Part shown: piece after piece, positions 1 through 64,000 of the stretch
Position numbering within the stretch: the stretch's first letter is position 1
Layout of the letters: every line of letters starts with the position of its first letter
Source: Candidatus Multivorans sp.
GTDB lineage: Bacteria; Acidobacteriota; Thermoanaerobaculia; Multivoradales; Multivoraceae
Assembly: GCA_965224025.1 (NCBI GenBank)
Contig: CBDCYE010000001.1
Coordinates: 1 to 64,000, forward strand
Direction of reading: 5' to 3'
DNA length: 64,000 nucleotides
Made by a program: the position numbers and the translations under genes
The notes under the pieces: generated by a model
Databases searched by the model: none
Told to the model about the DNA's origin: nothing
What the model saw: the letters and a program-made list of their open reading frames with translations, nothing else

Positions 1-2187
1 CAGGTTCGAGGTCATGATGACGACCGTGTTCTTGAAGTCGACGGTCCGCCCCTGGGAGTCCGTGATCCGGCCGTCGTCGAGGATCTGGAGCAGGACGTTG
101 AATACGTCGCGGTGCGCCTTCTCGATCTCGTCGAACAGGACGACCGCGTACGGCTTGCGTCGCACCGCCTCGGTCAACTGGCCGCCGTCCTCGTGGCCGA
201 TGTAGCCGGGCGGCGCCCCGACCAGGCGCGAGACCGTGTGCCGCTCCATGTACTCGCTCATGTCGATGCGGACCATGTTGTCCTCGGTGTCGAAGAGCGC
301 CTCGGCCAGGGTCTTGGCGAGTTCCGTCTTGCCGACGCCGGTGGGACCGAGGAACAGGAAGGAGCCGATGGGACGCCGGGGATCCTTGATGCCGGAGCGG
401 GCGCGGATCACCGCGTCCGCCACCAGTCCTACCGCTTCGTCCTGGCCGATCACCCGGCGGTGCAGGATCTCGTCCAGGCGCAGCAGCTTCTCGCGTTCGC
501 CCTCGACCAGGCGGGTGACCGGAACGCCGGTCCAGTTGGACACGATCTCGGCGATCTCGTTGTCGGTCACCTCTTCCCGCAGCAGCCGGGCGCCGGTATC
601 GGGGGTGTCGCCGTCGCCGGCTTCGTGCTCTTTGTCGCCGAGCTTCGCGATCAGCCCCGGGAGCACCCCGTGCCGCAGCTCGGCGGCCCGGTTCAGGTCG
701 TAGTTGCGCTCGGCGATCTCGATCTCGCGCCGCACCTGCTCGATCTGTTCGCGCACCCTGCGCTCGTCGTCGATCGCCGCCTTTTCGCTCTCCCACTGGC
801 TGCGCATCGCGGCCGCCCGGGTCCGCAGGTCGGCGAGTTCGCGCCTTAGAGTCTGCAGGCGCGCCTTGCTCGACTTGTCGGTCTCCTTGTTGAGCGCCGC
901 TTCCTCGATCTCGAGCCGCATGACGCGACGGGTCACCTCGTCGAGTTCGGCCGGCAGGGAGTCGATCTCGGTGCGGATCAGGGCGCAGGCCTCGTCGACC
1001 AGGTCGATCGCCTTGTCGGGCAGGAACCGGTCCGACACGTAGCGGTCGGAGAGGGTGGCCGCGGCGACCAGAGCGTTGTCCTGGATCCGCACGCCGTGGT
1101 GGACCTCGAAGCGCTCGCGCAGCCCGCGCAGGATCGACACCGTGTCCTCGACCGACGGCGCGTCGACCAGGATCGGCTGGAACCGCCGTTCGAGCGCCGC
1201 GTCCTTCTCGACGTACTTGCGGTACTCGTCCAGGGTGGTGGCGCCGATGCAGTGGAGTTCGCCGCGCGCGAGCATCGGCTTGAGCAGATTGCCGGCGTCG
1301 GTGGAGCCCTCGGTGCGGCCGGCGCCGACGATGTTGTGGACCTCGTCGATGAACAGCAGGATGCGGCCCTCGCTCTGGGCGATCTCGGTCAGCACCGCCT
1401 TCAGCCGCTCCTCGAACTCGCCGCGGTACTTGGCGCCGGCGAGCAGCGACCCGAGGTCGAGCGAGAACACGCTGCGGTCCTTGAGCCACTCGGGCACGTC
1501 GCCGCGAACGATGCGCTGGGCCAGTCCCTCGACGATCGCCGTCTTGCCGACCCCCGGTTCGCCGATCAGCACCGGGTTGTTCTTCGTCTTGCGCGAGAGG
1601 ATGCGGATCGCGCGGCGGATCTCCGAATCGCGGCCGATGACCGGGTCCATCTTGCCGGCGCGCGCCTGGGCGACCAGGTCGACGCCGTACTTCTCGAGCG
1701 CCTCGTACGAAGTCTCCGGGTTGTTGCTGGTCACGCGCTGCGCCCCGCGCAGCGTCTTGAGCGCTTCCAGGAGGGGCGGCCGGGTGAGGCCGGCTTCGGC
1801 GAGTGCCTGGGCGGCGCCGTCCTTGCCCTCGGCTGCTCCGAGCAGCAGGTGCTCGACCGAGACGTAGTCGTCGCCGAGCGCCCTGGCCTCGTCCTCGGCC
1901 CGGAGCAGGAGTTGCTCCAGGCCGGCTGTGACGTAGATCTTGCCGAGTTCGCCGGCGCCGCCCGAGACCTTCGGCTTGCGGTCGAGGTCCTTCTGCAGCT
2001 CCGCACGCAGGGCGGCCGCGTCGACGTCGAGGCGCTGGAGCAGCCGGGGCGCCAGACCGTCGTGCTGGTCGAGCAGCGCGAGCAGCAGATGCTCGCTGCC
2101 GACCTGCTGGTGGCCGAGACGCCGCGCCCGGTCCTGGGCGCCGGTCAGGGCTTCCTGGGACTTCATCGTCAGCTTGTTCGGGTCCAT
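1..2187 (-). CDS. clpB: ATP-dependent chaperone ClpB (3' end runs off the window)
   Basis: Minus frame starts [14 protein letters not shown]. It contains [38 protein letters not shown] and [17 protein letters not shown], and ends IMTSNL at the window edge. It is absent from the ORF track because it has no stop in the window. Confidence 0.96.
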
Positions 2188-2223
2188 ATCGTTCAAGTAC
2201 TCCTGTTGGTTCCGGGGGCCCGC

Positions 2224-3231
2224 TCAGTGCTCCCCGCCGCCGGTCCCGGAGGCGTCGCCTGAGGGCTCGAAGTCGGAGGTCTCACGGAGCTGCTCGAACA
2301 ACGCCTTCTCCTCCGCCGTGAGCCGCTTGGGGACGACGACCTGAACTTCGGCCAGCAGATCGCCGTCCGGGCCCTTGGGATCGGGCAGCCCGCGGCCGCG
2401 CAGGCGCATCTTCCGGCCGGTCGACGAGCCGGGCGGAAGCTGTGCCTCCGCGTGCCCGCCGAGGGTCGGAATCCGCACCTTGCCGCCCAGCGCGGCGGTC
2501 CAGGGCGCCACCGGCACGTCGCAATGAAGGTCGCGCCCGCGGCGGCGAAAGACCGGGTGAGGCAGGGCTTCGACCTTGAGCAGCAGATCGCCGTCGGGCG
2601 CGCCCATGCCCTTGCCGCCCTGGCCGCTGAGTCGGATCGACTGGCCGGGAAGCACGCCCTTCGGAATCTGCACCTGAAGGTTCCGGGTCCGGCCGGTCGA
2701 ACGGTTGAGAAACTCGATCGTTCGTGGACCGCCCTCGGCCAGGTTCTCGAGGCTGAGCGGCAACGCGACTTCGTGGTTCCGGCCGCGGCGGGGACGGGTC
2801 CAGCTCCCGGGCCGGCCGCCGCCGGGGAAGCCCTGCGGACCGGCGTCTGCGAACAGCATGTCGAAGAAGGAACTGAATCCGGAGGCGCCGCCGGCGCCGC
2901 GGGCGCTGCCGAAGTCGAAACGCTCGTCGCCGCCGAAGTTGCCTCCGTCGCCTCCGAAGTTGAAACGGAAGCCCTCCCAGCCGGGCGGGGGGGCGCCCCC
3001 GGTCTGCACCCGTTGCCAGGCGGCGCCGTACTGGTCGTACTTGCCGCGCTTGTCCTGGTCCTTGAGCACCTCGTAGGCCTCGCCGATGTCCTTGAAGCGG
3101 GCCTCGGCGCCCGGGTCCTTGTTCACGTCCGGGTGGAACTGGCGAGCTAGCTTGCGGTAGGCCCGCTGGATCTCGGCCGCGGGGGCGTCCTTCGCTACCC
3201 CCAGCGTCTTGTAGTAGTCCTTGTATTCCAC
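2224..3231 (-). CDS. DnaJ-class chaperone (CbpA-like; J domain plus C-terminal domain, no Zn finger)
   Basis: VEYKDYYKTLGV, HPD motif, G/F-rich linker and C-terminal GDLL repeats. GTG at 3231 follows GGAGA. Confidence 0.92.
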   Translation of the reverse strand: MEYKDYYKTLGVAKDAPAAEIQRAYRKLARQFHPDVNKDPGAEARFKDIGEAYEVLKDQDKRGKYDQYGAAWQRVQTGGAPPPGWEGFRFNFGGDGGNFGGDERFDFGSARGAGGASGFSSFFDMLFADAGPQGFPGGGRPGSWTRPRRGRNHEVALPLSLENLAEGGPRTIEFLNRSTGRTRNLQVQIPKGVLPGQSIRLSGQGGKGMGAPDGDLLLKVEALPHPVFRRRGRDLHCDVPVAPWTAALGGKVRIPTLGGHAEAQLPPGSSTGRKMRLRGRGLPDPKGPDGDLLAEVQVVVPKRLTAEEKALFEQLRETSDFEPSGDASGTGGGEH

Positions 3232-3293
3232 CAGTTCTCCATTCCGAGGGTCTGAGCGTGGGCCTGAGCACCAACGACCCAAGTTGGACACAT

Positions 3294-3316
3294 AGTTTAG
3301 TCCATCACACTCAACT
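3294..3316. promoter_or_regulatory. HAIR-like (HspR-associated inverted repeat) operator
   Basis: AGTTTAGT-N7-ACTCAACT compared with consensus CTTGAGT-N7-ACTCAAG. It lies ~60 bp upstream of the dnaJ-like/clpB operon. Confidence 0.7.
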
Positions 3317-3484
3317 TTAGGAACCCGGGTGGCGCGATCGGTGCCACCCGTGAACCAGTCCGTGCGCCCGTCATCGGGCGCGCGGATGGCATCCTTAGCG
3401 AGGGTTCCGGCTGGTGGACTGCAGATACACGAAGGGCGCGACTTGCGTCGCGCCCCGGGTCTTGCTCAATTGGCCGCTAGTCCG

Positions 3485-3736
3485 TCACGGCGGGTCGAAG
3501 CCGAAAATCGTGTAGTTCAGCGCTATGTACTTGTCCTGACCCTCGGGGACCTCCTCGAGCGGCAGGATCGCCTGCACCGGACAGGCGTCGACGCACAGGC
3601 CGCAGTCGATGCACTCCTCCGGGTGGATGTAGAGCATGTCCCAGTCGTCATCGTCGTAGATGCAGTCGACAGGGCAGACATCGACGCACGACGTGTCCTT
3701 CACGCCGATGCAGGGTTCAAAGATGATGTGGGTCAT
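3485..3736 (-). CDS. 7Fe-type ([3Fe-4S][4Fe-4S]) ferredoxin
   Basis: MTHIIFEPCIGVKDTSCVDVCPVDCI...HPEECIDCGLCVDACPV. ATGA overlap with the thiO stop. Confidence 0.92.
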   Translation of the reverse strand: MTHIIFEPCIGVKDTSCVDVCPVDCIYDDDDWDMLYIHPEECIDCGLCVDACPVQAILPLEEVPEGQDKYIALNYTIFGFDPP

Positions 3737-4920
3737 CGGACTCTTCCTCGGGCGGGCCAGTGAGTGCCGGACTGTCGAGTTTTCGGCGGACTCGTGCGGG
3801 AGACAGTAGCAGAGTTGAACCGGCCCGGGCGCATCGCGGCGGGGACCGGGACGACGGGGTCCCCGGGCCGGCCGAGGACCAGCGGCGCTATCATCCTGGC
3901 GGTGAGCGGGGCCAGCAGGATGCCGTTGCGGAAGTGTCCGGCGGCGATGTGCAGACGGTCGCTCAACTGGCCGACCAGGGGCCACCCGTCGGGCGTTCCC
4001 GGGCGAAGCCCGGCCCAGTGTTCGACCGGTTCGCGGCCGCGTAGCGCCGGCAGAAGGTCGGCGGCCCCACGGGCCAGTCCGCTGCCGACATCGTCGGTCA
4101 GGCTGAGGTCGAAGCCCGTGTGCTCGACCGAAGCGCCGATCAGGAGGCGGTTGCCGGCACGGCGGACGGCATAGAAGGACGGGGTTCGGATGGCGCCGGT
4201 AAAGGGCCAGTCGATCCGGTCGAAGGCGATCATCTGGCCCTTGACGGGACGGATGGGCAGGTTAGGCAGACCGCGGATTGCCGGTGTCCAGGCGCCGCCG
4301 CAGATTACGACGGCGCCGGCGGCGCACGCGAAACCGGCGCCCGCGGCAGAGACGCCGCCCGGTTCCTCGGTCACGCTCTCGACCCTGGCCCGGTGGAGGG
4401 TCACGCCCTGGCGGCGCAGGGCTGCCGCGGCTGCGGCAGTGGCGAGCCGATTGTCGACGCGGTGTTCGCCCGGCAGCAGCAGTGCCGCCTCGATCCCGGG
4501 ACGAAGGTCCGGCACCAATCGGAGCAGTTCGGCGCGGTCGAGTTCCGCGGTCGGCTCGCCGAGGTCGGTGGCCTGTGCCCGGATCCCGCCCAGCACCTTG
4601 CGGCCTGTTTCGTCGAGGACCGGCAGGATGGCGCCCGAGCTGTCGTAGTCGATCGAGGTCCCGCTCTCGTGTTCGAGGGCCGGCGCCAGCTCGGTCCAGA
4701 GATCGCGCGACACAAGCGCCATCTTCGCGAAGGCCGCATCGGCGCTGCTCTCCGCGATCGGCGCGATCATTCCGGCCGCGGTGGGCGAGGCGGCGCCCGC
4801 GCGGCGGTCGTCGGCGACCTCGACCCGGGCGCCGGCGCGGATCAGCTCGCGCGCGATCAGCAGGCCGATCAGGCCGCCGCCGACAACCAGGACATCGGGT
4901 CGCGGCCCAGAAGCGGGCAT
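3733..4920 (-). CDS. thiO: Glycine oxidase ThiO-like FAD oxidoreductase
   Basis: VVGGGLIG FAD motif, AAGMIAP, PVKGQ, WAGLRPGTPD and GHFRNGILLAP. Confidence 0.85.
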   Translation of the reverse strand: MPASGPRPDVLVVGGGLIGLLIARELIRAGARVEVADDRRAGAASPTAAGMIAPIAESSADAAFAKMALVSRDLWTELAPALEHESGTSIDYDSSGAILPVLDETGRKVLGGIRAQATDLGEPTAELDRAELLRLVPDLRPGIEAALLLPGEHRVDNRLATAAAAAALRRQGVTLHRARVESVTEEPGGVSAAGAGFACAAGAVVICGGAWTPAIRGLPNLPIRPVKGQMIAFDRIDWPFTGAIRTPSFYAVRRAGNRLLIGASVEHTGFDLSLTDDVGSGLARGAADLLPALRGREPVEHWAGLRPGTPDGWPLVGQLSDRLHIAAGHFRNGILLAPLTARMIAPLVLGRPGDPVVPVPAAMRPGRFNSATVSRTSPPKTRQSGTHWPARGRVR

Positions 4921-7316
4921 CAGTTGTTCGCCAGGGCGTCGGCCTGCAGGCGCGCCCGCGGCGCGACTCTCGGCCCGGCGTCGGACACAAGGCGCCCGCG
5001 CTGCGCGGTGGCGAGGGTCTCGAAGACGGCCCGGGCGCGTGCCCGGTACTCGTCCCGGCCCTCGTCGCTAAGCATCTTCAGGGCGAGGCCGACCGTGTAC
5101 TCCACCGTCTCGCGGCCCAGTCCGCTGCGGCCGGGAGCGTCGATCGTGCGCAGGCTGCGGATGGCCTCGGCAGCGTCGCCGCCCGCGAGGAGCAGGGTGG
5201 CGAGATTGAACTCGAGCAGCCAGCGCGGGATGTCGCCGCTTCGCTCCAGTTCCTGGAGCAGCCGGGCGGCGGCGGCGGACGGCAGCAGGTCGGGGTCGAA
5301 GACATCGAGCCCCGTCCACCCCCACTCCGGCTCGGCGGTCAGGACGATGACGGTGTCCCGGTCCTGGATCTCGAGTTCGACCACGCCGCCGAGTTTCAGG
5401 TTCTCGAGGGCCGCGGTCAACTGAAGGGTCGAGGAAGCGGCCGTGCCGTCGATGGCGAGGACTTCCATCCCGGGCCGGAGCCCCGCCTCGTCCGCGGGTC
5501 CGCCGGGTTCGACCGTGGCCACGATGGGCACGCCCGCGGTCAGCGAGTCGATCAGAACGGCGCCGAAGCGCGGCGTCTGGCGGCCCAGGTCCGGATCGAG
5601 GGCGCCGGCGAGACGGAGCAGCGGTCCGGCCTCCAGGCGTCCGCCATCGATCCGCACGGTCCGCACGTCGGGCCGCGCCGGGCCGGGGGCGGCCGGCCAC
5701 CACCACAGGTCGACCGCATCGGCGACCAAGTCGTCGTTGAGGACGGCGGCGAAGTAGAGCGCTGCCGGCAGCCTTGCCTGGACCTGCTCCTGGATCGCGG
5801 TCCAGTCCAATTCCCGGCGAGCGGTTTCGCGGTCGCGCAGCGTCTCCGCATCGACTCCCAGCGCCGCGAGCGCCGCGACGCCTTCGGTGGCGCGTCCGAG
5901 GACGCTGTAGGCCCCGGCGCCGCGGAACGACTCGAGCGCCGACTCCATGGCCCGAACCCCGGCCGGATCGTCGCCCAGCACGCCGAGGTAGACGAGCGCG
6001 GGGCGGAGTTCGATGTCGACGTCGATCCGGCGCCGATCCTCGGCGACCACGGAGGTCTCGAAGTAGCCCAGGGCGCCGTGGGTCACCGAGAGGTCGTAGG
6101 CGCCGGGAGGAAGACGCACCTGGGGCGGCGACTTCGACCAGTCGGGGCGCAGGACCCGGCCATTGCCGAGGACGGTCGCGCCTTCGGCCAGTCCGGTCAG
6201 ACCGATGACCGTTTCCTCGCGCTCGAGAACGATCGGCGGCAGGTCGTAGTCGCGCAGGTCAGGCAGTTGCAGGCTGGTCTCGACGCTCCGGAAGCCGTCC
6301 TTCTCGATCTCGATCCGGTAGCGCCCGGGCGGAAGATCCTCGATCCAGAGTTCCTCGGAGAAGTCTTCGGGCGGATGCTCCGAGGCCGGTCCCTCCGGCC
6401 GGAACCAGGGTTCCGCCTGGCCGGCGGTTCGCCCGCGCTCGATGCCGTCGACGAGTACGCTGGCGCCGGTCGGCGCGGTGCGCATCCGGACGACCGCGCT
6501 GTCGCGGTCGAGCGAGACCTCGACTTCGAGGTCTCGCGCGCCCACGATCGTGAAGGCGGCGGTGGTGGGCAGGAAGCCCGGACGGGAAACGAAGGCCAGG
6601 TAGTCGCCGATCAGCAGCGGAGTGGGCTCGGGCGGCTCGATCGTGGAGTCGTCGGCGTCATCGGCGGCAGCTTCTTCGCCGGTCTCGTCCGCCGCCTCCT
6701 CGCCGTTCTCCTCGCCGGGCGTGGTCTCCGGCGGCGCCCTGTTCTCGAACTCCACTCCAGCGACCAGAATGCGGGCGTCCCGCGGCAGGACCAGGAAGGA
6801 GACGCGGCCCACCAGTTCTTCCTTCCGGCCCTTCAGACGGTCGGTCAACTGCTTGCCGGCGGTCTCCTCGTCCAGCTCGAACAGGGGATCGAGGCGGACG
6901 ATCCGGTCGAGCGCCTCGTCGGCGGCCTCCCGGTCACTCAGCGTCCAGTGGGCGGCGGCCAGGTAGAGCCAGGCGGTGCGCAGGGTCTGGAACAGGCGTG
7001 GGTCGTTGCCGGCGAGTTCCCGTGCATCGCCGGTTGCGGCGGCAAGTGGCGCCAGGGTCTCGATCACGCTCTGCAGGACGGGAATCGCCCCCTCGGAGTC
7101 GCCATCCGCGTAGAGATCGCCGGCCTCGGCCAGCGCGGCCGTCGCCTGCGGCGGCAGCCGGCTCGAGCGCTCGATCTCGAGATCGCTGCGGCCGATCTCC
7201 TGGACGCCGAAGCGCTGTGCGGCGAGGGGGCCGGAGAGGGCGAGGAGCGCCGGCAGGATGACCGCGGCCAGGGCGGCCCTTCGGGGTCGCCCCTTGGTGG
7301 TGAGCTTGTGGCGCAT
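4920..7316 (-). CDS. Secreted TPR/PEGA/PDZ-domain protein
   Basis: Signal peptide; PEGA-like PTGASVLVDG...GRT and LPPGRYRIEIEKDGF; PDZ-like VEPGGPADEAGLRPGMEVLAIDG. Start chosen at the ATG (MRHKL). Confidence 0.75.
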   Translation of the reverse strand: MRHKLTTKGRPRRAALAAVILPALLALSGPLAAQRFGVQEIGRSDLEIERSSRLPPQATAALAEAGDLYADGDSEGAIPVLQSVIETLAPLAAATGDARELAGNDPRLFQTLRTAWLYLAAAHWTLSDREAADEALDRIVRLDPLFELDEETAGKQLTDRLKGRKEELVGRVSFLVLPRDARILVAGVEFENRAPPETTPGEENGEEAADETGEEAAADDADDSTIEPPEPTPLLIGDYLAFVSRPGFLPTTAAFTIVGARDLEVEVSLDRDSAVVRMRTAPTGASVLVDGIERGRTAGQAEPWFRPEGPASEHPPEDFSEELWIEDLPPGRYRIEIEKDGFRSVETSLQLPDLRDYDLPPIVLEREETVIGLTGLAEGATVLGNGRVLRPDWSKSPPQVRLPPGAYDLSVTHGALGYFETSVVAEDRRRIDVDIELRPALVYLGVLGDDPAGVRAMESALESFRGAGAYSVLGRATEGVAALAALGVDAETLRDRETARRELDWTAIQEQVQARLPAALYFAAVLNDDLVADAVDLWWWPAAPGPARPDVRTVRIDGGRLEAGPLLRLAGALDPDLGRQTPRFGAVLIDSLTAGVPIVATVEPGGPADEAGLRPGMEVLAIDGTAASSTLQLTAALENLKLGGVVELEIQDRDTVIVLTAEPEWGWTGLDVFDPDLLPSAAAARLLQELERSGDIPRWLLEFNLATLLLAGGDAAEAIRSLRTIDAPGRSGLGRETVEYTVGLALKMLSDEGRDEYRARARAVFETLATAQRGRLVSDAGPRVAPRARLQADALANN

Positions 7317-7324
7317 TCCCACTG

Positions 7325-8788
7325 CTACTCCACGACCAGGACGGTACCGAGCCGGCTGTCGGCGATGAAGATGCGCGCCCGGGCGTCGACCGCGATGTCC
7401 TCCGGCGCCCGCAACTCCTGCGCGCTCGGGAGGACAGGTCCGATGGTGGCGATGGGTGTGGCAAACGGGTCGTAGACCAGGACCTGGAGCTTTCCTGTGT
7501 CGAGCACGTAACGGTTGCCGAACGGGTCGACATCGATTGCTGTGGGTCGCTTCCATTCGGCGCGGAACGACTCCTCGAATCTGCCGTCGGCGCCGAAGCG
7601 GAGCACCGATGGTGCTTGCGAGCGGGAACCAGCGTCCAGGACGTGGATGGCGCCGTCTTCGCCCACGGCGAGGTCGATGGGCTCGGTCATCCCGCCCACC
7701 CGCAGGGTTTCGAGCGGGCGGCCGTCCGGGTCGTAGCGGAGCACTTCGGCGGCGCGGCGCGAGAGCACGGTCCAGTTGCCGAACTCGTCCCGGTGGGCGG
7801 CGACAATCCGGTCAAGGGCGCCGCCCTGAGGGCGAGTGAAGGAGACGGTCGCGAGATCCCGGAGCCGGGTCACTCCGTCGGCTGTGATCACGGCCGCGCC
7901 GCCGCGGGAAGTTTGGCTGGGCCGGACGATCCCGCGGATGTCGCGGGCCGAGGACGGCGTCCCGCCGGCATCCAGGATCGCCGCCCGGTTCGGTGCGGTG
8001 ACCAGGAGTTCGCCGTCCGGTCCGGCCGCGACTCCACGGGGCTTCTCGATTCCCACCTGCTCGGGGAGGTAGGGCCGGGAACGGCGCCAGCGCTGCTGGC
8101 CTGCGAGCGGCCGCAGGATCAGCCGGTGGATCAGGGTCATCCGCTCGAGCGCCGTATCGGCGAGGTCGGTCAAAGGCCCCCCCCCGCCGCCGGCGCGGCG
8201 TAGCCAGCCTTCCCGCGCCAGCCGTAGATGGTCGACTGCTCCCTGCCAGTCGCCCCGCATGAGCAGCAGTTCGCCGAGTTCGAAGTGGGCCCGCGGCGTC
8301 CACTCGCTCCCGGCCTCGCGCTCCAGCACCCGCAGCAACTCGCCGGCGGCTTTCGCCGCGTCGCCGGTGCGCCGTCCCAGTGCGGCTGCCTCGACCAGGG
8401 CACGGCCGCGAATCGCCGATCGGGGGTGTTCGCTCTGCGGGAACCGCCGGCCCAGCGCCAGCAACTGCCCGCGCGCTTCCATGAGGTCGTCGGTGCTGCG
8501 GGCGGTCTGTACGGCGGCGAGAACCGCGTTCACGGCCGCGGCCGCCTCCTGCTCGGCCGCCTCCTGCTCGGCCGCCTCGTGCTGGGCTGGCAGGGCCGAG
8601 GCGACGAAGACAACGCCGAGGCCGAAGCCGAGGCGGAGGCCGCGGCTCAATATGCAGCCCAGTCCCGTCGGCTTCCGGCCGGTCGGGCGGCTAGTGTTGT
8701 GTCTCCGATACCGGTTTACAGGTAGCCGAGCCTGAAGCGCCCACCTGTGGGCAACCTTAAGTGGCACGTCAAGTCGGAGACACAACAC
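7325..8788 (-). CDS. TPR + NHL-repeat (beta-propeller) protein; true start probably downstream of 8788
   Basis: TPR-like AHFELGELL and NHL-like PRGVAAGPDG, PIDLAVGEDG, PTAIDVD, PEDIAVD...IFIADS. Confidence 0.72.
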   Translation of the reverse strand: MLCLRLDVPLKVAHRWALQARLPVNRYRRHNTSRPTGRKPTGLGCILSRGLRLGFGLGVVFVASALPAQHEAAEQEAAEQEAAAAVNAVLAAVQTARSTDDLMEARGQLLALGRRFPQSEHPRSAIRGRALVEAAALGRRTGDAAKAAGELLRVLEREAGSEWTPRAHFELGELLLMRGDWQGAVDHLRLAREGWLRRAGGGGGPLTDLADTALERMTLIHRLILRPLAGQQRWRRSRPYLPEQVGIEKPRGVAAGPDGELLVTAPNRAAILDAGGTPSSARDIRGIVRPSQTSRGGAAVITADGVTRLRDLATVSFTRPQGGALDRIVAAHRDEFGNWTVLSRRAAEVLRYDPDGRPLETLRVGGMTEPIDLAVGEDGAIHVLDAGSRSQAPSVLRFGADGRFEESFRAEWKRPTAIDVDPFGNRYVLDTGKLQVLVYDPFATPIATIGPVLPSAQELRAPEDIAVDARARIFIADSRLGTVLVVE

Positions 8789-10609
8789 TTACGCGTCGAG
8801 TTGCTCGTCGAGCCGCTCGTCACTGATCTGTTGGGCGCTTGGCGAGTGAGGGGCATGGGTGAGGATCAGGTTGGCGCGCGTGATCGCCTTCGCCGCGTCG
8901 CCGAGATGCTGGTACGTGAGCATCTCCTTGTAGAGGACGTCCGCGAGTTTGTTCAACTGCTCCTCGACCTCGCCTGCGTAGGGACCGTCCGGAAAGCGCT
9001 CGAGATACTCCGATCCGCTCGTGATGTCGTCGTAGTCGCCGACCAATTTGCCCAGCCGATCCTCCGCCAACTGGCCGAGTTCGGGGTCACGTTGCTGGAG
9101 CGCCAAGTGCTGGAGCGAGCCGAGACGGGTGAGCACCGGCGCCAGGTTGCGCAGCCCGCGCTGCGCGGCGGCCGCCGGGCTGTCGCCGTCTTCCGCTACG
9201 GCCCCCGCGGGCTCAGATTCCCAGGCTTTGAGGAAATGCTCCACCGCGTCCGTTTCGCGGCCGAGCCGGCTGTAGGAGATCCCCAGCAGCAGCGCCACCT
9301 TGGGCGCCCGCGGAGAGTCGGGGTAGTTGGAGAGGAAGGCTTCGAGGAAGGGAGTCTCGAACACGCCCCGGTCGAGGATCCTGATCGATTGGCCGTAGAG
9401 CTCTTCCGACTGGCGGCGGAGATCGGCCAGTTCGTTGCTGAGCACCGCCAGGAATGGTGAGTCGGGGGTCAGGGAGCGCACGTTCTCCATCTGCCGGCGG
9501 TAGGCGGCGGTGACCCCGCCGTAGTCCCGGGAGGTGGCCAGCCGCTCGAGCTCCGCGTCGCGCAGCTTGTGCAGGGTTTCGAGCCGCAGCGACTCGGCGG
9601 CGGCGCCGGAGGGCCATGCGCCGAGCGCCATCTCCTTCAGCAGTTCGAGTTCGGGTGACGTTGGCGGCGGTCCCTGCGGGCCGCCGCGGGGCCTCTCCTT
9701 CGTCTCGCGTTCCCCGAACCCAAGCAGGACCGTCTGCGTCTCGGTGCGGTACGCATCGACTTCTTCGGAGGGCGCCGGCGCCAGGGTCGCCAGGTAGCGG
9801 CCGCGGGCCTCGGCGGCGTGGACGCGCGAGTCGAAGAAGGGGTGGGTCTGCCAGTAGCCGAGGAGTTTCGTCTGCGAGATGCGTTCGCCCATTCTGGCCA
9901 TCAACTGCGCGAGCCCGTTCGGGTCGAAGCCGGCGGCTGCGGCATAGCGCTGTCCCTCCTCGTCGCTCTGGTCCTCGTGCTCGCGCGAGTAGCTGCGCAT
10001 GAGCAGTTCGGTGAGCAGCATGCCGCCGGTGAGAGCCGCCTGGGCGGCGGCGGCGGTCGACCCCTGATCGCGGGTGTACCCGTAGGGGCCGATGTAGCCG
10101 TCGTCCCGGTCCGAGGCGCTGGCCGCGATCAGGCCCACGGAGAGCAGGGAACTCGCCACGTTGAGCCAGGTCGCGCGCTTTTTCTGCTTCAGGAAGTGCT
10201 CGGAGGTGACGTGCGCGATCTCGTGACCGAGGAGCGCGGCCAGCATGTCATCCGAGAGCCCCAAGTCGAGCATGCCCCGGGTGATGAAGATCTGCCCGGC
10301 GGGCAGGGCGAAGGCGTTGGGAAGCGGCGTGTCGACGACAGCGAAGGTGAAGGGGTAGCCGCCTTCGTCCGCGTGGTAGGCGACCTGGTAGCCGATCTGG
10401 TTGACCCGTTCCTGCGCCTCGGGGTCGTCGAGCAGCCCGTACTGCTTCACCGCCTGAGCGGCGGCGGCCAGGCTCTTCTGGAACAGTGCGGGATTCGAGA
10501 TCTCGACACCGGGCGCGGCCGCTGCGCTCACGAGACACCAGACCAGGGCGACGGCGGTTGCGGACCGCACGGATGCCCTGCCGCGGGATGTTGGGTGGGC
10601 CTGGATCAT
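8789..10609 (-). CDS. M48 family zinc metalloprotease with C-terminal TPR region
   Basis: PNAFALPAGQIFITRG, HEIAH zinc motif, YSREHEDQSD and THP. Confidence 0.88.
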   Translation of the reverse strand: MIQAHPTSRGRASVRSATAVALVWCLVSAAAAPGVEISNPALFQKSLAAAAQAVKQYGLLDDPEAQERVNQIGYQVAYHADEGGYPFTFAVVDTPLPNAFALPAGQIFITRGMLDLGLSDDMLAALLGHEIAHVTSEHFLKQKKRATWLNVASSLLSVGLIAASASDRDDGYIGPYGYTRDQGSTAAAAQAALTGGMLLTELLMRSYSREHEDQSDEEGQRYAAAAGFDPNGLAQLMARMGERISQTKLLGYWQTHPFFDSRVHAAEARGRYLATLAPAPSEEVDAYRTETQTVLLGFGERETKERPRGGPQGPPPTSPELELLKEMALGAWPSGAAAESLRLETLHKLRDAELERLATSRDYGGVTAAYRRQMENVRSLTPDSPFLAVLSNELADLRRQSEELYGQSIRILDRGVFETPFLEAFLSNYPDSPRAPKVALLLGISYSRLGRETDAVEHFLKAWESEPAGAVAEDGDSPAAAAQRGLRNLAPVLTRLGSLQHLALQQRDPELGQLAEDRLGKLVGDYDDITSGSEYLERFPDGPYAGEVEEQLNKLADVLYKEMLTYQHLGDAAKAITRANLILTHAPHSPSAQQISDERLDEQLDA

Positions 10610-10719
10610 GGGTGATGGAACGGTCGCCTGCTCTCGGGAGATTCCAGGCTCATATGAGCGTGCGCCGCAGGAAGTTCGGTCTAGCCCATGTTCTGCTGCG
10701 CACGCTCTAGGATAGCGCT

Positions 10720-11415
10720 GTGGCGGCCTCACAGGCGCTGGAGGCGTTGGCGATGGCGGCGCGGAGCAGCCGCGGCCATGAGCCCTGGGTGTTCTACCCG
10801 CAGGATGGCCGCTGGCGGTGGTGGTCGTTTCAGCGCGGCTGGACCGAGGTCGAGCGCTGGCGGCCGGCGCTGGAGAGCGGTGAACGACCATCGGTCGAAC
10901 GGATCCCGGCGCCCCAGTCCTCTCCGCAGGCGCTCTGCTGTCACCTCGCAGTGGCCCCGACGGAGACCGTCGCTGCCGCCGTCTTCGACGGGTTGCTGGC
11001 GCCGCGGCAGCCGGCGCGGGAGATCGTCGTCGTCACCCCGCCCGCGGCGTCGTCGCCGGCGGGGGTGGACCGTCTGGCCGTGCCTTGGCTGCATTGGTGC
11101 TGCGCGAATCTGGCGGTGTTGGTGCTCGAACCGAACCGCGAGGCGCTGGTCGGTTCAGTGTTGTGGTGCCGGCCGACGGTGCTCCTTGCCGGCATAGCGG
11201 AGGAGCGCGCACTCGCCGCGGCGGTGCGGGAGCGGAGCCGGGACCGCGAACGCCGGGCCGTTGCGCTGCTCGACCGGCTCCGTGTCCTCCTGGTTGCGGC
11301 AGAAGATCCGGAGGACGCCGGCGAAGCGCCTGATACGGCCGCCTTGTGGCGTGCCTGGGGCGTCGAGCGGCGGTTTGTGTGTCGTCAAGACTGCGGATCG
11401 CCCTCTCGCCGGTGA
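10720..11415 (+). CDS. Hypothetical protein, possibly a degenerate acyl-CoA synthetase (ANL) N-terminal fragment
   Basis: The ORF fills the gap before the TRAP genes. DGRWRWWSF, RPTVLL, DRLRVLL and WRAWGV loosely resemble long-chain acyl-CoA ligase segments, but there is no TSGTTG motif. Confidence 0.45.
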   Translation: MAASQALEALAMAARSSRGHEPWVFYPQDGRWRWWSFQRGWTEVERWRPALESGERPSVERIPAPQSSPQALCCHLAVAPTETVAAAVFDGLLAPRQPAREIVVVTPPAASSPAGVDRLAVPWLHWCCANLAVLVLEPNREALVGSVLWCRPTVLLAGIAEERALAAAVRERSRDRERRAVALLDRLRVLLVAAEDPEDAGEAPDTAALWRAWGVERRFVCRQDCGSPSRR

Positions 11416-11516
11416 CGCCCGCCGGGGTCGGGCCGTTGATACAGTGCCGGCAGTTGAACACTGCAGGTCTGAGCGGCGCGGATGCGCCCCCGGCCGGCGC
11501 CCGAAGGAGGCCCAGG

Positions 11517-12569
11517 ATGAAGTTCCGGTTCTCGCCGCTGCTGGCGCTGCTCCTGGTTGCTGCGGCCGTTGCCGCGCCAGCCGGGGCGGCGGGCTTCACC
11601 ATCAAGATGGCGACGTTGTCGCCCGACGGTTCGCCCTGGGATGGCTTCTTCGACACCATGGGCCGGGACTGGGAGAAGGGCACCGATGGCCGGGTCAGCC
11701 TGACGATCTATCCCGGCGGCGTAGCCGGCGACGAGCCGGACATCCTGCGCAAGATGAAGATCGGCCAGTACCACGCGGCCGCCCTGTCGGTCAGCGGTCT
11801 GGCCGACATCTCGAAGGACTTCACCGTCTTCGAGATACCCCTCTTCTTCCGCTCCGAGCGCGAGATGTTCCACGTTCTGCGGGAACTGACCCCTGGTCTT
11901 CGCACCAAGCTGGACGAGAAGGGCTTCGTTCTTCTGGGTTGGGGCTACGTGGGGCAGGTGCATTTCTTCACGAATAGGCAAGCGCGCACCGTCGAGGAGA
12001 TGCAGAGGCTCAAGATCTTCACCTGGGCCGGAGACGAGGCGATGACCAACTGGTGGCGGCAGGGCGGCTTCAAGCCGGTGGCGCTGGCCGCCACCGACAT
12101 CGTCACCGGTTTGCAGACCGGCATGATCGATGCGCTCGCGGTGCCGCCGATCTACGCCATGTCGGTCCAGTTCTTCAAGCGGGCGAAGTACTTCGCCGAC
12201 ATCCCGTTGATCCCGATGATGGGCGCCATCGTGGTCACGAAGCGGGCTTGGAACCGCGTTTCCGACGCGGATCGCGAGGTGCTGATCGAGGGTGGTCAGC
12301 GGGCCGAGAGTCGGATCTTCGACACGATTCCCACCCTCGAACAAACGGCGATCAAGTTGATGGGAAGCCAGGGGCTGGAGGTCGTTCCGATTGTCGGCAC
12401 CGAGGTCGAGGACGATTGGAAGCGGATCGCCAACAGCTTCGCCGACGACATGCGGGGCAAGGTCGTACCGGAGGCGATCTTCGACCGGGCGACGGCGGTG
12501 CGGGACGCGTACCGCAAGCGGCAGGAGGCCGAAGCGGCCGCGTCTGCCGCCTCGGACAGCGGCCGGTAG
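11517..12569 (+). CDS. dctP: TRAP transporter substrate-binding protein DctP (TPAT-like)
   Basis: AAGGAGG RBS, signal peptide, IKMATLSPDGSPW, YPGGVAGDE and LQTGMIDA. Confidence 0.9.
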   Translation: MKFRFSPLLALLLVAAAVAAPAGAAGFTIKMATLSPDGSPWDGFFDTMGRDWEKGTDGRVSLTIYPGGVAGDEPDILRKMKIGQYHAAALSVSGLADISKDFTVFEIPLFFRSEREMFHVLRELTPGLRTKLDEKGFVLLGWGYVGQVHFFTNRQARTVEEMQRLKIFTWAGDEAMTNWWRQGGFKPVALAATDIVTGLQTGMIDALAVPPIYAMSVQFFKRAKYFADIPLIPMMGAIVVTKRAWNRVSDADREVLIEGGQRAESRIFDTIPTLEQTAIKLMGSQGLEVVPIVGTEVEDDWKRIANSFADDMRGKVVPEAIFDRATAVRDAYRKRQEAEAAASAASDSGR

Positions 12570-12575
12570 CGCCTC

Positions 12576-14414
12576 TTGACTGCAAGCGGCGCCGCGGCCC
12601 GGTTCCGGGCGGTGGTACGCCTCGTGCATCGCGCCGAGGATGGCGCCTCGAGCGTGCTTCTGGCCGCGATGGTGCTGCTGCCACTGGCGGAGATCGTCGT
12701 CCGCCAGACCGGTACCGGCATTCCCGGCGCGCTTCCCTTCCAACAGCACCTGACGCTGTGGGTTGCCTTCCTCGGCGCGGCCCTGGCGGCGCGCGAGGGG
12801 CGCCTGCTGGCCCTGGCCACCGGAACCCTCCTGCCCGAGGGCCGGTTTCGGAGCGCGGCGGCGGTTCTGACCGGCGGCGTCAGCGCGATGGTGGCGACGC
12901 TGCTGGGGCTGGCCAGTCTGGATCTGGTGCGGATCGAGCACGAGGGCGGCATCGAGATGGCGGCCGGCGTGCCCGTCTGGGTGGGGCAGGCGGTCATGCC
13001 GGTCGGCTTCGCGCTGCTGGCGCTGCGGCTGGCGTGGAAGTCGTCGGATCGCTGGCTGGGGCGCGGTCTGGCGATGCTCGGCATCGCGCTGGCGCTCTGG
13101 ATCAACGCGAACGGGGACGCCTTCGCCGATCGGACGGCGGCGCCCTGGTTGGTGCTGATTCTGGCTTCGACCCTGCTCGGCGGCCCCATCTTCGCCGCCC
13201 TGGGCGGCGCGGCCGTGTTCCTTTTCCTCACCGACTTCGTTCCGCTCGCCGCCATCCCGGCGGAGAGCTACCGGCTCGCGGTGTCTCCGACGCTGGCGGC
13301 GATTCCGCTGTTCACGCTGACCGGCTTCCTGCTCGCGGAGGGCGGGGCGTCCGAACGGCTGCTGCGGGTCTTCCGCGCCATGTTCGGCTGGGCGCCGGGC
13401 GGGACGGCGGTGGTCTGCGCCGTGGTGTGCGCGTTCTTCACCGTGTTCACCGGCGGTTCCGGGGTCACCATCCTGGCGCTCGGGGGTGTTCTCTTCGCCG
13501 CCCTCTCCGCGGACGGCTACCGCGAGCGGTTCTCGCTCGGGCTCCTGACCTCGTCCGGATCCCTGGGTCTTCTGCTACCGCCGGCTCTGCCGCTGATCCT
13601 CTTCGGCATCGTCGCGCAGGTGCCGATCGAGGACCTGTTCATCGGCGGCGTGGTGCCGGGTTTGTTGCTGATCGTCCTGATCGCAGCCTGGGGCGTGCGG
13701 GAGGGCCTGCGCGGCGGCGCCCGCCGCACCCGCGTCTCGATGCCGGAGCTCGGACGGGCAGTCTGGGCCGGAAAGTGGGAGTTGCTGCTCCCCGTCGTCA
13801 TCGTGGGCGCGATCTTCAGCGGCTACGCGACCCTGGTCGAGTCGGCGGCCCTGGCCGCTCTCTACGCCTTCATCGTCCAGTGCGTGATCCACCGCGATCT
13901 GAAGGTGGGGAAGCCACTGATCGCGGTGTTCCGGCAGTGCACCGTGCTGGTCGGCGGGGTGCTGATCATCCTGGTGGTGGCCATGGGGCTCACGAGTTGG
14001 CTGGTGGACGCCCAGGCGGCCCAGCGTCTGGTCGAGCTGGCGCAGGACAACATCGAATCGAAGATCCTCTTCCTGCTGCTGCTCAACGTCTTCCTGCTCC
14101 TGGTCGGCTGCTTGATGGACATCTTCTCGGCCACCGTGGTTGTCGTACCCCTGATCATTCCGATCGGTCTGGCCTTCGGCGTCGACCCGATCCATCTCGG
14201 GATCATCTTCGTCGCCAACCTTGAGCTGGGCTACCTGACGCCGCCGGTGGGCCTCAACCTGTTCCTGGCGTCCTACCGCTTCGAGCGACCGCTCATTCAG
14301 ATCTACCGCGCCGCCGTGCCGGCGCTCGTCATCCTCGGCGTCGGCGTGCTGCTGATCACCTACGTGCCGGTGCTGACCCTGGGTCTCCTGGAGCTGATGG
14401 GCAGGGGCGCCTGA
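12576..14414 (+). CDS. dctM: Fused TRAP small/large permease DctQM
   Basis: Polytopic membrane protein with LWVAFLGAALA, LAAIPLFTLTG, GSLGLLLPP and LGYLTPPVGLNLF. Confidence 0.92.
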   Translation: MTASGAAARFRAVVRLVHRAEDGASSVLLAAMVLLPLAEIVVRQTGTGIPGALPFQQHLTLWVAFLGAALAAREGRLLALATGTLLPEGRFRSAAAVLTGGVSAMVATLLGLASLDLVRIEHEGGIEMAAGVPVWVGQAVMPVGFALLALRLAWKSSDRWLGRGLAMLGIALALWINANGDAFADRTAAPWLVLILASTLLGGPIFAALGGAAVFLFLTDFVPLAAIPAESYRLAVSPTLAAIPLFTLTGFLLAEGGASERLLRVFRAMFGWAPGGTAVVCAVVCAFFTVFTGGSGVTILALGGVLFAALSADGYRERFSLGLLTSSGSLGLLLPPALPLILFGIVAQVPIEDLFIGGVVPGLLLIVLIAAWGVREGLRGGARRTRVSMPELGRAVWAGKWELLLPVVIVGAIFSGYATLVESAALAALYAFIVQCVIHRDLKVGKPLIAVFRQCTVLVGGVLIILVVAMGLTSWLVDAQAAQRLVELAQDNIESKILFLLLLNVFLLLVGCLMDIFSATVVVVPLIIPIGLAFGVDPIHLGIIFVANLELGYLTPPVGLNLFLASYRFERPLIQIYRAAVPALVILGVGVLLITYVPVLTLGLLELMGRGA

Positions 14415-14470
14415 AGTTGGGCAGGGACGACTGAAGGTAGGCAGGGACGACTGAAGATAGGTTGGCTCGA
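14411..14470 (+). repeat. Three imperfect 20-bp tandem repeats
   Basis: CTGAAGTTGGGCAGGGACGA / CTGAAGGTAGGCAGGGACGA / CTGAAGATAGGTTGGCTCGA. Confidence 0.85.
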
Positions 14471-15039
14471 TGAACTGGAAACGTCTGCAGTCGTTCGCCG
14501 TCGTCTGGTCCACGGTCTTCGTGGTTGCCGCGATCCTGGCCGTGGTCGGTGTTCAGGTCGTTCCGCGCGGCGTTCCGGGACTGGTCGGGGCGTTGCATGT
14601 GCTGGTGGCGGCCATCGGCTTCTTCTGCGGCGTCGCGGCGACCCGGCGCCGGGCCGAGATCGACGCCCTGCGCTGGCGCCGCGTGGAGGACTCGGACCTC
14701 ACTTCGAGCGAGCGGGAACACGCCCACCGCGAGGCGGAGTCGGAGCTGAAGGGGGCGAGCGCACGGTTCCTGCTCGTCGGCGTGACCTTGGGGGGCTGGC
14801 TCGCCTACCAGTTGCGCGCCGAGCGTCCGGAGGCGGGCGCCGCGGTCACGGAACTTCTGGGCGGTGAAGCGCCGGAGGTCGCCGCGCCCGGGCAGACCGC
14901 GGCCGAAGCCCTGGCGTCGGCGCCGGCGTACACGGTGAGCGCGTCCGATCTGCTCATCGCGACGCCGCTGATCGCGTTCGGTCTCGGCATGCTGTGGGCG
15001 CGTCGCGGCGCCGCCCGGTCGGCGCCCTACGGCGGCTGA
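14470..15039 (+). CDS. Hypothetical membrane protein
   Basis: 189-aa ORF with about 4 hydrophobic segments, co-oriented with the TRAP genes. Confidence 0.7.
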   Translation: MNWKRLQSFAVVWSTVFVVAAILAVVGVQVVPRGVPGLVGALHVLVAAIGFFCGVAATRRRAEIDALRWRRVEDSDLTSSEREHAHREAESELKGASARFLLVGVTLGGWLAYQLRAERPEAGAAVTELLGGEAPEVAAPGQTAAEALASAPAYTVSASDLLIATPLIAFGLGMLWARRGAARSAPYGG

Positions 15040-15068
15040 GCGAGCGGGGCGCTAGCCCGCATGTTTCA

Positions 15069-16215
15069 GTGCGCCGTGGTAAGGCGCCATTTCCCAGTGG
15101 GTGCGAATCCCGCCCGGCAACTGTCGCTCCAGCCGGAAGCAGTCGGAGCGGATGAAGGAGGTAACGAGATCGTCTGAAGCACTCCGATGAAGAAGGGCCG
15201 CCTTGGGCGGTTCAGCGAGCATGCGGGCCGCAACGCGAGTGAACGCCGAGCAGGCCTCGAAACGGGCAGTGCGGGAGCCGACCCGCCTGAAATACGGGGA
15301 AGGCTGCCACCGGTCGGGAAGCGAGCGACGCTTACACCGCCCGGTTCCGCCGGGGTAGTGGCGGCGGCACGCATGAAGAGGGAGATGGAGGCAACACGGG
15401 AAGCCCCCGATGGTGGCGTTGCACGCGCCAACCGACAACCCGCGAGGGAGAGGTCGTGGCCGTTTGGGGTGGCGGAGAGGCTCGTAGTACCGGGGATGCC
15501 GGGTAACTCCGGCGGAGGGAAGGGGCCTTGGTTCGGGAACAGCGTATGAAGGAGGGAAGGGACGTGAGGACTGGCGAGAGCCTAACCGCCTCAAAGAGTG
15601 TTCGGAGACTCCAGAGGACGCTACATGCGAAAGCGAAGGAAGCTCCAGGCTTCCGGTTCTACTCGCTGGCCGACAAGATGTGGCGCGCCGACGTGCTGTC
15701 CGTTGCCTGGCAGGAGGTCCGCCGCAACGGCGGCGCTGCGGGCGTGGACGGTGAGACGGTAGCGGCGATCGAATCGCGCGGTGTGGACCGATGGCTTGGG
15801 GCACTGTCGATTTGCCGTAGGCTGAGCGAGTTGACGGCGCGGCGCTACGGACTGCTGGAACCAGCGGTGGTGGTGGGACGACTCAACCGGCTGATGACCG
15901 GATGGGCGAACTACTTCACGCTGGGGCAGGTGAGTCCGTCCTACGCGGCGATAGATCGACACGCGACGCGGCGGCTGCGCCAGTGGCTGTGCCGGAAGCA
16001 CAAGGTGAGGTCGGGAAAGAGTGTGCGCTTCCCCGACGAGCGACTCTGGGAAGAGTACGCACTTACGCGCCTGACGGTGCGAACGGCCAGCCTTCCGTGG
16101 GCGAAGGCATGATCCCGTCCGAGAGCCGGATGCGGGAAAATCGCACGTCCGGTTCGATGAGCGGCGACTGGAAACGGAGCCGATCCAAGGCCACCGCGCC
16201 AGTCGTCGACTCTAC
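15069..16215 (+). mobile_element. Group II intron (bacterial IIB, class E/F-like) with internally deleted IEP
   Basis: 5' GTGCG; domain V GAGCCGGATGCGGGAAAATCGCACGTCCGGTTC at 16123-16155 (AGC triad); domain VI ending ACTCTAC; IEP remnant inside. Confidence 0.92.
15528..16112 (+). pseudogene. Group II intron IEP with in-frame deletion of the RT core (RT0 fused to X/maturase domain)
   Basis: RLQRTLHAKAKEAPGFRFYSL...NGGAAGVDG is joined at ~15810 directly to ICRRL...LNRLMTGWANYF...RLRQWLCRKHK. There is no PQG or YADD motif. Confidence 0.85.
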
Positions 16216-16429
16216 CCGAGGCGTCTTAGGAGCTCGTTTTGGAGCTGAGGCGGGCGTTTGAGCGTTGGCCGCGCGCTATCGGTGGGCGTCAGGGGTGGTG
16301 AGCGGGTTCGAGTCGGTGCTCGGAGGCGTGGCAAGGCCGTGCGGCGGCGCTGCTGGGTGGTCTTCGGGCGCACTCCGGCCCGGTAGGGATGCGAGGCGCC
16401 GTATTGTGGGGTCGGGTTGGCGTCCGGCC

Positions 16430-17854
16430 TCAGGCCGGCGGGTGGTAGAGGGGTTTGCTTCGGAGGTTTGCCAGGGCCTGGGCGAAGTCGTTCTGCCAGG
16501 GGAAGGCTGTTGGCAGGTGGATCCAGATGCGGCGGTGTGTGATGCGTATGCGGGCGGCGATCTTCAGGAACTGGAGGCGCAGGGTGCCGCACTGCAGGCG
16601 GGCCTTTGAGGTGCCTGGCAGGGCGAGTCGTCGCACGGCGGCGAGCAGGACGTAGGCGAAGGAGGAGAAGTAGAGGCGCAGTTGATTGGCGGCCATGGTG
16701 GCGGTCGAGGTGCGGTCGGCGAACAGGTCGAGCTGCTGCTCCTTGATGCGGTTCTCCATGTCTCCGCGGGCGCAGTAGAGCTGCTCGTAGAGTGCCTGCT
16801 TGCCGGCGCGGCTTTTCGGCAGATTGGAGACGATGAAGCGAGGATTGCCGCCCTTCTCGAGCCATTCCGCCTTGCCCGCCACGCGCCTCTTGCGAGACCA
16901 GGTGGAGCGTGTCCGGTAGCGGAACTCCCGGAACCGGCGCGACGCCTTGCCGGTGGCGCAGAAGCGCCGCCGCGACTTCGCAAGCGCCTTCGCAAGCCGC
17001 CTCGCAAGGCGCGGATTCTTTGCCAAGCCGAACACGTAGAAGAGTCCCTGCGTCTCGCACCAAGCCATGATCCGTTCCCGGCAGAAGCCCGAATCGCCGC
17101 GCAGGATGATCCGCGTGTCCGGCCACGCTTCTCGAATCCGGGCGACGATCGGCGCCAACTCGCGGACCGTGCCGGCGCTTGCGTCCTCATCCGCGCACCG
17201 CAGCCGCGCAAGCAGCAGGTGCCCGCCGCAGAACGCGTACAGCGGCATGTAGCAGTAGCACCGGTAGTAGCCGTGGAAAAATCGACCCTCCTGAGTCCCG
17301 TGCAGCGGATCGTCCGTCGCGTCGAGGTCCAGCACGATCTCCGCGGGAGCCTCCTCGTGAGCCTCCAGGAACAGCTCCACCAACAAACCGTCCAGTGCCG
17401 CACTGTCCGCCGGAATCCGCTTGTAGCGGTCCACTGAAGCTTTCTCCGGCAGGGACAACTCCAGCCGATTCAACCCGGATGCGCTCGCCAGAGGGCGACC
17501 CTTGTCCCGCGCCCGAAGACGATCCGCTCCCGTGATGTCCCGCTTGCCCACCAACAGCGCCATGAACGCGTCAAGGCGCAGCTGAGTGTGATCATTCAGG
17601 TCCTCGTAGCCCAGAGCCAGACCGTAGACACGCTGAGACACCAGCTCCCGGACCGTGTGCTCCACCGCCGACGGATTCCGGTAGTCCCGAAAACAAGACG
17701 CCATGCGCGCCAACAGGCCGATCCGAGCGTCCGCTTCCCGAAGCAGCAAGCCGCCGCCCTCCGTCGTCAACCGACCGCCGTCGAAACAAGCCGTCACCCG
17801 GCGACGACCGTGGAATCCGAACTCAAGCTGCGACGAAGTACACTCTGTGATCAC
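16430..17854 (-). CDS. IS1380-family DDE transposase
   Basis: FDGGRL, LGYEDLNDH, LDLDATDDPLHGTQEG, LRGDSGF, YCARGDMENRIKE and ANQLRL. Confidence 0.95.
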   Translation of the reverse strand: MITECTSSQLEFGFHGRRRVTACFDGGRLTTEGGGLLLREADARIGLLARMASCFRDYRNPSAVEHTVRELVSQRVYGLALGYEDLNDHTQLRLDAFMALLVGKRDITGADRLRARDKGRPLASASGLNRLELSLPEKASVDRYKRIPADSAALDGLLVELFLEAHEEAPAEIVLDLDATDDPLHGTQEGRFFHGYYRCYCYMPLYAFCGGHLLLARLRCADEDASAGTVRELAPIVARIREAWPDTRIILRGDSGFCRERIMAWCETQGLFYVFGLAKNPRLARRLAKALAKSRRRFCATGKASRRFREFRYRTRSTWSRKRRVAGKAEWLEKGGNPRFIVSNLPKSRAGKQALYEQLYCARGDMENRIKEQQLDLFADRTSTATMAANQLRLYFSSFAYVLLAAVRRLALPGTSKARLQCGTLRLQFLKIAARIRITHRRIWIHLPTAFPWQNDFAQALANLRSKPLYHPPA

Positions 17855-17978
17855 GGGCCTCACTCCTGCGGGTAGACCAAATGTCTGATAACACTTGGAT
17901 TATCCGCCGGATGAGGCCCGATCTCAAATCACCCCGTGAGATATGCGGGCTAGCGCTAGGAGACTGCGCGGCAGAAAA

Positions 17979-18023
17979 CTGGGTGCGCGGGCCTTCTGGC
18001 CCGCATCCGGCGCAAAGCGCCGG
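17979..18023 (+). repeat. REP-like palindromic repeat (intergenic copy)
   Basis: CTGGGTGCGCGGGCCTTCTGGCCCGCATCCGGCGCAAAGCGCCGG; same family as the copies at 23898 and 34507. Confidence 0.8.
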
Positions 18024-18050
18024 TCTCTGGGAGTTCTGCCGCGTAGTCTC

Positions 18051-18347
18051 CTACCGCAGCCGAGCCACGGTCGCGCCCCAACCGCCGCCGCCGGGGCCGC
18101 CGCTCTTGAACGAAACGACCCGCGGGTCGCGCTCCAGCACCTTGCGCACGATCTGACGCTGTACGCCGATGCCGCGGCCGTGAATGATGCGGACCTCGCG
18201 GAAGCCCTTCTCGTACGCGGCGTCGAGGTAGCTCTCAACCACGTCCTTCACGTCGCGGGGCGCGAAGGGGTGCAGGTCGATCTCGTCGCCGATCGGCACC
18301 TCCACGACATCGTCCATGTCGGGCGCGAAGTCGTCTTCGGGGGGCAT
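18051..18347 (-). CDS. Smr/MutS2-domain small protein
   Basis: EIDLH, VRIIHGRGIG and GGWGAT. Confidence 0.9.
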   Translation of the reverse strand: MPPEDDFAPDMDDVVEVPIGDEIDLHPFAPRDVKDVVESYLDAAYEKGFREVRIIHGRGIGVQRQIVRKVLERDPRVVSFKSGGPGGGGWGATVARLR

Positions 18348-18361
18348 GGCAGTGGCAATGC

Positions 18362-21307
18362 CTAGAACAGCTTGAGGACGGCGATGAAGGCGCTCCAGCC
18401 GTCGTCCGGTCCCGCGAGCGCGGCGCCCACGTCCATGTTGACCACCGTGCCCCAGGGGCCGATGAAGGTGCCGACGATGCCGGCGCCGGCGAGCAGCTCA
18501 TTGTCCAGGCCGGAGGCCATGTCCGTCGCCCAGGCGGCGTCGCCGATCAGGTCGATACGGAAGATCTGGCCGAGTTCGAAGCCGTAGGTCAGGTGCGCCG
18601 CCGCCGCCCGCTCGGCACGGACCTTGTCGCTCTGGTAGCCATGGACGGTCACGTCCGAGAAGAACCCGAACTCGTACTTGCTGAAGCGGTCCAGGTCGGC
18701 GCCGTCGACGTATTCCACTGACAGGCCGATCTTCTGGAACTTCGGCAGGTGCCAGGTCTTGGCGACGCCCACGTTCCACAGCGTGTAGCTGTCCGGGGTC
18801 AGGTTGGCGACGCCGAGGCCCCAGGGCTCCCAATCGCCTCGCAGGTTCCAGGCGCCCCCGAGCACCAGCCGGTAGCCGGAACGGGTGTAGCGGAGGGTGG
18901 TCCCCAGGCTGTGACTCAGATGATCCGTGGGCAGGACGAAGTCCTCGCTGGTCTCGTCGGCGCGCTGGAACTTGTGCCAGGACAGCTCGTAGCGGAAGTC
19001 GAGCTTGGCGTAGCTGCCGAGCGGGCGGCCGAGGCTGAAGTCCATGTTCGGGCGGAGCCGTTCCACGTTCTCCTGCGGCGACTCCCGGCCGTCGCGGTAG
19101 AGAGTGTCCTCGCCCGCGAACGCCAGCGCGAAGATGTCGAAGCCGGCATCCCAGCGCGAGCCGAACAGGCTCGGGTTGGCGACATTGGCGAGGATCAGCG
19201 GACCGGCGATGAACAGGTCGGCCTGGGCGCCCGTGCCGCGCCAGTCGAACGCCAGCCAGTTCACGCCGCCCAGGGGCAGGGGGCCGTCCTGGGCCTCGTC
19301 GTAGAAGGCGCCGCCGACGATGAACATCCGGGTCTTGTCGTCCTCCTTGACCACCCGCTCGCCGGTGTCCTTGTCCACGGCCAGGTAGCGAAGCCCCACC
19401 TCGGTGTCGCGCACCATCGTCGCCTCGGAGGCCAGGGTCGCCTGCCGGCGGGTCTCGAAGTCGGTCGGGTTGATCGAGATACCGGTGAGTTCGGTCAACC
19501 CTTCCACGACCGTTGTCGCGTTCAGCAGGGAGAACAGCCGCTGACTGACCACCCGGGCCGGCAGCCAGTACGACGACCGCTCCCACGCCGCCGGCTCGCC
19601 GTTCTCGTCGACCGGGCTGTAGAAGGTGGTTTCGTCGTTCGAGAGCACGTCGCCGGTCAGGCCGAGCTGGACCGCGCGGGTCTTCACACGGGCGTAGATC
19701 TTGCGGTCCACCCACACCGTGCCGCGGAACAGGCTGCGGCCCTCCCCCAGCGCCGCCGCCGGCTCGAACTCGACGACCCAGGTGTCGCGGCCCTCGACCG
19801 TTGCGGTGCCCCGCAGCCGGTAGCGGTACTCCTTGGTGAAGGTGATCGCGGCGGGCATCGCGGCCGCCTTCTCCGGCTGGATCAGGGGGATCTCGGGGAT
19901 CTTCTTGCGCCGCCAGCGGATGCCGTTGACGAAGAAGTTGTCCCAGGCCCAGTCGAAACCGGCCTCCTGGCGGAAGAAGAAGGGGCCCTGGAAGGTCACG
20001 TCGACCGTCTGGATGCCGGTGCCGAGCTGGAAGCGCAGCGAGGTCGTGTTGGTGGCGCTGTAGTTCGCGATCCGCCTCGACTGGTCGTCCTCGAAGGCCT
20101 GCAGCCGCCTCAGGATCTCGCCGACCGGCACCTGGCGCGTGTCGGCGACGGTCAGGGCCTCTTCGATGCTCGTAGCACCGTCGAGGTTGACCGCGAGATC
20201 GCGGTCGAGCCGGAACACGAACGGCCCGTCGGTTTCGGTCAGCTCGAGTTCGTAGCCGTTCCGGGTGCGCCGGCCGCCGAACAGCAGTTCGGTTTCGCCG
20301 GTCGCGGGATCGAAGCGGGCGGGCGACCCGATCTGCCGGTCGCTGAAGCTGAGCGTGACCGGTGCACCTGCCGCCGGTGGCGACACGACGATCCGCAGGC
20401 TCAGATCCTCGCCGTGGACGAAGCTCCAGGCCGCAGCACCCGCAGGCGTCGAGTAGGGGTCGAAGGCGACATCGCCGGAGAACTCCTGGGCGATCAGGCG
20501 GGCGGCTCGAACCGCTGCGGCGTCGCCGGCGCCGTCGCCGGAGAGTGCGAACAGGGACAGGGTGGCCCCGGCCTCTGCCTCGGCCGCCGCGCGCACCAGC
20601 AGGTTGCCCCCGGCGGCTCCGCCGGTGGCCGTAGTGCCGGCCGGACCCGGCTCGACCGCGACGAGGGCATCCGGGTCCAGTTCACGGATCAGTCCCCGCA
20701 GCGCGCCCAGATCGACGGACTCCGAGGTGACCACCGCCACTCCGTCCAGGTAGGCGTCCAGTTCCTGGCCGTAGAGTGCCCGGAGCAACTCCGGATCGCC
20801 CGGCAGCGGCGCCGAGACAACGGCGGCATCCGGCTGCGCCCCCGAAACGGCGACCGCCGCCCGCTTCAGCGCCAGCGCGTACTCCTGGATCTGCAGCGCT
20901 TCATTCCTTAGCTCTCCCGGCCAGACGAGCTGAAAGAAGGACCCTGCCTGGGCCGACCGGGCGAGGTTGGCCAGCCGCTCCAGCTCCGGCGTCAACTCGT
21001 CCGCGCGGTCGGCCGCCGGCGGCGGCGCGGCGAAGCGCACCGCGTACCAGGGAGTGGCGCCGCTGTCGCGCAACCGCGACGCCGCCTCGGCCGCCGCGCC
21101 GACTTCGGCCTCATCCGTGAGGTCGACGGGCCACTTGACCACGAGAAGCGCCTCGTCCGCCAGTTCCGGCAGCGCACCCAGGATCTCCGCCGCTCCGCCT
21201 GGGTCCTCAGTCGCCAGACCGACACAGGGATTGCAGGGCAACTGCCCGGCCGCCGGCACTGCTACAGCGAGCACGACAGCTGTTGCAAGAAGAGCTTGTT
21301 TCGTCAT
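18362..21307 (-). CDS. Large exported/outer-membrane hypothetical protein
   Basis: Signal peptide, glycoside-hydrolase-like N-terminal part, YRYRL...GTVWVD segment and a beta-rich C-terminus ending in Phe. Confidence 0.7.
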   Translation of the reverse strand: MTKQALLATAVVLAVAVPAAGQLPCNPCVGLATEDPGGAAEILGALPELADEALLVVKWPVDLTDEAEVGAAAEAASRLRDSGATPWYAVRFAAPPPAADRADELTPELERLANLARSAQAGSFFQLVWPGELRNEALQIQEYALALKRAAVAVSGAQPDAAVVSAPLPGDPELLRALYGQELDAYLDGVAVVTSESVDLGALRGLIRELDPDALVAVEPGPAGTTATGGAAGGNLLVRAAAEAEAGATLSLFALSGDGAGDAAAVRAARLIAQEFSGDVAFDPYSTPAGAAAWSFVHGEDLSLRIVVSPPAAGAPVTLSFSDRQIGSPARFDPATGETELLFGGRRTRNGYELELTETDGPFVFRLDRDLAVNLDGATSIEEALTVADTRQVPVGEILRRLQAFEDDQSRRIANYSATNTTSLRFQLGTGIQTVDVTFQGPFFFRQEAGFDWAWDNFFVNGIRWRRKKIPEIPLIQPEKAAAMPAAITFTKEYRYRLRGTATVEGRDTWVVEFEPAAALGEGRSLFRGTVWVDRKIYARVKTRAVQLGLTGDVLSNDETTFYSPVDENGEPAAWERSSYWLPARVVSQRLFSLLNATTVVEGLTELTGISINPTDFETRRQATLASEATMVRDTEVGLRYLAVDKDTGERVVKEDDKTRMFIVGGAFYDEAQDGPLPLGGVNWLAFDWRGTGAQADLFIAGPLILANVANPSLFGSRWDAGFDIFALAFAGEDTLYRDGRESPQENVERLRPNMDFSLGRPLGSYAKLDFRYELSWHKFQRADETSEDFVLPTDHLSHSLGTTLRYTRSGYRLVLGGAWNLRGDWEPWGLGVANLTPDSYTLWNVGVAKTWHLPKFQKIGLSVEYVDGADLDRFSKYEFGFFSDVTVHGYQSDKVRAERAAAAHLTYGFELGQIFRIDLIGDAAWATDMASGLDNELLAGAGIVGTFIGPWGTVVNMDVGAALAGPDDGWSAFIAVLKLF

Positions 21308-21451
21308 TTCCCGAGGAGTTCCCAACGCAGTGTCGGACCTTAGCCCGGATAACAGCTTGTGGCGGCTCAGATTCCCTGTCCGCGGAGGGTGTCGGTTCGT
21401 TTGCCTCGTGCATCAGCCCTCTCGGCACCGACTTCCAGCCCAGTCGGGGTT

Positions 21452-21547
21452 AGGAGGGGTCAGCTCCCAGGTGCCTCTGAACGAGCGAAGCGCCACACCT
21501 CCCATCTCCTCCCAAGCGCTCACGTCACCTGGGAGCTGACCCCTCCT
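21452..21547. other. Long hairpin (22-bp perfect inverted repeat), candidate sRNA or terminator
   Basis: AGGAGGGGTCAGCTCCCAGGTG (21452-21473) and CACCTGGGAGCTGACCCCTCCT (21526-21547). Confidence 0.8.
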
Positions 21548-21582
21548 GCCCCAAGACGGGCGGGTGCGTCCGACGACGCCGG

Positions 21583-22653
21583 CTAGCCCGCCGCGGCGGC
21601 GCGGTCGGCCGACTCCTCGGCGGCGGCGACGATCGCGGGCAGTCCCATCTCGGAGCGCAGGTGGGCTTCGATCTCGTCGGCCAGTTCCGGGTTGTCGCGT
21701 AGAAACTGCTTCGCGTTCTCCCGGCCCTGGCCCAGCCTCACATCGCCGGCCGAGAACCAGGCGCCGCTCTTCATGACCCGCTTGTGCACGACGCCGAGGT
21801 CGATCAGCTCGCCGACCCGGGAGATGCCCTCGCCGTAGTCGATGTCGAACTCGGCGAGACGGAACGGTGGCGCGACCTTGTTCTTGACCACCTTGATCCG
21901 CACCCGTGAGCCGACCACCTGGTCGCCGTCCTTCAGCGCGCCGATACGCCGGATGTCGATGCGGACCGACGAGTAGAACTTGAGCGCCCGGCCGCCGGTC
22001 GTGGTCTCGGGCGAGCCGAACATGACCCCGATCTTCTCGCGGATCTGGTTGATGAACACCACGGTCGTCCGCGACTTGGCGATGATGGCCGTCAACTTGC
22101 GGAGTGCCTGTGACATGAGACGAGCCTGGAGGCCGACATGGGAGTCACCCATCTCGCCTTCCAGTTCGGCGCGCGGCACCAGGGCGGCGACCGAGTCGAT
22201 CACCACGATGTCGAGCGCGTTCGAGCGCACCAGCATTTCGGCGATCTCCAGCGCCTGCTCACCGCTGTCCGGCTGGGACACCAGAAGGTCGTCGATATTC
22301 ACGCCGATCTTCTCGGCGTACTCGGCGTCGAGGGCGTGCTCGGCGTCGATGAACGCCGCGGCGCCGCCGGTGCGCTGGGCCTGGCCGACCACCGAGAGGG
22401 CCAGAGTCGTCTTTCCGCTGGATTCCGGGCCATAGACCTCGACCACGCGGCCGCGCGGGAAACCGCCGGTGCCGATGGCGGAGTCGACGGCCAGCGAACC
22501 GGTCGAGATCGATTCGATACCGAGGTTCTCCTGTTCGCCGAGACGCATGATCGCGCCCTTTCCGAACTGACGTTCGATCTGAGTGAGTGCGCCCGAGATG
22601 GCTTCCTCGCGACCGACTTGCTGCTTGCGCGCATTCGCGCGGGTGGGGGTCAT
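21583..22653 (-). CDS. recA: Recombinase A
   Basis: [41 protein letters not shown] and KNKVAPPF. Confidence 0.98.
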
Positions 22654-22886
22654 GGGTTTCTTGTTCCTCTTTTTGGCTATGGCGCGTGGGCGGTGTTCGG
22701 GCGGAAGCTCGGGCAGTGATCGACGGCCTTCGAGGGGGCAGCGGCGCGGTTCCGGCGGCGTCGCCGCAGGCTGTGCGTGGCTATACTTCCGCGCGACCGA
22801 TGCGGCGGTCCCCTGGATCGTCAGACGGTTCAACGGAAGGCGGGACTTGGCCGCTGCGGACGCTCGGCGACGTGGCGTAGAACAAC

Positions 22887-23897
22887 GTGACAGCCGACAT
22901 CGACAAGGGCATAGTCAGCGTATTGCAGCCCCCCTTGGGCGTCAACCGCGAGGTCCGGGACCGGCTCGTCGCGATTCCCGGCGCCTGTGTCCGCGAAGCG
23001 GTGCCGCTGGCCTCGGTGACGACGCTGCGAATCGGCGGTCCGGCGGATCTCTTCGTCCGGGTCGAGTCCGAGGCGGCGCTCACCGCGGTGATGACCGCGG
23101 CCCGTGAGTGTGCGGTCGCGCTTCACCTGCACGGTCACGGTTCGAACGTGCTGTTCCCGGACAGGGGCATTCGCGGCGTCGTCTGCCGGCTCCGAGGAGA
23201 GCTCGAACTCGTCGAGGTGGAGGGCGAGACGGTACGGGCCGGCGCCGGGGTCACGCTCGCCAGACTGGCGCGGGACACGGCGAAGCAGGGTTTGCTCGGG
23301 CTCGAGGCCTTGTCCGGTTTCCCTTCGACCGTGGGCGGCGCCGTGGTCATGAACGCCGGCTGCTACGGCACGGAGATCCGCGATGTTCTCACCGAGGTCC
23401 GCGTGGCGCGGCCGGGGCGCCCGGTCGAGGCCGTGCCGGTCGCCCGGCTTGAGCCCGGCTACCGGACGACGAACCTGCAGGGGACCGACGCGGTCATAAC
23501 AGGAGCGGAGTTCCGGCTCCGGAGCGGGGACGGCGCCGCGGCGCTCAGGCGAATCGACGAGTTGAACCGGCGGCGGTGGCGGAGCCTGCCGTCCGGCAAG
23601 CCGAATGCCGGTTCCGTGTTCCGCAACCCGGAGGACGACTTTGCCGGCCGGCTGATCGAAGCCTGCGGTCTGAAGGGCCTGCGCCGCGGCGGCGCCGAGA
23701 TCAGTCAGCGCCATGCGAACGTGATCGTCAACCGGGAGAAGGCGCGCGCCGCAGACGTACTCGATCTGATGGTGGCCGCCCACCGGGCGGTACGAAACCG
23801 GTTCGGCGTCGAACTGCGGCCCGAGATCGTGCTGGCCGGCGGCCTGGCCGAGGAGTTCTGGGACCGCGCTAGGAACTTGCGCGGTAGAACGATCTGA
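22887..23897 (+). CDS. murB: UDP-N-acetylmuramate dehydrogenase
   Basis: [30 protein letters not shown] and HANVIVN. Confidence 0.93.
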
Positions 23898-23942
23898 CCT
23901 GGGAACGCGGGCATCCTGCCCGCATCCGGCGCGGAGCGCCGG
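23898..23942 (+). repeat. REP-like palindromic repeat immediately after the murB stop
   Basis: CCTGGGAACGCGGGCATCCTGCCCGCATCCGGCGCGGAGCGCCGG. Confidence 0.85.
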
Positions 23943-24046
23943 CCTCCGGTCGTTCTTCCGCGCTAGTTCGGAGTGATACAGGCTATCCTCGGAGGTCGAC
24001 GCGAGACGAGGGCCAGACGAGGCTGATGGAAGGGAAGGGAGAGACG

Positions 24047-24595
24047 ATGAAGGGGACTTTGAATCGGACATCGTGGCGGCGACCGGAAGTGGTCGTGGCG
24101 TTTGTTGCGGCCATCGCGCTGCTCGCCCTTGCCTGCGGCGGCGGGGGCGGTGTGGCCGAGACCCGCGCCGGCTTCATCGCACAATTGCAGTCGTTCACGG
24201 TTCAGGCACCGGCTGCCGAGGAGGCGATGGCATCCGAGGAGGCCGAAGCCGAAGCCGAAGCCGAAGCCGATACAGACGCCGAAGCGGAAGGCGACATGCC
24301 GGCCGAGCCCGCCATGGTCAACGTCATGCTCGACATCCTGGTTCACAACGAGGGCGCCGGCACGCTCGACGGCATCACGGTCGACCTCACGATCGCCGAC
24401 CCGGACGGTGCGGAGAAGGAACGCCGGCTGCTCTGGGTTGAGACTGCCGGGCTCACCAAGGGCTCCCAGACGCAGGTGGTCTACGACCTGATCGATGTCG
24501 CCTATACCGAGGGCGATGGCTTCCACGTCGAGGTTCGCCACGCGATCCCGATGGAAGAGCGCGGCGACTACCGCGAGTTCGACGCGGAGAGCTGA
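24047..24595 (+). CDS. Putative lipoprotein
   Basis: LALAC lipobox and an acidic (EA)n linker encoded by GCCGAA repeats. Confidence 0.75.
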   Translation: MKGTLNRTSWRRPEVVVAFVAAIALLALACGGGGGVAETRAGFIAQLQSFTVQAPAAEEAMASEEAEAEAEAEADTDAEAEGDMPAEPAMVNVMLDILVHNEGAGTLDGITVDLTIADPDGAEKERRLLWVETAGLTKGSQTQVVYDLIDVAYTEGDGFHVEVRHAIPMEERGDYREFDAES

Positions 24596-25432
24596 GGGTC
24601 GGCGACGACCGAGATGGCCCGCGCCGCAGGCAGAGGGGTCGCGCGTTCCCGGGACTGCGTAGAGGAGATCCGCGCCGTACTTCCGGCGGATCTCGGGCCG
24701 CCGATAGCTTCCGTCACCGCCTCAGCGTGAGCCGGTCCAGGCCACCGTCCAGGTCCCGCGCGGCTTCGGCGTCCCGGAATGCGGCCCCGACTCGGCCGAT
24801 GCGGCCGACCTGGTCCGGCCGTCCGGACTTGGTTCTCCGGTAGGATCCGCACCATGACTGAACCGCGGCAGCCGCAGGCAGCCCTTGGACTCGTCCCGGC
24901 GACACCTACCTCCTAGCGGCTTACTCGGGAGTTTGACTCTCGACGAGCCGATGTTGTCCGACGACTCGACTTTTCGTCGGTCGGTTGACCCGCGCCGCCC
25001 GGAGGGGACGCGCCAATGAGAACCACCTGGCTGATGGTCGCTTCGGCGGCTCTCGCCTGTACGGCACCCGCCGATCCGGATCCCGCCGCGGTCCGCCTGG
25101 CGGCTCTAACCGTAGCGGCAGCGGCAGATTCGATCGACGATCTTCAAGCTGTTGACGACCCCGACGCTGCCGGCGTCCGCGACGCCTTCCACAACGCAAC
25201 CCGCGAGGCCCTGGTGGCCGCCCGTCAAGCCCAGCGACTCGGCACCTGCATCGACGGCCGCCGCGTTCGCTGGCAGCCTCGAAGCGGCCGAGGCCGCCGA
25301 ACGCCTAGGCGACGCCCTAGTCCTGGCCCTCGAAGCGCGGGACGACTACGCCGCCGCCCGCGACCACTTCACCCATGCAGCCACGAAGCTGGCCGATGCC
25401 CGCGCCGATGCTCTCCGAATCGGCCGGGATCT

Positions 25433-25722
25433 GCGCGCACTCGCTTCAAGCCGAGTAGTTTGAAGGCTTCGTTCTGGAGTGGAGTGGGCCGTGCGAGGAC
25501 GTCGGCGGTGGAGTCGGCCTTGCCGTGCATCCGCACGCGGTTTCGGGTCAGCGTGGCCAGGTCGGCGAGCAAGGTCTGGAAGCTGTGGACGGGGAGTCCG
25601 TCGCGGGAGTTGGCCTTGGTCATTGCCTCGGGCGACCTGCGCGCGGGATCACGGGCGACTCGCGTTGGTCGTCGCGGCGTTGGTCGTCGAAGAGGAGGGG
25701 CGCCAGGGTCCGGCGCAGCCGA
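25433..25722 (-). mobile_element. IS1634-family transposase C-terminal remnant (boundaries approximate)
   Basis: RLRRTLAPLLFDD, then a frameshift, then DGLPVHSFQTLLADLATLTRN...PTPLQNEAFKLLG. It parallels the C-terminus of the 55664-57439 transposase. Confidence 0.8.
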
Positions 25723-26005
25723 AGCCCAGGACGCTTGGAGCGCTGCACGCGCAACACTGAGCCGACGCCGCACCGAGCGGGTGCACGACGAGCGGGTCAC
25801 AAAACTACGAGTGGACCGCGCTAACAACGCCGTGAAGGCCGCCTCCGATGAATGGGGCCGCGCCAACGACGCCGCGAGTGCCGCCTTCGATGAACGCGGC
25901 CGGCTGGTTCTCCGCATTCGGGCTACCGCAGCCGCCGGATCGGCGAAGTCGCCCACGCTGACCCAAGTCAAGAGGCGATTCGGTGGTGAGAAGACGCCCA
26001 CGCTG

Positions 26006-26349
26006 CAAGACCTTGAAGGACTGGAAGCCAAGGCCGCGACTCTCGCCTACCCGGCCGTCGAGGCGGAGCTCGCCGAACGCGAAGCCGCGGACCGCGCCAA
26101 ACAGGCGATGGAGGCCGCCGAGGCCCGCGTCGATGAAGCGATCACCGCCTACCGCGTCGCCGTGGACGCTTGGCGCACAAGACCTTGAAGGACTGGAAGC
26201 CAAGGCCGCGACTCTCGCCTACCCGGCCGTCGAGGCGGAGCTCGCCGAACGCGAAGCCGCGGACCGCGCCAAACAGGCGATGGAGGCCGCCGAGGCCCGC
26301 GTCGATGAAGCGATCACCGCCTACCGCGTCGCCGTGGACGCTTGGCGCA
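26006..26349 (+). repeat. Perfect 172-bp tandem duplication
   Basis: CAAGACCTTGAAGG...TGGCGCA at 26006-26177 and 26178-26349. Confidence 0.93.
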
Positions 26350-26506
26350 CACTGCTCGAATGATAGGCGGCCCTGTTCCGGCGTGTTCAGAAGCTCCCGG
26401 AACGGTTCACGGATCCGCAGCACAGAAAAGCGCCGGTCGGCAAGGCGAGCGTCAGGTCGAAGGCCGCGGCGAACTTTCTACCTGTGTGTCGATCGTGACG
26501 AACCGC

Positions 26507-26836
26507 TCAGTTCAATGTGTGGTCCGGGTACGGCCGTGGGCGCTCTGCGGCTTTCAGGCGAGCGAACCGCCCCAGCCGCTCAACGTACGCGCTGGTAGCG
26601 GTTGGCGCCTCCTGGAACGGTATGCAAGCGTCGTCGTAGAAGAAGATCTTGGTTGCGCCGTCAGCGGTCCGCACCTCGCCGTCGTGGCTCATTGCGGCGA
26701 GTGTCGAGTGCGCCGGGCGCTGCTGAAGGTTGAACCCGGCGAGGACGCCGTACTCGCGGTTGAAGACCCGTACGCTCCGGTCGCGAATCTCGATTCCGTA
26801 GGGCAGGGCGATTGATCTGCCATCTACCAGCGGCAT
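26507..26836 (-). CDS. Hypothetical protein (mobile-element type)
   Basis: LPYG...VFNREY...FFYDDACIP...YVERL. AAGGG lies upstream, and the ORF starts 2 bp after the previous ORF's stop. Confidence 0.6.
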   Translation of the reverse strand: MPLVDGRSIALPYGIEIRDRSVRVFNREYGVLAGFNLQQRPAHSTLAAMSHDGEVRTADGATKIFFYDDACIPFQEAPTATSAYVERLGRFARLKAAERPRPYPDHTLN

Positions 26837-26838
26837 TG

Positions 26839-27087
26839 TCAGTTGTCGCCCTTCTGAAGCGGTCCGATGCTGCCTCCCCGCGTCAGGTCCGCGTGGAGGG
26901 TGATCCGATCGCCCCGCATCAGGCGCACGCCGGGCGGCTCGGGGAGGTCTTGCAGCGTCTGGCCATTGTCGAGGCGCACACTGACCTTCGCCGGCTGCGG
27001 TAAGGCCGTGTGCTCGTCAAGCCCGCGGATGATCTTCGCCGCCGGTCGGTACATGTGGCCGACCTGGCCCCTGTACTCCTTCATCAT
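26839..27087 (-). CDS. Small hypothetical protein
   Basis: 82-aa ORF with GGAG upstream and an AT-richer upstream region; tightly coupled to 26507-26836. Confidence 0.55.
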   Translation of the reverse strand: MMKEYRGQVGHMYRPAAKIIRGLDEHTALPQPAKVSVRLDNGQTLQDLPEPPGVRLMRGDRITLHADLTRGGSIGPLQKGDN

Positions 27088-27164
27088 GCTGCCGCAATTC
27101 TACTCCACACCGTGGCGTCGTATAGTCCTTCTTACTCATAGTTGACGTCACCCCCAGGAACCCC

Positions 27165-27752
27165 GTGAATCGACCCCTCCAACGCGCCGGCGACGACGGA
27201 CTCTCCGCCGGCGACCGAGGCGAGACGACCGCCGGACTGCGCGACGCGGCGCTCCTGCGCACGATGAGCGACGCCCTGCTGCGGGCCTCGGAGCTCGCGG
27301 TGATCGCCACCGGCGACGTCGAGCGCGAAGGCGACGGAAGCGGCCGCCTGGCCATCCGGCGCTCGAAGACGGACCAGGAGGCCGAGGGAGCGGTCGCCTA
27401 CCTGACACCGGCGACAATGACGGCGCTCGACACTTGGCTTGCCGCCGCGGCGGAGCGGGAGACGGGCGCGGCGTCCAGCTCGAGCGGCCGCTACGAAGGG
27501 CCGGTCTTTCGGAGGGTGACGCGGACTGGGGCCGTGTCAGGCCACGCACCGCTGACGACCAACGCGGTGCGCGCCGTCGTGCGCAAGCGGGCCGCCGCGG
27601 TCGGGATAGACGGCGCCTCCGGGCACAACTGCCGGGTCGGGTCGGCCCAGTCCCTCATCGAGCGCGGCGCGTCCATCGCGGCCGTCGCGATCGCCGGCCG
27701 CTGGAAGGACCCCGGCATGGTGGTCCGCTACGCCAAGGGCCTAGGAGGCTGA
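27165..27752 (+). pseudogene. Cre-like tyrosine recombinase catalytic domain (N-terminally truncated)
   Basis: LRDAALL, LLRASEL (R), RRSKTDQ (K), SGHNCR (HxxR), GRW (W) and VVRY (Y). There is no core-binding domain. Confidence 0.8.
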
Positions 27753-28403
27753 GCGCGTCGCGGTGTTGAGTCGAAAGTCCTCGCGTCGGCGCGCAACATC
27801 AATGCTGCCCCAGCGCCGCGCTGTCAACTCCGCGCCCATTGGCGGGAACTTCCCGTGGATCACCTTGATCCCGCGGGTCTCCAGGAATTCAGCTACCGGC
27901 ACGAAGTCCCGGTCAGAGGAAACCAGGACCGCGATGTCGTAGTTGTCGATCCAGGCGAGGCTGATCATGGCGGTAGCCATGCGAACATCAACGCCCTTCT
28001 CCTCAGTCCCTCGCATGTCTGCATTGCAGACCGGACAACAGGCGACTACCCCGTGGCACGTGGGGCACTTGGGGGCTCTCTTCTTCTTATGCCGCGGGAC
28101 CATAGACACGCTCACCCCCGGAAAGGTGTCCAGCTTCCTCGTAGCCCACTGGTGCATCCTGCGGTCCTTCTCGCTGTTTGGATCGTAGGAGCCGTAGATG
28201 TTCACCCCCTGATACTCGGCTACCGCCGTAGCGGCGACGACATCAGCCGCAGCACGTGAGAATACAGGGCCGAACTTCGACCAATCTGTGCGGAACTCCC
28301 TGTCCTGGCTCTGCATTGAGAGCGTGTAGTTCCAGAAGTCCACGAACACGCGGACGCGGTGGCGAGGCAAACCGGAAGGAGGGGTCGGAGCGCGATTCGG
28401 CAT
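27741..28403 (-). CDS. NYN (LabA/DUF88, PIN-fold) nuclease with a CxxC...CxxC insertion
   Basis: VFVDFWN, EEKGVDV and LVSSDRDFVP, with a CPTC...CPVC insert. Confidence 0.88.
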   Translation of the reverse strand: MPNRAPTPPSGLPRHRVRVFVDFWNYTLSMQSQDREFRTDWSKFGPVFSRAAADVVAATAVAEYQGVNIYGSYDPNSEKDRRMHQWATRKLDTFPGVSVSMVPRHKKKRAPKCPTCHGVVACCPVCNADMRGTEEKGVDVRMATAMISLAWIDNYDIAVLVSSDRDFVPVAEFLETRGIKVIHGKFPPMGAELTARRWGSIDVARRREDFRLNTATRSAS

Positions 28404-28409
28404 GGGGGC

Positions 28410-28442
28410 AAGAAAATTCAGGGACGCACAAAGGCGTCCCTG
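28410..28442 (-). terminator. Intrinsic terminator-like hairpin directly upstream of the NYN start
   Basis: Minus strand reads CAGGGACGC-CTTTGT-GCGTCCCTG-AATTTTCTT. Confidence 0.65.
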
Positions 28443-28510
28443 GGATAGAGATAACCGGGTTCCGTAGTTCCCTGTCTGGGCGGCGACCCGGTGGGTCGTA
28501 TTAAGACGAG

Positions 28511-28541
28511 ATTTTATGGCACGCCTAACCGCTCGTGTCAA
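28511..28541 (-). promoter_or_regulatory. Sigma70-type promoter for the leader RNA/NYN unit
   Basis: Minus strand TTGACA (28541-28536)-N19-TAAAAT (28516-28511). The spacer is long. Confidence 0.6.
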
Positions 28542-28723
28542 GAGGCAAGTAAGGCTCCCTCCGGTGGGGGCATATCGCTGCGTATCGGATGTTGATGGGG
28601 TCGCTCCAGTTGCCCTCCAACGGACCGTGGCGCGGTGGCGCGGTGTCTTGGAGGGAAGTAGGCCGCTCTGGAGCCGGAGCGCCCGCACCTGAGCGGACCG
28701 GGACGAGAGGGCGGCTTGACCCC

Positions 28724-30151
28724 TCAGTACGCGTTCTTGGTCAGACCCCGGCGCAGGGTTAGCCACAGGATCTGGAAGTCGAGACGGAGACTCCAGTTCT
28801 CGATGTAGTAGAGGTCGTACTGGATCCGCTTGCTGATCGAGGTGTTGCCCCGCCAGCCGTGGACCTGGGCCCATCCGGTCAGCCCCGACTTCACGCGGTG
28901 GCGCAGCATGTACTGCGGGATCTCGCCGCGGAACTTGCGGACGAACGCGGGACGCTCGGGGCGGGGGCCGACGATCGACATGTCGCCGCGGAAGATGTTC
29001 CAGAGCTGGGGTAGCTCGTCGATCGACCAGCGCCGCAGGAAGGCGCCGATTCGGGTGCGACGGGGATCGTCCTCGACCGCCCACACCGGCCCGGTGGTGG
29101 ATTCGGCGCCCATCCGCATCGAGCGAAACTTGAGGATCATGAAGGAGCGGCCGTCGAGTCCCATCCGCTCCTGCCGGTAGAACAGCGGCCCGCGGTCCTC
29201 GAGCTTGATCAGCACCAGCACGATCGGCAGCAGGGGCAGCAGCACGGCCATCGCCGCCAGGGAGATGCCGATGTCCATTGTCCGCTTGGCCAGACTTGAC
29301 CAGCCCTCCATCGGCACGTGAGAGAGGTTGATGACCGGCGTGCCGTCCACGTCTTCCATGTCGGCGCGCAGCGTCGCGTACTGCAGGACGTTCGGCACCA
29401 GTCGGATCTCGATCAGCTCGTTGCCGATGCGGTCGAGCAGGTTGAGGATCTTCCGGTGCGCCTCGAACGGCAGGGCGATCATGAGCTGATCGACGTGGTG
29501 TCGCTCGATTGCTGCTTCCAGGTCGTCGAGAGTGCCGATCACGCTGACGCCGCTGACGCGCTCGGTGGATTGCTTGTCCGGGTCGTCGTCCAGGAAGCCC
29601 ACGACCTCGTAGCCAAGTTCCCGGTGCCGGACCAATTTGGCCGCGATCTCCTCGCCGCTGTCGCCGGCGCCGACGATCAGGATGCGGCGGACGTTGTGCC
29701 CTCGTCGCCGGACCACGCGCAGAGCGGCCCGGGTGACGAAGCGGAGCAGCGCGACCAGGAAGATGTCGCTGGCAGCGAACAGAGCGAAATAGGCGCGGCT
29801 GTAGGAGAAGGGGTCGTCGCTGCCGGCCTGAGTCACGCGGTCGAAGGTCAGGACCGCGGTCAGGATCACGAGCGCCAGGACGGTCGCGACGACGATGCTG
29901 ATCGCCTCGTCCACCCGGCTGTGTCCGCGGCGGATGCGGTAGAGGCCGTGGAAGTAGTAGACCGTGGGCCAGATCAGCAGGATGAAGGGCAGCATCCTGA
30001 GGTACGGCTCGAAGTCCGGCACCGACTTCGTCACTTCGATGACCGGCTGCACGAAGCGCAGGTACCAGGCCAGGAAGAAGGCGCCGACCGTGGCGGCGAT
30101 ATCGCCGGCGATGTTCAGCGTGGCGGTGACGCGGAGTCGCTTCTGGAGCAC
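28724..30151 (-). CDS. Undecaprenyl-phosphate glucose phosphotransferase (WcaJ-like)
   Basis: N-terminal TM helices, ILIVGAG, KFRSM, DELPQLWN, GDMSIVGPRPE and GLTGWAQV. Confidence 0.92.
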   Translation of the reverse strand: MLQKRLRVTATLNIAGDIAATVGAFFLAWYLRFVQPVIEVTKSVPDFEPYLRMLPFILLIWPTVYYFHGLYRIRRGHSRVDEAISIVVATVLALVILTAVLTFDRVTQAGSDDPFSYSRAYFALFAASDIFLVALLRFVTRAALRVVRRRGHNVRRILIVGAGDSGEEIAAKLVRHRELGYEVVGFLDDDPDKQSTERVSGVSVIGTLDDLEAAIERHHVDQLMIALPFEAHRKILNLLDRIGNELIEIRLVPNVLQYATLRADMEDVDGTPVINLSHVPMEGWSSLAKRTMDIGISLAAMAVLLPLLPIVLVLIKLEDRGPLFYRQERMGLDGRSFMILKFRSMRMGAESTTGPVWAVEDDPRRTRIGAFLRRWSIDELPQLWNIFRGDMSIVGPRPERPAFVRKFRGEIPQYMLRHRVKSGLTGWAQVHGWRGNTSISKRIQYDLYYIENWSLRLDFQILWLTLRRGLTKNAY

Positions 30152-30242
30152 GGTTCTGGGATCGTGGGGGTGTAGGGGCGCCCGACTCTGGCGGGCGCTG
30201 GATGTTAACAACCGGGCTAGGAGTGGCGCCGCGGGCCGGCGG

Positions 30243-31400
30243 TCAGTGTCCCGACTCCCCGAGCACGTTGCGGTAGATCGCGAGGGTGCTCTCGGCGGCG
30301 GTTTGCCACTGGAATCCGGCGGCGCGGGAGGCGGCGCGGTCGGCGAGCTGCCGGGCGTGGTCCCGGTCCATCATGCAGCGCTCGATGGCCCTCGCGATCT
30401 CCTCCACCTCGAGGGGATTGACGAGTTCCGCGTAACCTCTGGCGATCTCCTTGAGCGACGACGTGTTCGACGTGATCACAGGCGCCCGTGAGGCCATCGC
30501 CTCGACCACGGGCAGCCCGAAACCCTCGTACAGGGTGGGGTAGAGGAACAGGCTCGCGCCCTGGTAGAGCGCCGGAAGGGCGCGCGCCGGCACATGGCCG
30601 ACGAGTTGGACGTGGTCGCCGACCCCGAGCTGGCGGGCGCGGCGCTCGAGCTTGAAGTCGCTGCCGGGCCGCGCGCCGACGCAGACCAGGGGCGCTTCGA
30701 AGCCGGCCCGTGAACGGGCCCTGGCGTACGCCTTGATCACCCGGTTCAGGTTCTTGTGGGGCTTTGGGTTGCCGACGAACAGCAGGTACGGCTGCCGTAC
30801 ACCCACGTCCTTCAGGCGGGCGCCGAGCTCCTCCGCGCTGAGCAGTTGCCGGAAATGATCCTCGACGCCGTTGTACACGACCTTGATCTTCTCTTCCGGG
30901 ATGTCGAAGTAGTCGAGAACGTCGCTGCTCGTGTTCTGGGACACGGCAATGATCCGGTCGGCTCGGTTGACGCTGTGGCGAAACATGCGTTGAGCGTAGA
31001 GGGACGCCGCGCGACTCGGCAGGAAGCCGGGGTAGAGCAGGTGGATGATGTCGTGGATCGTGACCACGGTCGGACACGGAACGATCGCAGGCAGGACGTA
31101 GTGGGTGGCGTGGTAGAGGTCGAGGCGCGACCGCCAGATGCGCCAGGTCATCATCCCGATCTCGCGCAGCGAGTAGACCGGCGAGCGTTCGACGACGCAG
31201 CGGAAGTTCGCCGGCAGATCGACTCCGAAGTCGCGATCCTCGGGGCGGACGAACAGGACGTACTCATTCGGGGCAGCTTCCTGATTGGCGGCCGCTTCCT
31301 GTTCGGCCTCAATCCGGGCCAGACCGCGGATCAGATTGGAAACGTAAACGCCAATCCCGAAATCGCGCACTTTTCGAGCGTCGATGCCGATGCGGGCCAC
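30243..31400 (-). CDS. GT4 family glycosyltransferase
   Basis: VTIHD, HKNL and EGFGLPVVEAMA. Confidence 0.92.
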   Translation of the reverse strand: MARIGIDARKVRDFGIGVYVSNLIRGLARIEAEQEAAANQEAAPNEYVLFVRPEDRDFGVDLPANFRCVVERSPVYSLREIGMMTWRIWRSRLDLYHATHYVLPAIVPCPTVVTIHDIIHLLYPGFLPSRAASLYAQRMFRHSVNRADRIIAVSQNTSSDVLDYFDIPEEKIKVVYNGVEDHFRQLLSAEELGARLKDVGVRQPYLLFVGNPKPHKNLNRVIKAYARARSRAGFEAPLVCVGARPGSDFKLERRARQLGVGDHVQLVGHVPARALPALYQGASLFLYPTLYEGFGLPVVEAMASRAPVITSNTSSLKEIARGYAELVNPLEVEEIARAIERCMMDRDHARQLADRAASRAAGFQWQTAAESTLAIYRNVLGESGH

Positions 31401-31433
31401 AGGGCAAGCCTAGTTCACGGCGCGTGTCCGCGA

Positions 31434-31462
31434 TTGACAGTTGCCGCGACGATTCGTAGCCT
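31434..31462 (+). promoter_or_regulatory. Sigma70-type promoter of the yceD-rpmF-fab operon
   Basis: TTGACA-N17-TAGCCT. Confidence 0.6.
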
Positions 31463-31541
31463 CTCTGGTTTGCGCGGTTGCGCCTGGCCGGATTGCGCGG
31501 CGGCTTGAGTAGCGACGGCGGTACGCCTGACGGTGAATGGG

Positions 31542-32147
31542 ATGCACCTGCAGCTCGACCAAGCCCGCAAGGGCCCTGTGCATTGGCGCGAGGTCGTCCC
31601 GGCGGTTGCCGTGGACGTGCGCCGGGACGAGGCGCTCGTCCTCGGCAGCGTTGACTGCGAGGGCAGTCTGACGTTCACCGGCCCGGACTTCCTGCTCCAG
31701 GCGAGGTTGCGCTACCGCCAGAGGCTCAACTGCAACCGCTGCCTGACCGCATATGAGGAGGATGTCGACCTGCCGCTCACGTTCGTTGTAGCCGTTCGCC
31801 GCGAAGACGCGTCCAGCACGTCGGACGGCGCCGTGGACAGCGCCGGGGCCCGCGAACTGGAGGCGGAGGATCTCTCGGCGCTGTCCGCGGTGGACGGCGC
31901 GGTCGACCTCGGCGTCCTGGTGCGAGAGCAGGTCGAGCTGAACGTGCCCATGAAACCGATCTGCGATCCAGCCTGCCGCGGACTGTGTCCGCAGTGCGGA
32001 ACGGACTGGAACCGCGGGGAATGCACCTGCGCCAAGGACCAGGTCGACCCGCGCTGGTCGGCCTTGGAAGCGGTCCGTGAACGACTTGGCGGTAACCTGA
32101 CGCAGCCGCTGCAAACAAAGCTGAACACTCCAGAAAGGAACCCTTGA
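31542..32147 (+). CDS. yceD: DUF177/YceD family protein
   Basis: [23 protein letters not shown] and DPRWSAL; located upstream of rpmF. Confidence 0.9.
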
Positions 32148-32148
32148 A

Positions 32149-32334
32149 ATGCCAAACCCCAAACGACGGCACTCGAAGGCGCGTCGCGACCGGAGACGGG
32201 CCCATGATGGGCTGAAGCGGCCCGCCGGCTCGTTGTGTCCGAACTGCGGCGAAACCAAGCAGCCGCACCGCGCCTGCAGTCACTGCGGCCACTATCGCGG
32301 TCGCGACGTGGTCGATATCGACGACGTTCTGTAG
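32149..32334 (+). CDS. rpmF: 50S ribosomal protein L32
   Basis: [19 protein letters not shown]...CPNCG...[11 protein letters not shown]. Confidence 0.97.
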
Positions 32335-32380
32335 CCGGCAGTCTGGAGAGCGCTAGACTGGTGGTTTCCGAAGGACAGAG

Positions 32381-33451
32381 TTGGCCCTGAAATTGACGGA
32401 CCGAACCTCCACGCGAACTCCGACCGTGATCGCCGTTGACGCGATGGGCGGGGACGACGCACCCCGGGCCGTGGTTGAGGGCGCGCTGCTGGCGGCGCGT
32501 CGACGGAAGCTGCGGCTCCTCCTCGTGGGCCGCCGGCCGATCCTCGAGCAGGAGATCGAGAACTTCGAGCCCGGGCCTGCTGTCCGGGATCGGGTCGAGA
32601 TCGTGCATGCCGAGGAGGTCGTTGGCATGTGCGAGTCCGCGCTCGCGGTGCGACGCAAGCGCGACTCTTCGGTGCGCGTCTGTGCCCGCCTGGTCAAGGA
32701 TGGCCGGGCGCAGGCCATGGTGACCGCGGGCAACACCGGCGCCGCCCTGGTCGCCGGCAAGATGGTGATCGGCGTGGCGCCCGGTGTCGATCGACCGGCC
32801 CTCGCGGTGACCATGCCGCGGCGCGTCGGTCGAACCATCCTGCTGGACGCGGGCGCCAATGTCGACTCGAAGCCCGACCAACTCCGTCAGTTCGCGGTCA
32901 TGGGCCACTATCTGGCCCAGCAACTGCTGCGGATGAACTCGCCGCGGATCGGCCTGCTGTCGATCGGCGAGGAGGCCGGGAAGGGCACCGACCTGGTCCG
33001 CGAAGTGTTCAAGTCGCTCGACGCCACGGGACTCAACTTCGTCGGCAACGTCGAGGGCCGCGACGTGTTCAGCGGCACCACCGATGTCGTCGTCTGCGAC
33101 GGCTTCGTCGGCAACGCGATCCTGAAGAGCGCCGAGGCGCTCGCGGAGTTCGTGGGCGGCCAGTTGCGCGAGGAGATGGGGCGCACCCTCCGGTCGCGGC
33201 TCGGCTATCTGCTGGCCCGGCCCGCCTTCGACCGCTTCAAGAGCCGGATCGATTACAGCGAGTACGGCGGCGCGCCGCTGCTCGGCCTGCGCGGCGGTTG
33301 CTTCGTCGCCCACGGTCGTTCGTCCGCCCACGCGATCTGCAGCGCGGTGCAGCGCGCTGTGGAGTTCTGCGAGGCGGGCATCCACGTCAAGGTCAGCGCC
33401 AAGCTGTCGGAGGTTGCCTTCGAGGCGGCGCCAAAGGCGGTAGCGGGATGA
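32381..33451 (+). CDS. plsX: Phosphate acyltransferase PlsX
   Basis: IAVDAMGGD, AGNTGA, LDAGAN, CDGFVGN and GGAPLLGL. Confidence 0.96.
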   Translation: MALKLTDRTSTRTPTVIAVDAMGGDDAPRAVVEGALLAARRRKLRLLLVGRRPILEQEIENFEPGPAVRDRVEIVHAEEVVGMCESALAVRRKRDSSVRVCARLVKDGRAQAMVTAGNTGAALVAGKMVIGVAPGVDRPALAVTMPRRVGRTILLDAGANVDSKPDQLRQFAVMGHYLAQQLLRMNSPRIGLLSIGEEAGKGTDLVREVFKSLDATGLNFVGNVEGRDVFSGTTDVVVCDGFVGNAILKSAEALAEFVGGQLREEMGRTLRSRLGYLLARPAFDRFKSRIDYSEYGGAPLLGLRGGCFVAHGRSSAHAICSAVQRAVEFCEAGIHVKVSAKLSEVAFEAAPKAVAG

Positions 33452-34491
33452 CAAACGGACTCAGGCGAGCTTCTACCAACCATGCACGGCGGGTCTGGAT
33501 CGCCGGCACCGGCATGGCCGTGCCGGACAAGATCCTCACCAACGCCGACTTCGAGCGCATGATCGACACGTCGAACGAGTGGATCGTCGCCCGAACCGGC
33601 ATCCGCGAACGACGGGTCGCTACCGACGACGAGTACACGTCGGTCTTTGCTGTTCAAGCCGCACGCGAGGCGATGGAGATGGCGGGTGTGGCGCCCGCAG
33701 AGGTGGATCTCATCCTGATCTCGACGGTGACGCCGGACATGCCCTTCCCGTCCACTGCCTGCCTGGTGCAGGAAGAAATCGGTGCGAAGGATGCGACATC
33801 CTTCGATCTGAACGCGGGCTGCACGGGCTTCATCTACGGTCTTTCGGTCGGGCACCAGTACGTCGCCAGCGGCGCGGCCTCGACGGCTCTGGTGATCGGC
33901 GCCGAGTCGCTGACCAAGTACACGGACTACGAGGACCGCGCGACCTGCGTTCTGTTCGGCGACGGCGCGGGTGCGGTTGTGCTGCGCGGCGAAGACCCCC
34001 CGGCGCCGAGTTCGGAGAACGGGTTGCCGGGCGTCCTCTCCGTGGCGATCCACAGCGATGGTTCGCTGGCCCACCTGCTCGAGATGCCGGGCGGCGGCAG
34101 CCGCAATCCTCCGAACCGTCCGGAGACGTTGGAAGCGCGGCTGCCCTTCATCCGGATGCTCGGCAACGAGACCTTCAAGGTGGCGGTCCGCACCCTGGCC
34201 GAGGTCTCAGGCGAAGTGCTCGCCGACGCCGGCCAGGCGCCGCAAGACGTCAAGTGGCTCATTCCCCATCAGGCGAACCGCCGGATCATCGACGCCGTGG
34301 GCCGCCGGATCGACGTGCCCGCCGACCGCGTGTACGTCAACGTCGATCGTTACGGCAACACCTCGGCCGCGTCCATCCCGATCGCGCTCGACGAACTGAA
34401 CCGCGACGGGCGGATCGACTCCGGGGACCTGGTCCTGATGGCGGCCTTCGGCGCCGGGCTGACCTGGGGCGCCGCCGCAGTCCGCTTCTAG
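33448..34491 (+). CDS. fabH: 3-oxoacyl-ACP synthase III
   Basis: AGCTGF, LFGDGAGA, PHQAN, YGNTSAAS and FGAGLTWG. Confidence 0.96.
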   Translation: MTNGLRRASTNHARRVWIAGTGMAVPDKILTNADFERMIDTSNEWIVARTGIRERRVATDDEYTSVFAVQAAREAMEMAGVAPAEVDLILISTVTPDMPFPSTACLVQEEIGAKDATSFDLNAGCTGFIYGLSVGHQYVASGAASTALVIGAESLTKYTDYEDRATCVLFGDGAGAVVLRGEDPPAPSSENGLPGVLSVAIHSDGSLAHLLEMPGGGSRNPPNRPETLEARLPFIRMLGNETFKVAVRTLAEVSGEVLADAGQAPQDVKWLIPHQANRRIIDAVGRRIDVPADRVYVNVDRYGNTSAASIPIALDELNRDGRIDSGDLVLMAAFGAGLTWGAAAVRF

Positions 34492-34506
34492 TGTCCCGCC
34501 GCCGTC

Positions 34507-34553
34507 CCTTGGGAACGCGGGCGTCTCGCCCGCATCCGGCGCCAAGCGTCGGA
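34507..34553 (+). repeat. REP-like palindromic repeat (fabH-fabD spacer)
   Basis: CCTTGGGAACGCGGGCGTCTCGCCCGCATCCGGCGCCAAGCGTCGGA. Confidence 0.85.
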
Positions 34554-34573
34554 CTTTGGAATGGTCCTGTTGG

Positions 34574-35500
34574 ATGAGTGGGGTGGCGTACGTCTTTCCG
34601 GGCCAGGGCTCGCAGCGGGTCGGCATGGGCCGGGCGTTGGCTTTGGCCTTTCCGGAGGCGCGGGCGGTCTTCGAGGAAGCGGACGACACCCTCGGTTTCG
34701 CGCTTTCTGTGCTTTGCTTCGAGGGGCCTGAAGACGAGCTTCAACTGACGGCCAACACCCAGCCCGCGATTGTCGCCGCATCGGTAGCGGCGCTCCGCTG
34801 CTACCGGGCTCAGGGCCTGGAGACGGAGTCGCCGGACTTCGTCGCCGGTCACAGCCTGGGCGAGTACTCGGCCCTCGTCGCGGCCGGCGCGCTCGAACTC
34901 GGCGACGCTCTGCGCCTGGTCCGGGCCCGGGGCGAGGCCATGCAGAAGGCGGTGCCGGTGGGCGAGGGCGCGATGGCCGCTGTGCTTGGCCTGAGCGTCG
35001 AAGACACGGCGGAGGTCGCCGCCGAGGCCGCGGGCGACACCGGCGGTGTCTGCCAACTCGCCAACCTGAACGCGCCGGGGCAGATCGTGATCGCCGGCGC
35101 CAGCGAAACGGTGGAGCGGGCAATGGTGCTGGCGAGTGGCCGGGGCGCGCGCCGGGCGATTTCGCTGCCGGTTTCGGCACCTTTCCACTGCGCCCTGATG
35201 GCGCCGGCCCGCCAGGCGATGGCGCCGTTGATTCAGGCGGCGCCGATGGCGGACCCCCAGGTGCCGGTGGTCTGCAACGTGGATGCGGCGCCGGTGACAA
35301 GCGCTTCCGCGGCCAGGTACGCGCTGGTCCGGCAGATCGACGGCCCCGTGCGCTGGGCGGAGTCGGTGACGGTCATGGCGGCCGAAGGCGTCGGCCGGCT
35401 GATCGAGTTCGGTCCGGGTAAGGTGCTTTCCGGCCTCGCGCGGCGGATCGATCGAAAGCTGAAGGTCCGGTCGGTGGCCGAGCCGGGCGACATGGAGTGA
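34574..35500 (+). CDS. fabD: Malonyl-CoA:ACP transacylase
   Basis: FPGQGSQ, GHSLGEY and VSAPFH. Confidence 0.96.
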   Translation: MSGVAYVFPGQGSQRVGMGRALALAFPEARAVFEEADDTLGFALSVLCFEGPEDELQLTANTQPAIVAASVAALRCYRAQGLETESPDFVAGHSLGEYSALVAAGALELGDALRLVRARGEAMQKAVPVGEGAMAAVLGLSVEDTAEVAAEAAGDTGGVCQLANLNAPGQIVIAGASETVERAMVLASGRGARRAISLPVSAPFHCALMAPARQAMAPLIQAAPMADPQVPVVCNVDAAPVTSASAARYALVRQIDGPVRWAESVTVMAAEGVGRLIEFGPGKVLSGLARRIDRKLKVRSVAEPGDME

Positions 35501-36252
35501 CGACCGTGAGCATCTTCGATTTGAGCGGACGGACGGCGCTGGTCACCGGCGCCTCGCGCGGGATCGGCCGCGCCTGCGCCGTGCTGCTGGCGCGGCAGGG
35601 CGCCCGCGTGGTGCTGGCGGCCCGGAACGAGGAACTGCTGGGCGAAGTCGCCGCCGAGATCGCCGCCTCGGGAGGCGAGGCACACGCGATGGCGCTCGAT
35701 CTGGCCGATCACGAACAGGTACCCGGCGCGGTGCGGCAGCTTCCGAAGGAGTTCGCGGCGGTCGACATCCTGGTCAACAACGCCGGCATCACGGCCGACA
35801 ACCTGTTGGCCCGGATGACCCTGGACCAGTGGCAGCGGGTGCAGGACGTGAACCTGACCGGCGTCTTCGTCCTGACCAAGGCGCTCGTGCGGGGCATGAT
35901 GCGTCGCCGCTTCGGGCGGGTCGTTTCGGTGTCGTCGGTCGCCGGCGTGCTCGGCAACGCCGGGCAGGCGAACTACGCCGCCTCCAAGGCCGGGCTGATC
36001 GGGTTCAGCAAGTCCCTCGCCCGCGAGCTGCTGAGCCGGGGGATCACGGTGAACGTTGTCGCGCCGGGCTTCATCGAGACGGACATGACCGCCGCGATGC
36101 CGGAAGGCGCCGGCGAGCGCTTTCGGGAGCAGTACGGTGTGATGCGTCTCGGCACGGTGGATGACATTGCGCCCGCCGTGCTGTATCTGGCAAGCGACGA
36201 GGCGTCCTACGTCACCGGCGAAGTCCTGAGCGTCAGCGGCGGAATGACCTGA
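35497..36252 (+). CDS. fabG: 3-oxoacyl-ACP reductase
   Basis: [20 protein letters not shown] and PGFIETDMT. Confidence 0.95.
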
Positions 36253-36358
36253 GAGACAACACCAGTTGGACGGATCGGCCTCGCGGTGGCATAGTCTCGC
36301 TCTGTCAGCGGGCCGGAAAACGCCAAACCTGCGCCATCACCCCCAAAGAGGAACCAGA

Positions 36359-36598
36359 ATGTCCGTAGTCCAAAAGGTCAATAGCATCATTGTCGAGCAG
36401 CTCGGAGTCGATGCCGACGAAGTCACTCCGCAGGCCAGTTTCACCGACGACCTCGGTGCGGACTCGCTCGACATCGTCGAGTTGGTCATGGCCTTCGAGG
36501 AGGAGTTCGGCATCGAGATCCCCGATGAGGATGCCGAGAAGATCGGCTCCGTCAAGGAAGCCACCGACTACATCCAGGCGCACGGGGGCGACAACTAG
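36359..36598 (+). CDS. acpP: Acyl carrier protein
   Basis: [20 protein letters not shown]. Confidence 0.97.
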
Positions 36599-36751
36599 CG
36601 AGCTGGCTCCGGCCGCCCCGAGCGGGTCCGCTGACAGCGCCGCCAAACCCGTCGCAGACTCCGTGTTTGGCCCCATCTCCCACCTCTCCAGTTGGCCGCG
36701 CCGCCGAACGCAACGGAGTGCATTCGGCGGCGCAGCCAACTGGACGGATTC

Positions 36752-37993
<1,242 letters not shown>

Positions 37994-38002
37994 CGCTATC
38001 CC

Positions 38003-38032
38003 TTGACACCCCAAGGCCTTCCGGTGTCTAAT
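38003..38032 (+). promoter_or_regulatory. Sigma70-type promoter of the aro-his-trp operon
   Basis: TTGACA-N18-TCTAAT just after the fabF stop. Confidence 0.65.
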
Positions 38033-38076
38033 CCGGCGTTCCGGTACATTCCGGTCCCCGGAACCCGCACCACGCC

Positions 38077-38172
38077 ATGAACTCACAGGCCAGCGACAGC
38101 GCGATCACGATGCCCACGGTTACCGGCGTCGTTGCGCAGGCTTGGTGGGCTCACGGTCACGGCAAGGGCTGA
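38077..38172 (+). CDS. Putative Trp/His leader peptide MNSQASDSAITMPTVTGVVAQAWWAHGHGKG
   Basis: ATG at 38077 (alternative at 38110); TGG TGG at 38143-38148; CAC GGT CAC at 38152-38160; TGA at 38170. It lies between the promoter and the first biosynthetic gene. Confidence 0.75.
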   Translation: MNSQASDSAITMPTVTGVVAQAWWAHGHGKG

Positions 38173-38221
38173 AAACCGGGCCAAGTCCCGGTAAGTGGTC
38201 CGGGACGAGGGTGAGCGAGAA

Positions 38222-38247
38222 GACCTCCTTCCGGATCGAAGGAGGTC
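38222..38247 (+). promoter_or_regulatory. RBS-sequestering attenuator hairpin
   Basis: GACCTCCTTC-cggatc-GAAGGAGGTC. The 3' arm holds AAGGAGG 8 nt before TTG 38254. There is no U-tract. Confidence 0.7.
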
Positions 38248-38253
38248 ATCAGT

Positions 38254-39849
38254 TTGAGTTCGACACCCGAGAATCCGCCGCGAGCCACCCCTGCGGAGGT
38301 CGCGCGGAGCGCAACGTATACGGAGGTTGCGCGGAGCGCAACGTCTACGGAGGTCGCCCGGAGCGCGACCTTGGTGGCGTCGTTGACGGAGGCACCGAGT
38401 GCGTCCGGCGACGAGTTGCGCGCGCTGTCGGAGCGCGCCGACTGTCTCGAGGTGCGTGCGGATCTGGTCGGCGAGATCGACGCCGACTGGCTGCGGGAGC
38501 GTTTCGCGGGCGAACTGCTGTACACCCTGCGCAGCGAGGCGGAGGGCGGCCGCGGACCGGTCGATGCGGGTCGGCGGGCGGAGCGGCTGGTTGCGGCCCG
38601 CGGGTACGACCTGGTCGATCTCGAGGCCGACCGCGATCTGGGCCGCGAGTTGCTCGCTTCGATCGAGCCTGTCAGGCGGCTGGTGTCCTGGCACGGCCGC
38701 GGCGCCAGTCTCAAGGCGCTGCGAGGCCGGCTCAGACAGATGTCGGGCGCGGAGGCCCGGCTCTACAAGCTCGTTACTGCCCCGAAGAGGTCCGGTGAGG
38801 AGTTGGCGCCGCTCGAACTGCTGCTCGACACCGGCCGGACGGATGTCGCCGCGTTCGGGGTGGGCGCCATCGGCGCCTGGACCCGGCAGGTGGCGCCGCG
38901 GCTCGGAGCGCCGTGGGTCTACGGCGCCGCGGGTGCGCTGGTTGCCGCCCCCGGTCAACCGTCCATCGAGCGGCTGCGGGCCGACTACGGCCTGCCGAAC
39001 CTGCCCCGCGTGTCGCGGCTGTTCGGCGTCGTCGGGCACCCGGCGGCGCACAGCCTGTCGCCACGGCTCCACAACGCCGGCTACCTCGACCGCGGTGAGG
39101 CCGCGCTCTACGTCGCCTTCGACGCGCCTTCCTTCGAGACGTTCTGGAGCGAAATCGCGCGGAGCGACTTCTTTGAGCGTGCGGGCATGCCCCTCGGCGG
39201 CCTGAGCGTCACCGCGCCGCACAAGGCCGCGGCTCTGGCCGCTGCCGCGGAGGCCGGCGACCTGGCGGGTCGAGCCGGGGGTGCGAACACCCTGATCCCG
39301 GGCCCGGGCGCCGCCGCCGACAGGCAATGGCGGGCAGAGAGCACGGACCCGGAGGGCGTCGTCGGTCCGCTGCGCCGGCACGGCGTCGAGCTTTCGGGCC
39401 GCACTGCCGTGGTCATCGGCGCCGGCGGCGCCGGCCGGGCCGCGGCGGCGGGCCTGACGGCCGCGGGCGCGGACATCGCGCTCACAAACCGCACCGTCTC
39501 CAGCGGCCAGGCAGCCGCGGAGTCGCTCGGCGTTGCCTTCGTTCCGCTCGACGAGCTGGCGCCCGGCGCGTTCGACGTGGTCGTCAACGCCACCTCGCTC
39601 GGCCACGATTCCGCGGACCCGCTTCCCTGCGATCCGAACGCGCTGCGAGCCTCGGCTGCCGCGGTGGATCTGGTCTACGGCGGCGGACCGACGCCCTGGA
39701 GCCGGTCCCTCGCAGCGCGCGGCGTTCGGGTCGTGGACGGCCGGGAAGTGTTGCTGCACCAGGGTCTGGCGCAGTTCGAGGCGATGACGGGAAAGCCGCT
39801 GCGGTTCGAGGTCGGCGCCGCGGCCCTGGGATTGGAGACGCCGCGATGA
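38254..39849 (+). CDS. aroDE: Bifunctional type I 3-dehydroquinate dehydratase / shikimate dehydrogenase (AroD-AroE)
   Basis: LEVRAD, YTLRS..EGG, VDLE, SWH, APGQ, then HSLSP, SVTAPHK, GAGGAGRA, VNATSLG and DLVY. Confidence 0.88.
   Translation: MSSTPENPPRATPAEVARSATYTEVARSATSTEVARSATLVASLTEAPSASGDELRALSERADCLEVRADLVGEIDADWLRERFAGELLYTLRSEAEGGRGPVDAGRRAERLVAARGYDLVDLEADRDLGRELLASIEPVRRLVSWHGRGASLKALRGRLRQMSGAEARLYKLVTAPKRSGEELAPLELLLDTGRTDVAAFGVGAIGAWTRQVAPRLGAPWVYGAAGALVAAPGQPSIERLRADYGLPNLPRVSRLFGVVGHPAAHSLSPRLHNAGYLDRGEAALYVAFDAPSFETFWSEIARSDFFERAGMPLGGLSVTAPHKAAALAAAAEAGDLAGRAGGANTLIPGPGAAADRQWRAESTDPEGVVGPLRRHGVELSGRTAVVIGAGGAGRAAAAGLTAAGADIALTNRTVSSGQAAAESLGVAFVPLDELAPGAFDVVVNATSLGHDSADPLPCDPNALRASAAAVDLVYGGGPTPWSRSLAARGVRVVDGREVLLHQGLAQFEAMTGKPLRFEVGAAALGLETPR
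38294..38370 (+). repeat. 27-bp coding tandem repeat x~3 (EVARSATx)
   Basis: CGGAGGTCGCGCGGAGCGCAACGTATA / CGGAGGTTGCGCGGAGCGCAACGTCTA / CGGAGGTCGCCCGGAGCGCGACC. Confidence 0.88.
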
Positions 39850-40859
39850 AGATCTCCGCCGGCCTGCCGACCGGAGTGTCGGCTGCCCTCTTCGACAGCG
39901 TGAAGCGGCGCCGCCGGCTGGAGGCGCGCCTGACGGCGCTGCTCGAGGAGCGCGGCTTCGGCGAGGTGTTGCTGCCCATCCTCGACTACTTCGAGCCTTA
40001 CCGGCCCCTGCTCCAGGGGCGCCGGCTGGAGCAGCTCTACCGGTTCGTCGACCGGGACGGTCAACTGCTCGTGCTGCGTGGCGACTTCACGCCGATGCTC
40101 GCGCGGTTGCTCGCCCCCCACCTGGACGACCTGGAACTGCCGCTGCGTCTCTACTACCGCGGCGACGTGGTGCGGCATCAGCCTCTACGTCCCGGCCGGA
40201 TGCGCGAGTACTCGCAGTTGGGCGCCGAGCTGCTGGGCGGCGACCGCACCGAGGCGGACGAGCGGACGCTGACCCTGTTCCTCGACCTGCTGCGTCAGGC
40301 CCGCGGCGACGCCCCTGGGAAGGTCTCGCCCGCATCCGGCGAAAGGAATGACGCCGCGCTCCGGGTCGTCCTCGGCGTCGCCGGTGCGCTCGACGAGCCC
40401 CTGCTCGCCGCGGCAGGAGATGGCGCCGCCGGTGAACTCGCTTTGCGGATAGCGAGCCGCGACCGGCAGGCCGCGCGCCGGGCCGGTCTCGCCGATGTCG
40501 TAGAGCGCGGCTATCCGGAAGACCTCTCCGTGCTCGGGGACGCCGCCGCTGCGGTGACTGAACTGCTCCTGCTCCGCGACCGGCTTTGTGCTGAGTACGG
40601 CGATCTCGGCATCGAGGTCGAGGTCGATCTCGCCGAGTTCGCCGCCGCCGCGCTCGACCCGAGGATCGGCGTTTCCGCGGGCCCGCGCGGCTACTACGAC
40701 GGCCTCATGTTCGCGGCCTACGCGCCGGGTACGGCCCTGGCCCTGGGTGTCGGCGGTCGGTACGACAGGGTGTTCCGGTCGCTCAGCGGCGACTGCTCGG
40801 CGGTCGGCTTCTCGTTCGGTCTCGACCTGTTGACCAAACTGGCGGAGGGCCCGGCATGA
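39846..40859 (+). CDS. hisZ: ATP phosphoribosyltransferase regulatory subunit
   Basis: LYRFVDRDG, LRGDFT, RLYYRGDV, REYSQLGAEL, YYDGLMF and GGRYD; adjacent to short-form hisG. Confidence 0.9.
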   Translation: MKISAGLPTGVSAALFDSVKRRRRLEARLTALLEERGFGEVLLPILDYFEPYRPLLQGRRLEQLYRFVDRDGQLLVLRGDFTPMLARLLAPHLDDLELPLRLYYRGDVVRHQPLRPGRMREYSQLGAELLGGDRTEADERTLTLFLDLLRQARGDAPGKVSPASGERNDAALRVVLGVAGALDEPLLAAAGDGAAGELALRIASRDRQAARRAGLADVVERGYPEDLSVLGDAAAAVTELLLLRDRLCAEYGDLGIEVEVDLAEFAAAALDPRIGVSAGPRGYYDGLMFAAYAPGTALALGVGGRYDRVFRSLSGDCSAVGFSFGLDLLTKLAEGPA

Positions 40860-41494
40860 TCACGTTCGGCCTGCCGAAGGGACGCAACCTCGGACCGGCG
40901 CGCGACGCGCTTGCCGCCGCGGGCATGGGTCTCACCGATCTCGATTCCTCCCGCCTGCGCCAACGCTTCGGAGGCGTTGGGGTGCTGGGGGTCGAGGTCG
41001 AGGTGCTGCTGCTCAAGGACTGGGACCTGCCGCTCTATGTCGAGCACGGGATCGTCGACTGCGCGATCATAGGCTCAGACGTGCTGGAGGAGACCCAGCC
41101 CGACGTTTTCCAGCCGCTGCGCCTCCAGGACGGCCGTAGCCGCCTGTCGTTGATTGCCGAGACGCCGGAACTGCCGCGGCGGAGCGGCCAGCTCCGCGCG
41201 GCGACCCGCTATCCGGCGTGGGCGGCGCGGCTTCTTGCCGCCCGCAAACTGCACGTCGAGGTGCTGAGCCTGACCAGCTCGATCGAACTCGGGCCGTTGC
41301 TCGACCTGACCGACATGGCGGTCGACATCGTGCAGACCGGCGCCACGCTCAGAACCCACGACCTGCACGAGGTCGAGGTGCTGGCCCAGGTGGCGCCGAC
41401 GTTCGTGGTCAACCGGGCTTCGTTCCACGCCCACCGGCGCCGGTTGAGCCGGCTGCTGGGCGCGCTCGAAGAATCGGGGGCCGCCGGTGACTGA
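40856..41494 (+). CDS. hisG: ATP phosphoribosyltransferase (short form)
   Basis: LPKGR, DLPLYVEHG, ATRYP, SIELGP and DIVQTGATL. Confidence 0.92.
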   Translation: MITFGLPKGRNLGPARDALAAAGMGLTDLDSSRLRQRFGGVGVLGVEVEVLLLKDWDLPLYVEHGIVDCAIIGSDVLEETQPDVFQPLRLQDGRSRLSLIAETPELPRRSGQLRAATRYPAWAARLLAARKLHVEVLSLTSSIELGPLLDLTDMAVDIVQTGATLRTHDLHEVEVLAQVAPTFVVNRASFHAHRRRLSRLLGALEESGAAGD

Positions 41495-42848
41495 GGTCCG
41501 TAGCGGGGGAGCGTTGCAGGTCCTGGCGGCGGACAGTCGTGCCGGGCGGGAGCGCCTGGAACTGCTCGACCGGCGGGGCCGGGGCGGTATCGCGGCCGAG
41601 ATCGGCCATGCCGCCGCGGAGATCATAGGCCGGGTCCGCAGCGGCGGCGACGCGGCCCTTCTCGAGGCCGTCCGCCGCTTCGACGGCTTCGACGCGCCGT
41701 CGGCCGGCGCCTTGCGGCTGGACGACGCCAGCCCGCATCCGGCTTCTGAACGCATCGACCCCAACGTACTCACCGCCATCGACCGCGCACGGGCCGCGAT
41801 CGAGGTCTACCACCGGGCACAGCCGCACGGTCCGGGTGTCCAGCGCCTGGAACGGGACGGCGTGTCGATCGAGGAGCGCCGGCTGCCGATCCGCCGGGTC
41901 GGGATCTACGTGCCGGGTGGGCGGTTCCCCTATTCCTCTACGGTGCTGATGACCGCGGTGCCGGCACGGCTGGCGGGCGTCGAGGAACTCGTCGTCGCCA
42001 CGCCGCCCCGGGCCTACCTCGAAAGTCCAGTGCTGCGGCACGTGCTGGACCTGGTCGAAGCGGACGAGATCTGGGGCATGGGCGGCGCGCACGGCGTCGC
42101 GGCCCTTGCCTACGGCACCGAGTCGGTCCGGGCGGTCGACCTGATCGCCGGGCCCGGGAACGCCTGGGTAGCGGCCGCGAAGCAGCACGTGGCGGGCGAC
42201 GTCGGCGTCGACCGCGCCGCGGGTCCGTCCGAGGTCGTCATCGTGCCGACCGACGGCGCTCCGGCCGGCTGGGTCGCGGCCGACCTGCTGGCGCAGGCGG
42301 AGCACGATCCCCTGGCGGTCGCGGTCCTGGTCACGGACTCCGCGGCGCTTGCCGATCGGGTTGCGTCGGAGGTGGACCGGCAGCTCTCGCTGCTGCCGAC
42401 CCGAGACACCGCCGCTGCCGCGCTCGAAGCGCACGGCGCGGCGTTCGTCGCGGACGACCTGGACGGTGCGCTCGCGCTGGCCGAACGGTTGGCGCCCGAG
42501 CATCTGCAACTGATCGGCGCCGCCGCGGAAGCGCGCGCGGACGAGATGCGCAATGCCGGCGCGGTGTTCGTGGGCGCTTCGTCGCCGGTGGTGTTCGGGG
42601 ACTACGTGGCCGGACCGAGCCACGTACTGCCCACGGGCGGCACCGCGCGCTTCGCCTCCGGTCTCGGGATAGAGGATTTCGTGCGGCGTAGTCACACGGT
42701 TCGGTTCTCCGATGAGGCCTCGAGGGCCTGGGCCGGCGCCGCCGAGACCCTGGCGGCTACCGAGGGCCTGGCGGCCCATGCCGCGGCGGCCAGGTTGCGC
42801 CTCGGTGGGGGAGTCGGTGGGCAAAACCGCCGGGAGGCCGAGCCATGA
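41487..42848 (+). CDS. hisD: Histidinol dehydrogenase
   Basis: GIYVPGG, AGPGN, AGPSE, QAEHD, APEHL and GPSHVLPT. Confidence 0.95.
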   Translation: MTEVRSGGALQVLAADSRAGRERLELLDRRGRGGIAAEIGHAAAEIIGRVRSGGDAALLEAVRRFDGFDAPSAGALRLDDASPHPASERIDPNVLTAIDRARAAIEVYHRAQPHGPGVQRLERDGVSIEERRLPIRRVGIYVPGGRFPYSSTVLMTAVPARLAGVEELVVATPPRAYLESPVLRHVLDLVEADEIWGMGGAHGVAALAYGTESVRAVDLIAGPGNAWVAAAKQHVAGDVGVDRAAGPSEVVIVPTDGAPAGWVAADLLAQAEHDPLAVAVLVTDSAALADRVASEVDRQLSLLPTRDTAAAALEAHGAAFVADDLDGALALAERLAPEHLQLIGAAAEARADEMRNAGAVFVGASSPVVFGDYVAGPSHVLPTGGTARFASGLGIEDFVRRSHTVRFSDEASRAWAGAAETLAATEGLAAHAAAARLRLGGGVGGQNRREAEP

Positions 42849-43930
42849 GTGCCTCCGCCCAGGGCGCCGGCGCCTTCGTCAGGCCCGAGTTCCGCCGCCT
42901 GTCCGCCTACTCGCTCGACCGGGTGACATACCGCTACCGGCTCGACCAGAACGAGGCGCCGTGGGATCTGCCGCGGGCGCTCAAGCGCGAGGCGCTGGCG
43001 CGTCTGGCCGAGCGCACCTGGGCCCACTACCCGGACTTCCACGCCGAGCGTCTGCGGCGTCTGCTCGGTGACCTCAACGACTGGCCGGCGGAGGGCGTGC
43101 TGGTCGGAAACGGTTCCGGCGAGCTGCTGACGACTGTGCTCGAAGGCGTCGTTCGCCCCGGCCAGGAGGTGCTCGCCTGCGAGCCGTGCTTCAGTCTCTA
43201 CGAGACCTTCGTCCGGCGCGCCGCGGGCGTGCCGCGGTTCCTCGAACCGGCGCCGGACCTGGCGCTGCAGACCGGCGAACTCCAGGCCGAGATCGGGCGC
43301 GACCCGAGGCGGCCGGTGATCCTGTGTACGCCGAACAACCCGACCGGCACGGCGGCGGATCCCGGCACGGTGGAGCGCCTTCTGGATGCGCTCGAGGCGC
43401 CGCTGCTGCTCGACAACGCGTACGGTGAGTTCTGCCGCCACGACTACCGGCCGCTGCTGCGCCGCCACTCGAACCTGATCGTGTTCCGGACCCTGTCCAA
43501 GGCCTGGTCCCTGGGCGGCATCCGCCTCGGCTACCTGCTGGCGGACTCGGAACTGGTGGCGGAGCTGATCAAGGTCAAGCTGCCCTACAACATCGGTCAA
43601 GCGGCGGCGGTGATCGGCGAAGTGGCCGTCGAACACGCCGACCGGCTTCTGCCGCGCGTCGCCCTGGTGCGGGCGCGCCGGGAGCAGTGGATGGTCATGC
43701 TGCGGGAGTTCGGCTTCGAGGTCCTCGACTCGGAGGCCAACTTCCTGCTCGCGCGCCATCCCCGCTGCGCCGGGATCCGCGACGGTCTTGCCGCCGGGGG
43801 TGTGCTGGTGCGCGACGTGAGCCGCTATCCGGGCCTGGCCAACTGCCTGAGGATCGGAATCGGCGGTGGTCCGGCGCTGCGCGCGACGCGACGCCTCCTG
43901 ACGGAGATGAACGTGGGAGAGATGCCATGA
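42845..43930 (+). CDS. hisC: Histidinol-phosphate aminotransferase
   Basis: LDQNE, GNGS, PNNPTG, DNAYGEF and RTLSKAW. Confidence 0.93.
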   Translation: MSASAQGAGAFVRPEFRRLSAYSLDRVTYRYRLDQNEAPWDLPRALKREALARLAERTWAHYPDFHAERLRRLLGDLNDWPAEGVLVGNGSGELLTTVLEGVVRPGQEVLACEPCFSLYETFVRRAAGVPRFLEPAPDLALQTGELQAEIGRDPRRPVILCTPNNPTGTAADPGTVERLLDALEAPLLLDNAYGEFCRHDYRPLLRRHSNLIVFRTLSKAWSLGGIRLGYLLADSELVAELIKVKLPYNIGQAAAVIGEVAVEHADRLLPRVALVRARREQWMVMLREFGFEVLDSEANFLLARHPRCAGIRDGLAAGGVLVRDVSRYPGLANCLRIGIGGGPALRATRRLLTEMNVGEMP

Positions 43931-44526
43931 GACGAGCGTCCATCGATCGCAAGACGTCCGAAACCCATGTCCGTGCCGACCTGTCGCTCGACGGCGGCGC
44001 TTGCCGGCTTGATGTGCCGAACGGTTTCTTCTCGCACATGCTGGACGCCCTGACGCGCCACGGCGGTCTGGGGCTCGATCTGGAAGCCCGGGGCGATACC
44101 GACATCGACCTCCACCACACGGTGGAGGACGTAGGGCTGGTGCTTGGCGACGCGCTGCGGGAGGCCCTCGGCGAGCGCGCCGGAGTGCGGCGCTTCGCCC
44201 ACGCTTTCGCACCGCTCGACGAGGCGCTGGCGCGCGCCGTCGTCGACCTCTCCGGCCGCGGTTCCTTCCACTTCCGGCTGCCCGCGGAACTGGAGCAGGC
44301 CTGGGTCACGACCGAGTTTCCGCTCACCCTGATGGGTGACTTTTTCGGCGCCTTCGCCGACCGCGGACGGCTGACGCTGCACCTGGATGTCCTTTGCGGC
44401 CGCAATCCGCACCATGTCGCGGAGGCGTCGTTCAAGGCGGTGGCTCTGGCGCTGCGTGACGCGGTGTCCCTGCGGACGGGAGGCGATGCCGAGGCGCCGA
44501 GCACGAAGGGCAGCCTGACGGCATGA
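43927..44526 (+). CDS. hisB: Imidazoleglycerol-phosphate dehydratase
   Basis: FFSHML, HHTVEDVG, PLDEAL, NPHHVAE and PSTKG. Confidence 0.95.
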   Translation: MRRASIDRKTSETHVRADLSLDGGACRLDVPNGFFSHMLDALTRHGGLGLDLEARGDTDIDLHHTVEDVGLVLGDALREALGERAGVRRFAHAFAPLDEALARAVVDLSGRGSFHFRLPAELEQAWVTTEFPLTLMGDFFGAFADRGRLTLHLDVLCGRNPHHVAEASFKAVALALRDAVSLRTGGDAEAPSTKGSLTA

Positions 44527-45209
44527 CCGGAGCGGCGAGCAAAGCCCCGGCGAGCAGCGCGACGGTGGTCGACGCCGGCGTCGGCAACATCGGCAACCTG
44601 GTGCGGGCGCTCCGCCACCTGAGGTCCGAGGTCGAGATCACCTGCGACCCGGCGGTGATTCGAGACTCTCGCTGCCTGGTGCTGCCGGGCGTCGGCGCCT
44701 TCAGGCCGCCGCGCGAGGTACTGCGCGGCGCGGCCGAAGAGGCGATCCGGACCGCGCTCGAAGGCGGCGCGTACCTGCTCGGCATCTGCATCGGCTACCA
44801 GCTCCTGTTCGACAGCAGCGAGGAGTTCGGGATGACGGACGGTCTCGGCTTGCTCGCGGGCCGCGTCACCGAGCTTCCGGGCGGCGTGCCCCTGCCGCAC
44901 ATCGGCTGGAACCGCGTCTTCGGCACAGCAGACCATCCCCTGCTCGCCGGCGCAGCCGAGGACGACCACTACTACTTCGTCCACTCCTTCGCGCCCCAGG
45001 ACGTGCCGGAGGAGTCCGTGCTGGGCCGCTGCCGGCACGGCCGCAGTTTCCCCGCGATCACGGGCCGCGGCCGCATCGCGGGTACCCAGTTTCATCCCGA
45101 GAAGAGCGGCGCCGCCGGCCTGCGGCTGCTGCGCAACTACCTGACCTGGGCCGAGGACCTGGCTCACGGGACAGAAGGAGGCGACGGTGCAACTGCTGCC
45201 GGCGATTGA
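44523..45209 (+). CDS. hisH: IGP synthase glutaminase subunit
   Basis: LPGVGAF, GICIG, PHIGWN, YFVHS and QFHPEKSG. Confidence 0.95.
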   Translation: MTGAASKAPASSATVVDAGVGNIGNLVRALRHLRSEVEITCDPAVIRDSRCLVLPGVGAFRPPREVLRGAAEEAIRTALEGGAYLLGICIGYQLLFDSSEEFGMTDGLGLLAGRVTELPGGVPLPHIGWNRVFGTADHPLLAGAAEDDHYYFVHSFAPQDVPEESVLGRCRHGRSFPAITGRGRIAGTQFHPEKSGAAGLRLLRNYLTWAEDLAHGTEGGDGATAAGD

Positions 45210-46008
45210 TCTGCGCGGCGGTCAGGTCGTGCGTCTCGAACGCGGCGACGACGGGCGGCGCACGGTCTACGACGCCGATCCCGGCAACGCGCTCCGCCGC
45301 TACCGCGAGGCCGGGGTGTCCCGCATCCACGTCGTCGACCTGGACGCGGCGTTCGGCGGCGTTCCCCAGCGCGAACTGGTCGGGGAACTGGCGCGGCAGG
45401 CAGCGCCCGGCGGCATCCAGCTCGGCGGCGGCCTGCGCGACCGCGAATCCGTCGAGTGGGCGTTCGCGGCGGGCTGCGAACGGGCGGTGGTGACCTCCCT
45501 GATCGTCCGCGACTTCGACGTGTTCGCCGGCCTCTGCCGCCACTACCCGGGGCGCATGGTGGCGGCGCTCGACATCGACCGTGGCGAAGTGCGGCTGGCG
45601 GGCTGGACCGAATCGGCCGACCGCTCGCCGGCGACGCTGTGCGGGCAACTCGCCGGTCTGCCGATCGCGGCGGTGCTGGTCACCGACATCTCGCGCGACG
45701 GGATGATGCAGGGTCCCAACATCGACCTGGCCTGCGAGATCGGTGTCATGGCCGGCGCGCCGGCGATCCTCTCGGGCGGCGTCCGCTCGGCCGCCGATCT
45801 GGAAGCCGCGGCCCGGCGGCCCGAACTCGAAGCCGCAATCGTCGGCCGCGCCCTCTACGACGGCTCGCTCGGCCTGGAAGAGGCAATCACCGCCTGCGCC
45901 GGTTCGGCGGACGCCGGCGGGGTCGCCGGCGCACCAGGCGGACCGGACGGTGCCTCGCTTCGCCCTGGGAACGCGGGCATCCTGCCCGCTTCCGGGAGAA
46001 CGCCGTGA
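45187..46008 (+). CDS. hisA: ProFAR isomerase
   Basis: PAIDL..GQVVRL, HVVDLD, GGGLR, TDISRDG and SGGV. The C-terminal tail is repeat-derived. Confidence 0.93.
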
Positions 46009-46796
46009 GAGCCACCATCGAGCCGACCGGCCTCACCCGCCGCATCATCCCCTGTCTGGACGTGGCTGCCGGGCGGGTGGTCAAGGGCGTCCAGTTCAAG
46101 AACCTGACCGATCACGGCGACCCGACCGAGGCCGCGGCCCGATACGCCGCCGAGGGCGCCGACGAGATCGTGTTCCTCGACATCACCGCCGCGCCCGAGC
46201 GCCGCGACACGGACCTCGACTGGGTGCGCCGAACCGCCGAGCAGGTGTTCATTCCGCTCAGTGTCGGCGGTGGCGTGCGTAGCACAGGCGACGGCCGCAA
46301 GTTGCTGCTAGCCGGCGCCGACAAGCTGGGGATCAACACCGCCGCGGTCGCCGAGCCCGAGCTGCTGACGCGTCTCGCCGAGCGCTTCGGGAGCCAGTGC
46401 GTCGTGCTCTCGGTCGACGTCAAGCGGCGGCGTGAAGAGGGAGCGGGCGGCCCGCGCTGGGAGGTCGTCACCCACGGCGGCCGCACGCCGACCGGGCTCG
46501 ACGCGCTGGAGTGGATCGAGAAGGGAATCGAACGGGGCGCCGGCGAGATCCTGCTCACCAGCATCGACAGCGACGGCATGAAGAGCGGCTACGACCTGGA
46601 ACTGCTGCGGCGGGCGTCGGCGCTGTCGCCGGTGCCGGTCATCGCCTCCGGCGGCGCCGGCACCCTGGAGCACCTGGCCGAGGCCCTGGAAACCGAGGCC
46701 GCGGCCGTGCTCGCCGCGTCGATCTTCCACCAAAAGGCGTTCTCGGTAGGCGCGGTCAAGGAGTACCTCGGCCGCCGCTATCCGATCCGTATGTGA
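46005..46796 (+). CDS. hisF: IGP synthase cyclase subunit
   Basis: [31 protein letters not shown] and ASGGAG. Confidence 0.96.
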
Positions 46797-46881
46797 TGAG
46801 GAATCGAGGAGACGCCACTGGGTACGCCGGCGCCCTCGCCGGCATCCGGGCTGAGACGGCATAGCAATCAACCGACAAACG

Positions 46882-47553
46882 ATGACGAAGGACAAACAGA
46901 TGACATCCCCAGCCATCGACCCCGCGGCGCTCACCTACGACGACCGGGGCCTGCTGCCGGTCGTGGTCCAGGACGTGCTCTCGGGCGCGGTGCTGATGCT
47001 CGCCTACGCCAACCGGGAGGCGGTGGAACTCACGCTCGCCACCGGCGAGGCCCACTTCTACAGCCGCTCGCGGCAGCAGTTGTGGCGCAAGGGAGCGACC
47101 TCGGGCAACACACTGGCGGTGGTCGAAGTGCTCCAGGACTGCGACCGGGACGCGCTCCTGGTGCGGGCGCTGCCGGCCGGTCCGGCCTGCCACAACAACA
47201 CGAGGAGCTGCTTCGAGCCGAACGCCGCCGAGTTCGAGCTCGGCTGGCTGGCGCGTGTGCTCGCCGAGCGGGCGTCGGCGTCGCCGGAGGAGAGCTACAC
47301 CGCCCGTCTCCTCGACCAGGGAGTCGACCGCATCGCGCGCAAGGTCGCGGAGGAGGCGGGCGAGACCGTGATCGCCGGCGTCCGGGCCGACGCGGAGCCC
47401 GAGTCGGCGGAGCGGCGCGCCGATCTCGCGGCCGAGGCAGCCGATCTCACCTACCACCTGCTGGTGCTGCTGCAGGCGACCGGCGTCGGGATCGCCGGCG
47501 TGGCCGCCGAGTTGGGCCGCCGCCATCAGCAAGCCGGGGGAACGCAGCCATGA
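46882..47553 (+). CDS. hisIE: Bifunctional PR-AMP cyclohydrolase / PR-ATP pyrophosphatase
   Basis: YSRSR, WRKGATSG, DCDRD, GPACH, SYT, KVAEE and ADLTYH. Confidence 0.95.
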   Translation: MTKDKQMTSPAIDPAALTYDDRGLLPVVVQDVLSGAVLMLAYANREAVELTLATGEAHFYSRSRQQLWRKGATSGNTLAVVEVLQDCDRDALLVRALPAGPACHNNTRSCFEPNAAEFELGWLARVLAERASASPEESYTARLLDQGVDRIARKVAEEAGETVIAGVRADAEPESAERRADLAAEAADLTYHLLVLLQATGVGIAGVAAELGRRHQQAGGTQP

Positions 47554-49043
47554 GCCGGCCCGCATCCGCCATCGCTCACACGCGGGAGTTCCTGGCCGAC
47601 ACGTCGACGCCGCTCGGCGTCTACAGCAAGCTGGCCGCGCATGCGGAGGGCGACTCCGGGGCGCGGCGCTTCCTGCTCGAGAGCATCACCGGCGGCGAGC
47701 ACGTGTCGCGCTACAGCTTCCTCGGCGCGAGCCCGTCGCAGGTCTGCCGCGTGTACGTCGACCGGCTGGAGACCCTTGACCTCCATCGTCGCGGTGAGGT
47801 TCAGATCGAGCCCGGCGATCCGCTGCCGAAGCTACGGCGCCTGCTCGACGGTGTGACCGCCGATCCGGCGCCGCCGTTGCCGTTTGCCGGCGGCTGGATC
47901 GGCGCCTTCGGCTTCGACGCGATCCGGCTCGTCGAGCCGTGTCTGGTCGACCATCCGGCCGGCCGCCCACCCGACCCGTTCGGCCTGCCGATCGCCACCC
48001 TGGCCCGCTTCGACGACGTGCTCGTGTTCGATCACGCCCGCCAGCGGATCGTCGCGGTGGCGAACGAGATCACGGGCGAGACGACGGCGCCGGAGGCCGA
48101 AGCGCGGCTCGATGAACTGCAGGCGGTCCTCGAGAGCCGCGGCGAGGCCACGGCGGCCCGGGTCGAGGACCTGGGTGTCAAGGCAGAGACCGCCGCCCCG
48201 ACGCTGAGCGACGAAGAGTACGGCCGGGCAGTGATGGCGGCGAAGGAGTACATCGCCGCCGGCGACATCTTCCAGGTTGTGCTGGCGCGCCGCTGGACTC
48301 TCGACCTGGACGTGTCGCCGGCGACCCTCTACCGGGCGCTGCGCCTGGTCAACCCGTCGCCGTACATGGTGCTCTTCGAGGCGCCCGAGGCGTCGTTGAT
48401 CGGCGCTTCGCCGGAGATGCTGGTGCGGCGCACGGGGCGGCGCCTGGAGGTGCGGCCGATCGCCGGCACCCGCCCCCGCGGCAGGACCGCGGCGGAGGAC
48501 CGCGCTCTGGCCGAGGAACTGATGGCCGACCCCAAGGAGCGCGCGGAGCACGTGATGCTGGTCGACCTGGGGCGCAACGACCTCGGACGGGTGGCGTCGC
48601 CGGGCGGGGTCTCGGTGGCCGACTTCATGGTCATCGAGCACTACAGCGACGTGATGCACATCGTCAGTTCGGTCGAGGCGGAGCAGTCCGCCGCGGCCGG
48701 AAACGGCGCCGGCTCGGCCCTCGATGCTCTCCTGGCCTGCTTCCCGGCCGGCACGCTGTCCGGGGCGCCGAAGATCCGCGCGGTGGAGATCATCGACGAA
48801 CTCGAGCCGGAGGCGCGCGGGATGTACGGGGGCTCGGTGGGCTACTTCTCGTTCGGCGGCGACATGGACACCTGCATCACGATCCGCACCCTGACCCTGG
48901 CGAACGGCGAGGCCTCGATCACCGCCGGGGCCGGCATCGTCGCCGATTCCGACCCGGTGCGCGAGGCGCAGGAGACCCGGGACAAGGCCGCGGCGCTGCT
49001 GCGGGCGGTGGCGCTGGCGCGTGACCTGGAGGGCCGGGCATGA
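47550..49043 (+). CDS. trpE: Anthranilate synthase component I
   Basis: FLLES, GDIFQVV, NPSPYM, PIAGT, EHVMLVDLGRND and GAPK. Confidence 0.94.
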   Translation: MSRPASAIAHTREFLADTSTPLGVYSKLAAHAEGDSGARRFLLESITGGEHVSRYSFLGASPSQVCRVYVDRLETLDLHRRGEVQIEPGDPLPKLRRLLDGVTADPAPPLPFAGGWIGAFGFDAIRLVEPCLVDHPAGRPPDPFGLPIATLARFDDVLVFDHARQRIVAVANEITGETTAPEAEARLDELQAVLESRGEATAARVEDLGVKAETAAPTLSDEEYGRAVMAAKEYIAAGDIFQVVLARRWTLDLDVSPATLYRALRLVNPSPYMVLFEAPEASLIGASPEMLVRRTGRRLEVRPIAGTRPRGRTAAEDRALAEELMADPKERAEHVMLVDLGRNDLGRVASPGGVSVADFMVIEHYSDVMHIVSSVEAEQSAAAGNGAGSALDALLACFPAGTLSGAPKIRAVEIIDELEPEARGMYGGSVGYFSFGGDMDTCITIRTLTLANGEASITAGAGIVADSDPVREAQETRDKAAALLRAVALARDLEGRA

Positions 49044-49618
49044 TCCTCGTCATCGACAACTACGACTCCTTCACCTACAACCTGGTCCAGATGTTCGGCG
49101 GTCTCGGCGCCGAACTCGAGGTGGTGCGCAACGATGTCGAGAGCGTGCCGGACCTGCTGGCGCGCGACTCGGAAGGCATCGTCCTGTCGCCGGGGCCGGG
49201 TCGGCCGGAGGACGCGGGAGTCTGCATCGACCTCCTGCGGGCGAAACCCGACGTGCCCCTGCTCGGCGTTTGCCTGGGACACCAGGCGCTCGGCTCGGCA
49301 TTCGGCGGCACCGTCAGCCGGGCAACGGTGCTGATGCATGGCAAGACCTCCGAAGTCGAGCACGGGGGGGTTGGTCTGCTGTCCGGCCTGCCGTCGCCCT
49401 TCGTCGCCACGCGCTACCACTCGCTGGCGGTCGAGGAGGAGAGCCTGCCGGCACAGCTTCAGCCGCTGGCCTGGAGCGAAGACGGAACGCTCATGGCGAT
49501 GCGGCACCGGGAACTGCCCTACTGGGGCGTCCAGTTCCATCCGGAGTCGGTGCTCACGCACACTGGACCGCAGCTACTTCAGAACTTCCTCGATCTGTGT
49601 GGAGAGGCCTATGACTGA
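49040..49618 (+). CDS. trpG: Anthranilate synthase component II
   Basis: IDNYDSFTYNL, SPGPG, GVCLGHQ and QFHPES. Confidence 0.94.
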   Translation: MILVIDNYDSFTYNLVQMFGGLGAELEVVRNDVESVPDLLARDSEGIVLSPGPGRPEDAGVCIDLLRAKPDVPLLGVCLGHQALGSAFGGTVSRATVLMHGKTSEVEHGGVGLLSGLPSPFVATRYHSLAVEEESLPAQLQPLAWSEDGTLMAMRHRELPYWGVQFHPESVLTHTGPQLLQNFLDLCGEAYD

Positions 49619-50651
49619 TCTCGACCTTTCGACCCTGTTGCGAACGGCGATCGCCGGCGAGGACCTTCCCGCCACGACAGTGGAGGAGCTGTTCGGCCGG
49701 CTGATGGACGGCGAACTGTCCGAGGTGTGGAAGAGCGCGTTCCTGGTTGCGCTGGCGGCAAAGAGTGAGTCGGTGGGTGAGATCGCCGGCGCCGCACGGG
49801 CGATGCGGGCGCGGGCGGCGCGCGTGCCGCACACGAGTTCCGGCGTGATCGACACCTGCGGCACCGGCGGCGACGGCCGCGGCACGTTCAACATCTCGAC
49901 CGCGGCCGCCCTGGTGGCGGCTGCGGGCGGCGCGCGGGTGGCCAAGCACGGCAACCGCGCCGTGTCGAGCCGCTCCGGTTCGGCGGACGTGCTCGACGCT
50001 CTCGGCGTGCAGCTCTCGGGCGACACGGAGGCGCTCGGACGCTGCCTCGACGAGGTCGGCATCGCCTTCCTGTTCGCGCCGATGCTCCACCCGGCGATGG
50101 CCCAGGTCATGCCGGTGCGGCGCGAACTCGGCGTGCGCACGCTGTTCAACGTGCTGGGGCCCTTGACGAACCCGGCCGGGTCGAAGCGTCAGTTGATCGG
50201 CGTCTTCGCGGCCGATCTGGTCGAAGAAGTCGCGCACGTGCTGCGGGAACTCGGAAGCGAGCACGCCCTGGTCGTCCACGGCGACGGTCTGGACGAGATC
50301 ACGACCACCGGGACGACCGGGGTCGCCGAGGTCCGTAACGGCGAGGTCCGCACCTTCGAAGTTCATCCACGCGACTTCGGGATCGCCGCGGCGTCGCCGG
50401 ACGACCTGGTCGGCGGCGCCCCCGAGAGGAACGTCGAGCTGATGCGCGGCGTGCTCGATGGCGGCGGAGGCGCCCTCGCGGACATCACATGTCTCAACGC
50501 CGGGGCCGCGCTCTTTGTCGCCGGCAGGGCGGACAGCCTCGCCGCCGGTGTCGCCGCTGCGTTCGAGGTTCAGCGCTCGGGAGCGGCGGCCAGGAAGCTC
50601 GAAGAGCTCGTCGGCTGGGCCGGCTGGGACGACGGAGGCGACGGAGACTGA
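49611..50651 (+). CDS. trpD: Anthranilate phosphoribosyltransferase
   Basis: DTCGTGGDG, FNIST, KHGNR and GPLTNP. Confidence 0.96.
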   Translation: MTDLDLSTLLRTAIAGEDLPATTVEELFGRLMDGELSEVWKSAFLVALAAKSESVGEIAGAARAMRARAARVPHTSSGVIDTCGTGGDGRGTFNISTAAALVAAAGGARVAKHGNRAVSSRSGSADVLDALGVQLSGDTEALGRCLDEVGIAFLFAPMLHPAMAQVMPVRRELGVRTLFNVLGPLTNPAGSKRQLIGVFAADLVEEVAHVLRELGSEHALVVHGDGLDEITTTGTTGVAEVRNGEVRTFEVHPRDFGIAAASPDDLVGGAPERNVELMRGVLDGGGGALADITCLNAGAALFVAGRADSLAAGVAAAFEVQRSGAAARKLEELVGWAGWDDGGDGD

Positions 50652-50655
50652 GGCC

Positions 50656-51585
50656 GTGTCCGAGGTTCCAGACATCCTGCGGCGCATCTGCGAACAGCGC
50701 CGCCGGCGCGTGGCCGTCGCTGTGAACCCGGGCTCCGCCCCTGGGAGCGCGGGCGTCTCGCCCGCATCCGCCTCCCCCCGCCTCGCCCCCGACGCCCCGG
50801 GCCGCCGTTTCCTCGACGCCATCTCCACCCGCCGTGGCCGCGCCGTAGTCGCCGAGATCAAGATGGGATCGCCCAAGCTCGGCGACCTCCGCGGCCGCTT
50901 CGACCCGGTCGCGCGGGCCGAGACCTACGCCGCTGCCGGCGCGGCCTGCCTGTCGGTGGTGGTCGAGCCGGACCACTTCTACGGCAGCTACGAGCTGCTC
51001 GCCGAATGCACCGCCGCGTCCGGCCTGCCCGCGGTGGCGAAGGACTTCGTGGTCTCCGACATGCAGCTCGAGTGGGCGCGCGATGCCGGTGCCTCCGCAG
51101 TGCTCCTGATCGCCGCCCTCTACGACGCCGCGGAGTTGCGGCGGCTGGCGGCGCTCGCCCGGGGCTTGGGCCTCGTGCCCCTGATCGAGACCCACGACGA
51201 CGAGGACTTCGAGAAGCTGGCCCCCCTGGGAGCGCAGGCCGCCAGCCCGCTTCCGGCCCTGGGAACGCGGGCTTCCAGCCCGCATCCGGGTCGCCCGCAA
51301 CGCGGCAGTGAGGCCCCAGACTGGGAACTCGTCGGCATCAACAACCGCGACCTGCGCACGTTCGAGGTCGACCTGGAACGAAGCGCCGACCGCGTCGGCC
51401 GCCTCCCGGCGTCGGCTCTCAAGGTCGCCGAGTCGGGGATTCAAACGGGCGCCGATGTCGCCAGGCTGCGGCAGGCCGGCTTCGACGCCTTCCTCATCGG
51501 CGAGCGCCTGGTGCTCTCCGGCGATCCGGCCGCCGCGCTCGCCGAACTACTGGGTGCGCCGGCAACGTCGAAGGTGACCCCATGA
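50656..51585 (+). CDS. trpC: Indole-3-glycerol-phosphate synthase with two repeat-derived insertions
   Basis: AEIK..SP, KDF, GINNRDL, AESGI and LIGE. Confidence 0.92.
51224..51289 (+). repeat. Two tandem REP-like units inside trpC
   Basis: CCCTGGGAGCGCAGGCCGCCAGCCCGCTTCCGG followed by CCCTGGGAACGCGGGCTTCCAGCCCGCATCCGG. Confidence 0.85.
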
Positions 51586-52219
51586 AGGTCAAGATCTGCG
51601 GCGTCACCACGCCCGTCGACGCCCGGCTCGCCGTCGATCTCGGCGCCGACTTCATCGGCCTCAACTTCTACCGGCCGAGCCCGCGCTGGATCGACATCGA
51701 GCAGGCCGCACAGATCCGGGCTGCCGTCGGGGACCGGGCGCAAGCCGTCGGCATCTTCGTCAACCCCACGCGGGAAGAACTCGAAACAGCCGACCGCAGG
51801 GTCGGCCTCGACTTCCTGCAGTTCAGCGGCGACGAGAGCCCGGAACTCCTGGCCGAGTTCAAGGACCGCGCCATCCGCGTGCGGCGCGTCGGCGGCGTGG
51901 CCGCCGCGCCGGGCCGGATTCCGGACGAGGACTGCTGGGCGGTCCTGATCGACCGCGCCCACGACCGGCTCTACGGCGGTTCCGGCGAAAGCTGGGACTA
52001 CGCGGCGGCGGCCGATCTCGCTCTGGCGCCGGCCGGCGGCAGGGCGCGCCGGGTCTTCATTGCCGGCGGCATCGGCCCCGGCAACGTTGCGGAGGTCGTC
52101 GCGGCCGTGCCCGGCGCCTACGCCGTCGACACCTGTTCAGGTGTCGAGTCCTCGCCCGGACACAAGGACCGCGCCAAGCTGGAGCAACTGTTCGCCAACC
52201 TCGCAGAGGGAGCAGCACG

Positions 52220-52223
<4 letters not shown>
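51582..52223 (+). CDS. trpF: Phosphoribosylanthranilate isomerase
   Basis: VKICG, SPR, GGSG, AGG and SGVE..PGHKD. Confidence 0.93.
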
Positions 52224-53499
<1,276 letters not shown>

Positions 53500-53503
<4 letters not shown>

Positions 53504-54330
53504 CCCCCCTCCGCAAGCGCCCCTCACGCAGCGGAGCCATCGCCGCCGCCTTTGCCCGCTGCTCCAGGCAGAAGCGCGCCGCCTTCATCCCCTTCCTCGT
53601 CGCCGGCGATCCCAGCCTCGAAGCCACGCCCGACCTGCTGCGCGCCCTCGTGGCCGGCGGCGCCGACGTGATCGAGCTCGGCGTTTCCTTCTCCGATCCG
53701 ATCGCCGACGGTCCCACGATTCAGCGCGCTTCGAACCGGGCTCTCGCCGCAGGTTCCTCGCTCAGCGCGGTGCTTGGGATCATCGAGCGCCACCGGGAGG
53801 AGCTGGGCGTTCCGATCGTCCTGTTCACCTACTACAACCCCGTCCACGCCCGCGGCGTTGCGACCTTCGCCGCCAAGGCCGCCGACAGCGGGGTCGACGG
53901 CGTGCTCTGCGTCGACCTGCCGCCCGAGGAAGGCCTGCGCGAACTGCAGCCGGCCCTCGTGGAACGCGGCGTCGACTCGATCTATCTGATCGCCGCCACC
54001 AGCACGAAGGAGCGCATCGACCGAGCCGCGGCGGCGTCGAACGGCTTCGTGTACTACACCGCGCGCTCCGACGTCACCGGCGAGCGCGAGGACCTGATCC
54101 CCACCCTGGCCCGGGAAGTGAAGCGGGTGCGACGGCGGGTCCGCCTACCGGTCGCCGTCGGCTTCGGCATATCGACCCCCGAGCAGGTCGAGGAAGTGGC
54201 TGCGGTCACCCACGGCGTCGTCGTCGGCAGCTCTCTGGTCCGCCTGGTCGAGGAGAACGCCACGGAACCCGGCTTGGCGGCGAGGCTCGAACGCCGCGTC
54301 GGCGAGTTGACGGCGCCGCTGCGGCGCTGA
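53500..54330 (+). CDS. trpA: Tryptophan synthase alpha chain
   Basis: [31 protein letters not shown] and VGFGI. Confidence 0.95.
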
Positions 54331-54559
54331 CACCCGCCCCGCGGGGGGCGCGGCGCGGAGTGGCGCGGCCGTTCCGGTGTCCGCCGAGCGGAGAGCGGGC
54401 GACAATGTGGCAGATCTGGCCGGTCTTGGGAGAATTTGACCGAAATCCGCTAAATGGCGGCCGGTTCTCTTCCGTATCTGTCCCTAGAGTATTTCGCGGA
54501 GTCCACACCGCAACCACCACCTTGAAGGAGGATGGCCAAGTGCAGACCGAGGATGACGA

Positions 54560-55441
54560 GTGAACGGCAGCAGCTCAAAGAAAGCACTGGCTGTGATCGC
54601 GGCGGCCTGCGCCATGCTGGCCGCGTCGGTGCGCGAAGCGGCGCCCGGTCGTCAGCCCGAGTCGTTCCCGGCGCCGCCGCGTCTCGAGGATATTGCTCTG
54701 CTTGAAGAGATCCAGGCTTGGCTTGAACCAACCGGCTCGGACACAGCGTCGATCCGGGCCGGCGTCCCCCTGCATGAGTCGATTCGAGCGCGCCGGGCAA
54801 GCTTCGAGCTCTTCATAGGCGTCGCGGACGGCAGCGCGGTTCGGGACCGGATGCAGCGCGTTCCATTCGGCTCACAGATTCTCTCCGTGGCCGGGCGCCA
54901 CGGGATCGACCCCCTGCTCGTAGCGGCACTCGTCCAGACCGAGTCCGCCTTCGACGACCTGGCGGTCTCGCCTCGGGGCGCGTGTGGCCTGATGCAGTTG
55001 ATGCCGGCAACGGCCCAGTATTTTGGCGTGAGCAACGTCTACGACCCGAGCGAGAACCTGGAGGCGGGCACACGCTATCTGGTCTCGCTCCTGCGCCGGT
55101 TCGATGGCGACCTGGGGCTCAGTTTGGCGGCCTACAATGCCGGGCCAAGCGCTGTCGGCCGCTTCGGCGGCCTACCGCCGTTTCGCGAGACGCGCAACTT
55201 CACCGAAGGCGTCCTGCGCATCTACGTCGAGCACCACAGGGCGGCGTGGGTTGCCGTCCATCCGAGACGGCTCGATTCCGACGTTCTGGGCCGGATCCGG
55301 CGCCGAGCCTGCGCGTTGCACCCGTCGAGCGGGACCGCGGTTGTGACAGCGCCGCCCGCAGTGGACCCGCAGCGTTTCCGGCGGTCTGGCGATGGACCGT
55401 GTGCGGGCATGAAGAAGCGTCGGAAGTCAACGGCGTCGTAG
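54560..55441 (+). CDS. Lytic transglycosylase (SLT domain)
   Basis: ES catalytic motif (QTESAF), GLMQLMP, AAYNAG and ET. Confidence 0.88.
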   Translation: MNGSSSKKALAVIAAACAMLAASVREAAPGRQPESFPAPPRLEDIALLEEIQAWLEPTGSDTASIRAGVPLHESIRARRASFELFIGVADGSAVRDRMQRVPFGSQILSVAGRHGIDPLLVAALVQTESAFDDLAVSPRGACGLMQLMPATAQYFGVSNVYDPSENLEAGTRYLVSLLRRFDGDLGLSLAAYNAGPSAVGRFGGLPPFRETRNFTEGVLRIYVEHHRAAWVAVHPRRLDSDVLGRIRRRACALHPSSGTAVVTAPPAVDPQRFRRSGDGPCAGMKKRRKSTAS

Positions 55442-55468
55442 CCTGGGCCGCGCGTATCCGGGAGAGGG

Positions 55469-57510
55469 CTAGCCGGAACTTCACGGTCGATTTCCGGCGT
55501 CGTTTGGCGGCAGATCGTTGATGGCAGTTGGTTTTCGGGCACTTGGGGCTAGTCCAGGAGCGGGATATTTGTTTACATGCAAACGAATGCGGACATGTAG
55601 ACAGATCTATGTATTGCCGGTAGGATTCTCGCCACAGCGTGTTTACATGCTGGCCAAGGCGACATGTCCTTCCGCATCGATGTCATCTCCAACCGCGGCC
55701 GCTCGCCGCAGACTCTGCTCCGGCAGTCCTGGCGAGAAGGCAAGCGCGTACGACACAAGACGGTCGCAAACCTCACCAAGCTCCCGCCGCACGTCGTAGA
55801 CGGATTCCGCGCCGTCCTCAAGGGCGGCGCCGTCTTCGCCGGCATCGACCAGGCCGTCTCCATCCGAAGGGCCCTCCTGCACGGCCACGTCGCCGCCATC
55901 CTCGGCGTCGCCCGACAGCTCGGACTCCCGCGCATCCTCGACCGCAAGAGCACACGCCGCGGCAAGCTCGCTCTCGCGGCCGTCGTCGCCCGCATCATCG
56001 ACCCGGCCTCGAAGCTCTCCACGGCACGGCATCTCTCGCCGGATACGGCCGCCTCGAGTCTCGGGACCGTCCTCGGACTCGGGCGCGTCACCGGCAACGA
56101 GATGCTCGCCATGCTCGACTGGCTTCACTCTCGGCAGCGTCACATCGAAGCCAGTCTCGCGAGGCGGCATCTCGCCGGAAGCACACTGATCCTCTACGAC
56201 GTCAGCTCAAGCTTCGTGGAGGGCAGGTGCTGCCCGCTCGCCGCCTTCGGCCACAACCGGGACGGGAAGAAAGGCAAGAAGCAGATCACCTACGGGCTTC
56301 TCTGCAGCGCCGACGGATGCCCGGTGGCCGTCGAGGTGTTCTCCGGCAACGTCAGCGACCCGTCCACGGTGAGCGCTCAGGTGCTCAAGCTCCGCAAGCG
56401 CTTTCGCATCGAGCGGATCGCGCTCGTCGGGGATCGGGGCATGCTCACCAGCGCGCGCATCCGCGAGGACGTCGAGCCCGCCGGGCTCGACTGGATCTCG
56501 GCACTGAAGACGACCGAGATCCGAAAGCTCCTCGTCACGCGAGACCCCGAGGAGAATGCCCGGCCGCCGCTTCGCCCGGAGGATCTCGTGGCCGACCAGG
56601 TGGCCGAAATCACCAGCCCGGACTTCCCCGGCGAGCGCCTCATGGTCTGCTTGAACCCGCGTCTGCGTGAGGAACGGGCGCGAAAACGCGAGGACCTGCT
56701 TGCAGCAACCGATGCCGCCCTCGCCGAAATCGACGCAAGTGCCCGGAGGCGACGGCCCGGAGCAAGCAACCGCGACCGCATCCACGCCGCGGTCGGCGAA
56801 CAGGCCAACCGGTGGAAGGTGCGCAAGCACTTCGACATCGAGGTGCGCGACGACGGAATCAGTTGGGAGCGCAACCAGGAGAAGATCGACGCCGAGTCCC
56901 GGCTCGACGGCGTCTACATCATACGCACCAGCCTCTCGGGCGCCGAGATCGACGCCGAGCAGACGGTCGAGGCCTACAAGGCGCTCGCACGCGTTGAACG
57001 AGCCTTCCGGGCGATCAAGACCGACCGCCTCCAAGTGCGCCCGATCCATGTCTACGCGGAGAACCGGGTACGGGCACATGTCTTCCTCTGCATGCTCGCC
57101 TGGTACCTGGAATGGCACATGCGCCGCACGCTCGCGCCGCTCCTCTTCGAGGACGACGATCCCGAAGGCGCGAGCGCCAAGCGATCCACCCCGGTCGAAA
57201 AGGCACGACCGTCCGACAGCGCAAGAAGGAAGACCGCTTCCAAGACCACGCCCGACGGCCTCCCCGTCCAGAACATGGCCGATCTGTTGAACCACCTCGG
57301 AAGCCTGACACTCAACGAGGTCACCCTCCAAGGTCAGCCCGACAGCCGGTTCATGGTCACCGCCGAACCGACGCCACTACAGCAAAAGGCCTTCCAACTC
57401 CTCAAACTCCCAGCGAAACCCGTGTTTACAGCAGTCTGACACCGCAATCTGGAGATCCTGCCCGTGTTTACTGCCGCTTCTGCGTCCAGGCCAAGTGAAG
57501 TTCCGGCTAG
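55469..57510 (+). mobile_element. IS1634-family element (left boundary 55469 or 55549)
   Basis: CTAGCCGGAACTTCAC (55469-55484) is the exact reverse complement of 57495-57510. A second CTAG-initiated end lies at 55549. Confidence 0.85.
55664..57439 (+). CDS. IS1634-family DDE transposase
   Basis: LYDVSS, FGHNRDGK, VGDRGM, DGVYIIRT, VERAFR and RAHVFLCMLA. Confidence 0.93.
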   Translation: MSFRIDVISNRGRSPQTLLRQSWREGKRVRHKTVANLTKLPPHVVDGFRAVLKGGAVFAGIDQAVSIRRALLHGHVAAILGVARQLGLPRILDRKSTRRGKLALAAVVARIIDPASKLSTARHLSPDTAASSLGTVLGLGRVTGNEMLAMLDWLHSRQRHIEASLARRHLAGSTLILYDVSSSFVEGRCCPLAAFGHNRDGKKGKKQITYGLLCSADGCPVAVEVFSGNVSDPSTVSAQVLKLRKRFRIERIALVGDRGMLTSARIREDVEPAGLDWISALKTTEIRKLLVTRDPEENARPPLRPEDLVADQVAEITSPDFPGERLMVCLNPRLREERARKREDLLAATDAALAEIDASARRRRPGASNRDRIHAAVGEQANRWKVRKHFDIEVRDDGISWERNQEKIDAESRLDGVYIIRTSLSGAEIDAEQTVEAYKALARVERAFRAIKTDRLQVRPIHVYAENRVRAHVFLCMLAWYLEWHMRRTLAPLLFEDDDPEGASAKRSTPVEKARPSDSARRKTASKTTPDGLPVQNMADLLNHLGSLTLNEVTLQGQPDSRFMVTAEPTPLQQKAFQLLKLPAKPVFTAV

Positions 57511-57530
57511 CGTTAGAATGCCCGTACTCA

Positions 57531-58640
57531 ATGGGCGGGCGATCGTTTCCCTGGCGGTCCAGACCGACTTGGCTTTGCTGGTCGGGCGGGAAGGAGTCGG
57601 CTTGGGCGCTCCGGGAGCTCCGGGCCGAGCCTTCCTGCGATGTCCGCGGACTGATCGCACTGGTGAACGAGAAGAACGGCCGCGTCATCCTGCACGGCGT
57701 TCGGCACACGCTGCTTCAATGGCAGGCCGAGGCGGTCGAGCTGCCGCTGCGGCTCATTCCGCTGGATTGGACATCCTCGGCGACCGAGCGGAACGCTGCC
57801 CTGGCCAGAGGGTTCGGCGAGCTAAGGACGGATGGCGCGCAGCGTGTCGCCTTTGGCGACCTGTTGTCTGTGCGCGGCCGCGACCGACGCCTGCTGGTCA
57901 CTGCCGAATCGGGACTCGAAACGGTCTTTCCGCTCTGGGGACGGGACACGTGCGACCACTCGGCAGACATTCTGGAGGCCGGTCTGTCGGCCTGGATTTG
58001 CTGCGTCGACACCGGCTGCATACCGGCGGATTGCGTGGCGCGCCGTTTCGACGCGAACTTCGTGGCCCGTCTGCCCGACGGCGTCGACCCGTGCGGCGGG
58101 AACGACGAGTTCCACACCTTCGTGGAATGGGCGCCGGGCTGGAACCGTCGCGTGCGGGTCGAGCCGACCCGAGAGATCGAGGTCTACGACGGCGCCTTCG
58201 CGGAACTGGAACCGGCGCCCGAGGCCGCCGTCCGCGCCCAGCCCGGCGACGGAGTCGGGGAGGTTTGGGCGGGGGACGGCTCTCCTGCGCAGCCGGCCAT
58301 CGACCCCTTCAGCCATTTCGCGCGGCTCGACCGCGTGCGGCGGTATGTTGACGCCCATCTCGCCGGCGACCTGGGTGTCGACGTGGTCGCCAAGGTCGCG
58401 GCGATGTCGCCGACGGGCTTTTCCCGGTACTTCCGGGAGCACGTGCGGATGACCTTCACGTCCTGGTTGGTCCACCGGCGGGTCGAGCACGCATGCCTGC
58501 TGCTGCGGGAGCGCAACATCGCGGTGAGCCGGATCGGGGAAGCCGTCGGTTTCCACAGCGAGCGGACGTTTCGCCGGGCCTTTCACGAACAGATGGATTG
58601 CAGCCCCTCGGCGTACAGGAAGCGGTCGCTCGAGGAGTAG
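57531..58640 (+). CDS. Diphthamide-synthase-like (PP-loop ATP-binding) domain fused to AraC HTH
   Basis: WSGGKES, FGDL, FPLW and DPCGGNDEFHTFV, then AMSPTGFSRYF...RVEHACLLL...VGF...FRRAF...SPSAYR. Confidence 0.8.
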   Translation: MGGRSFPWRSRPTWLCWSGGKESAWALRELRAEPSCDVRGLIALVNEKNGRVILHGVRHTLLQWQAEAVELPLRLIPLDWTSSATERNAALARGFGELRTDGAQRVAFGDLLSVRGRDRRLLVTAESGLETVFPLWGRDTCDHSADILEAGLSAWICCVDTGCIPADCVARRFDANFVARLPDGVDPCGGNDEFHTFVEWAPGWNRRVRVEPTREIEVYDGAFAELEPAPEAAVRAQPGDGVGEVWAGDGSPAQPAIDPFSHFARLDRVRRYVDAHLAGDLGVDVVAKVAAMSPTGFSRYFREHVRMTFTSWLVHRRVEHACLLLRERNIAVSRIGEAVGFHSERTFRRAFHEQMDCSPSAYRKRSLEE

Positions 58641-58783
58641 GCGGAGTTGGGGGCATGGACGCCGTGGCGCCCACCTTCGTACCAGTCAATAGACTGGCCG
58701 GGAGGGACTCGGAGGGAATGGGACGACGAACCGAAGGCCGCGGGGCTACAGTGACGCTGGGCCCCCGTTTCGGCTGGTGGCGG

Positions 58784-61078
58784 ATGACGTCGCTGGCCTT
58801 CCTGATTCTGGTGGCGGCCGTAGCCGCGCCGCTGCAACCCACCGCCTGGGCCCAGACCGCCGACGAAGTGGACCTCACCGTCCACCTGAACGCCATCGCG
58901 ACCCGCGAAGAAGCGCCGTCCGGCGATGTGACGATCGAGTTCACCGAAGCCTCGACCCGCGAACCCGTGGCGTCCTACGTTGTCGAGGCGTCTTCGGACG
59001 AGCAGACCCTCCAGGTCACCGTGCCGGCGCTCGAGTCGCGTTCCGGCTGGTTCGCCGCCGCGCGCTCGCCCGGCTGGTGGAGTTCGACTGCTTACATCGC
59101 CCCGGACGCCCGGGAAGTGTCGCTCACACTGGTTCCCGAGGGCGTCGTGCGCTTCGCCATCGACGGCACCGACAAGGGAGTCGACCTCCTGCGGACCGGC
59201 CAGGTCTGGATCGGCGGCCGGGTCGGCAGTCGCGGTGTGCGCCTCGAGCGACGAATCTACGGCGGGCCCTGCGAGGTCGACCGTGAGCCGGACCGGCGCG
59301 AGGTGCTGGTCGCCTGTCCCTTCGCCCGGGACGAAACGGTGGACCTGCGCGTCCGGTTGGGCCTGTTCCTGCCGCTTCTACGTTCTGAAGTGACCGTCAC
59401 GGCCGACACCGACCTGGGGCTGATCGAGCCGGTCCGGGGCGCGGTTGTGACGGGCAGCGTGGCTTCGGCCGACGGCTCGAGCCACCGGTTCGGGATGAGG
59501 CAGCGGGATTCGCACCTGGCATTCGGCTGGTCGGCTTGGACCGACGCCGGCGGCGTCTTCGCATTCGAGGGGCTGTCGCCCGGTGCATACGAACTCCGGT
59601 TGGCCGGCTCCGACGGCGACAGTTGGCCGGTGCGCATCGAGTCGCTGAACGACCGGATCGACCTGGGTCAGCTCGAGTCGGCGGCAGCGAATCTGCTGAC
59701 CGTTTCCTTCCTGGCGCCCAGCGCCGTGGAGATCGGCAATCTGAGACCGATCGTGTTCGCCGCGACGCTCGGGCCTGATGGTGAGGTCGAGAACCGGGGT
59801 CGTATGTTCGAGTTCGACGAGCGGGGAACGGACGGTTCCTTCGTGTGGCGTGGCCTGCCGGCGGGTGACTATCAGGTCGAGGTGGCGGACAATCGCGGAA
59901 ATCGCTGGCACCATGAAGTGGTCCGTTTCTTCGGCCAGGACCACTACTACGTCGAACTCGATGCGGTGCCGCTGGTCGGGCGGATCGAGCGTGGCGGGGA
60001 GCCGCTGGAGGACGTGTTGGTCTGGTTCGGTGGCATGTGGGGCTTCGAACGAGTTTCGTTCCGGAGCCATGAGGAGGGCCGCTTCAGTGGCCTGTTGCCG
60101 CGCGAGGGCTTCTGGCCGGTCGAGGTCACTCCGGCGCCCGGCTGCGATCCCTGCGAAGGCGGTTGGGACTCGGATGGTTGGGACGGTTTCGATGACCGCG
60201 AAGTCAACGACGCCGGCAGCTTCGAGATCGAAGCGGATTCCGATGGCGTTGCTCTAGTTCGGATCGAGCTGCCTGCAAGCGTGGTCAGCGGTCGCGTTGT
60301 ACGGCGGAACGTCGTGACGGAGATCCTCGAACCGGTGGAAGACGCATATGTGTGGGTGCGTGCGCTTGAGGAAGTGGCGGGTGAGCCGCGCGACTACCTG
60401 CTGCCGGGCAGTTGGCGCAGAAAGACCGATGCCTCAGGCACGTTCGAAGTCACGGGTCTACCGGAGTGGGTGTACAGCATCTCGGCCAACGGCTGGGTGG
60501 ATGACCGCGAACTCCGGTCGCGGGCGGTGCAGCTTCAGGTAGCGAGCGATGACCGGATCGAGGATCTCGAGCTTCGTTTGGACGACTTGCGGCCCGTGTC
60601 CATCGTTGTCCGTTCGGGCGGTGTTCCTATCTCCGGCGCGCAGACGTTCGTGCTCTTTCCGGCCGGTACACCGAACGTAGTGTCGGGCGAGTACACCGAC
60701 GGCTCAGGCGTGGCTTCGCTCTGGTTGCCGATGGAGGCGGAGGTAGTCGATGTCGTTGTCCGGCTCGAAGGCTTCGGGATGATCGGCTGGCGGTTCGAGG
60801 TTCGGGATGAAGCGCCGTTGGAGGTGGAGATGTCCCCGGATCGCGGCGACCTCCGCGTGCCGGACTCGTGGGACGCGTGGCTGGTCACTCCAGGCGGTGT
60901 CTCGGTCAGAGTCGGGCGCACACTCGCCGCCATAAACGACCGAGGTCAGATTCAGACCGATGGAGACGAGTTCGTTGTGAGGGACCTGGCCCCGGGTACC
61001 TACTCGTACTGCCTGTCGGACGGTGTTTGCAGCACGGTCGATGTCGTGCCCTGGGCCGAGAGCCGGGTGCGGGAGTAA
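58784..61078 (+). CDS. Secreted protein with carboxypeptidase-regulatory-like (Ig/transthyretin-like) repeats; start uncertain (58655-58784)
   Basis: Signal peptide, plus repeated TDAGGVFAFEGLSPGAYEL, TDGSFVWRGLPAGDY and TDASGTFEVTGL. Confidence 0.72.
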   Translation: MTSLAFLILVAAVAAPLQPTAWAQTADEVDLTVHLNAIATREEAPSGDVTIEFTEASTREPVASYVVEASSDEQTLQVTVPALESRSGWFAAARSPGWWSSTAYIAPDAREVSLTLVPEGVVRFAIDGTDKGVDLLRTGQVWIGGRVGSRGVRLERRIYGGPCEVDREPDRREVLVACPFARDETVDLRVRLGLFLPLLRSEVTVTADTDLGLIEPVRGAVVTGSVASADGSSHRFGMRQRDSHLAFGWSAWTDAGGVFAFEGLSPGAYELRLAGSDGDSWPVRIESLNDRIDLGQLESAAANLLTVSFLAPSAVEIGNLRPIVFAATLGPDGEVENRGRMFEFDERGTDGSFVWRGLPAGDYQVEVADNRGNRWHHEVVRFFGQDHYYVELDAVPLVGRIERGGEPLEDVLVWFGGMWGFERVSFRSHEEGRFSGLLPREGFWPVEVTPAPGCDPCEGGWDSDGWDGFDDREVNDAGSFEIEADSDGVALVRIELPASVVSGRVVRRNVVTEILEPVEDAYVWVRALEEVAGEPRDYLLPGSWRRKTDASGTFEVTGLPEWVYSISANGWVDDRELRSRAVQLQVASDDRIEDLELRLDDLRPVSIVVRSGGVPISGAQTFVLFPAGTPNVVSGEYTDGSGVASLWLPMEAEVVDVVVRLEGFGMIGWRFEVRDEAPLEVEMSPDRGDLRVPDSWDAWLVTPGGVSVRVGRTLAAINDRGQIQTDGDEFVVRDLAPGTYSYCLSDGVCSTVDVVPWAESRVRE

Positions 61079-61082
61079 CGGT

Positions 61083-62852
61083 TCAGTTCGCCTCAGCGGC
61101 CGCTTCCGGAGCCGGCACCGAGACTGGCGCTCGCAGCAAGGACATGACCCCCGTCGTCTCGTCGCGGACGCCGACGGCGACCTGGTACCCGCCCTCGGGC
61201 AGGTTCATCGCGACTTCGACCCGGTAGTTGCCGTCCACGGCCGGGACGCCGGTTTCGCCGCCGACGGCGATCGTCTTCTGGCGAACGTTCGTCCGAGCGC
61301 CCTTCTCGTCTTCGACGGCGAGCAGCCAGAGGCGGAGTTGTGCAGTCGCGTTACGTGCCTCGCCGTCCTTGCCCGGCAGCGTCACGATGGATTCGGCGGG
61401 CACGTCAACGCCGACCGTCAGCTCATGGACCTTCTTCTCGAGCGGCGTGGTGCCGCCGAAGTCGACACGCGCTCCGAGAGGATTCTCCGCGTTTCCGAGG
61501 TAAGCGACGGAGAGCAACCGTTCGGCGAGACGTTCGTCCAGTGACTTGTCGCGGTAGGTGCGCCGGTACTCGATCCTCCGGCCCTTGGCGGCGCTGGGCG
61601 CAAGCAGAACGGAGATCTGCCGCACCTGGCCAAACTTGCGTTCCTCGGGAACGAAACCAAGCGAGTACGAGGCGCCGAGTTCTTCGGTCATGTCGTCGAA
61701 CAGAATCGCCAGGTCGTTCGCGTTGATCAGCGCCTTGCCGCCGGTCTCGTTGGCCAGCATGTGCAGCCCGCTCTGGGCGTTCATCGCGTGCAGGCTGACG
61801 TTCTGGAAACTCGGCGTCAGGCCAGGATTGTCGAGCGAGATGTCGGGAGCGGAGCTGCGCACGCCCGCGGCGTCCAGGCCGTAGAACGTGACGCGGTTGG
61901 CGTTCGCGTGAGCTGAGATGCGGTTGAAGCGGCTGCTTTCGTCGTACTGGACCATTTCCGACATCGTTTCCGAGGGCGCGCTTTGACGCAGTGGCGCACA
62001 GAGCTGGTTGCCGAGGTAGTCCAGGACGGAGATCCCCGGACGTTGCGGCAGGCCGTCCGTGATGTGGACGACCGTCTTCTTGCCCGGGACGCCGGCGAGT
62101 GTCGTCACCAGGTCGGCCAGACCGTCGACCGCGATCGCCGTGTTCGTAGCCTGGTTGTTCGCGTACTGCCTCGCCAGCGAAAGCAGCTCGCCCCAGTTGT
62201 CCTCGCAAGGTCGGCAGAACGGCGCCATCTCGCAGAACTCGTGGCTGTCGATCAGGCTCCTGATCGCGAAGCGGCGGCTGCCGCCGCCGTTCTGGATGGC
62301 GCGCGGGGACCCTTTTGGAACGGTCGCGGCCCCTTCCAGGATCGCGTCCAGGTCGCGTGTCGGCGGTACCAGCACGTCGAGCCGGTGGTCGAACCGCGCG
62401 AGCATGAAGCTCGCGTCCATGGACCGCCACGGTTCGACCGCAGCCTCCAGGCGTCGCAGCAGGCGGGTGCGGTGAGACGGGAAGACGTTCGGGTCATCCA
62501 GGTAGAAGACGACGGTGAGCGGACCTTCGTCCGTGGTACCGGGCGTGGTTTCGCTGCGGACGGCAGGGCGTTCTTCGTTGCGGCGGCCGGTCCGTTCCTC
62601 CACGGAGATCGCCGACTCGTAGAAGTTCGAGATCTCGACCGGCTGGCCGTCCACGTACAGCTCGAAGTCCTCGCGCTTCAGATCCTTGACCGGGCGGCCC
62701 TTCTTGTCCGTGACGACGACATCGACCTCGACCACCTGGACATCGACGGAATCGACGAAGGGCTGGGTCGGCTGTGCCGCCGTCGGCCCCGCTGCAAGTA
62801 CGGATCCGAGTAGCAGGGCCAGGAGCGAGATCCTCCGGTTGGCAACAGTCAT
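61083..62852 (-). CDS. VWA-domain protein (acidobacterial VWFA-related type)
   Basis: VEVDVVVTDKKGRPVKDL...DF, PGKKTVVHITDG, LANETGG and YSLGF. Confidence 0.85.
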   Translation of the reverse strand: MTVANRRISLLALLLGSVLAAGPTAAQPTQPFVDSVDVQVVEVDVVVTDKKGRPVKDLKREDFELYVDGQPVEISNFYESAISVEERTGRRNEERPAVRSETTPGTTDEGPLTVVFYLDDPNVFPSHRTRLLRRLEAAVEPWRSMDASFMLARFDHRLDVLVPPTRDLDAILEGAATVPKGSPRAIQNGGGSRRFAIRSLIDSHEFCEMAPFCRPCEDNWGELLSLARQYANNQATNTAIAVDGLADLVTTLAGVPGKKTVVHITDGLPQRPGISVLDYLGNQLCAPLRQSAPSETMSEMVQYDESSRFNRISAHANANRVTFYGLDAAGVRSSAPDISLDNPGLTPSFQNVSLHAMNAQSGLHMLANETGGKALINANDLAILFDDMTEELGASYSLGFVPEERKFGQVRQISVLLAPSAAKGRRIEYRRTYRDKSLDERLAERLLSVAYLGNAENPLGARVDFGGTTPLEKKVHELTVGVDVPAESIVTLPGKDGEARNATAQLRLWLLAVEDEKGARTNVRQKTIAVGGETGVPAVDGNYRVEVAMNLPEGGYQVAVGVRDETTGVMSLLRAPVSVPAPEAAAEAN

Positions 62853-62865
62853 CGGCACTCTCGAT

Positions 62866-64000
62866 TCAATTGGCGATCGCTTCCGTCGATTCCTCGACTC
62901 CGGGTGCAGGCACCGTGACCGGTTCGCGAACCAGCGACATCACCCCCGTCGTCTCGTCCCGGACACCGACGGCGACCTGGTACGCGCCCTCGGGCAGGTT
63001 CATCACGACTTCGACCCGGTAGTTGCCGTCCACGGCCGGGACGCCGGTTTCGCCGCCGACGGCGATCGTCTTCTGGCGAACGTTCGTCCGAGCGCCCTTC
63101 TCGTCTTCGACGGCGAGCAGCCAGAGGCGGAGTTGTGCAGTCGCGTTACGTGCCTCGCCGTCCTTGCCCGGCAACGTCACGATCGCCTCCGCCGGCACTC
63201 TGACGCCGATGGTCAGCTCGTGGACCTTCTTCTCCAGTGGCGTCGTGCCGCCGAACTCGACACTCGCTCCGAGAGGATTCTCCGCGTCTCCGAGGTAAGC
63301 GACGGAGAGCAACCGTTCGGCGAGGCGTTCGTCCAGTGACTCGTCACGGTAGGTGCGCCGGTACTCAATCCTTCGCCCCTTGTCGGCGCCGGGCGCGAGC
63401 AAGACGGAGATTTGTCTTACCCGGCCCAGCTTGCGCTCCTCGGGCACGAAACCAAGGGAGTACGAGGCAGAGAGCTGGCCGGTCATGTCGTCGAACAGAA
63501 TCGCCAGATCGTTCGCGTTGATCAGCGCCTTGCCGCCGGTCTCGTTGGCCAGCAGGTGCAGCCCGCTCTGCGCATTCATCGCGTGCAGGCTGACGTTCTG
63601 GAAACTAGGCGCCCGACTGGGGTGGGTGAGCGAGATGTCGGGAACGGAACTGCGCAGGCCGGCTGCATCCAGGCCGTAGAACGTGACCCGGTTCGCGTTG
63701 GCATGAGCGGAGACGAGGTTGAACCGGCTGCTCTCGTCGTACTGCACCATTTCCGACCTCATCTCCGAGGGCGCGCTGGGCCGCTCGAACGCGCAAAGTT
63801 GATTGCCGAGGTAGTCGAGGACGGAGATCCCCGGCCGTTGCGGCAGGCCGTCCGTCATGTAGACGACCGCCTTCTTGCCCGGCACACCGGCGAGCGTGGT
63901 CACCAGGTCGGCGAGGCCGTCCACTGCGACCGCCGTGTTTGTCGCCTGGTTATCCGCGTATCCTCTCGCCAGGGACAAGAGGTCGCCCCAGTTGTCCTCG
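62866..64000 (-). CDS. Paralogous VWA-domain protein (5' end outside the window)
   Basis: Highly similar to the C-terminal two-thirds of 61083-62852. Confidence 0.85.
   Translation of the reverse strand, partial: EDNWGDLLSLARGYADNQATNTAVAVDGLADLVTTLAGVPGKKAVVYMTDGLPQRPGISVLDYLGNQLCAFERPSAPSEMRSEMVQYDESSRFNLVSAHANANRVTFYGLDAAGLRSSVPDISLTHPSRAPSFQNVSLHAMNAQSGLHLLANETGGKALINANDLAILFDDMTGQLSASYSLGFVPEERKLGRVRQISVLLAPGADKGRRIEYRRTYRDESLDERLAERLLSVAYLGDAENPLGASVEFGGTTPLEKKVHELTIGVRVPAEAIVTLPGKDGEARNATAQLRLWLLAVEDEKGARTNVRQKTIAVGGETGVPAVDGNYRVEVVMNLPEGAYQVAVGVRDETTGVMSLVREPVTVPAPGVEESTEAIAN

Follow-up and report, generated by a model that had tools for sequence, protein, structure and literature searches.

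The window, a stretch of 64,000 nucleotides from Candidatus Multivorans sp. (contig CBDCYE010000001.1), contains an insertion sequence (IS) of the IS1380 family on the minus strand at 15056..17949. Transposase profiles and comparison of its ends and length with those of other copies define an element of 1747 bp, not counting the intron it carries. Two 4-bp CTAG target-site duplications adjoin it, the left one read directly in the sequence (15052..15055) and the right one at 17950..17953; the interval 15052-17953 given in the initial annotation covers the IS but also takes in both duplications. The transposase gene (16430..17863, minus strand), recognized from its open reading frame and profile matches, is open and encodes a DDE transposase of 477 aa that matches NF033539 with 390.7 bits (cut-off 180) and PF13701 with 489 bits (cut-off 34.7). 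Members of the IS1380 family, among them ISEcp1, which moves resistance genes in other bacteria, typically have short terminal inverted repeats and duplicate 4 bp of their target. The ends found here, CCCGCATGTTTCAC and CCCGCATATCTCAC, are repeats of this kind. Furthermore, CTAG (once TTAG/CTAA) lies on both flanks of eight IS copies, and at the sites empty in genome G000 that correspond to two IS copies of the sister genome G026 the flanks overlap by 4 nt.

The transposase-distal end of the element is interrupted. Directly after the CTAG of 15052-55, the outer 13 nt of the terminal repeat, CCCGCATGTTTCA (15056..15068, plus strand), form the end of the 5' exon of a group II intron of 1147 nt (15069..16215, plus strand), as defined by Rfam, intronless copies and relatives. 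The intron starts with GTGCG at 15069 and ends with ...CTCTAC at 16215, after which the IS continues with CCGAGG. Since all seven intronless IS copies of G026 are continuous across this point (CTAG + CCCGCATGTTTCA + CCGATG), the insertion is precise between nt 13 and 14 of the IS, and because the transposase is encoded on the minus strand, the intron is antisense to it. The position 13 bp inside the IS end, the orientation and the restoration of the end by removal of the intron, all proposed earlier, agree with these data. The other IS end, read inward, is CTAG + CCCGCATATCTCAC (17937-17953, minus strand); its tip, CCCGCATATCTCA (17937..17949, minus strand), belongs to the transposase-proximal repeat and represents an unoccupied near-cognate site.

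Ribozyme architecture and decay of the coding region

Domain 1 (D1) of the intron matches RF02003 with 89.1 bits (cut-off 49), and domains 5 and 6 match RF00029 with 50.1 bits (cut-off 40). The RF02003-type D1 and the 5' GTGCG identify a IIB-type group II intron. Domain 5 (16123..16155, plus strand) is supported by both Rfam and the minimum free energy (MFE) fold. Domain 6 (16159..16212, plus strand), located from the fold and from relatives, lacks about 57 nt that full-length relatives possess; in the MFE fold it retains a bulged A at 16209, 7 nt before the 3' end. All three exon-binding interactions are present with covariation, namely EBS1/IBS1 (7/7 pairs), EBS2/IBS2 (5/5) and EBS3/IBS3 (1/1). 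Class C (IIC) introns have no EBS2, insert after a hairpin or terminator and possess a shortened domain 5; this class is ruled out by the covarying EBS2 and by a domain 5 that aligns over the full RF00029 model, as well as by a target that is a linear 15-nt sequence common to sites with unrelated upstream DNA. Class D was also rejected: the motif LX3AX3PXLF[V/A]HW is absent by eye, the proteins ending in ...LTRLRVRTTRFPWAKA (relative in genome G025) and ...LTRLTVRTASLPWAKA (window). The intron is therefore neither class D nor class C, and the searchable literature yielded no paper tying the Rfam family name RF02003 to a Zimmerly class.

The coding region has decayed. The remnant open reading frame (15528..16112, plus strand; 194 aa) fuses an N-terminal RT0 part in frame to the maturase domain (X), with RT1-7 missing, and its only domain match is GIIM, at 53 bits. 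Its residues 6-94 and 94-194 align to residues 1-89 and 353-453 of the 453-aa protein of the G025 relative, and residues 90-352 of the latter are absent, so that the remnant does not qualify as the protein of an autonomous intron. The reverse-transcriptase (RT) deletion amounts to 792 nt (263 codons) and is in frame, with bounds taken from BLAST, the global MAFFT alignment with the full-length G025 intron having misplaced the large gap. The window intron is an internally deleted form of an element of ~1.98-2.01 kb. No intact intron RT was detected in the genome that holds the window (G000) above the TIGR04416 cut-off of 300, the best match (183.9 bits) being a broken remnant. The proteins of full-length relatives comprise RVT_1 and GIIM only, with ~31 residues after GIIM, and no endonuclease domain was found in them. 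Judged from its sequence, the window copy is a relic that would no longer be able to move, with its ribozyme landmarks intact, and its state suggests decay more than membership of a non-autonomous family that multiplies.

When two metatranscriptome runs were compared with 14700-16500, the contigs covered conserved intron parts and not the exons. A contig of run X3, the kind of which is unrecorded, joins CTAGCCCGCATGTTTCA to 16216 onward; its reading as spliced RNA was rejected, and because its depth is 709.6 against about 90 for the flank, it is read as the multi-copy intronless IS in DNA.

Pairing of the intron with the IS tip

EBS1, TGAAATA at 15288..15294 (plus strand), lies in a hairpin loop closed by a CCCG/CGGG stem and is supported by Rfam, permutations and RNAalifold, the consensus of which leaves the loop unpaired. 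It forms 7/7 pairs, one of them G-U, with IBS1, TGTTTCA at 15062..15068 (plus strand; positions -7 to -1). Among 16 homologues the loop covaries with the 5' exon: cognate combinations average 5.94 of 7 pairs against 2.94 for non-cognate ones, and 0/20000 permutations reach the observed sum, a count that overstates independence, the sequences being related. A plasmid relative outside the 16 also fits, with EBS1 GACATAA and TTATGTC, and some tip-sited copies pair weakly (4/7 in G075 C20, 5/7 in G128). The loops were extracted with a pattern fitted to this clade, which failed on 7 of 23 loci, five of these being long enough to hold the EBS region. The assignment of EBS1 in the initial annotation is thereby confirmed, and the opposite repeat carries exactly one EBS1 mismatch, as had been stated.

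A different outcome is obtained for EBS2. The earlier model placed it in TGCGGG at 15270-75, paired with CCCGCA at 15056-61, and took the recognition site to be exactly the IS tip. Six Watson-Crick pairs can indeed be drawn, and the same segment forms 5-6 contiguous pairs with CCCGC(A) in other tip-sited introns (L033, L082, L083, L076). However, cognate combinations average 3.94 pairs against 4.07 for non-cognate ones, and 17248/20000 permutations reach the observed value, which is the level of chance. The segment is, moreover, covered by one strand of a conserved helix, GCGGGA at 15271..15276 (plus strand), which pairs with TTCCGC at 15345-15350 in the RNAalifold consensus. These pairs are kept in 15/15 sequences, with compensatory changes at 4/6 of them (for example, CG:10 UA:5 at pair 27/108 and AU:7 GC:7 GU:1 at pair 30/105), and the Rfam RF02005 alignment pairs the segment as well. 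Taken in full, the earlier model is highly improbable. The EBS2 preferred here is CGGGC at 15263..15267 (plus strand), 7 nt upstream of the segment proposed earlier, where RNAalifold leaves the 5' side of an internal loop unpaired. It forms 5/5 pairs with IBS2, GCCCG at 15055..15059 (plus strand; positions -14 to -10, the G of CTAG among them); over the 16 related introns its cognate pairing is reached by 11/20000 permutations.

EBS3 was located by a search of variable D1 columns: that of the G at 15358 (plus strand) alone can pair with the opening base of the 3' exon in at least 11 of 12 introns (10 Watson-Crick pairs, one G-U, one miss). Its partner, IBS3, is C16216 (plus strand), the first 3'-exon base and nt 14 of the IS, as supported by intronless copies and covariation. 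Consequently, the recognition site comprises the tip, one flanking base (the G of CTAG) and C+1.

Recurrence at IS1380-type tips

Among homologues in the same order, 29 distinct 5' junctions were compared, and 11 of them fall 13 nt into a CCYG......TCA tip flanked by [C/T]TA[G/A]. Six loci (L013, L063, L064, L065, L074, L075), at which the match began at query position 23-26 or the projected start lacked GTGYG, were left out of these counts; the unpublished genome G165, the source of L063, supports no claim made here. Both repeats can be used: the window intron occupies the transposase-distal one, and in G026 another intron remnant, 91%-related, borders on nt 14 of the transposase-proximal (opposite) repeat in a 77%-related IS, which is the same nt 13/14 position. 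The identical 13-nt tip occurs in a full IS1380 element in G288. With the window transposase as tblastn query, the intron neighbourhoods in G075, G288 C21, G128 and G071 yielded no IS1380 gene; this led to two of the sites being recognized as MITEs (176 and 181 bp) with the same repeats, perfect or near-perfect over 13 nt. In the flanks examined at the tip-type sites G075 C20, G128, G071 and G127 C178, neither a second repeat nor a transposase was found. According to the Pfam family search, G075, G071 and G127 have divergent IS1380-type genes at other places, and G179 and G286 have none.

The pattern also extends beyond the order. In a scan of one genome per species across many phyla, 44 of 80 loci are preceded by YTAR (~1.25 expected), a flank that the scan pattern did not include. 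RF02003 is found next to the junction in 14 of the 18 scan loci checked, and intron copies of 0.7-0.9 kb occur at IS1380 tips in other phyla.

The remaining 18 of the 29 junctions lie elsewhere, at GCGCTCACTNCGCT sites, beside tRNA genes, in an IS6 transposase gene and at others. The nearest full-length relatives (84-86% identical; G025, G033 and G019, same genus) lie off IS1380 tips and have different EBS1 loops, and tip-targeting introns do not group as a single clade on the D1 tree but are scattered over it. None of four plasmid relatives (Planctomyces, Bradyrhizobium, Buttiauxella, Microvirga) is located at an IS1380 tip. The proposal that this lineage parasitises IS1380 repeats is thus upheld as regards tip targeting by base-pairing, seen in the junction counts, the scan loci and the MITEs; the refuting finding named in the initial annotation, copies flanked by sequence unrelated to IS1380 repeats, is in part borne out by the 84-86% relatives. 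Those same relatives are what could favor a one-off ectopic retrotransposition into the IS end by a lineage devoid of specialisation. Given the recurrence of the same nt 13/14 position at no fewer than 11 independent sites in the order and at the 44 scan loci, this reading can be given almost no weight.

A further possibility is that DNA transposition of composites of IS or MITE and intron is the main route by which the association spreads; a single ancient insertion would be carried along by the transposon, and EBS/IBS complementarity would be kept only for splicing. Of the ~14-nt repeat, the outer 13 nt are undisturbed by the intron, and the transposase might still use such an end; in G127, two differently flanked loci have intron remnants in the same tip, CCTGCCCTTCTCA, and at one of them a matching inverted tip lies ~1.1 kb downstream. 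Against this, only one of the eight copies of the IS in G026 carries the intron, and that copy has 10 private differences, whereas the other seven differ among themselves at 0-4 positions. The composite lies at the same locus in G000 and G026. It was observed at no more than this one locus, so the check for composites at several loci with distinct flanks, suggested in the initial annotation, gave a negative answer, and the intron-bearing copy has no daughter copies. Furthermore, the lineage resides in different elements (a full IS in one repeat, a 77%-related IS in the other, MITEs), and EBS1 differs in step with the tip across them. Spread mainly as composites is accordingly considered unlikely.

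Retrohoming model and relation to known systems

The reading that very probably applies is retrohoming into the tip. An IS1380-family IS would have inserted at a CTAG that follows the stop codon of the open reading frame 14470-15039 by 13 nt, and a IIB-type intron, whose protein would have possessed reverse-transcriptase and maturase domains and no endonuclease, would then have entered it. The target DNA would be read by EBS2 (the last CTAG base and IS nt 1-4), EBS1 (IS nt 7-13) and EBS3 (IS nt 14), with the intron RNA reverse-spliced between nt 13 and 14. Because the site lies in the terminal repeat, each IS would offer it twice, once per strand, always reading from the outside inwards; the two opposed sites would explain why the window copy is antisense to the transposase and its relative in the other repeat of the second IS is sense. 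By analogy with RmInt1 and RmInt2, we infer that reverse splicing takes place at replication forks and that a site on each strand is of benefit. IS1380-tip specialisation would be a property of a widespread intron lineage, in which the EBS1 loop tracks local tip variants, and the window copy, now a relic, would later have lost the 792 nt of RT and ~57 nt of distal domain 6.

In keeping with this relic state, 15 of 16 tips in G026 are empty, although the seven cognate ones match the occupied tip exactly. Ends that carry an intron may be lost to transposition, as for the G026 copy without daughters, in which case the intron would naturally curb the spread of IS1380. More broadly, and tentatively, endonuclease-less introns of the RF02003 type and IS1380 transposons could form an old, cosmopolitan partnership undescribed in print, in which the last CTAG base and the first 14 nt are read in many phyla, EBS1 follows tip variants, full elements and MITEs are colonised alike, and decay to protein-less forms of 0.7-1.1 kb is repeated. 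The window case indicates that homing into transposon end-repeats is not peculiar to one rhizobial intron: an unrelated intron class pursues the same strategy on a different, very widespread IS family. This lends weight to the view that end-repeats suit introns well, being available in many copies and on either strand and open to occupation without harm to the host. In annotation, some IS1380 ends and MITEs that seem to be "split" by 0.7-2 kb can be accounted for in this way, and as regards engineering the lineage supplies an endonuclease-less IIB scaffold with naturally occurring EBS/IBS variants.

The idea of homing to IS inverted repeats is not new. In the literature covered, which leaves out most subscription journals, the RmInt2 work is the only precedent found for group II introns in IS ends, and nothing was found on IS1380. 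RmInt2 was shown experimentally to home into both terminal repeats of ISRm17 (PMC4615759). As described there and in a review (PMC5894124), RmInt2 resembles the present intron in being of the IIB type without an endonuclease, in having IS terminal repeats as its natural sites, two per IS on opposite strands, and in its target layout (IBS2 at -14 to -10, linker at -9/-8, a 7-nt IBS1, IBS3 at +1). Like RmInt1 and RmInt2, full-length relatives of the window intron encode proteins without an endonuclease domain (RVT_1 and GIIM only). The copies on a GR4 plasmid, which we take to be RmInt2, lie 16 nt inside the conserved end CTAGTGCCCRTCCATA. Their proteins (nine copies, NC_019848.2) are 32-33% identical to the protein of this lineage, and their D1 matches RF01999, not RF02003 as here. 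The class D motif, as given in PMC4615759, is absent here, the protein ending in ...RFPWAKA or ...SLPWAKA. ISRm17, termed ISNCY/ISDol1 in PMC10194956, is of a different family from the window IS, and no tblastn similarity to the window transposase was found in the GR4 flanks examined. Moreover, RmInt2 mobility is experimental, whereas the present case is known from sequence alone and its copy is defective. RmInt1 in ISRm2011-2 (IS630 family) is likewise endonuclease-less, has an IS as its home and recognizes it via EBS1, EBS2 and EBS3; it differs in a site inside the IS body (5' exon) rather than in the terminal repeat, and in being class D with an RF01999-type D1. In the TeI3 family of Thermosynechococcus, group II introns without an ORF, or with a deleted one, rely on the protein of a relative. 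The window copy shares with them the loss of the RT coding region and the retention of the ribozyme, and differs in being single, at the same locus in two genomes, and without a helper. The window case plainly adds one more instance to a habit known from another bacterium, that of RmInt2 and ISRm17.

Precision of the insertion and mobility of the IS

The group II intron (15069-16215, forward strand, 1147 nt) lies inside one terminal repeat of an IS1380-family element in G000, a genome of 5.14 Mb on three contigs, with the window taken from contig 2 (1-64000). A left target-site duplication, CTAG (15052-55), is followed by the outer 13 nt of the repeat, the tip (CCCGCATGTTTCA, 15056-68), the intron start GTGCGCC... 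(from 15069), the intron end ...GTCGACTCTAC (to 16215), the resumed IS CCGAGGCGTCTTAGG (from 16216), the opposite IS end ...GTGAGATATGCGGG (to 17949) and the right duplication, CTAG (17950-53). Rfam places intron domain 1 (D1) at 15095-15238 (RF02003, 89.1 bits, cut-off 49) and domains 5/6 (D5, D6) at 16121-16215 (RF00029, 50.1 bits, cut-off 40), with no other matches across the whole 64-kb window. The IS1380-family transposase is a 477-aa ORF on the minus strand (16430-17863; PF13701, 489 bits; NF033539, 390.7 bits, cut-off 180).

The identical composite occupies the same locus in the sister genome G026, which carries seven more IS copies at other loci, 99% identical and all without the intron. 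All seven run uninterrupted from CTAG (TTAG once) through CCCGCATGTTTCA into CCGATGCGGC..., so the intron sits exactly between IS nucleotides 13 and 14, with no duplication; the IS without it measures 1747 bp. Empty sites for two G026 copies were found in G000, where the flanks overlap by 4 nt, which identifies CTAG as a 4-bp target duplication outside the IS proper. The interval 15052-17953 given in the initial annotation covers the IS and also takes in both duplications.

Regarding the earlier alternative of an intron that hitch-hikes with the IS or immobilises it, no observation made here, in one genome, favours hitch-hiking: the composite was found at a single locus, common to G000 and G026. 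In G026, 10 differences are private to the intron-bearing copy; among the seven intronless copies, any two differ at 0-4 positions, and at least two of these seven occupy sites empty in G000. Collectively, these data indicate that the transposing lineage is the intronless one. Of the 16 tips in G026, 15 are empty, even though the seven cognate ones match the occupied tip exactly; for this one genome, the pattern fits an intron no longer able to move.

When window positions 13569-19460 are compared with G026:C2, 68 positions differ in 13569-14891 and only 1 in 14892-19460. The latter interval, which includes the intron-bearing IS and its downstream flank, has the appearance of a segment that was exchanged or converted recently. 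A 61-nt solo remnant (95%) of the IS end on the transposase-proximal side lies, with CTAG, at G000:C1:27142-27202; the same locus in G026 holds a full IS copy (L045). Adjoining the IS in the window is a ~100-nt palindromic element (17954-18060, MFE -77.9 kcal/mol), the 19-nt core of which occurs 63 times in G000 (up to 2 mismatches). Similar sequence flanks at least one other G026 IS copy (L038), and the IS may prefer CTAG at the foot of a REP-like repeat.

Exon recognition and decay of the intron

Homologues for the comparison of exon and loop sequences came from 61 relatives, of which 16 had a match, and from 300 genomes of the order, of which 48 did (E <= 1e-10). The hairpin loop TGAAATA (15288-94), initially proposed as the exon-binding site EBS1, covaries between copies with the final seven bases of the exon (loop/exon CAGAAGC/GCTTCTG, TCTGTCC/GGACGGA, ACTTACG/CGTAAGT, TGATTTT/AGGATCA). 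In 16 introns, cognate exons form a mean of 5.94 of 7 pairs vs 2.94 for non-cognate ones, and the cognate sum was not attained in any of 20000 permutations, although the permutation statistics rest on related sequences; this covariation confirms the proposed EBS1. The loop-extraction pattern was fitted to the clade of the window and failed on 7 of 23 loci, five of them long enough for the loop region but with an intron match that stopped short of it.

The proposed EBS2, TGCGGG (15270-75), had to be abandoned: its complementarity to the exon does not favour cognate pairs (the observed value is attained in 17248 of 20000 permutations), and the segment is a helix strand. In an RNAalifold consensus of 15 sequences, 15271-76 pairs with 15345-50, with compensatory changes at four of six pairs (including CG:10/UA:5 and AU:7/GC:7), and the Rfam RF02005 alignment likewise pairs the 15270-75 segment. 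A better EBS2 is the unpaired CGGGC (15263-67) upstream of this helix, which pairs with GCCCG (15055-59); other copies show CGTTC/GAACG, TTTT/AAAA and GGGT/ACCC, and the observed sum is reached by 11 of 20000 permutations. EBS3 corresponds to G15358, a variable D1 column that in 11 of 12 introns complements the first base of the 3' exon. The RNA-read target therefore comprises G-14 to G-10, a 2-nt linker, T-7 to A-1 and C+1, i.e., the last CTAG base and IS nucleotides 1-4, 7-13 and 14. This is a real, well-defined finding whose mechanism can be read off the sequence.

Full-length relatives measure 1976-2011 nt and encode proteins of ~450 aa with RVT_1 and GIIM and nothing beyond the maturase domain, hence no endonuclease. 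The window intron lacks 792 nt (gap between intron positions 741 and 742), and its 194-aa ORF, in which GIIM is the sole domain detected, joins residues 1-89 in frame to 353-453 of the protein from G025, the source of a nearest full-length relative. A further ~57 nt of distal D6 are missing. The catalytic landmarks are kept, namely GTGCG, the D5 hairpin, the D6 helix with a bulged A at 16209 and all EBSs. No intact group II RT/maturase was found in the G000 genome, where the best TIGR04416 match (183.9 bits vs cut-off 300) falls in a broken remnant on contig 1; apart from that, the lineage is represented in G000 only by two fragments. The window copy is a dead relic.

In sponge metatranscriptome runs X1 and X2, contigs with 90-99% likeness and high summed depth lie over conserved intron parts within 15066-16224, and the intron flanks are without cover; these contigs represent related introns of those communities, not the window locus.

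Insertion sites of the intron lineage

The order yielded 28 distinct 5' junctions, 10 of which are located 13 nt into a CCYG......TCA tip with CTAG, TTAG, ATAG, GTAG or CTAA directly before it. These ten are from G000/G026, G075 (two), G288, G128, G071, G127 (two) and G179 (two). One further tip junction in G127 raises the total to 11 of 29. G026 also holds a 5'-truncated remnant of a 91%-related intron, whose end ...CTCTAC abuts CCGAGGGGGGTTGAGATCGGG. This sequence corresponds to the transposase-proximal repeat, from nt 14 on, of another G026 IS (77%-related, opposite tip CCCGCATATTTCA). Since the window intron lies in one repeat and this remnant in the other, both repeats are used, and the orientation is always from outside inwards relative to the IS end. 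In G288 and G075 C18, the introns occupy MITEs of 176 and 181 bp, whose inverted tips are 13 nt long; a full IS1380-family element in G288 (58% protein identity) ends with CTAG and CCCGCATTTCTCA, the same as the intron 5' exon there. Divergent IS1380-type genes occur elsewhere in G075, G071, G127 and G128; the same search of G179 and G286 gave none.

When one genome per species was scanned with CCYG-N6-TCA-GTRCGCCGTG, at least 119 stretches matched. Among the matches listed, 44 of 80 loci have YTAR, no part of the pattern, directly upstream (CTAG 23, TTAG 11, CTAA 6, TTAA 4; ~1.25 expected by chance); the remaining 36, mostly with GC-rich "tips", may be chance matches. RF02003 lies directly at the junction in 14 of 18 YTAR loci run through Rfam, labelled by record title as Acidobacteriota, Gammaproteobacteria, Alphaproteobacteria and Verrucomicrobiota; four span only ~0.7-0.9 kb from junction to D6.

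Other junctions speak against specialisation on IS1380 tips: 18 of the 29 lie away from them, and the nearest full-length relatives (G025, G033) follow ...GCGCTCACTNCGCT, as do the G000 contig 1 remnant and three G012 copies. Four copies lie ~17 nt past an apparent tRNA 3' end, and four plasmid relatives occupy unrelated sites. A full-length relative (L089, G192:C1) lies inside an IS6/IS240-family transposase gene (PF13610, 124.7 bits) with a perfect EBS1 match (7/7). Tip-sited introns are scattered on the D1 tree; tip-homing may be ancestral with several retargetings or may have arisen more than once. Of greater interest than the window copy is the wider pattern of a cosmopolitan intron lineage tied to IS1380 tips and to the MITEs that carry them.

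L071, L078, L080 and L081 (G290, G288 C27, G292, G283) share a 5' exon of the type ...AATCAA-N-(A/G)-N-TT(A/G), located in G290, G288 C27 and G283 ~17 nt after an apparent tRNA 3' end (...CCACCA); these introns are a separate retargeted group. At L009 (G019:C199), an 86%-related intron lies ~36 nt inside an apparent degenerate IS1380-type end (CCCGCAGGCGACGGTGAGGTCTAGGAGCTCGTCATG before the junction) with weak EBS1 pairing, and may be an ectopic insertion. A second, more decayed G000 intron of the same lineage (G000:C1:4442634-4443709, L003-L005) follows ...GCGCTCACTGCGCT; similar 5' sequence is found at the G025 and G033 full-length relatives and three G012 contig-end copies (L090, L091, L015, L025, L032), and in G025 a Topo VI-A/Spo11-like gene lies 127 nt upstream of the site. 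Introns of ~0.7-0.9 kb (RF02003 and RF00029), with no space for a protein, lie at IS1380-type tips at L127, L139, L125 and L162, the hosts being Vicinamibacterales, a Versatilivoraceae MAG and a Paracoccaceae MAG. The second G026 intron remnant (L092, G026:C2:~1910400-1911000) has its 5' side cut off directly downstream of an ORF end that, judged by eye from the translation, resembles an IS3-type integrase.

Comparison with RmInt2 and RmInt1

Homing into IS terminal repeats is already known from RmInt2, and the window case adds another instance; for the pairing of IS1380 with a group II intron, no description was found in the literature searched, which covers few subscription journals. RmInt1 had been cited as precedent; RmInt2 is nearer. 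According to PMC4615759 and PMC5894124, every RmInt2 copy in S. meliloti GR4 lies within ISRm17 inverted repeats, the intron retrohomes into a cloned repeat with lagging-strand bias, and the authors argue that repeats double the sites and ensure one on the lagging-strand template. The IBS2 of RmInt2 is given as -14 to -10 with a 2-nt linker (PMC4615759), the same position and layout as in the window intron.

The GR4 plasmid NC_019848.2 encodes nine intron proteins 32-33% identical to that of the window lineage, and D1 of these introns matches RF01999, not RF02003. Four copies follow CTAGTGCCCRTCCATA and are taken as RmInt2, because this exon fits the selected CTAGTTC of the paper with position -11 unpaired; five follow an ISRm2011-2-like exon and are taken as RmInt1. 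Unlike RmInt1 and RmInt2, the protein of the window lineage lacks the class D C-terminal motif, as quoted from PMC4615759. The ISRm17 flanks show no similarity to the window transposase, and ISRm17 is named ISNCY/ISDol1 in PMC10194956. The homing behaviour is thus shared with RmInt2, but the window intron and its IS each belong to a different family from RmInt2 and ISRm17.

Follow-up and report, generated by a model that had tools for sequence, protein, structure and literature searches.

The 17-gene operon aroDE-hisZGDCBHAFIE-trpEGDCFBA in the window (the whole 64,000-nt stretch of 'Ca. Multivorans' DNA analysed here) is very probably controlled by a ribosome-mediated leader-peptide attenuator that carries regulatory codons for both Trp and His. 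A first-pass annotation, made from the letters of the sequence, had proposed that a single leader of this kind acts on the fused aro-his-trp operon through alternative hairpins, and the proposal is supported by conservation of the element within the genus, by the occurrence of W+H leaders elsewhere, and by the leaders that accompany split operons. The operon is contiguous from 38254 to 54330 as judged by Pfam and tblastn and starts with a TTG codon at 38254 that is kept in the genus; its his genes overlap or are closely spaced, with a widest gap of 85 nt (46797-46881), and the start of trpE coincides with the end of hisIE. The his and trp pathways are thereby encoded together behind a leader that has both WW and HxH within its final 9 codons. 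The features are as follows.

38003..38008, + strand: -35 hexamer TTGACA, matching the sequence and invariant in 20 aligned genus loci
38027..38032, + strand: -10-like hexamer TCTAAT, after an 18-nt spacer from the -35
38077..38172, + strand: leader ORF of 31 codons, MNSQASDSAITMPTVTGVVAQAWWAHGHGKG followed by stop, ATG start (sequence check and genus alignment)
38143..38148, + strand: tandem Trp codons TGG TGG; WW in 24/26 genus loci
38152..38160, + strand: His-Gly-His codons CAC GGT CAC; HxH in 25/26 genus loci
38161..38168, + strand: e0, GGCAAGGG, the final leader codons and a possible (weak) partner of e1 in ribosome-free RNA (RNAalifold, 32 genus sequences)
38175..38180, + strand: e1, ACCGGG, 3 nt past the stop codon; e1:e2 has -10.1 kcal/mol and forms in stalled-ribosome folds
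38185..38192, + strand: e2, GTCCCGGT, partner of e1 or e3; e2:e3 has 7 bp and -14.4 kcal/mol
38197..38210, + strand: e3, GGTCCGGGACGAGG, a mimic of the Shine-Dalgarno (SD) sequence; its partner is e2 in the OFF fold and the anti-SD arm plus loop (38224-38237) in the ON fold
38222..38247, + strand: 10-bp hairpin GACCTCCTTC-CGGATC-GAAGGAGGTC, -18.3 kcal/mol, with the SD AAGGAGG at 38239-45 in its 3' arm; a putative sequestrator and degenerate terminator
38254..39849, + strand: aroDE, 3-dehydroquinase fused to shikimate dehydrogenase, first gene (Pfam DHquinase_I, Shikimate_dh_N, Shikimate_DH)
39850..47553, + strand: hisZ, hisG, hisD, hisC, hisB, hisH, hisA, hisF and hisIE (Pfam, tblastn order)
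47553..54330, + strand: trpE, trpG, trpD, trpC, trpF, trpB and trpA (Pfam, tblastn)

The leader and its conservation in the genus

TTGACA-N18-TCTAAT precedes the short ORF where the first-pass annotation had placed it. TTGACA is found ahead of leaders in other families too, and in the alignment of genus loci TCTAAT is aligned with CAGTAT in most relatives. A consensus promoter scan calls no promoter at TTGACA/TCTAAT because TCTAAT has a C, rather than the conserved A, at its second position.

The sequence check also agrees with the description of an unlisted 31-aa ORF at 38077-38172 with a WW-A-HGH-GKG end. Its final nine codons encode WWAHGHGKG, with the two His codons at 38152-54 and 38158-60, and its stop is UGA. 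Two reservations that had been attached to it are borne out, as there are just 2 + 2 regulatory codons and the sequence ahead of the start (GCACCACGCC-ATG) has no Shine-Dalgarno; about 45 nt separate the ATG from the -10 in 'Ca. Multivorans'. Translation of the leader and ribosome stalling on it are putative, and the leader appears to behave as a coding sequence, given that its ATG is retained in 25/26 genus loci and that its indels (9, 12 and 24 nt) are all in frame, while flanking non-coding indels are of 1-2 nt. A co-occurring strain has a 9-nt insertion within the ORF at 38120/21.

The leader region was matched in 24/24 other 'Ca. Multivorans' genomes, and a DNA search found it in 0/16 genomes of other genera of the order. 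A degenerate pattern, W-x-HGHGKG-stop, run against the genome contig collection gave 32 matches, 31 of which are the same element. Conservation of the WW and HxH codons in relatives, which had been suggested as a check, holds at the counts listed above, and the ORF itself is present in 25/26 loci; a lack of conservation of either had been named as an outcome that would count against the attenuator. The N-terminal two thirds of the peptide drift freely in the genus, whereas the final nine codons are nearly invariant, third positions included. This pattern would also suit an arrest peptide, in which WWAHGHGKG senses a free ligand in the ribosome tunnel and stalls at the stop codon, as TnaC does with Trp, and a ribosome held at the UGA would indeed cover e1. 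We consider such a peptide very unlikely, because leader C-termini outside the genus are unrelated save for their W/H content and are followed by UGA, UAG or UAA, and because the invariance of third positions is explicable by RNA pairing (GUGG:UCAC, e0:e1; RNAalifold). Moreover, a ribosome at the stop leads to the OFF fold, so that ligand excess would repress, and repression under excess is already given by control through tRNA charging without an arrest peptide.

Sequence conservation continues past the peptide, and the roughly 100 nt that follow the W codons hardly vary within the genus. The blocks that are conserved coincide exactly with the arms of the competing helices, the intervening loops and linkers being variable, and this argues against a protein or metabolite that binds the conserved RNA or DNA (an operator, a TRAP-like protein or a riboswitch) with the ORF not being the sensor. 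Such a binder could account for the near-invariance of these 100 nt and for the abundance of TCCGG, of which 38003-38256 has 6 copies (0.78 expected), four of them spaced about 8-12 nt across the promoter and 5' UTR. It would, however, leave unexplained why leader codons match operon content, the ORF frame is preserved through indels, and there is no Rfam match at E up to 10; we regard it as highly improbable in place of the attenuator, in addition to which a repressor could act.

The organism is known from metagenome assemblies only. RNA library X20 holds a 129-nt contig (depth 6.1) with a relative's sequence, which spans 38122-38245 and reaches no further into aroDE, and RNA run X19 holds two low-depth pieces inside aroDE; since assembled contigs hide starts, ends and levels, and DNA may be present, X19 and X20 support no conclusion.

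Two competing folds and the position of the ribosome

Downstream of the leader, ACCGGG (38175-80) is complementary to CCCGGT (38187-92) and GTCCCGG (38185-91) to CCGGGAC (38200-06). The first-pass annotation had recognised these alternatives, which correspond to e1:e2 and e2:e3, as well as the 10-bp hairpin at 38222-47 that buries the AAGGAGG of aroDE and has no U-tract, and the sequence confirms both. It had further suggested that stalling frees GGACGAGGGT for the anti-SD arm; this pairing is real and longer than it had stated, with 13 bp and -20.9 kcal/mol, and is stronger than the SD hairpin (-18.3 kcal/mol). The OFF fold, composed of e2:e3 and the SD hairpin (-32.7 kcal/mol), and the ON fold, composed of e1:e2 and the 13-bp e3:anti-SD helix (-31.0 kcal/mol), are predicted to be mutually exclusive and nearly equal in energy. 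One other proposed pairing, GCTCAC (38149-54) with GTGAGC (38211-16), did not survive: both sequences are present, yet as a conserved helix the pairing was rejected, being 84.4% paired, which equals shuffles, and showing no compensatory change, with GTGAGC sitting in a variable linker. The same helix appears in the ribosome-free MFE of the window.

In the mechanism that we propose, transcription would begin downstream of TTGACA/TCTAAT and the 31-codon leader would be translated. When charged Trp- and His-tRNA are plentiful, the ribosome would reach the UGA and cover e1, upon which e2:e3 would form and the anti-SD arm would close on the SD arm; with the SD closed, aroDE would go untranslated, and in relatives that have a U-tract transcription would probably end there. 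With either tRNA in short supply, the ribosome would stall 10-30 nt before the stop and leave e1 exposed, and e1 would then capture e2, so that the released e3 could form its 13-bp helix with the anti-SD arm and loop and keep the SD open. Because a stall at either codon type would free e1, starvation for either amino acid should derepress, and the operon would thus respond to a shortage of Trp or His alone in the manner of an OR-gate.

Folding with and without the ribosome footprint masked, a check that had been called for, agrees with this mechanism for truncated RNA and disagrees for the full leader. In RNA that ends before the SD arm, a ribosome mask on the Trp or His codons gives e1:e2 together with e3:anti-SD, and a mask on the stop codon gives e2:e3, with the same outcome in the window and in a typical genus member; in these models the choice of fold depends on ribosome position. 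In full-leader equilibrium folds, no ribosome mask opens the SD hairpin (the SD has an unpaired probability of 0.000) and the partner of e3 is CCCGGA in the 5' UTR. A purely thermodynamic switch on full-length RNA was rejected on these grounds. With the SD hairpin closed at equilibrium, the switch would work only kinetically, or only with the 5' UTR occupied, and it is visible only in truncated, co-transcriptional folds. The fold of the whole region is only modestly better than that of shuffles (z = -2.2, with 6/200 shuffles equally good), and it is conservation that sets the feature beyond chance.

We assessed this conservation beyond the genus in an alignment of 14 sequences from 6 genera, with a tested structure derived from one aligned sequence. 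Pairing amounts to 87.6% in the ON helices and to 92.0% in the OFF helices, as compared with at most 68.8% for slid controls, and 0/500 shuffles reach the ON or the OFF figure. By element, 91.8% of cells are paired in e2:e3, 92.3% in e3:anti-SD (3 pairs altered on both sides) and 92.1% in the SD hairpin (4 pairs altered on both sides); in the complete structures, 4 pairs are changed on both sides in ON and 4 in OFF, and this covariation comes solely from 5 sequences of other genera. Hairpin covariation, another of the suggested checks, is thus found as compensatory changes across six genera; within the genus it is seen at 0/31 RNAalifold pairs (32 sequences), which are too similar to one another for it to appear, and e0 has none in the same consensus. 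When 14 nt from the stop codon were masked in 24 homologues, for part of which the terminator had been assigned automatically, perhaps wrongly, the equilibrium shifted by at least 4 kcal/mol towards the terminator in 18/24, against a mean shift of at most 1.0 kcal/mol with shuffled linkers. The result was matched by at most 4 of 100 shuffles in 14/24 homologues, and 6/24, the typical genus member included, showed little effect of the mask at equilibrium.

The tail behind the SD hairpin in the window is TCATCAGTTT, the genus having lost most of the U-tract, and a consensus terminator scan of the window leader calls none because fewer than 5 T occur in the 8 bases after the stem. In homologues from families f8, f9, f19 and f14 and from f1-g17, 6-8 of the 10 bases that follow the SD are T, and these T-rich tails suggest that the ancestral device was an intrinsic terminator with the SD inside it. 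A translational version, in which the hairpin would act by burying the SD, may operate in the window; control would act through SD sequestration, termination or Rho, and Rho polarity is putative.

Leader codons and operon content across the class

We screened all 53 non-genus aroDE loci of Thermoanaerobaculia for W+H leaders and found them in families f1 (2/2), f10 (1/1), f9 (1/1), f8 (1/3), f19 (7/7) and f20 (8/9), and not in f14 (0/10), f5 (0/4) or f2 (0/1). Two of the 14 f17 loci were also flagged, probably by chance, and the single f13 locus (1/1) was left out of the count as its flagged frame has no start codon. Five other families have non-homologous W+H short ORFs at the same place upstream of aroDE. 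Examples of non-genus leaders, each followed by a stop codon, are ...GWWGFVHHHVE, ...PWAWRTHHHCSVS, ...GWWHVHTEG, ...LHWHHWTHN, MILVSRHWHAHHN and ...THAHRHSTWAWPERR. The upstream gene shares the frame of the leader at 7 loci.

Both W and H codons are found in the leaders of all fused-operon families, and outside the genus 11/12 fused aroDE-his-trp operons have a W+H leader, as do 0/6 stand-alone aroDE genes. Split his operons have His-only leaders (MNTNFAQTRHHHHHHVM, MSIRAAQQHHHHHI and ...ARHHHHHHA, all followed by stop, and ...AHLHHLHHGH... in genome G032), and split aroDE'-trpE operons have Trp-only leaders (MNAPRNWWWFRRS and MNASRNSWWFRRS, both followed by stop). Read across the class, leader codons appear to follow operon content. 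Genome G031 has a fused operon but no W/H leader, G028 has aroDE-trp and no leader, and G032 has aroDE-trp without his genes plus a separate his operon with a His leader, and its aro-trp leader still has 1 W + 3 H. In the f20 genus g41, where hisD is the sole his gene in the operon, there are 0-2 His codons near the W codons, and in f20 genomes with all his genes there are 2-3; this is suggestive of a reduction in His codons after his-gene loss, in one lineage.

The recurrence of both codon kinds in unrelated leaders of six fused-operon families, and of pure H or pure W leaders on split operons, makes it unlikely that the window leader is a single-input device, with regulation by the Trp codons alone or the His codons alone and the other pair incidental or relict. 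There are admittedly only two codons of each kind in the window, the three His codons of the G032 aro-trp leader indicate that codons can outlast their cognate gene, and RNAalifold predicts that a Trp-stalled ribosome would leave e0 (38161-68) uncovered whereas a His-stalled one would cover it. Against this, a Trp stall and a His stall both lead to the ON fold in truncated RNA, and the g41 comparison, suggestive as it is in a single lineage, points the same way.

In other families 7-10 nt separate the -10 from the leader ATG downstream, a spacing that suggests translation of the leader from a leaderless mRNA. We tentatively propose, with slightly less than even confidence, that a common attenuator architecture exists in the class, in which leaders would be H-only, W-only or W+H according to how the genes are split or fused, His codons would thin after his loss, 'Ca. 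Multivorans' would have moved to SD sequestration upon loss of the U-tract, and the leader mRNA of several families would be leaderless or near-leaderless. If true, this would constitute a natural series in which an attenuator's input specificity evolves independently of its output level. A common origin of the f14 his and trp leaders (47-49% identity, shared terminator arms) was set aside as too weak. The H-only, W-only and W+H leaders, some of them followed by a U-tract and others not, provide natural variants for attenuator tests and could be used to probe the minimal number of regulatory codons, the combination of two inputs, and the change from terminator to translational sequestrator. 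ORFs of 11-42 codons like these leaders are missed by gene finders, and annotation stands to gain from them.

Relation to known attenuators

The Trp+His leader appears to be a form of classical multivalent attenuation. In multivalent leaders such as thrL (Thr + Ile) and those of ilvGMEDA and ilvBN (Ile, Val, Leu), any shortage derepresses, and they share with the window the proposed logic of one leader peptide with regulatory codons for several amino acids; the amino acids sensed by those leaders are made by connected pathways that share enzymes, whereas the window pairs Trp with His. Leader-peptide attenuation, a textbook mechanism, has been described mostly from Proteobacteria, Actinobacteria and a few Firmicutes, and the window adds a well-supported case from Acidobacteriota, on an unusually large operon that joins the shikimate, histidine and tryptophan pathways. 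When 37500-38800 was scanned against Rfam with cmscan (E up to 10), the four matches were weak and unrelated, and none was to a leader, T-box or riboswitch family. The openly accessible literature searched, PMC4833913, PMC2965389, PMC1262725 and PMC10138114 included, yielded neither a Trp+His leader for a fused aro-his-trp operon nor an attenuator from Thermoanaerobaculia.

Like the window, trpL of E. coli (Rfam Trp_leader) has a short ORF with tandem Trp codons upstream of trp genes, in which a stalled ribosome determines which of the overlapping hairpins form, and the final hairpin turns expression off. The window differs in that it has no sequence or covariance-model match to trpL, adds His codons, places aro, his and trp under joint control, has one extra pairing element with e1 covered by the ribosome at the stop, and bears the SD of the first gene on its last hairpin, without a U-tract. 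The aromatic supraoperon of Bacillus subtilis, with the order aroFBH-trpEDCFBA-hisC-tyrA-aroE, resembles the window in co-transcribing aro, trp and a his-named gene and in RNA-level attenuation before trp. There, an RNA-binding protein senses free Trp with no leader peptide, and hisC alone is included, not the whole his pathway. Comparable to trpL are the trpE leaders of Corynebacterium and Streptomyces (PMC4833913), and the B. subtilis supraoperon is controlled by TRAP (PMC4027176 and PMC3064811).

Concealment of a downstream SD by a hairpin is shared with ermC and cat, and in ermC, a case of leader-ORF translational attenuation (PMC2965389), a stalled leader ribosome opens the hairpin. Stalling in ermC is induced by a drug, as opposed to the scarcity of charged tRNA proposed for the window. 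Actinobacteria have SD-sequestering T-boxes (PMC1262725). These have SD hiding in common with the window but sense tRNA directly and have no ORF.

The leader hisL of Salmonella and E. coli (Rfam His_leader) resembles the window in having His codons and a long chain of alternating helices. It has seven consecutive His codons and six segments, A-F. The window has two His codons split by Gly, with two Trp codons before them, and no match to the hisL model; if e0 is counted, its elements would number six, as in hisL.

The leader ORF and its conservation within the genus

Upstream of the element lie fabD, fabG, acpP and fabF (Pfam assignments; fabF ends at 37993), and downstream, at 38254-54330, lie 17 genes that Pfam assigns as aroDE, hisZ, hisG, hisD, hisC, hisB, hisH, hisA, hisF, hisIE, trpE, trpG, trpD, trpC, trpF, trpB and trpA. 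The operon genes overlap or are closely spaced, with a biggest gap of 85 nt, and trpE begins where hisIE stops, which leaves no room for a second leader ahead of the trp genes. Everything that the first-pass annotation had listed here (promoter hexamers, short ORF, hairpin and small complementary blocks) was recovered in the window sequence at the positions it had assigned.

Features of the element in the window
38003-08, + strand: -35 hexamer TTGACA, read in the window sequence
38027-32, + strand: -10-like hexamer TCTAAT, after an 18-nt spacer from TTGACA
38077-38172, + strand: leader ORF with ATG start, peptide MNSQASDSAITMPTVTGVVAQAWWAHGHGKG then stop, read in the window sequence
38222-47, + strand: 10-bp hairpin with AAGGAGG (38239-45) in its 3′ arm, 8 nt ahead of the TTG (38254) of the next gene

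Some of these features are weaker than they had been made to sound: the -10 hexamer has C in place of the conserved A, and no Shine-Dalgarno (SD) sequence precedes the leader ATG in the window. In the window's genus as a whole the 5′ UTR of the leader is about 45 nt long and lacks an SD. A consensus scan of the window element called neither promoter nor terminator.

A 307-nt intergenic query from the window matched in all 24 other genomes of the genus, at one further site of the assembly that contains the window, and in 0 of 16 genomes from other genera of the same order. Over 26 genus loci, the leader ATG is present in 25 (the exception, in genome G003, has a different 5′ part), and the codons on which the original reading turned are kept, WW in 24 (exceptions VW and WR) and HxH in 25 (exception RGH), while the peptide is freely variable over its N-terminal two thirds. 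Indels within the ORF are 9, 12 and 24 nt long, versus 1-2 nt in the flanking non-coding DNA, and a DNA run containing the locus holds a co-occurring variant with a 9-nt insertion within the ORF. This pattern of indels and conservation is that expected of a translated frame, and we predict that the leader is translated. The degenerate pattern W-x-H-G-H-G-K-G-stop gave 32 matches in a genome collection of 185,579 species, 31 of them this element and all within the window's lineage; the remaining match, in Kiritimatiellia, was put down to chance. At the exceptional G003 locus (G003:C1, ~2189237-2189768), the ATG and 5′ two thirds of the ORF are swapped for unrelated sequence, and the query's promoter portion finds a match ~340 nt farther upstream; promoter and attenuator may have been separated by an insertion.

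Alternative pairings and level of action

The pairing elements at the end of and downstream of the leader ORF (e0 to e3, an anti-SD arm and an SD arm) can adopt an OFF state, e2:e3 plus the SD hairpin, or an ON state, e1:e2 plus e3:anti-SD.

Computed helices in the window
e1:e2: 38175-80 with 38187-92, -10.1 kcal/mol
e2:e3: 38185-91 with 38200-06, -14.4 kcal/mol
SD hairpin: 38222-31 with 38238-47, -18.3 kcal/mol
e3:anti-SD: 38197-205 with 38229-37 and 38207-10 with 38224-27 (one C-C mismatch), -20.9 kcal/mol

OFF (-32.7 kcal/mol) and ON (-31.0 kcal/mol) are mutually exclusive and, as computed, nearly isoenergetic. The co-transcriptional state was modelled, for the window and a typical genus member, as RNA ending before the SD arm; there, a ribosome mask on the Trp or His codons leads to e1:e2 plus e3:anti-SD, and a mask that runs on for 13 nt past the stop codon's first base hides e1 and leads to e2:e3. 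Folding with the ribosome footprint masked, a check proposed in the first-pass annotation, thus reproduces the switch in the shortened RNA but not in equilibrium folds of the complete leader, where the SD hairpin is shut in all masked states and e3 pairs with CCCGGA in the 5′ UTR. The switch would therefore be either kinetic, that is co-transcriptional as in classical attenuators, or dependent on an occupied 5′ UTR. TCCGG occurs six times in 38003-38256, versus 0.78 expected from the window, and four copies (38020, 38032, 38040 and 38050), spaced 8-12 nt, fall in the promoter spacer and 5′ UTR; a DNA-binding regulator could use them as operator, or e3 as additional pairing partners, as in the full-length MFE fold.

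Across 24 homologues with 100 shuffled linkers each (some terminators were picked automatically and are possibly wrong), the stop-codon mask raised terminator preference by at least 4 kcal/mol in 18, versus an average shift of at most 1.0 in shuffles; 14 homologues were equalled by no more than 4 of 100 shuffles, the other 10 by 6-46. Pairing was counted over 14 aligned sequences representing 6 genera, a small set that includes the source of the tested structure: it stands at 87.6% in the ON helices and 92.0% in the OFF helices, with slid controls at 68.8% or less and 0 of 500 shuffles reaching either value. At this depth, pairs changed on both sides number 3 in e3:anti-SD and 4 in the final hairpin; within the genus no covariation was found. 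The proposal that a freed segment pairs with the anti-SD arm is supported by the e3:anti-SD helix, whereas the proposed GCTCAC:GTGAGC helix was dropped: it lies partly in variable linker and is 84.4% paired, without compensation, the same as shuffles. Two further pairings come from RNAalifold, a weak one joining e0 (38161-68) to e1 and one, GUGG:UCAC, joining the Trp codons to the second His codon; in this model they may explain the invariant third positions of the last nine leader codons.

Behind the SD hairpin, families f8, f9, f19 and f14 and genus g17 of f1 have 6-8 T within 10 bases (for example GGAGGTTTTGTTTTG), so that the hairpin resembles an intrinsic terminator with the SD inside it. 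In the window the tail reads TCATCAGTTT, and in most of the genus TCTTCCCGTTTG, which makes the genus hairpin a poor terminator; judged from these sequences, the output there is more likely to be SD sequestration, possibly combined with Rho action on untranslated aroDE RNA.

Leader codons and operon content across the class

Of 121 genomes in the class Thermoanaerobaculia, 114 yielded an aroDE orthologue, and DNA upstream of the best match was examined in 53 genomes outside the genus. A W+H leader was counted where a short ORF, 10-210 nt ahead of the aroDE match start, has both Trp and His codons among its last 15.

Loci with a W+H leader, by family
f1 (other genera): 2/2
f10: 1/1
f9: 1/1
f8: 1/3
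f19: 7/7
f20: 8/9, the ninth with W only in that tail
f14: 0/10
f5: 0/4
f2: 0/1
f17: 2/14, probably chance

The single f13 locus (1/1) was also flagged and was excluded from the count, its frame having no start codon. Beyond their W and H content the non-genus peptides are unrelated in sequence (GWWGFVHHHVE, PWAWRTHHHCSVS, GWWHVHTEG, LHWHHWTHN, SRHWHAHHN and THAHRHSTWAWPERR, each then stop); TTGACA precedes all of these leaders, and two or three overlapping hairpins follow, with a last hairpin containing the SD. At loci L117, L119, L128, L113, L152, L153 and L078 (f19, f20, f14 and f9) the leader ATG lies only 7-10 nt past the -10 hexamer, and these peptides would be made from leaderless or nearly leaderless mRNA.

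Gene order was established from tblastn searches with the 17 operon proteins of the window. Of 12 fused aroDE-his-trp operons beyond the genus, 11 have a W+H leader (the exception is genome G031), and stand-alone aroDE genes have a leader in 0 of 6. Where the pathways are split, in f14, hisZ-hisG-hisD operons carry His-only leaders (MNTNFAQTRHHHHHHVM and MSIRAAQQHHHHHI, then stop) and operons of an aroDE paralogue then trpE carry Trp-only leaders (MNAPRNWWWFRRS and MNASRNSWWFRRS, then stop); genome G025 has a peptide ending ARHHHHHHA ahead of hisZ. All five genomes of genus g41 (f20) have the operon cut down to aroDE-hisD-trpEGDCFBA, and their leaders retain WxW with only 0-2 His codons, versus 2-3 in those f20 genomes whose his genes are all present, a parallel reduction that is suggestive and comes from one lineage. 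Two genomes do not conform: in G032 the aroDE-trp operon lacks his genes, yet its leader still reads RWRSHVHLHGA, and the separate his operon has a His-rich leader of its own; in G028 fabF lies immediately ahead of aroDE-trp, and there is no leader. Across the class, leader codons track operon content.

This match and the conservation of the leader support the central claim of the first-pass annotation, a leader with Trp and His codons and alternative hairpins ahead of a fused operon, and we consider it highly probable that the element is a Trp-plus-His leader-peptide attenuator. In our model it works like the classical trpL, hisL, thrL and ilvL attenuators, but by sequence it does not belong to the Rfam leader families, and with E up to 10 no Rfam family matches it. 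The thrL and ilvL leaders already provide examples of multivalent logic; as far as the portions of the literature searched show, what is new is the combination of Trp with His, the fusion of aro, his and trp genes in the controlled operon, and the phylum. PMC2965389 describes leader peptides as known at that time solely from Proteobacteria, Actinobacteria and a few Firmicutes, and attenuators in Acidobacteria as predicted, without assigned function.

The His-only and Trp-only leaders of the same f14 genomes (L152/L153 and L145/L146) share near-identical terminator arms (AACCTCTTC...GAAGAGGTTTTTG) and GCGCCCC/GGGGCGC blocks; their common origin is only possible, because overall identity is just 47-49%. 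A search with the window's HisF (E up to 1e-20) gave no hisF homologue in genomes G096, G028 and G110 (97-100% complete), and g41 retains only hisD beside aroDE; by gene content, these lineages may be histidine auxotrophs.

Second copies and adjacent sequence

The window's assembly holds two copies of leader plus aroDE, the second (L021) at G000:C1:2383383-2385190 on a chromosome-sized contig (5.05 Mb), with 79% DNA identity in the leader region and 87% protein identity in aroDE. The window's contig, C2, is small (~95 kb together with C3), and its aroDE matches one in genome G092 at 100% identity. A DDE transposase lies at 55664-57439, and 5.66% contamination is reported for the assembly; the contig may derive from another strain that was assembled along with this one, or from a segment that is duplicated or mobile. 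One chromosome (record OZ220688.1) carries two copies of the element, L041 and L056, of which L041 looks degenerate in sequence, with no ATG nearby, e3 reading GTCCAGGAC and changed hairpin arms.

Right after the trpA stop, at 54331-54360, lies a GC-rich inverted repeat, CCCGCCCCGCGGGGGGCG, without a T-run, possibly an operon-end structure. At the other end of the operon, a 27-nt unit (ACGGAGGTCGCGCGGAGCGCAACGT..), equal to 9 amino acids, is repeated in tandem about three times in the aroDE N-terminus (38296-38370); one contig in DNA run X3 is short of exactly 27 nt at 38302, and presence of the extension differs among relatives. It is a copy-number-variable peptide repeat ahead of the dehydroquinase domain.
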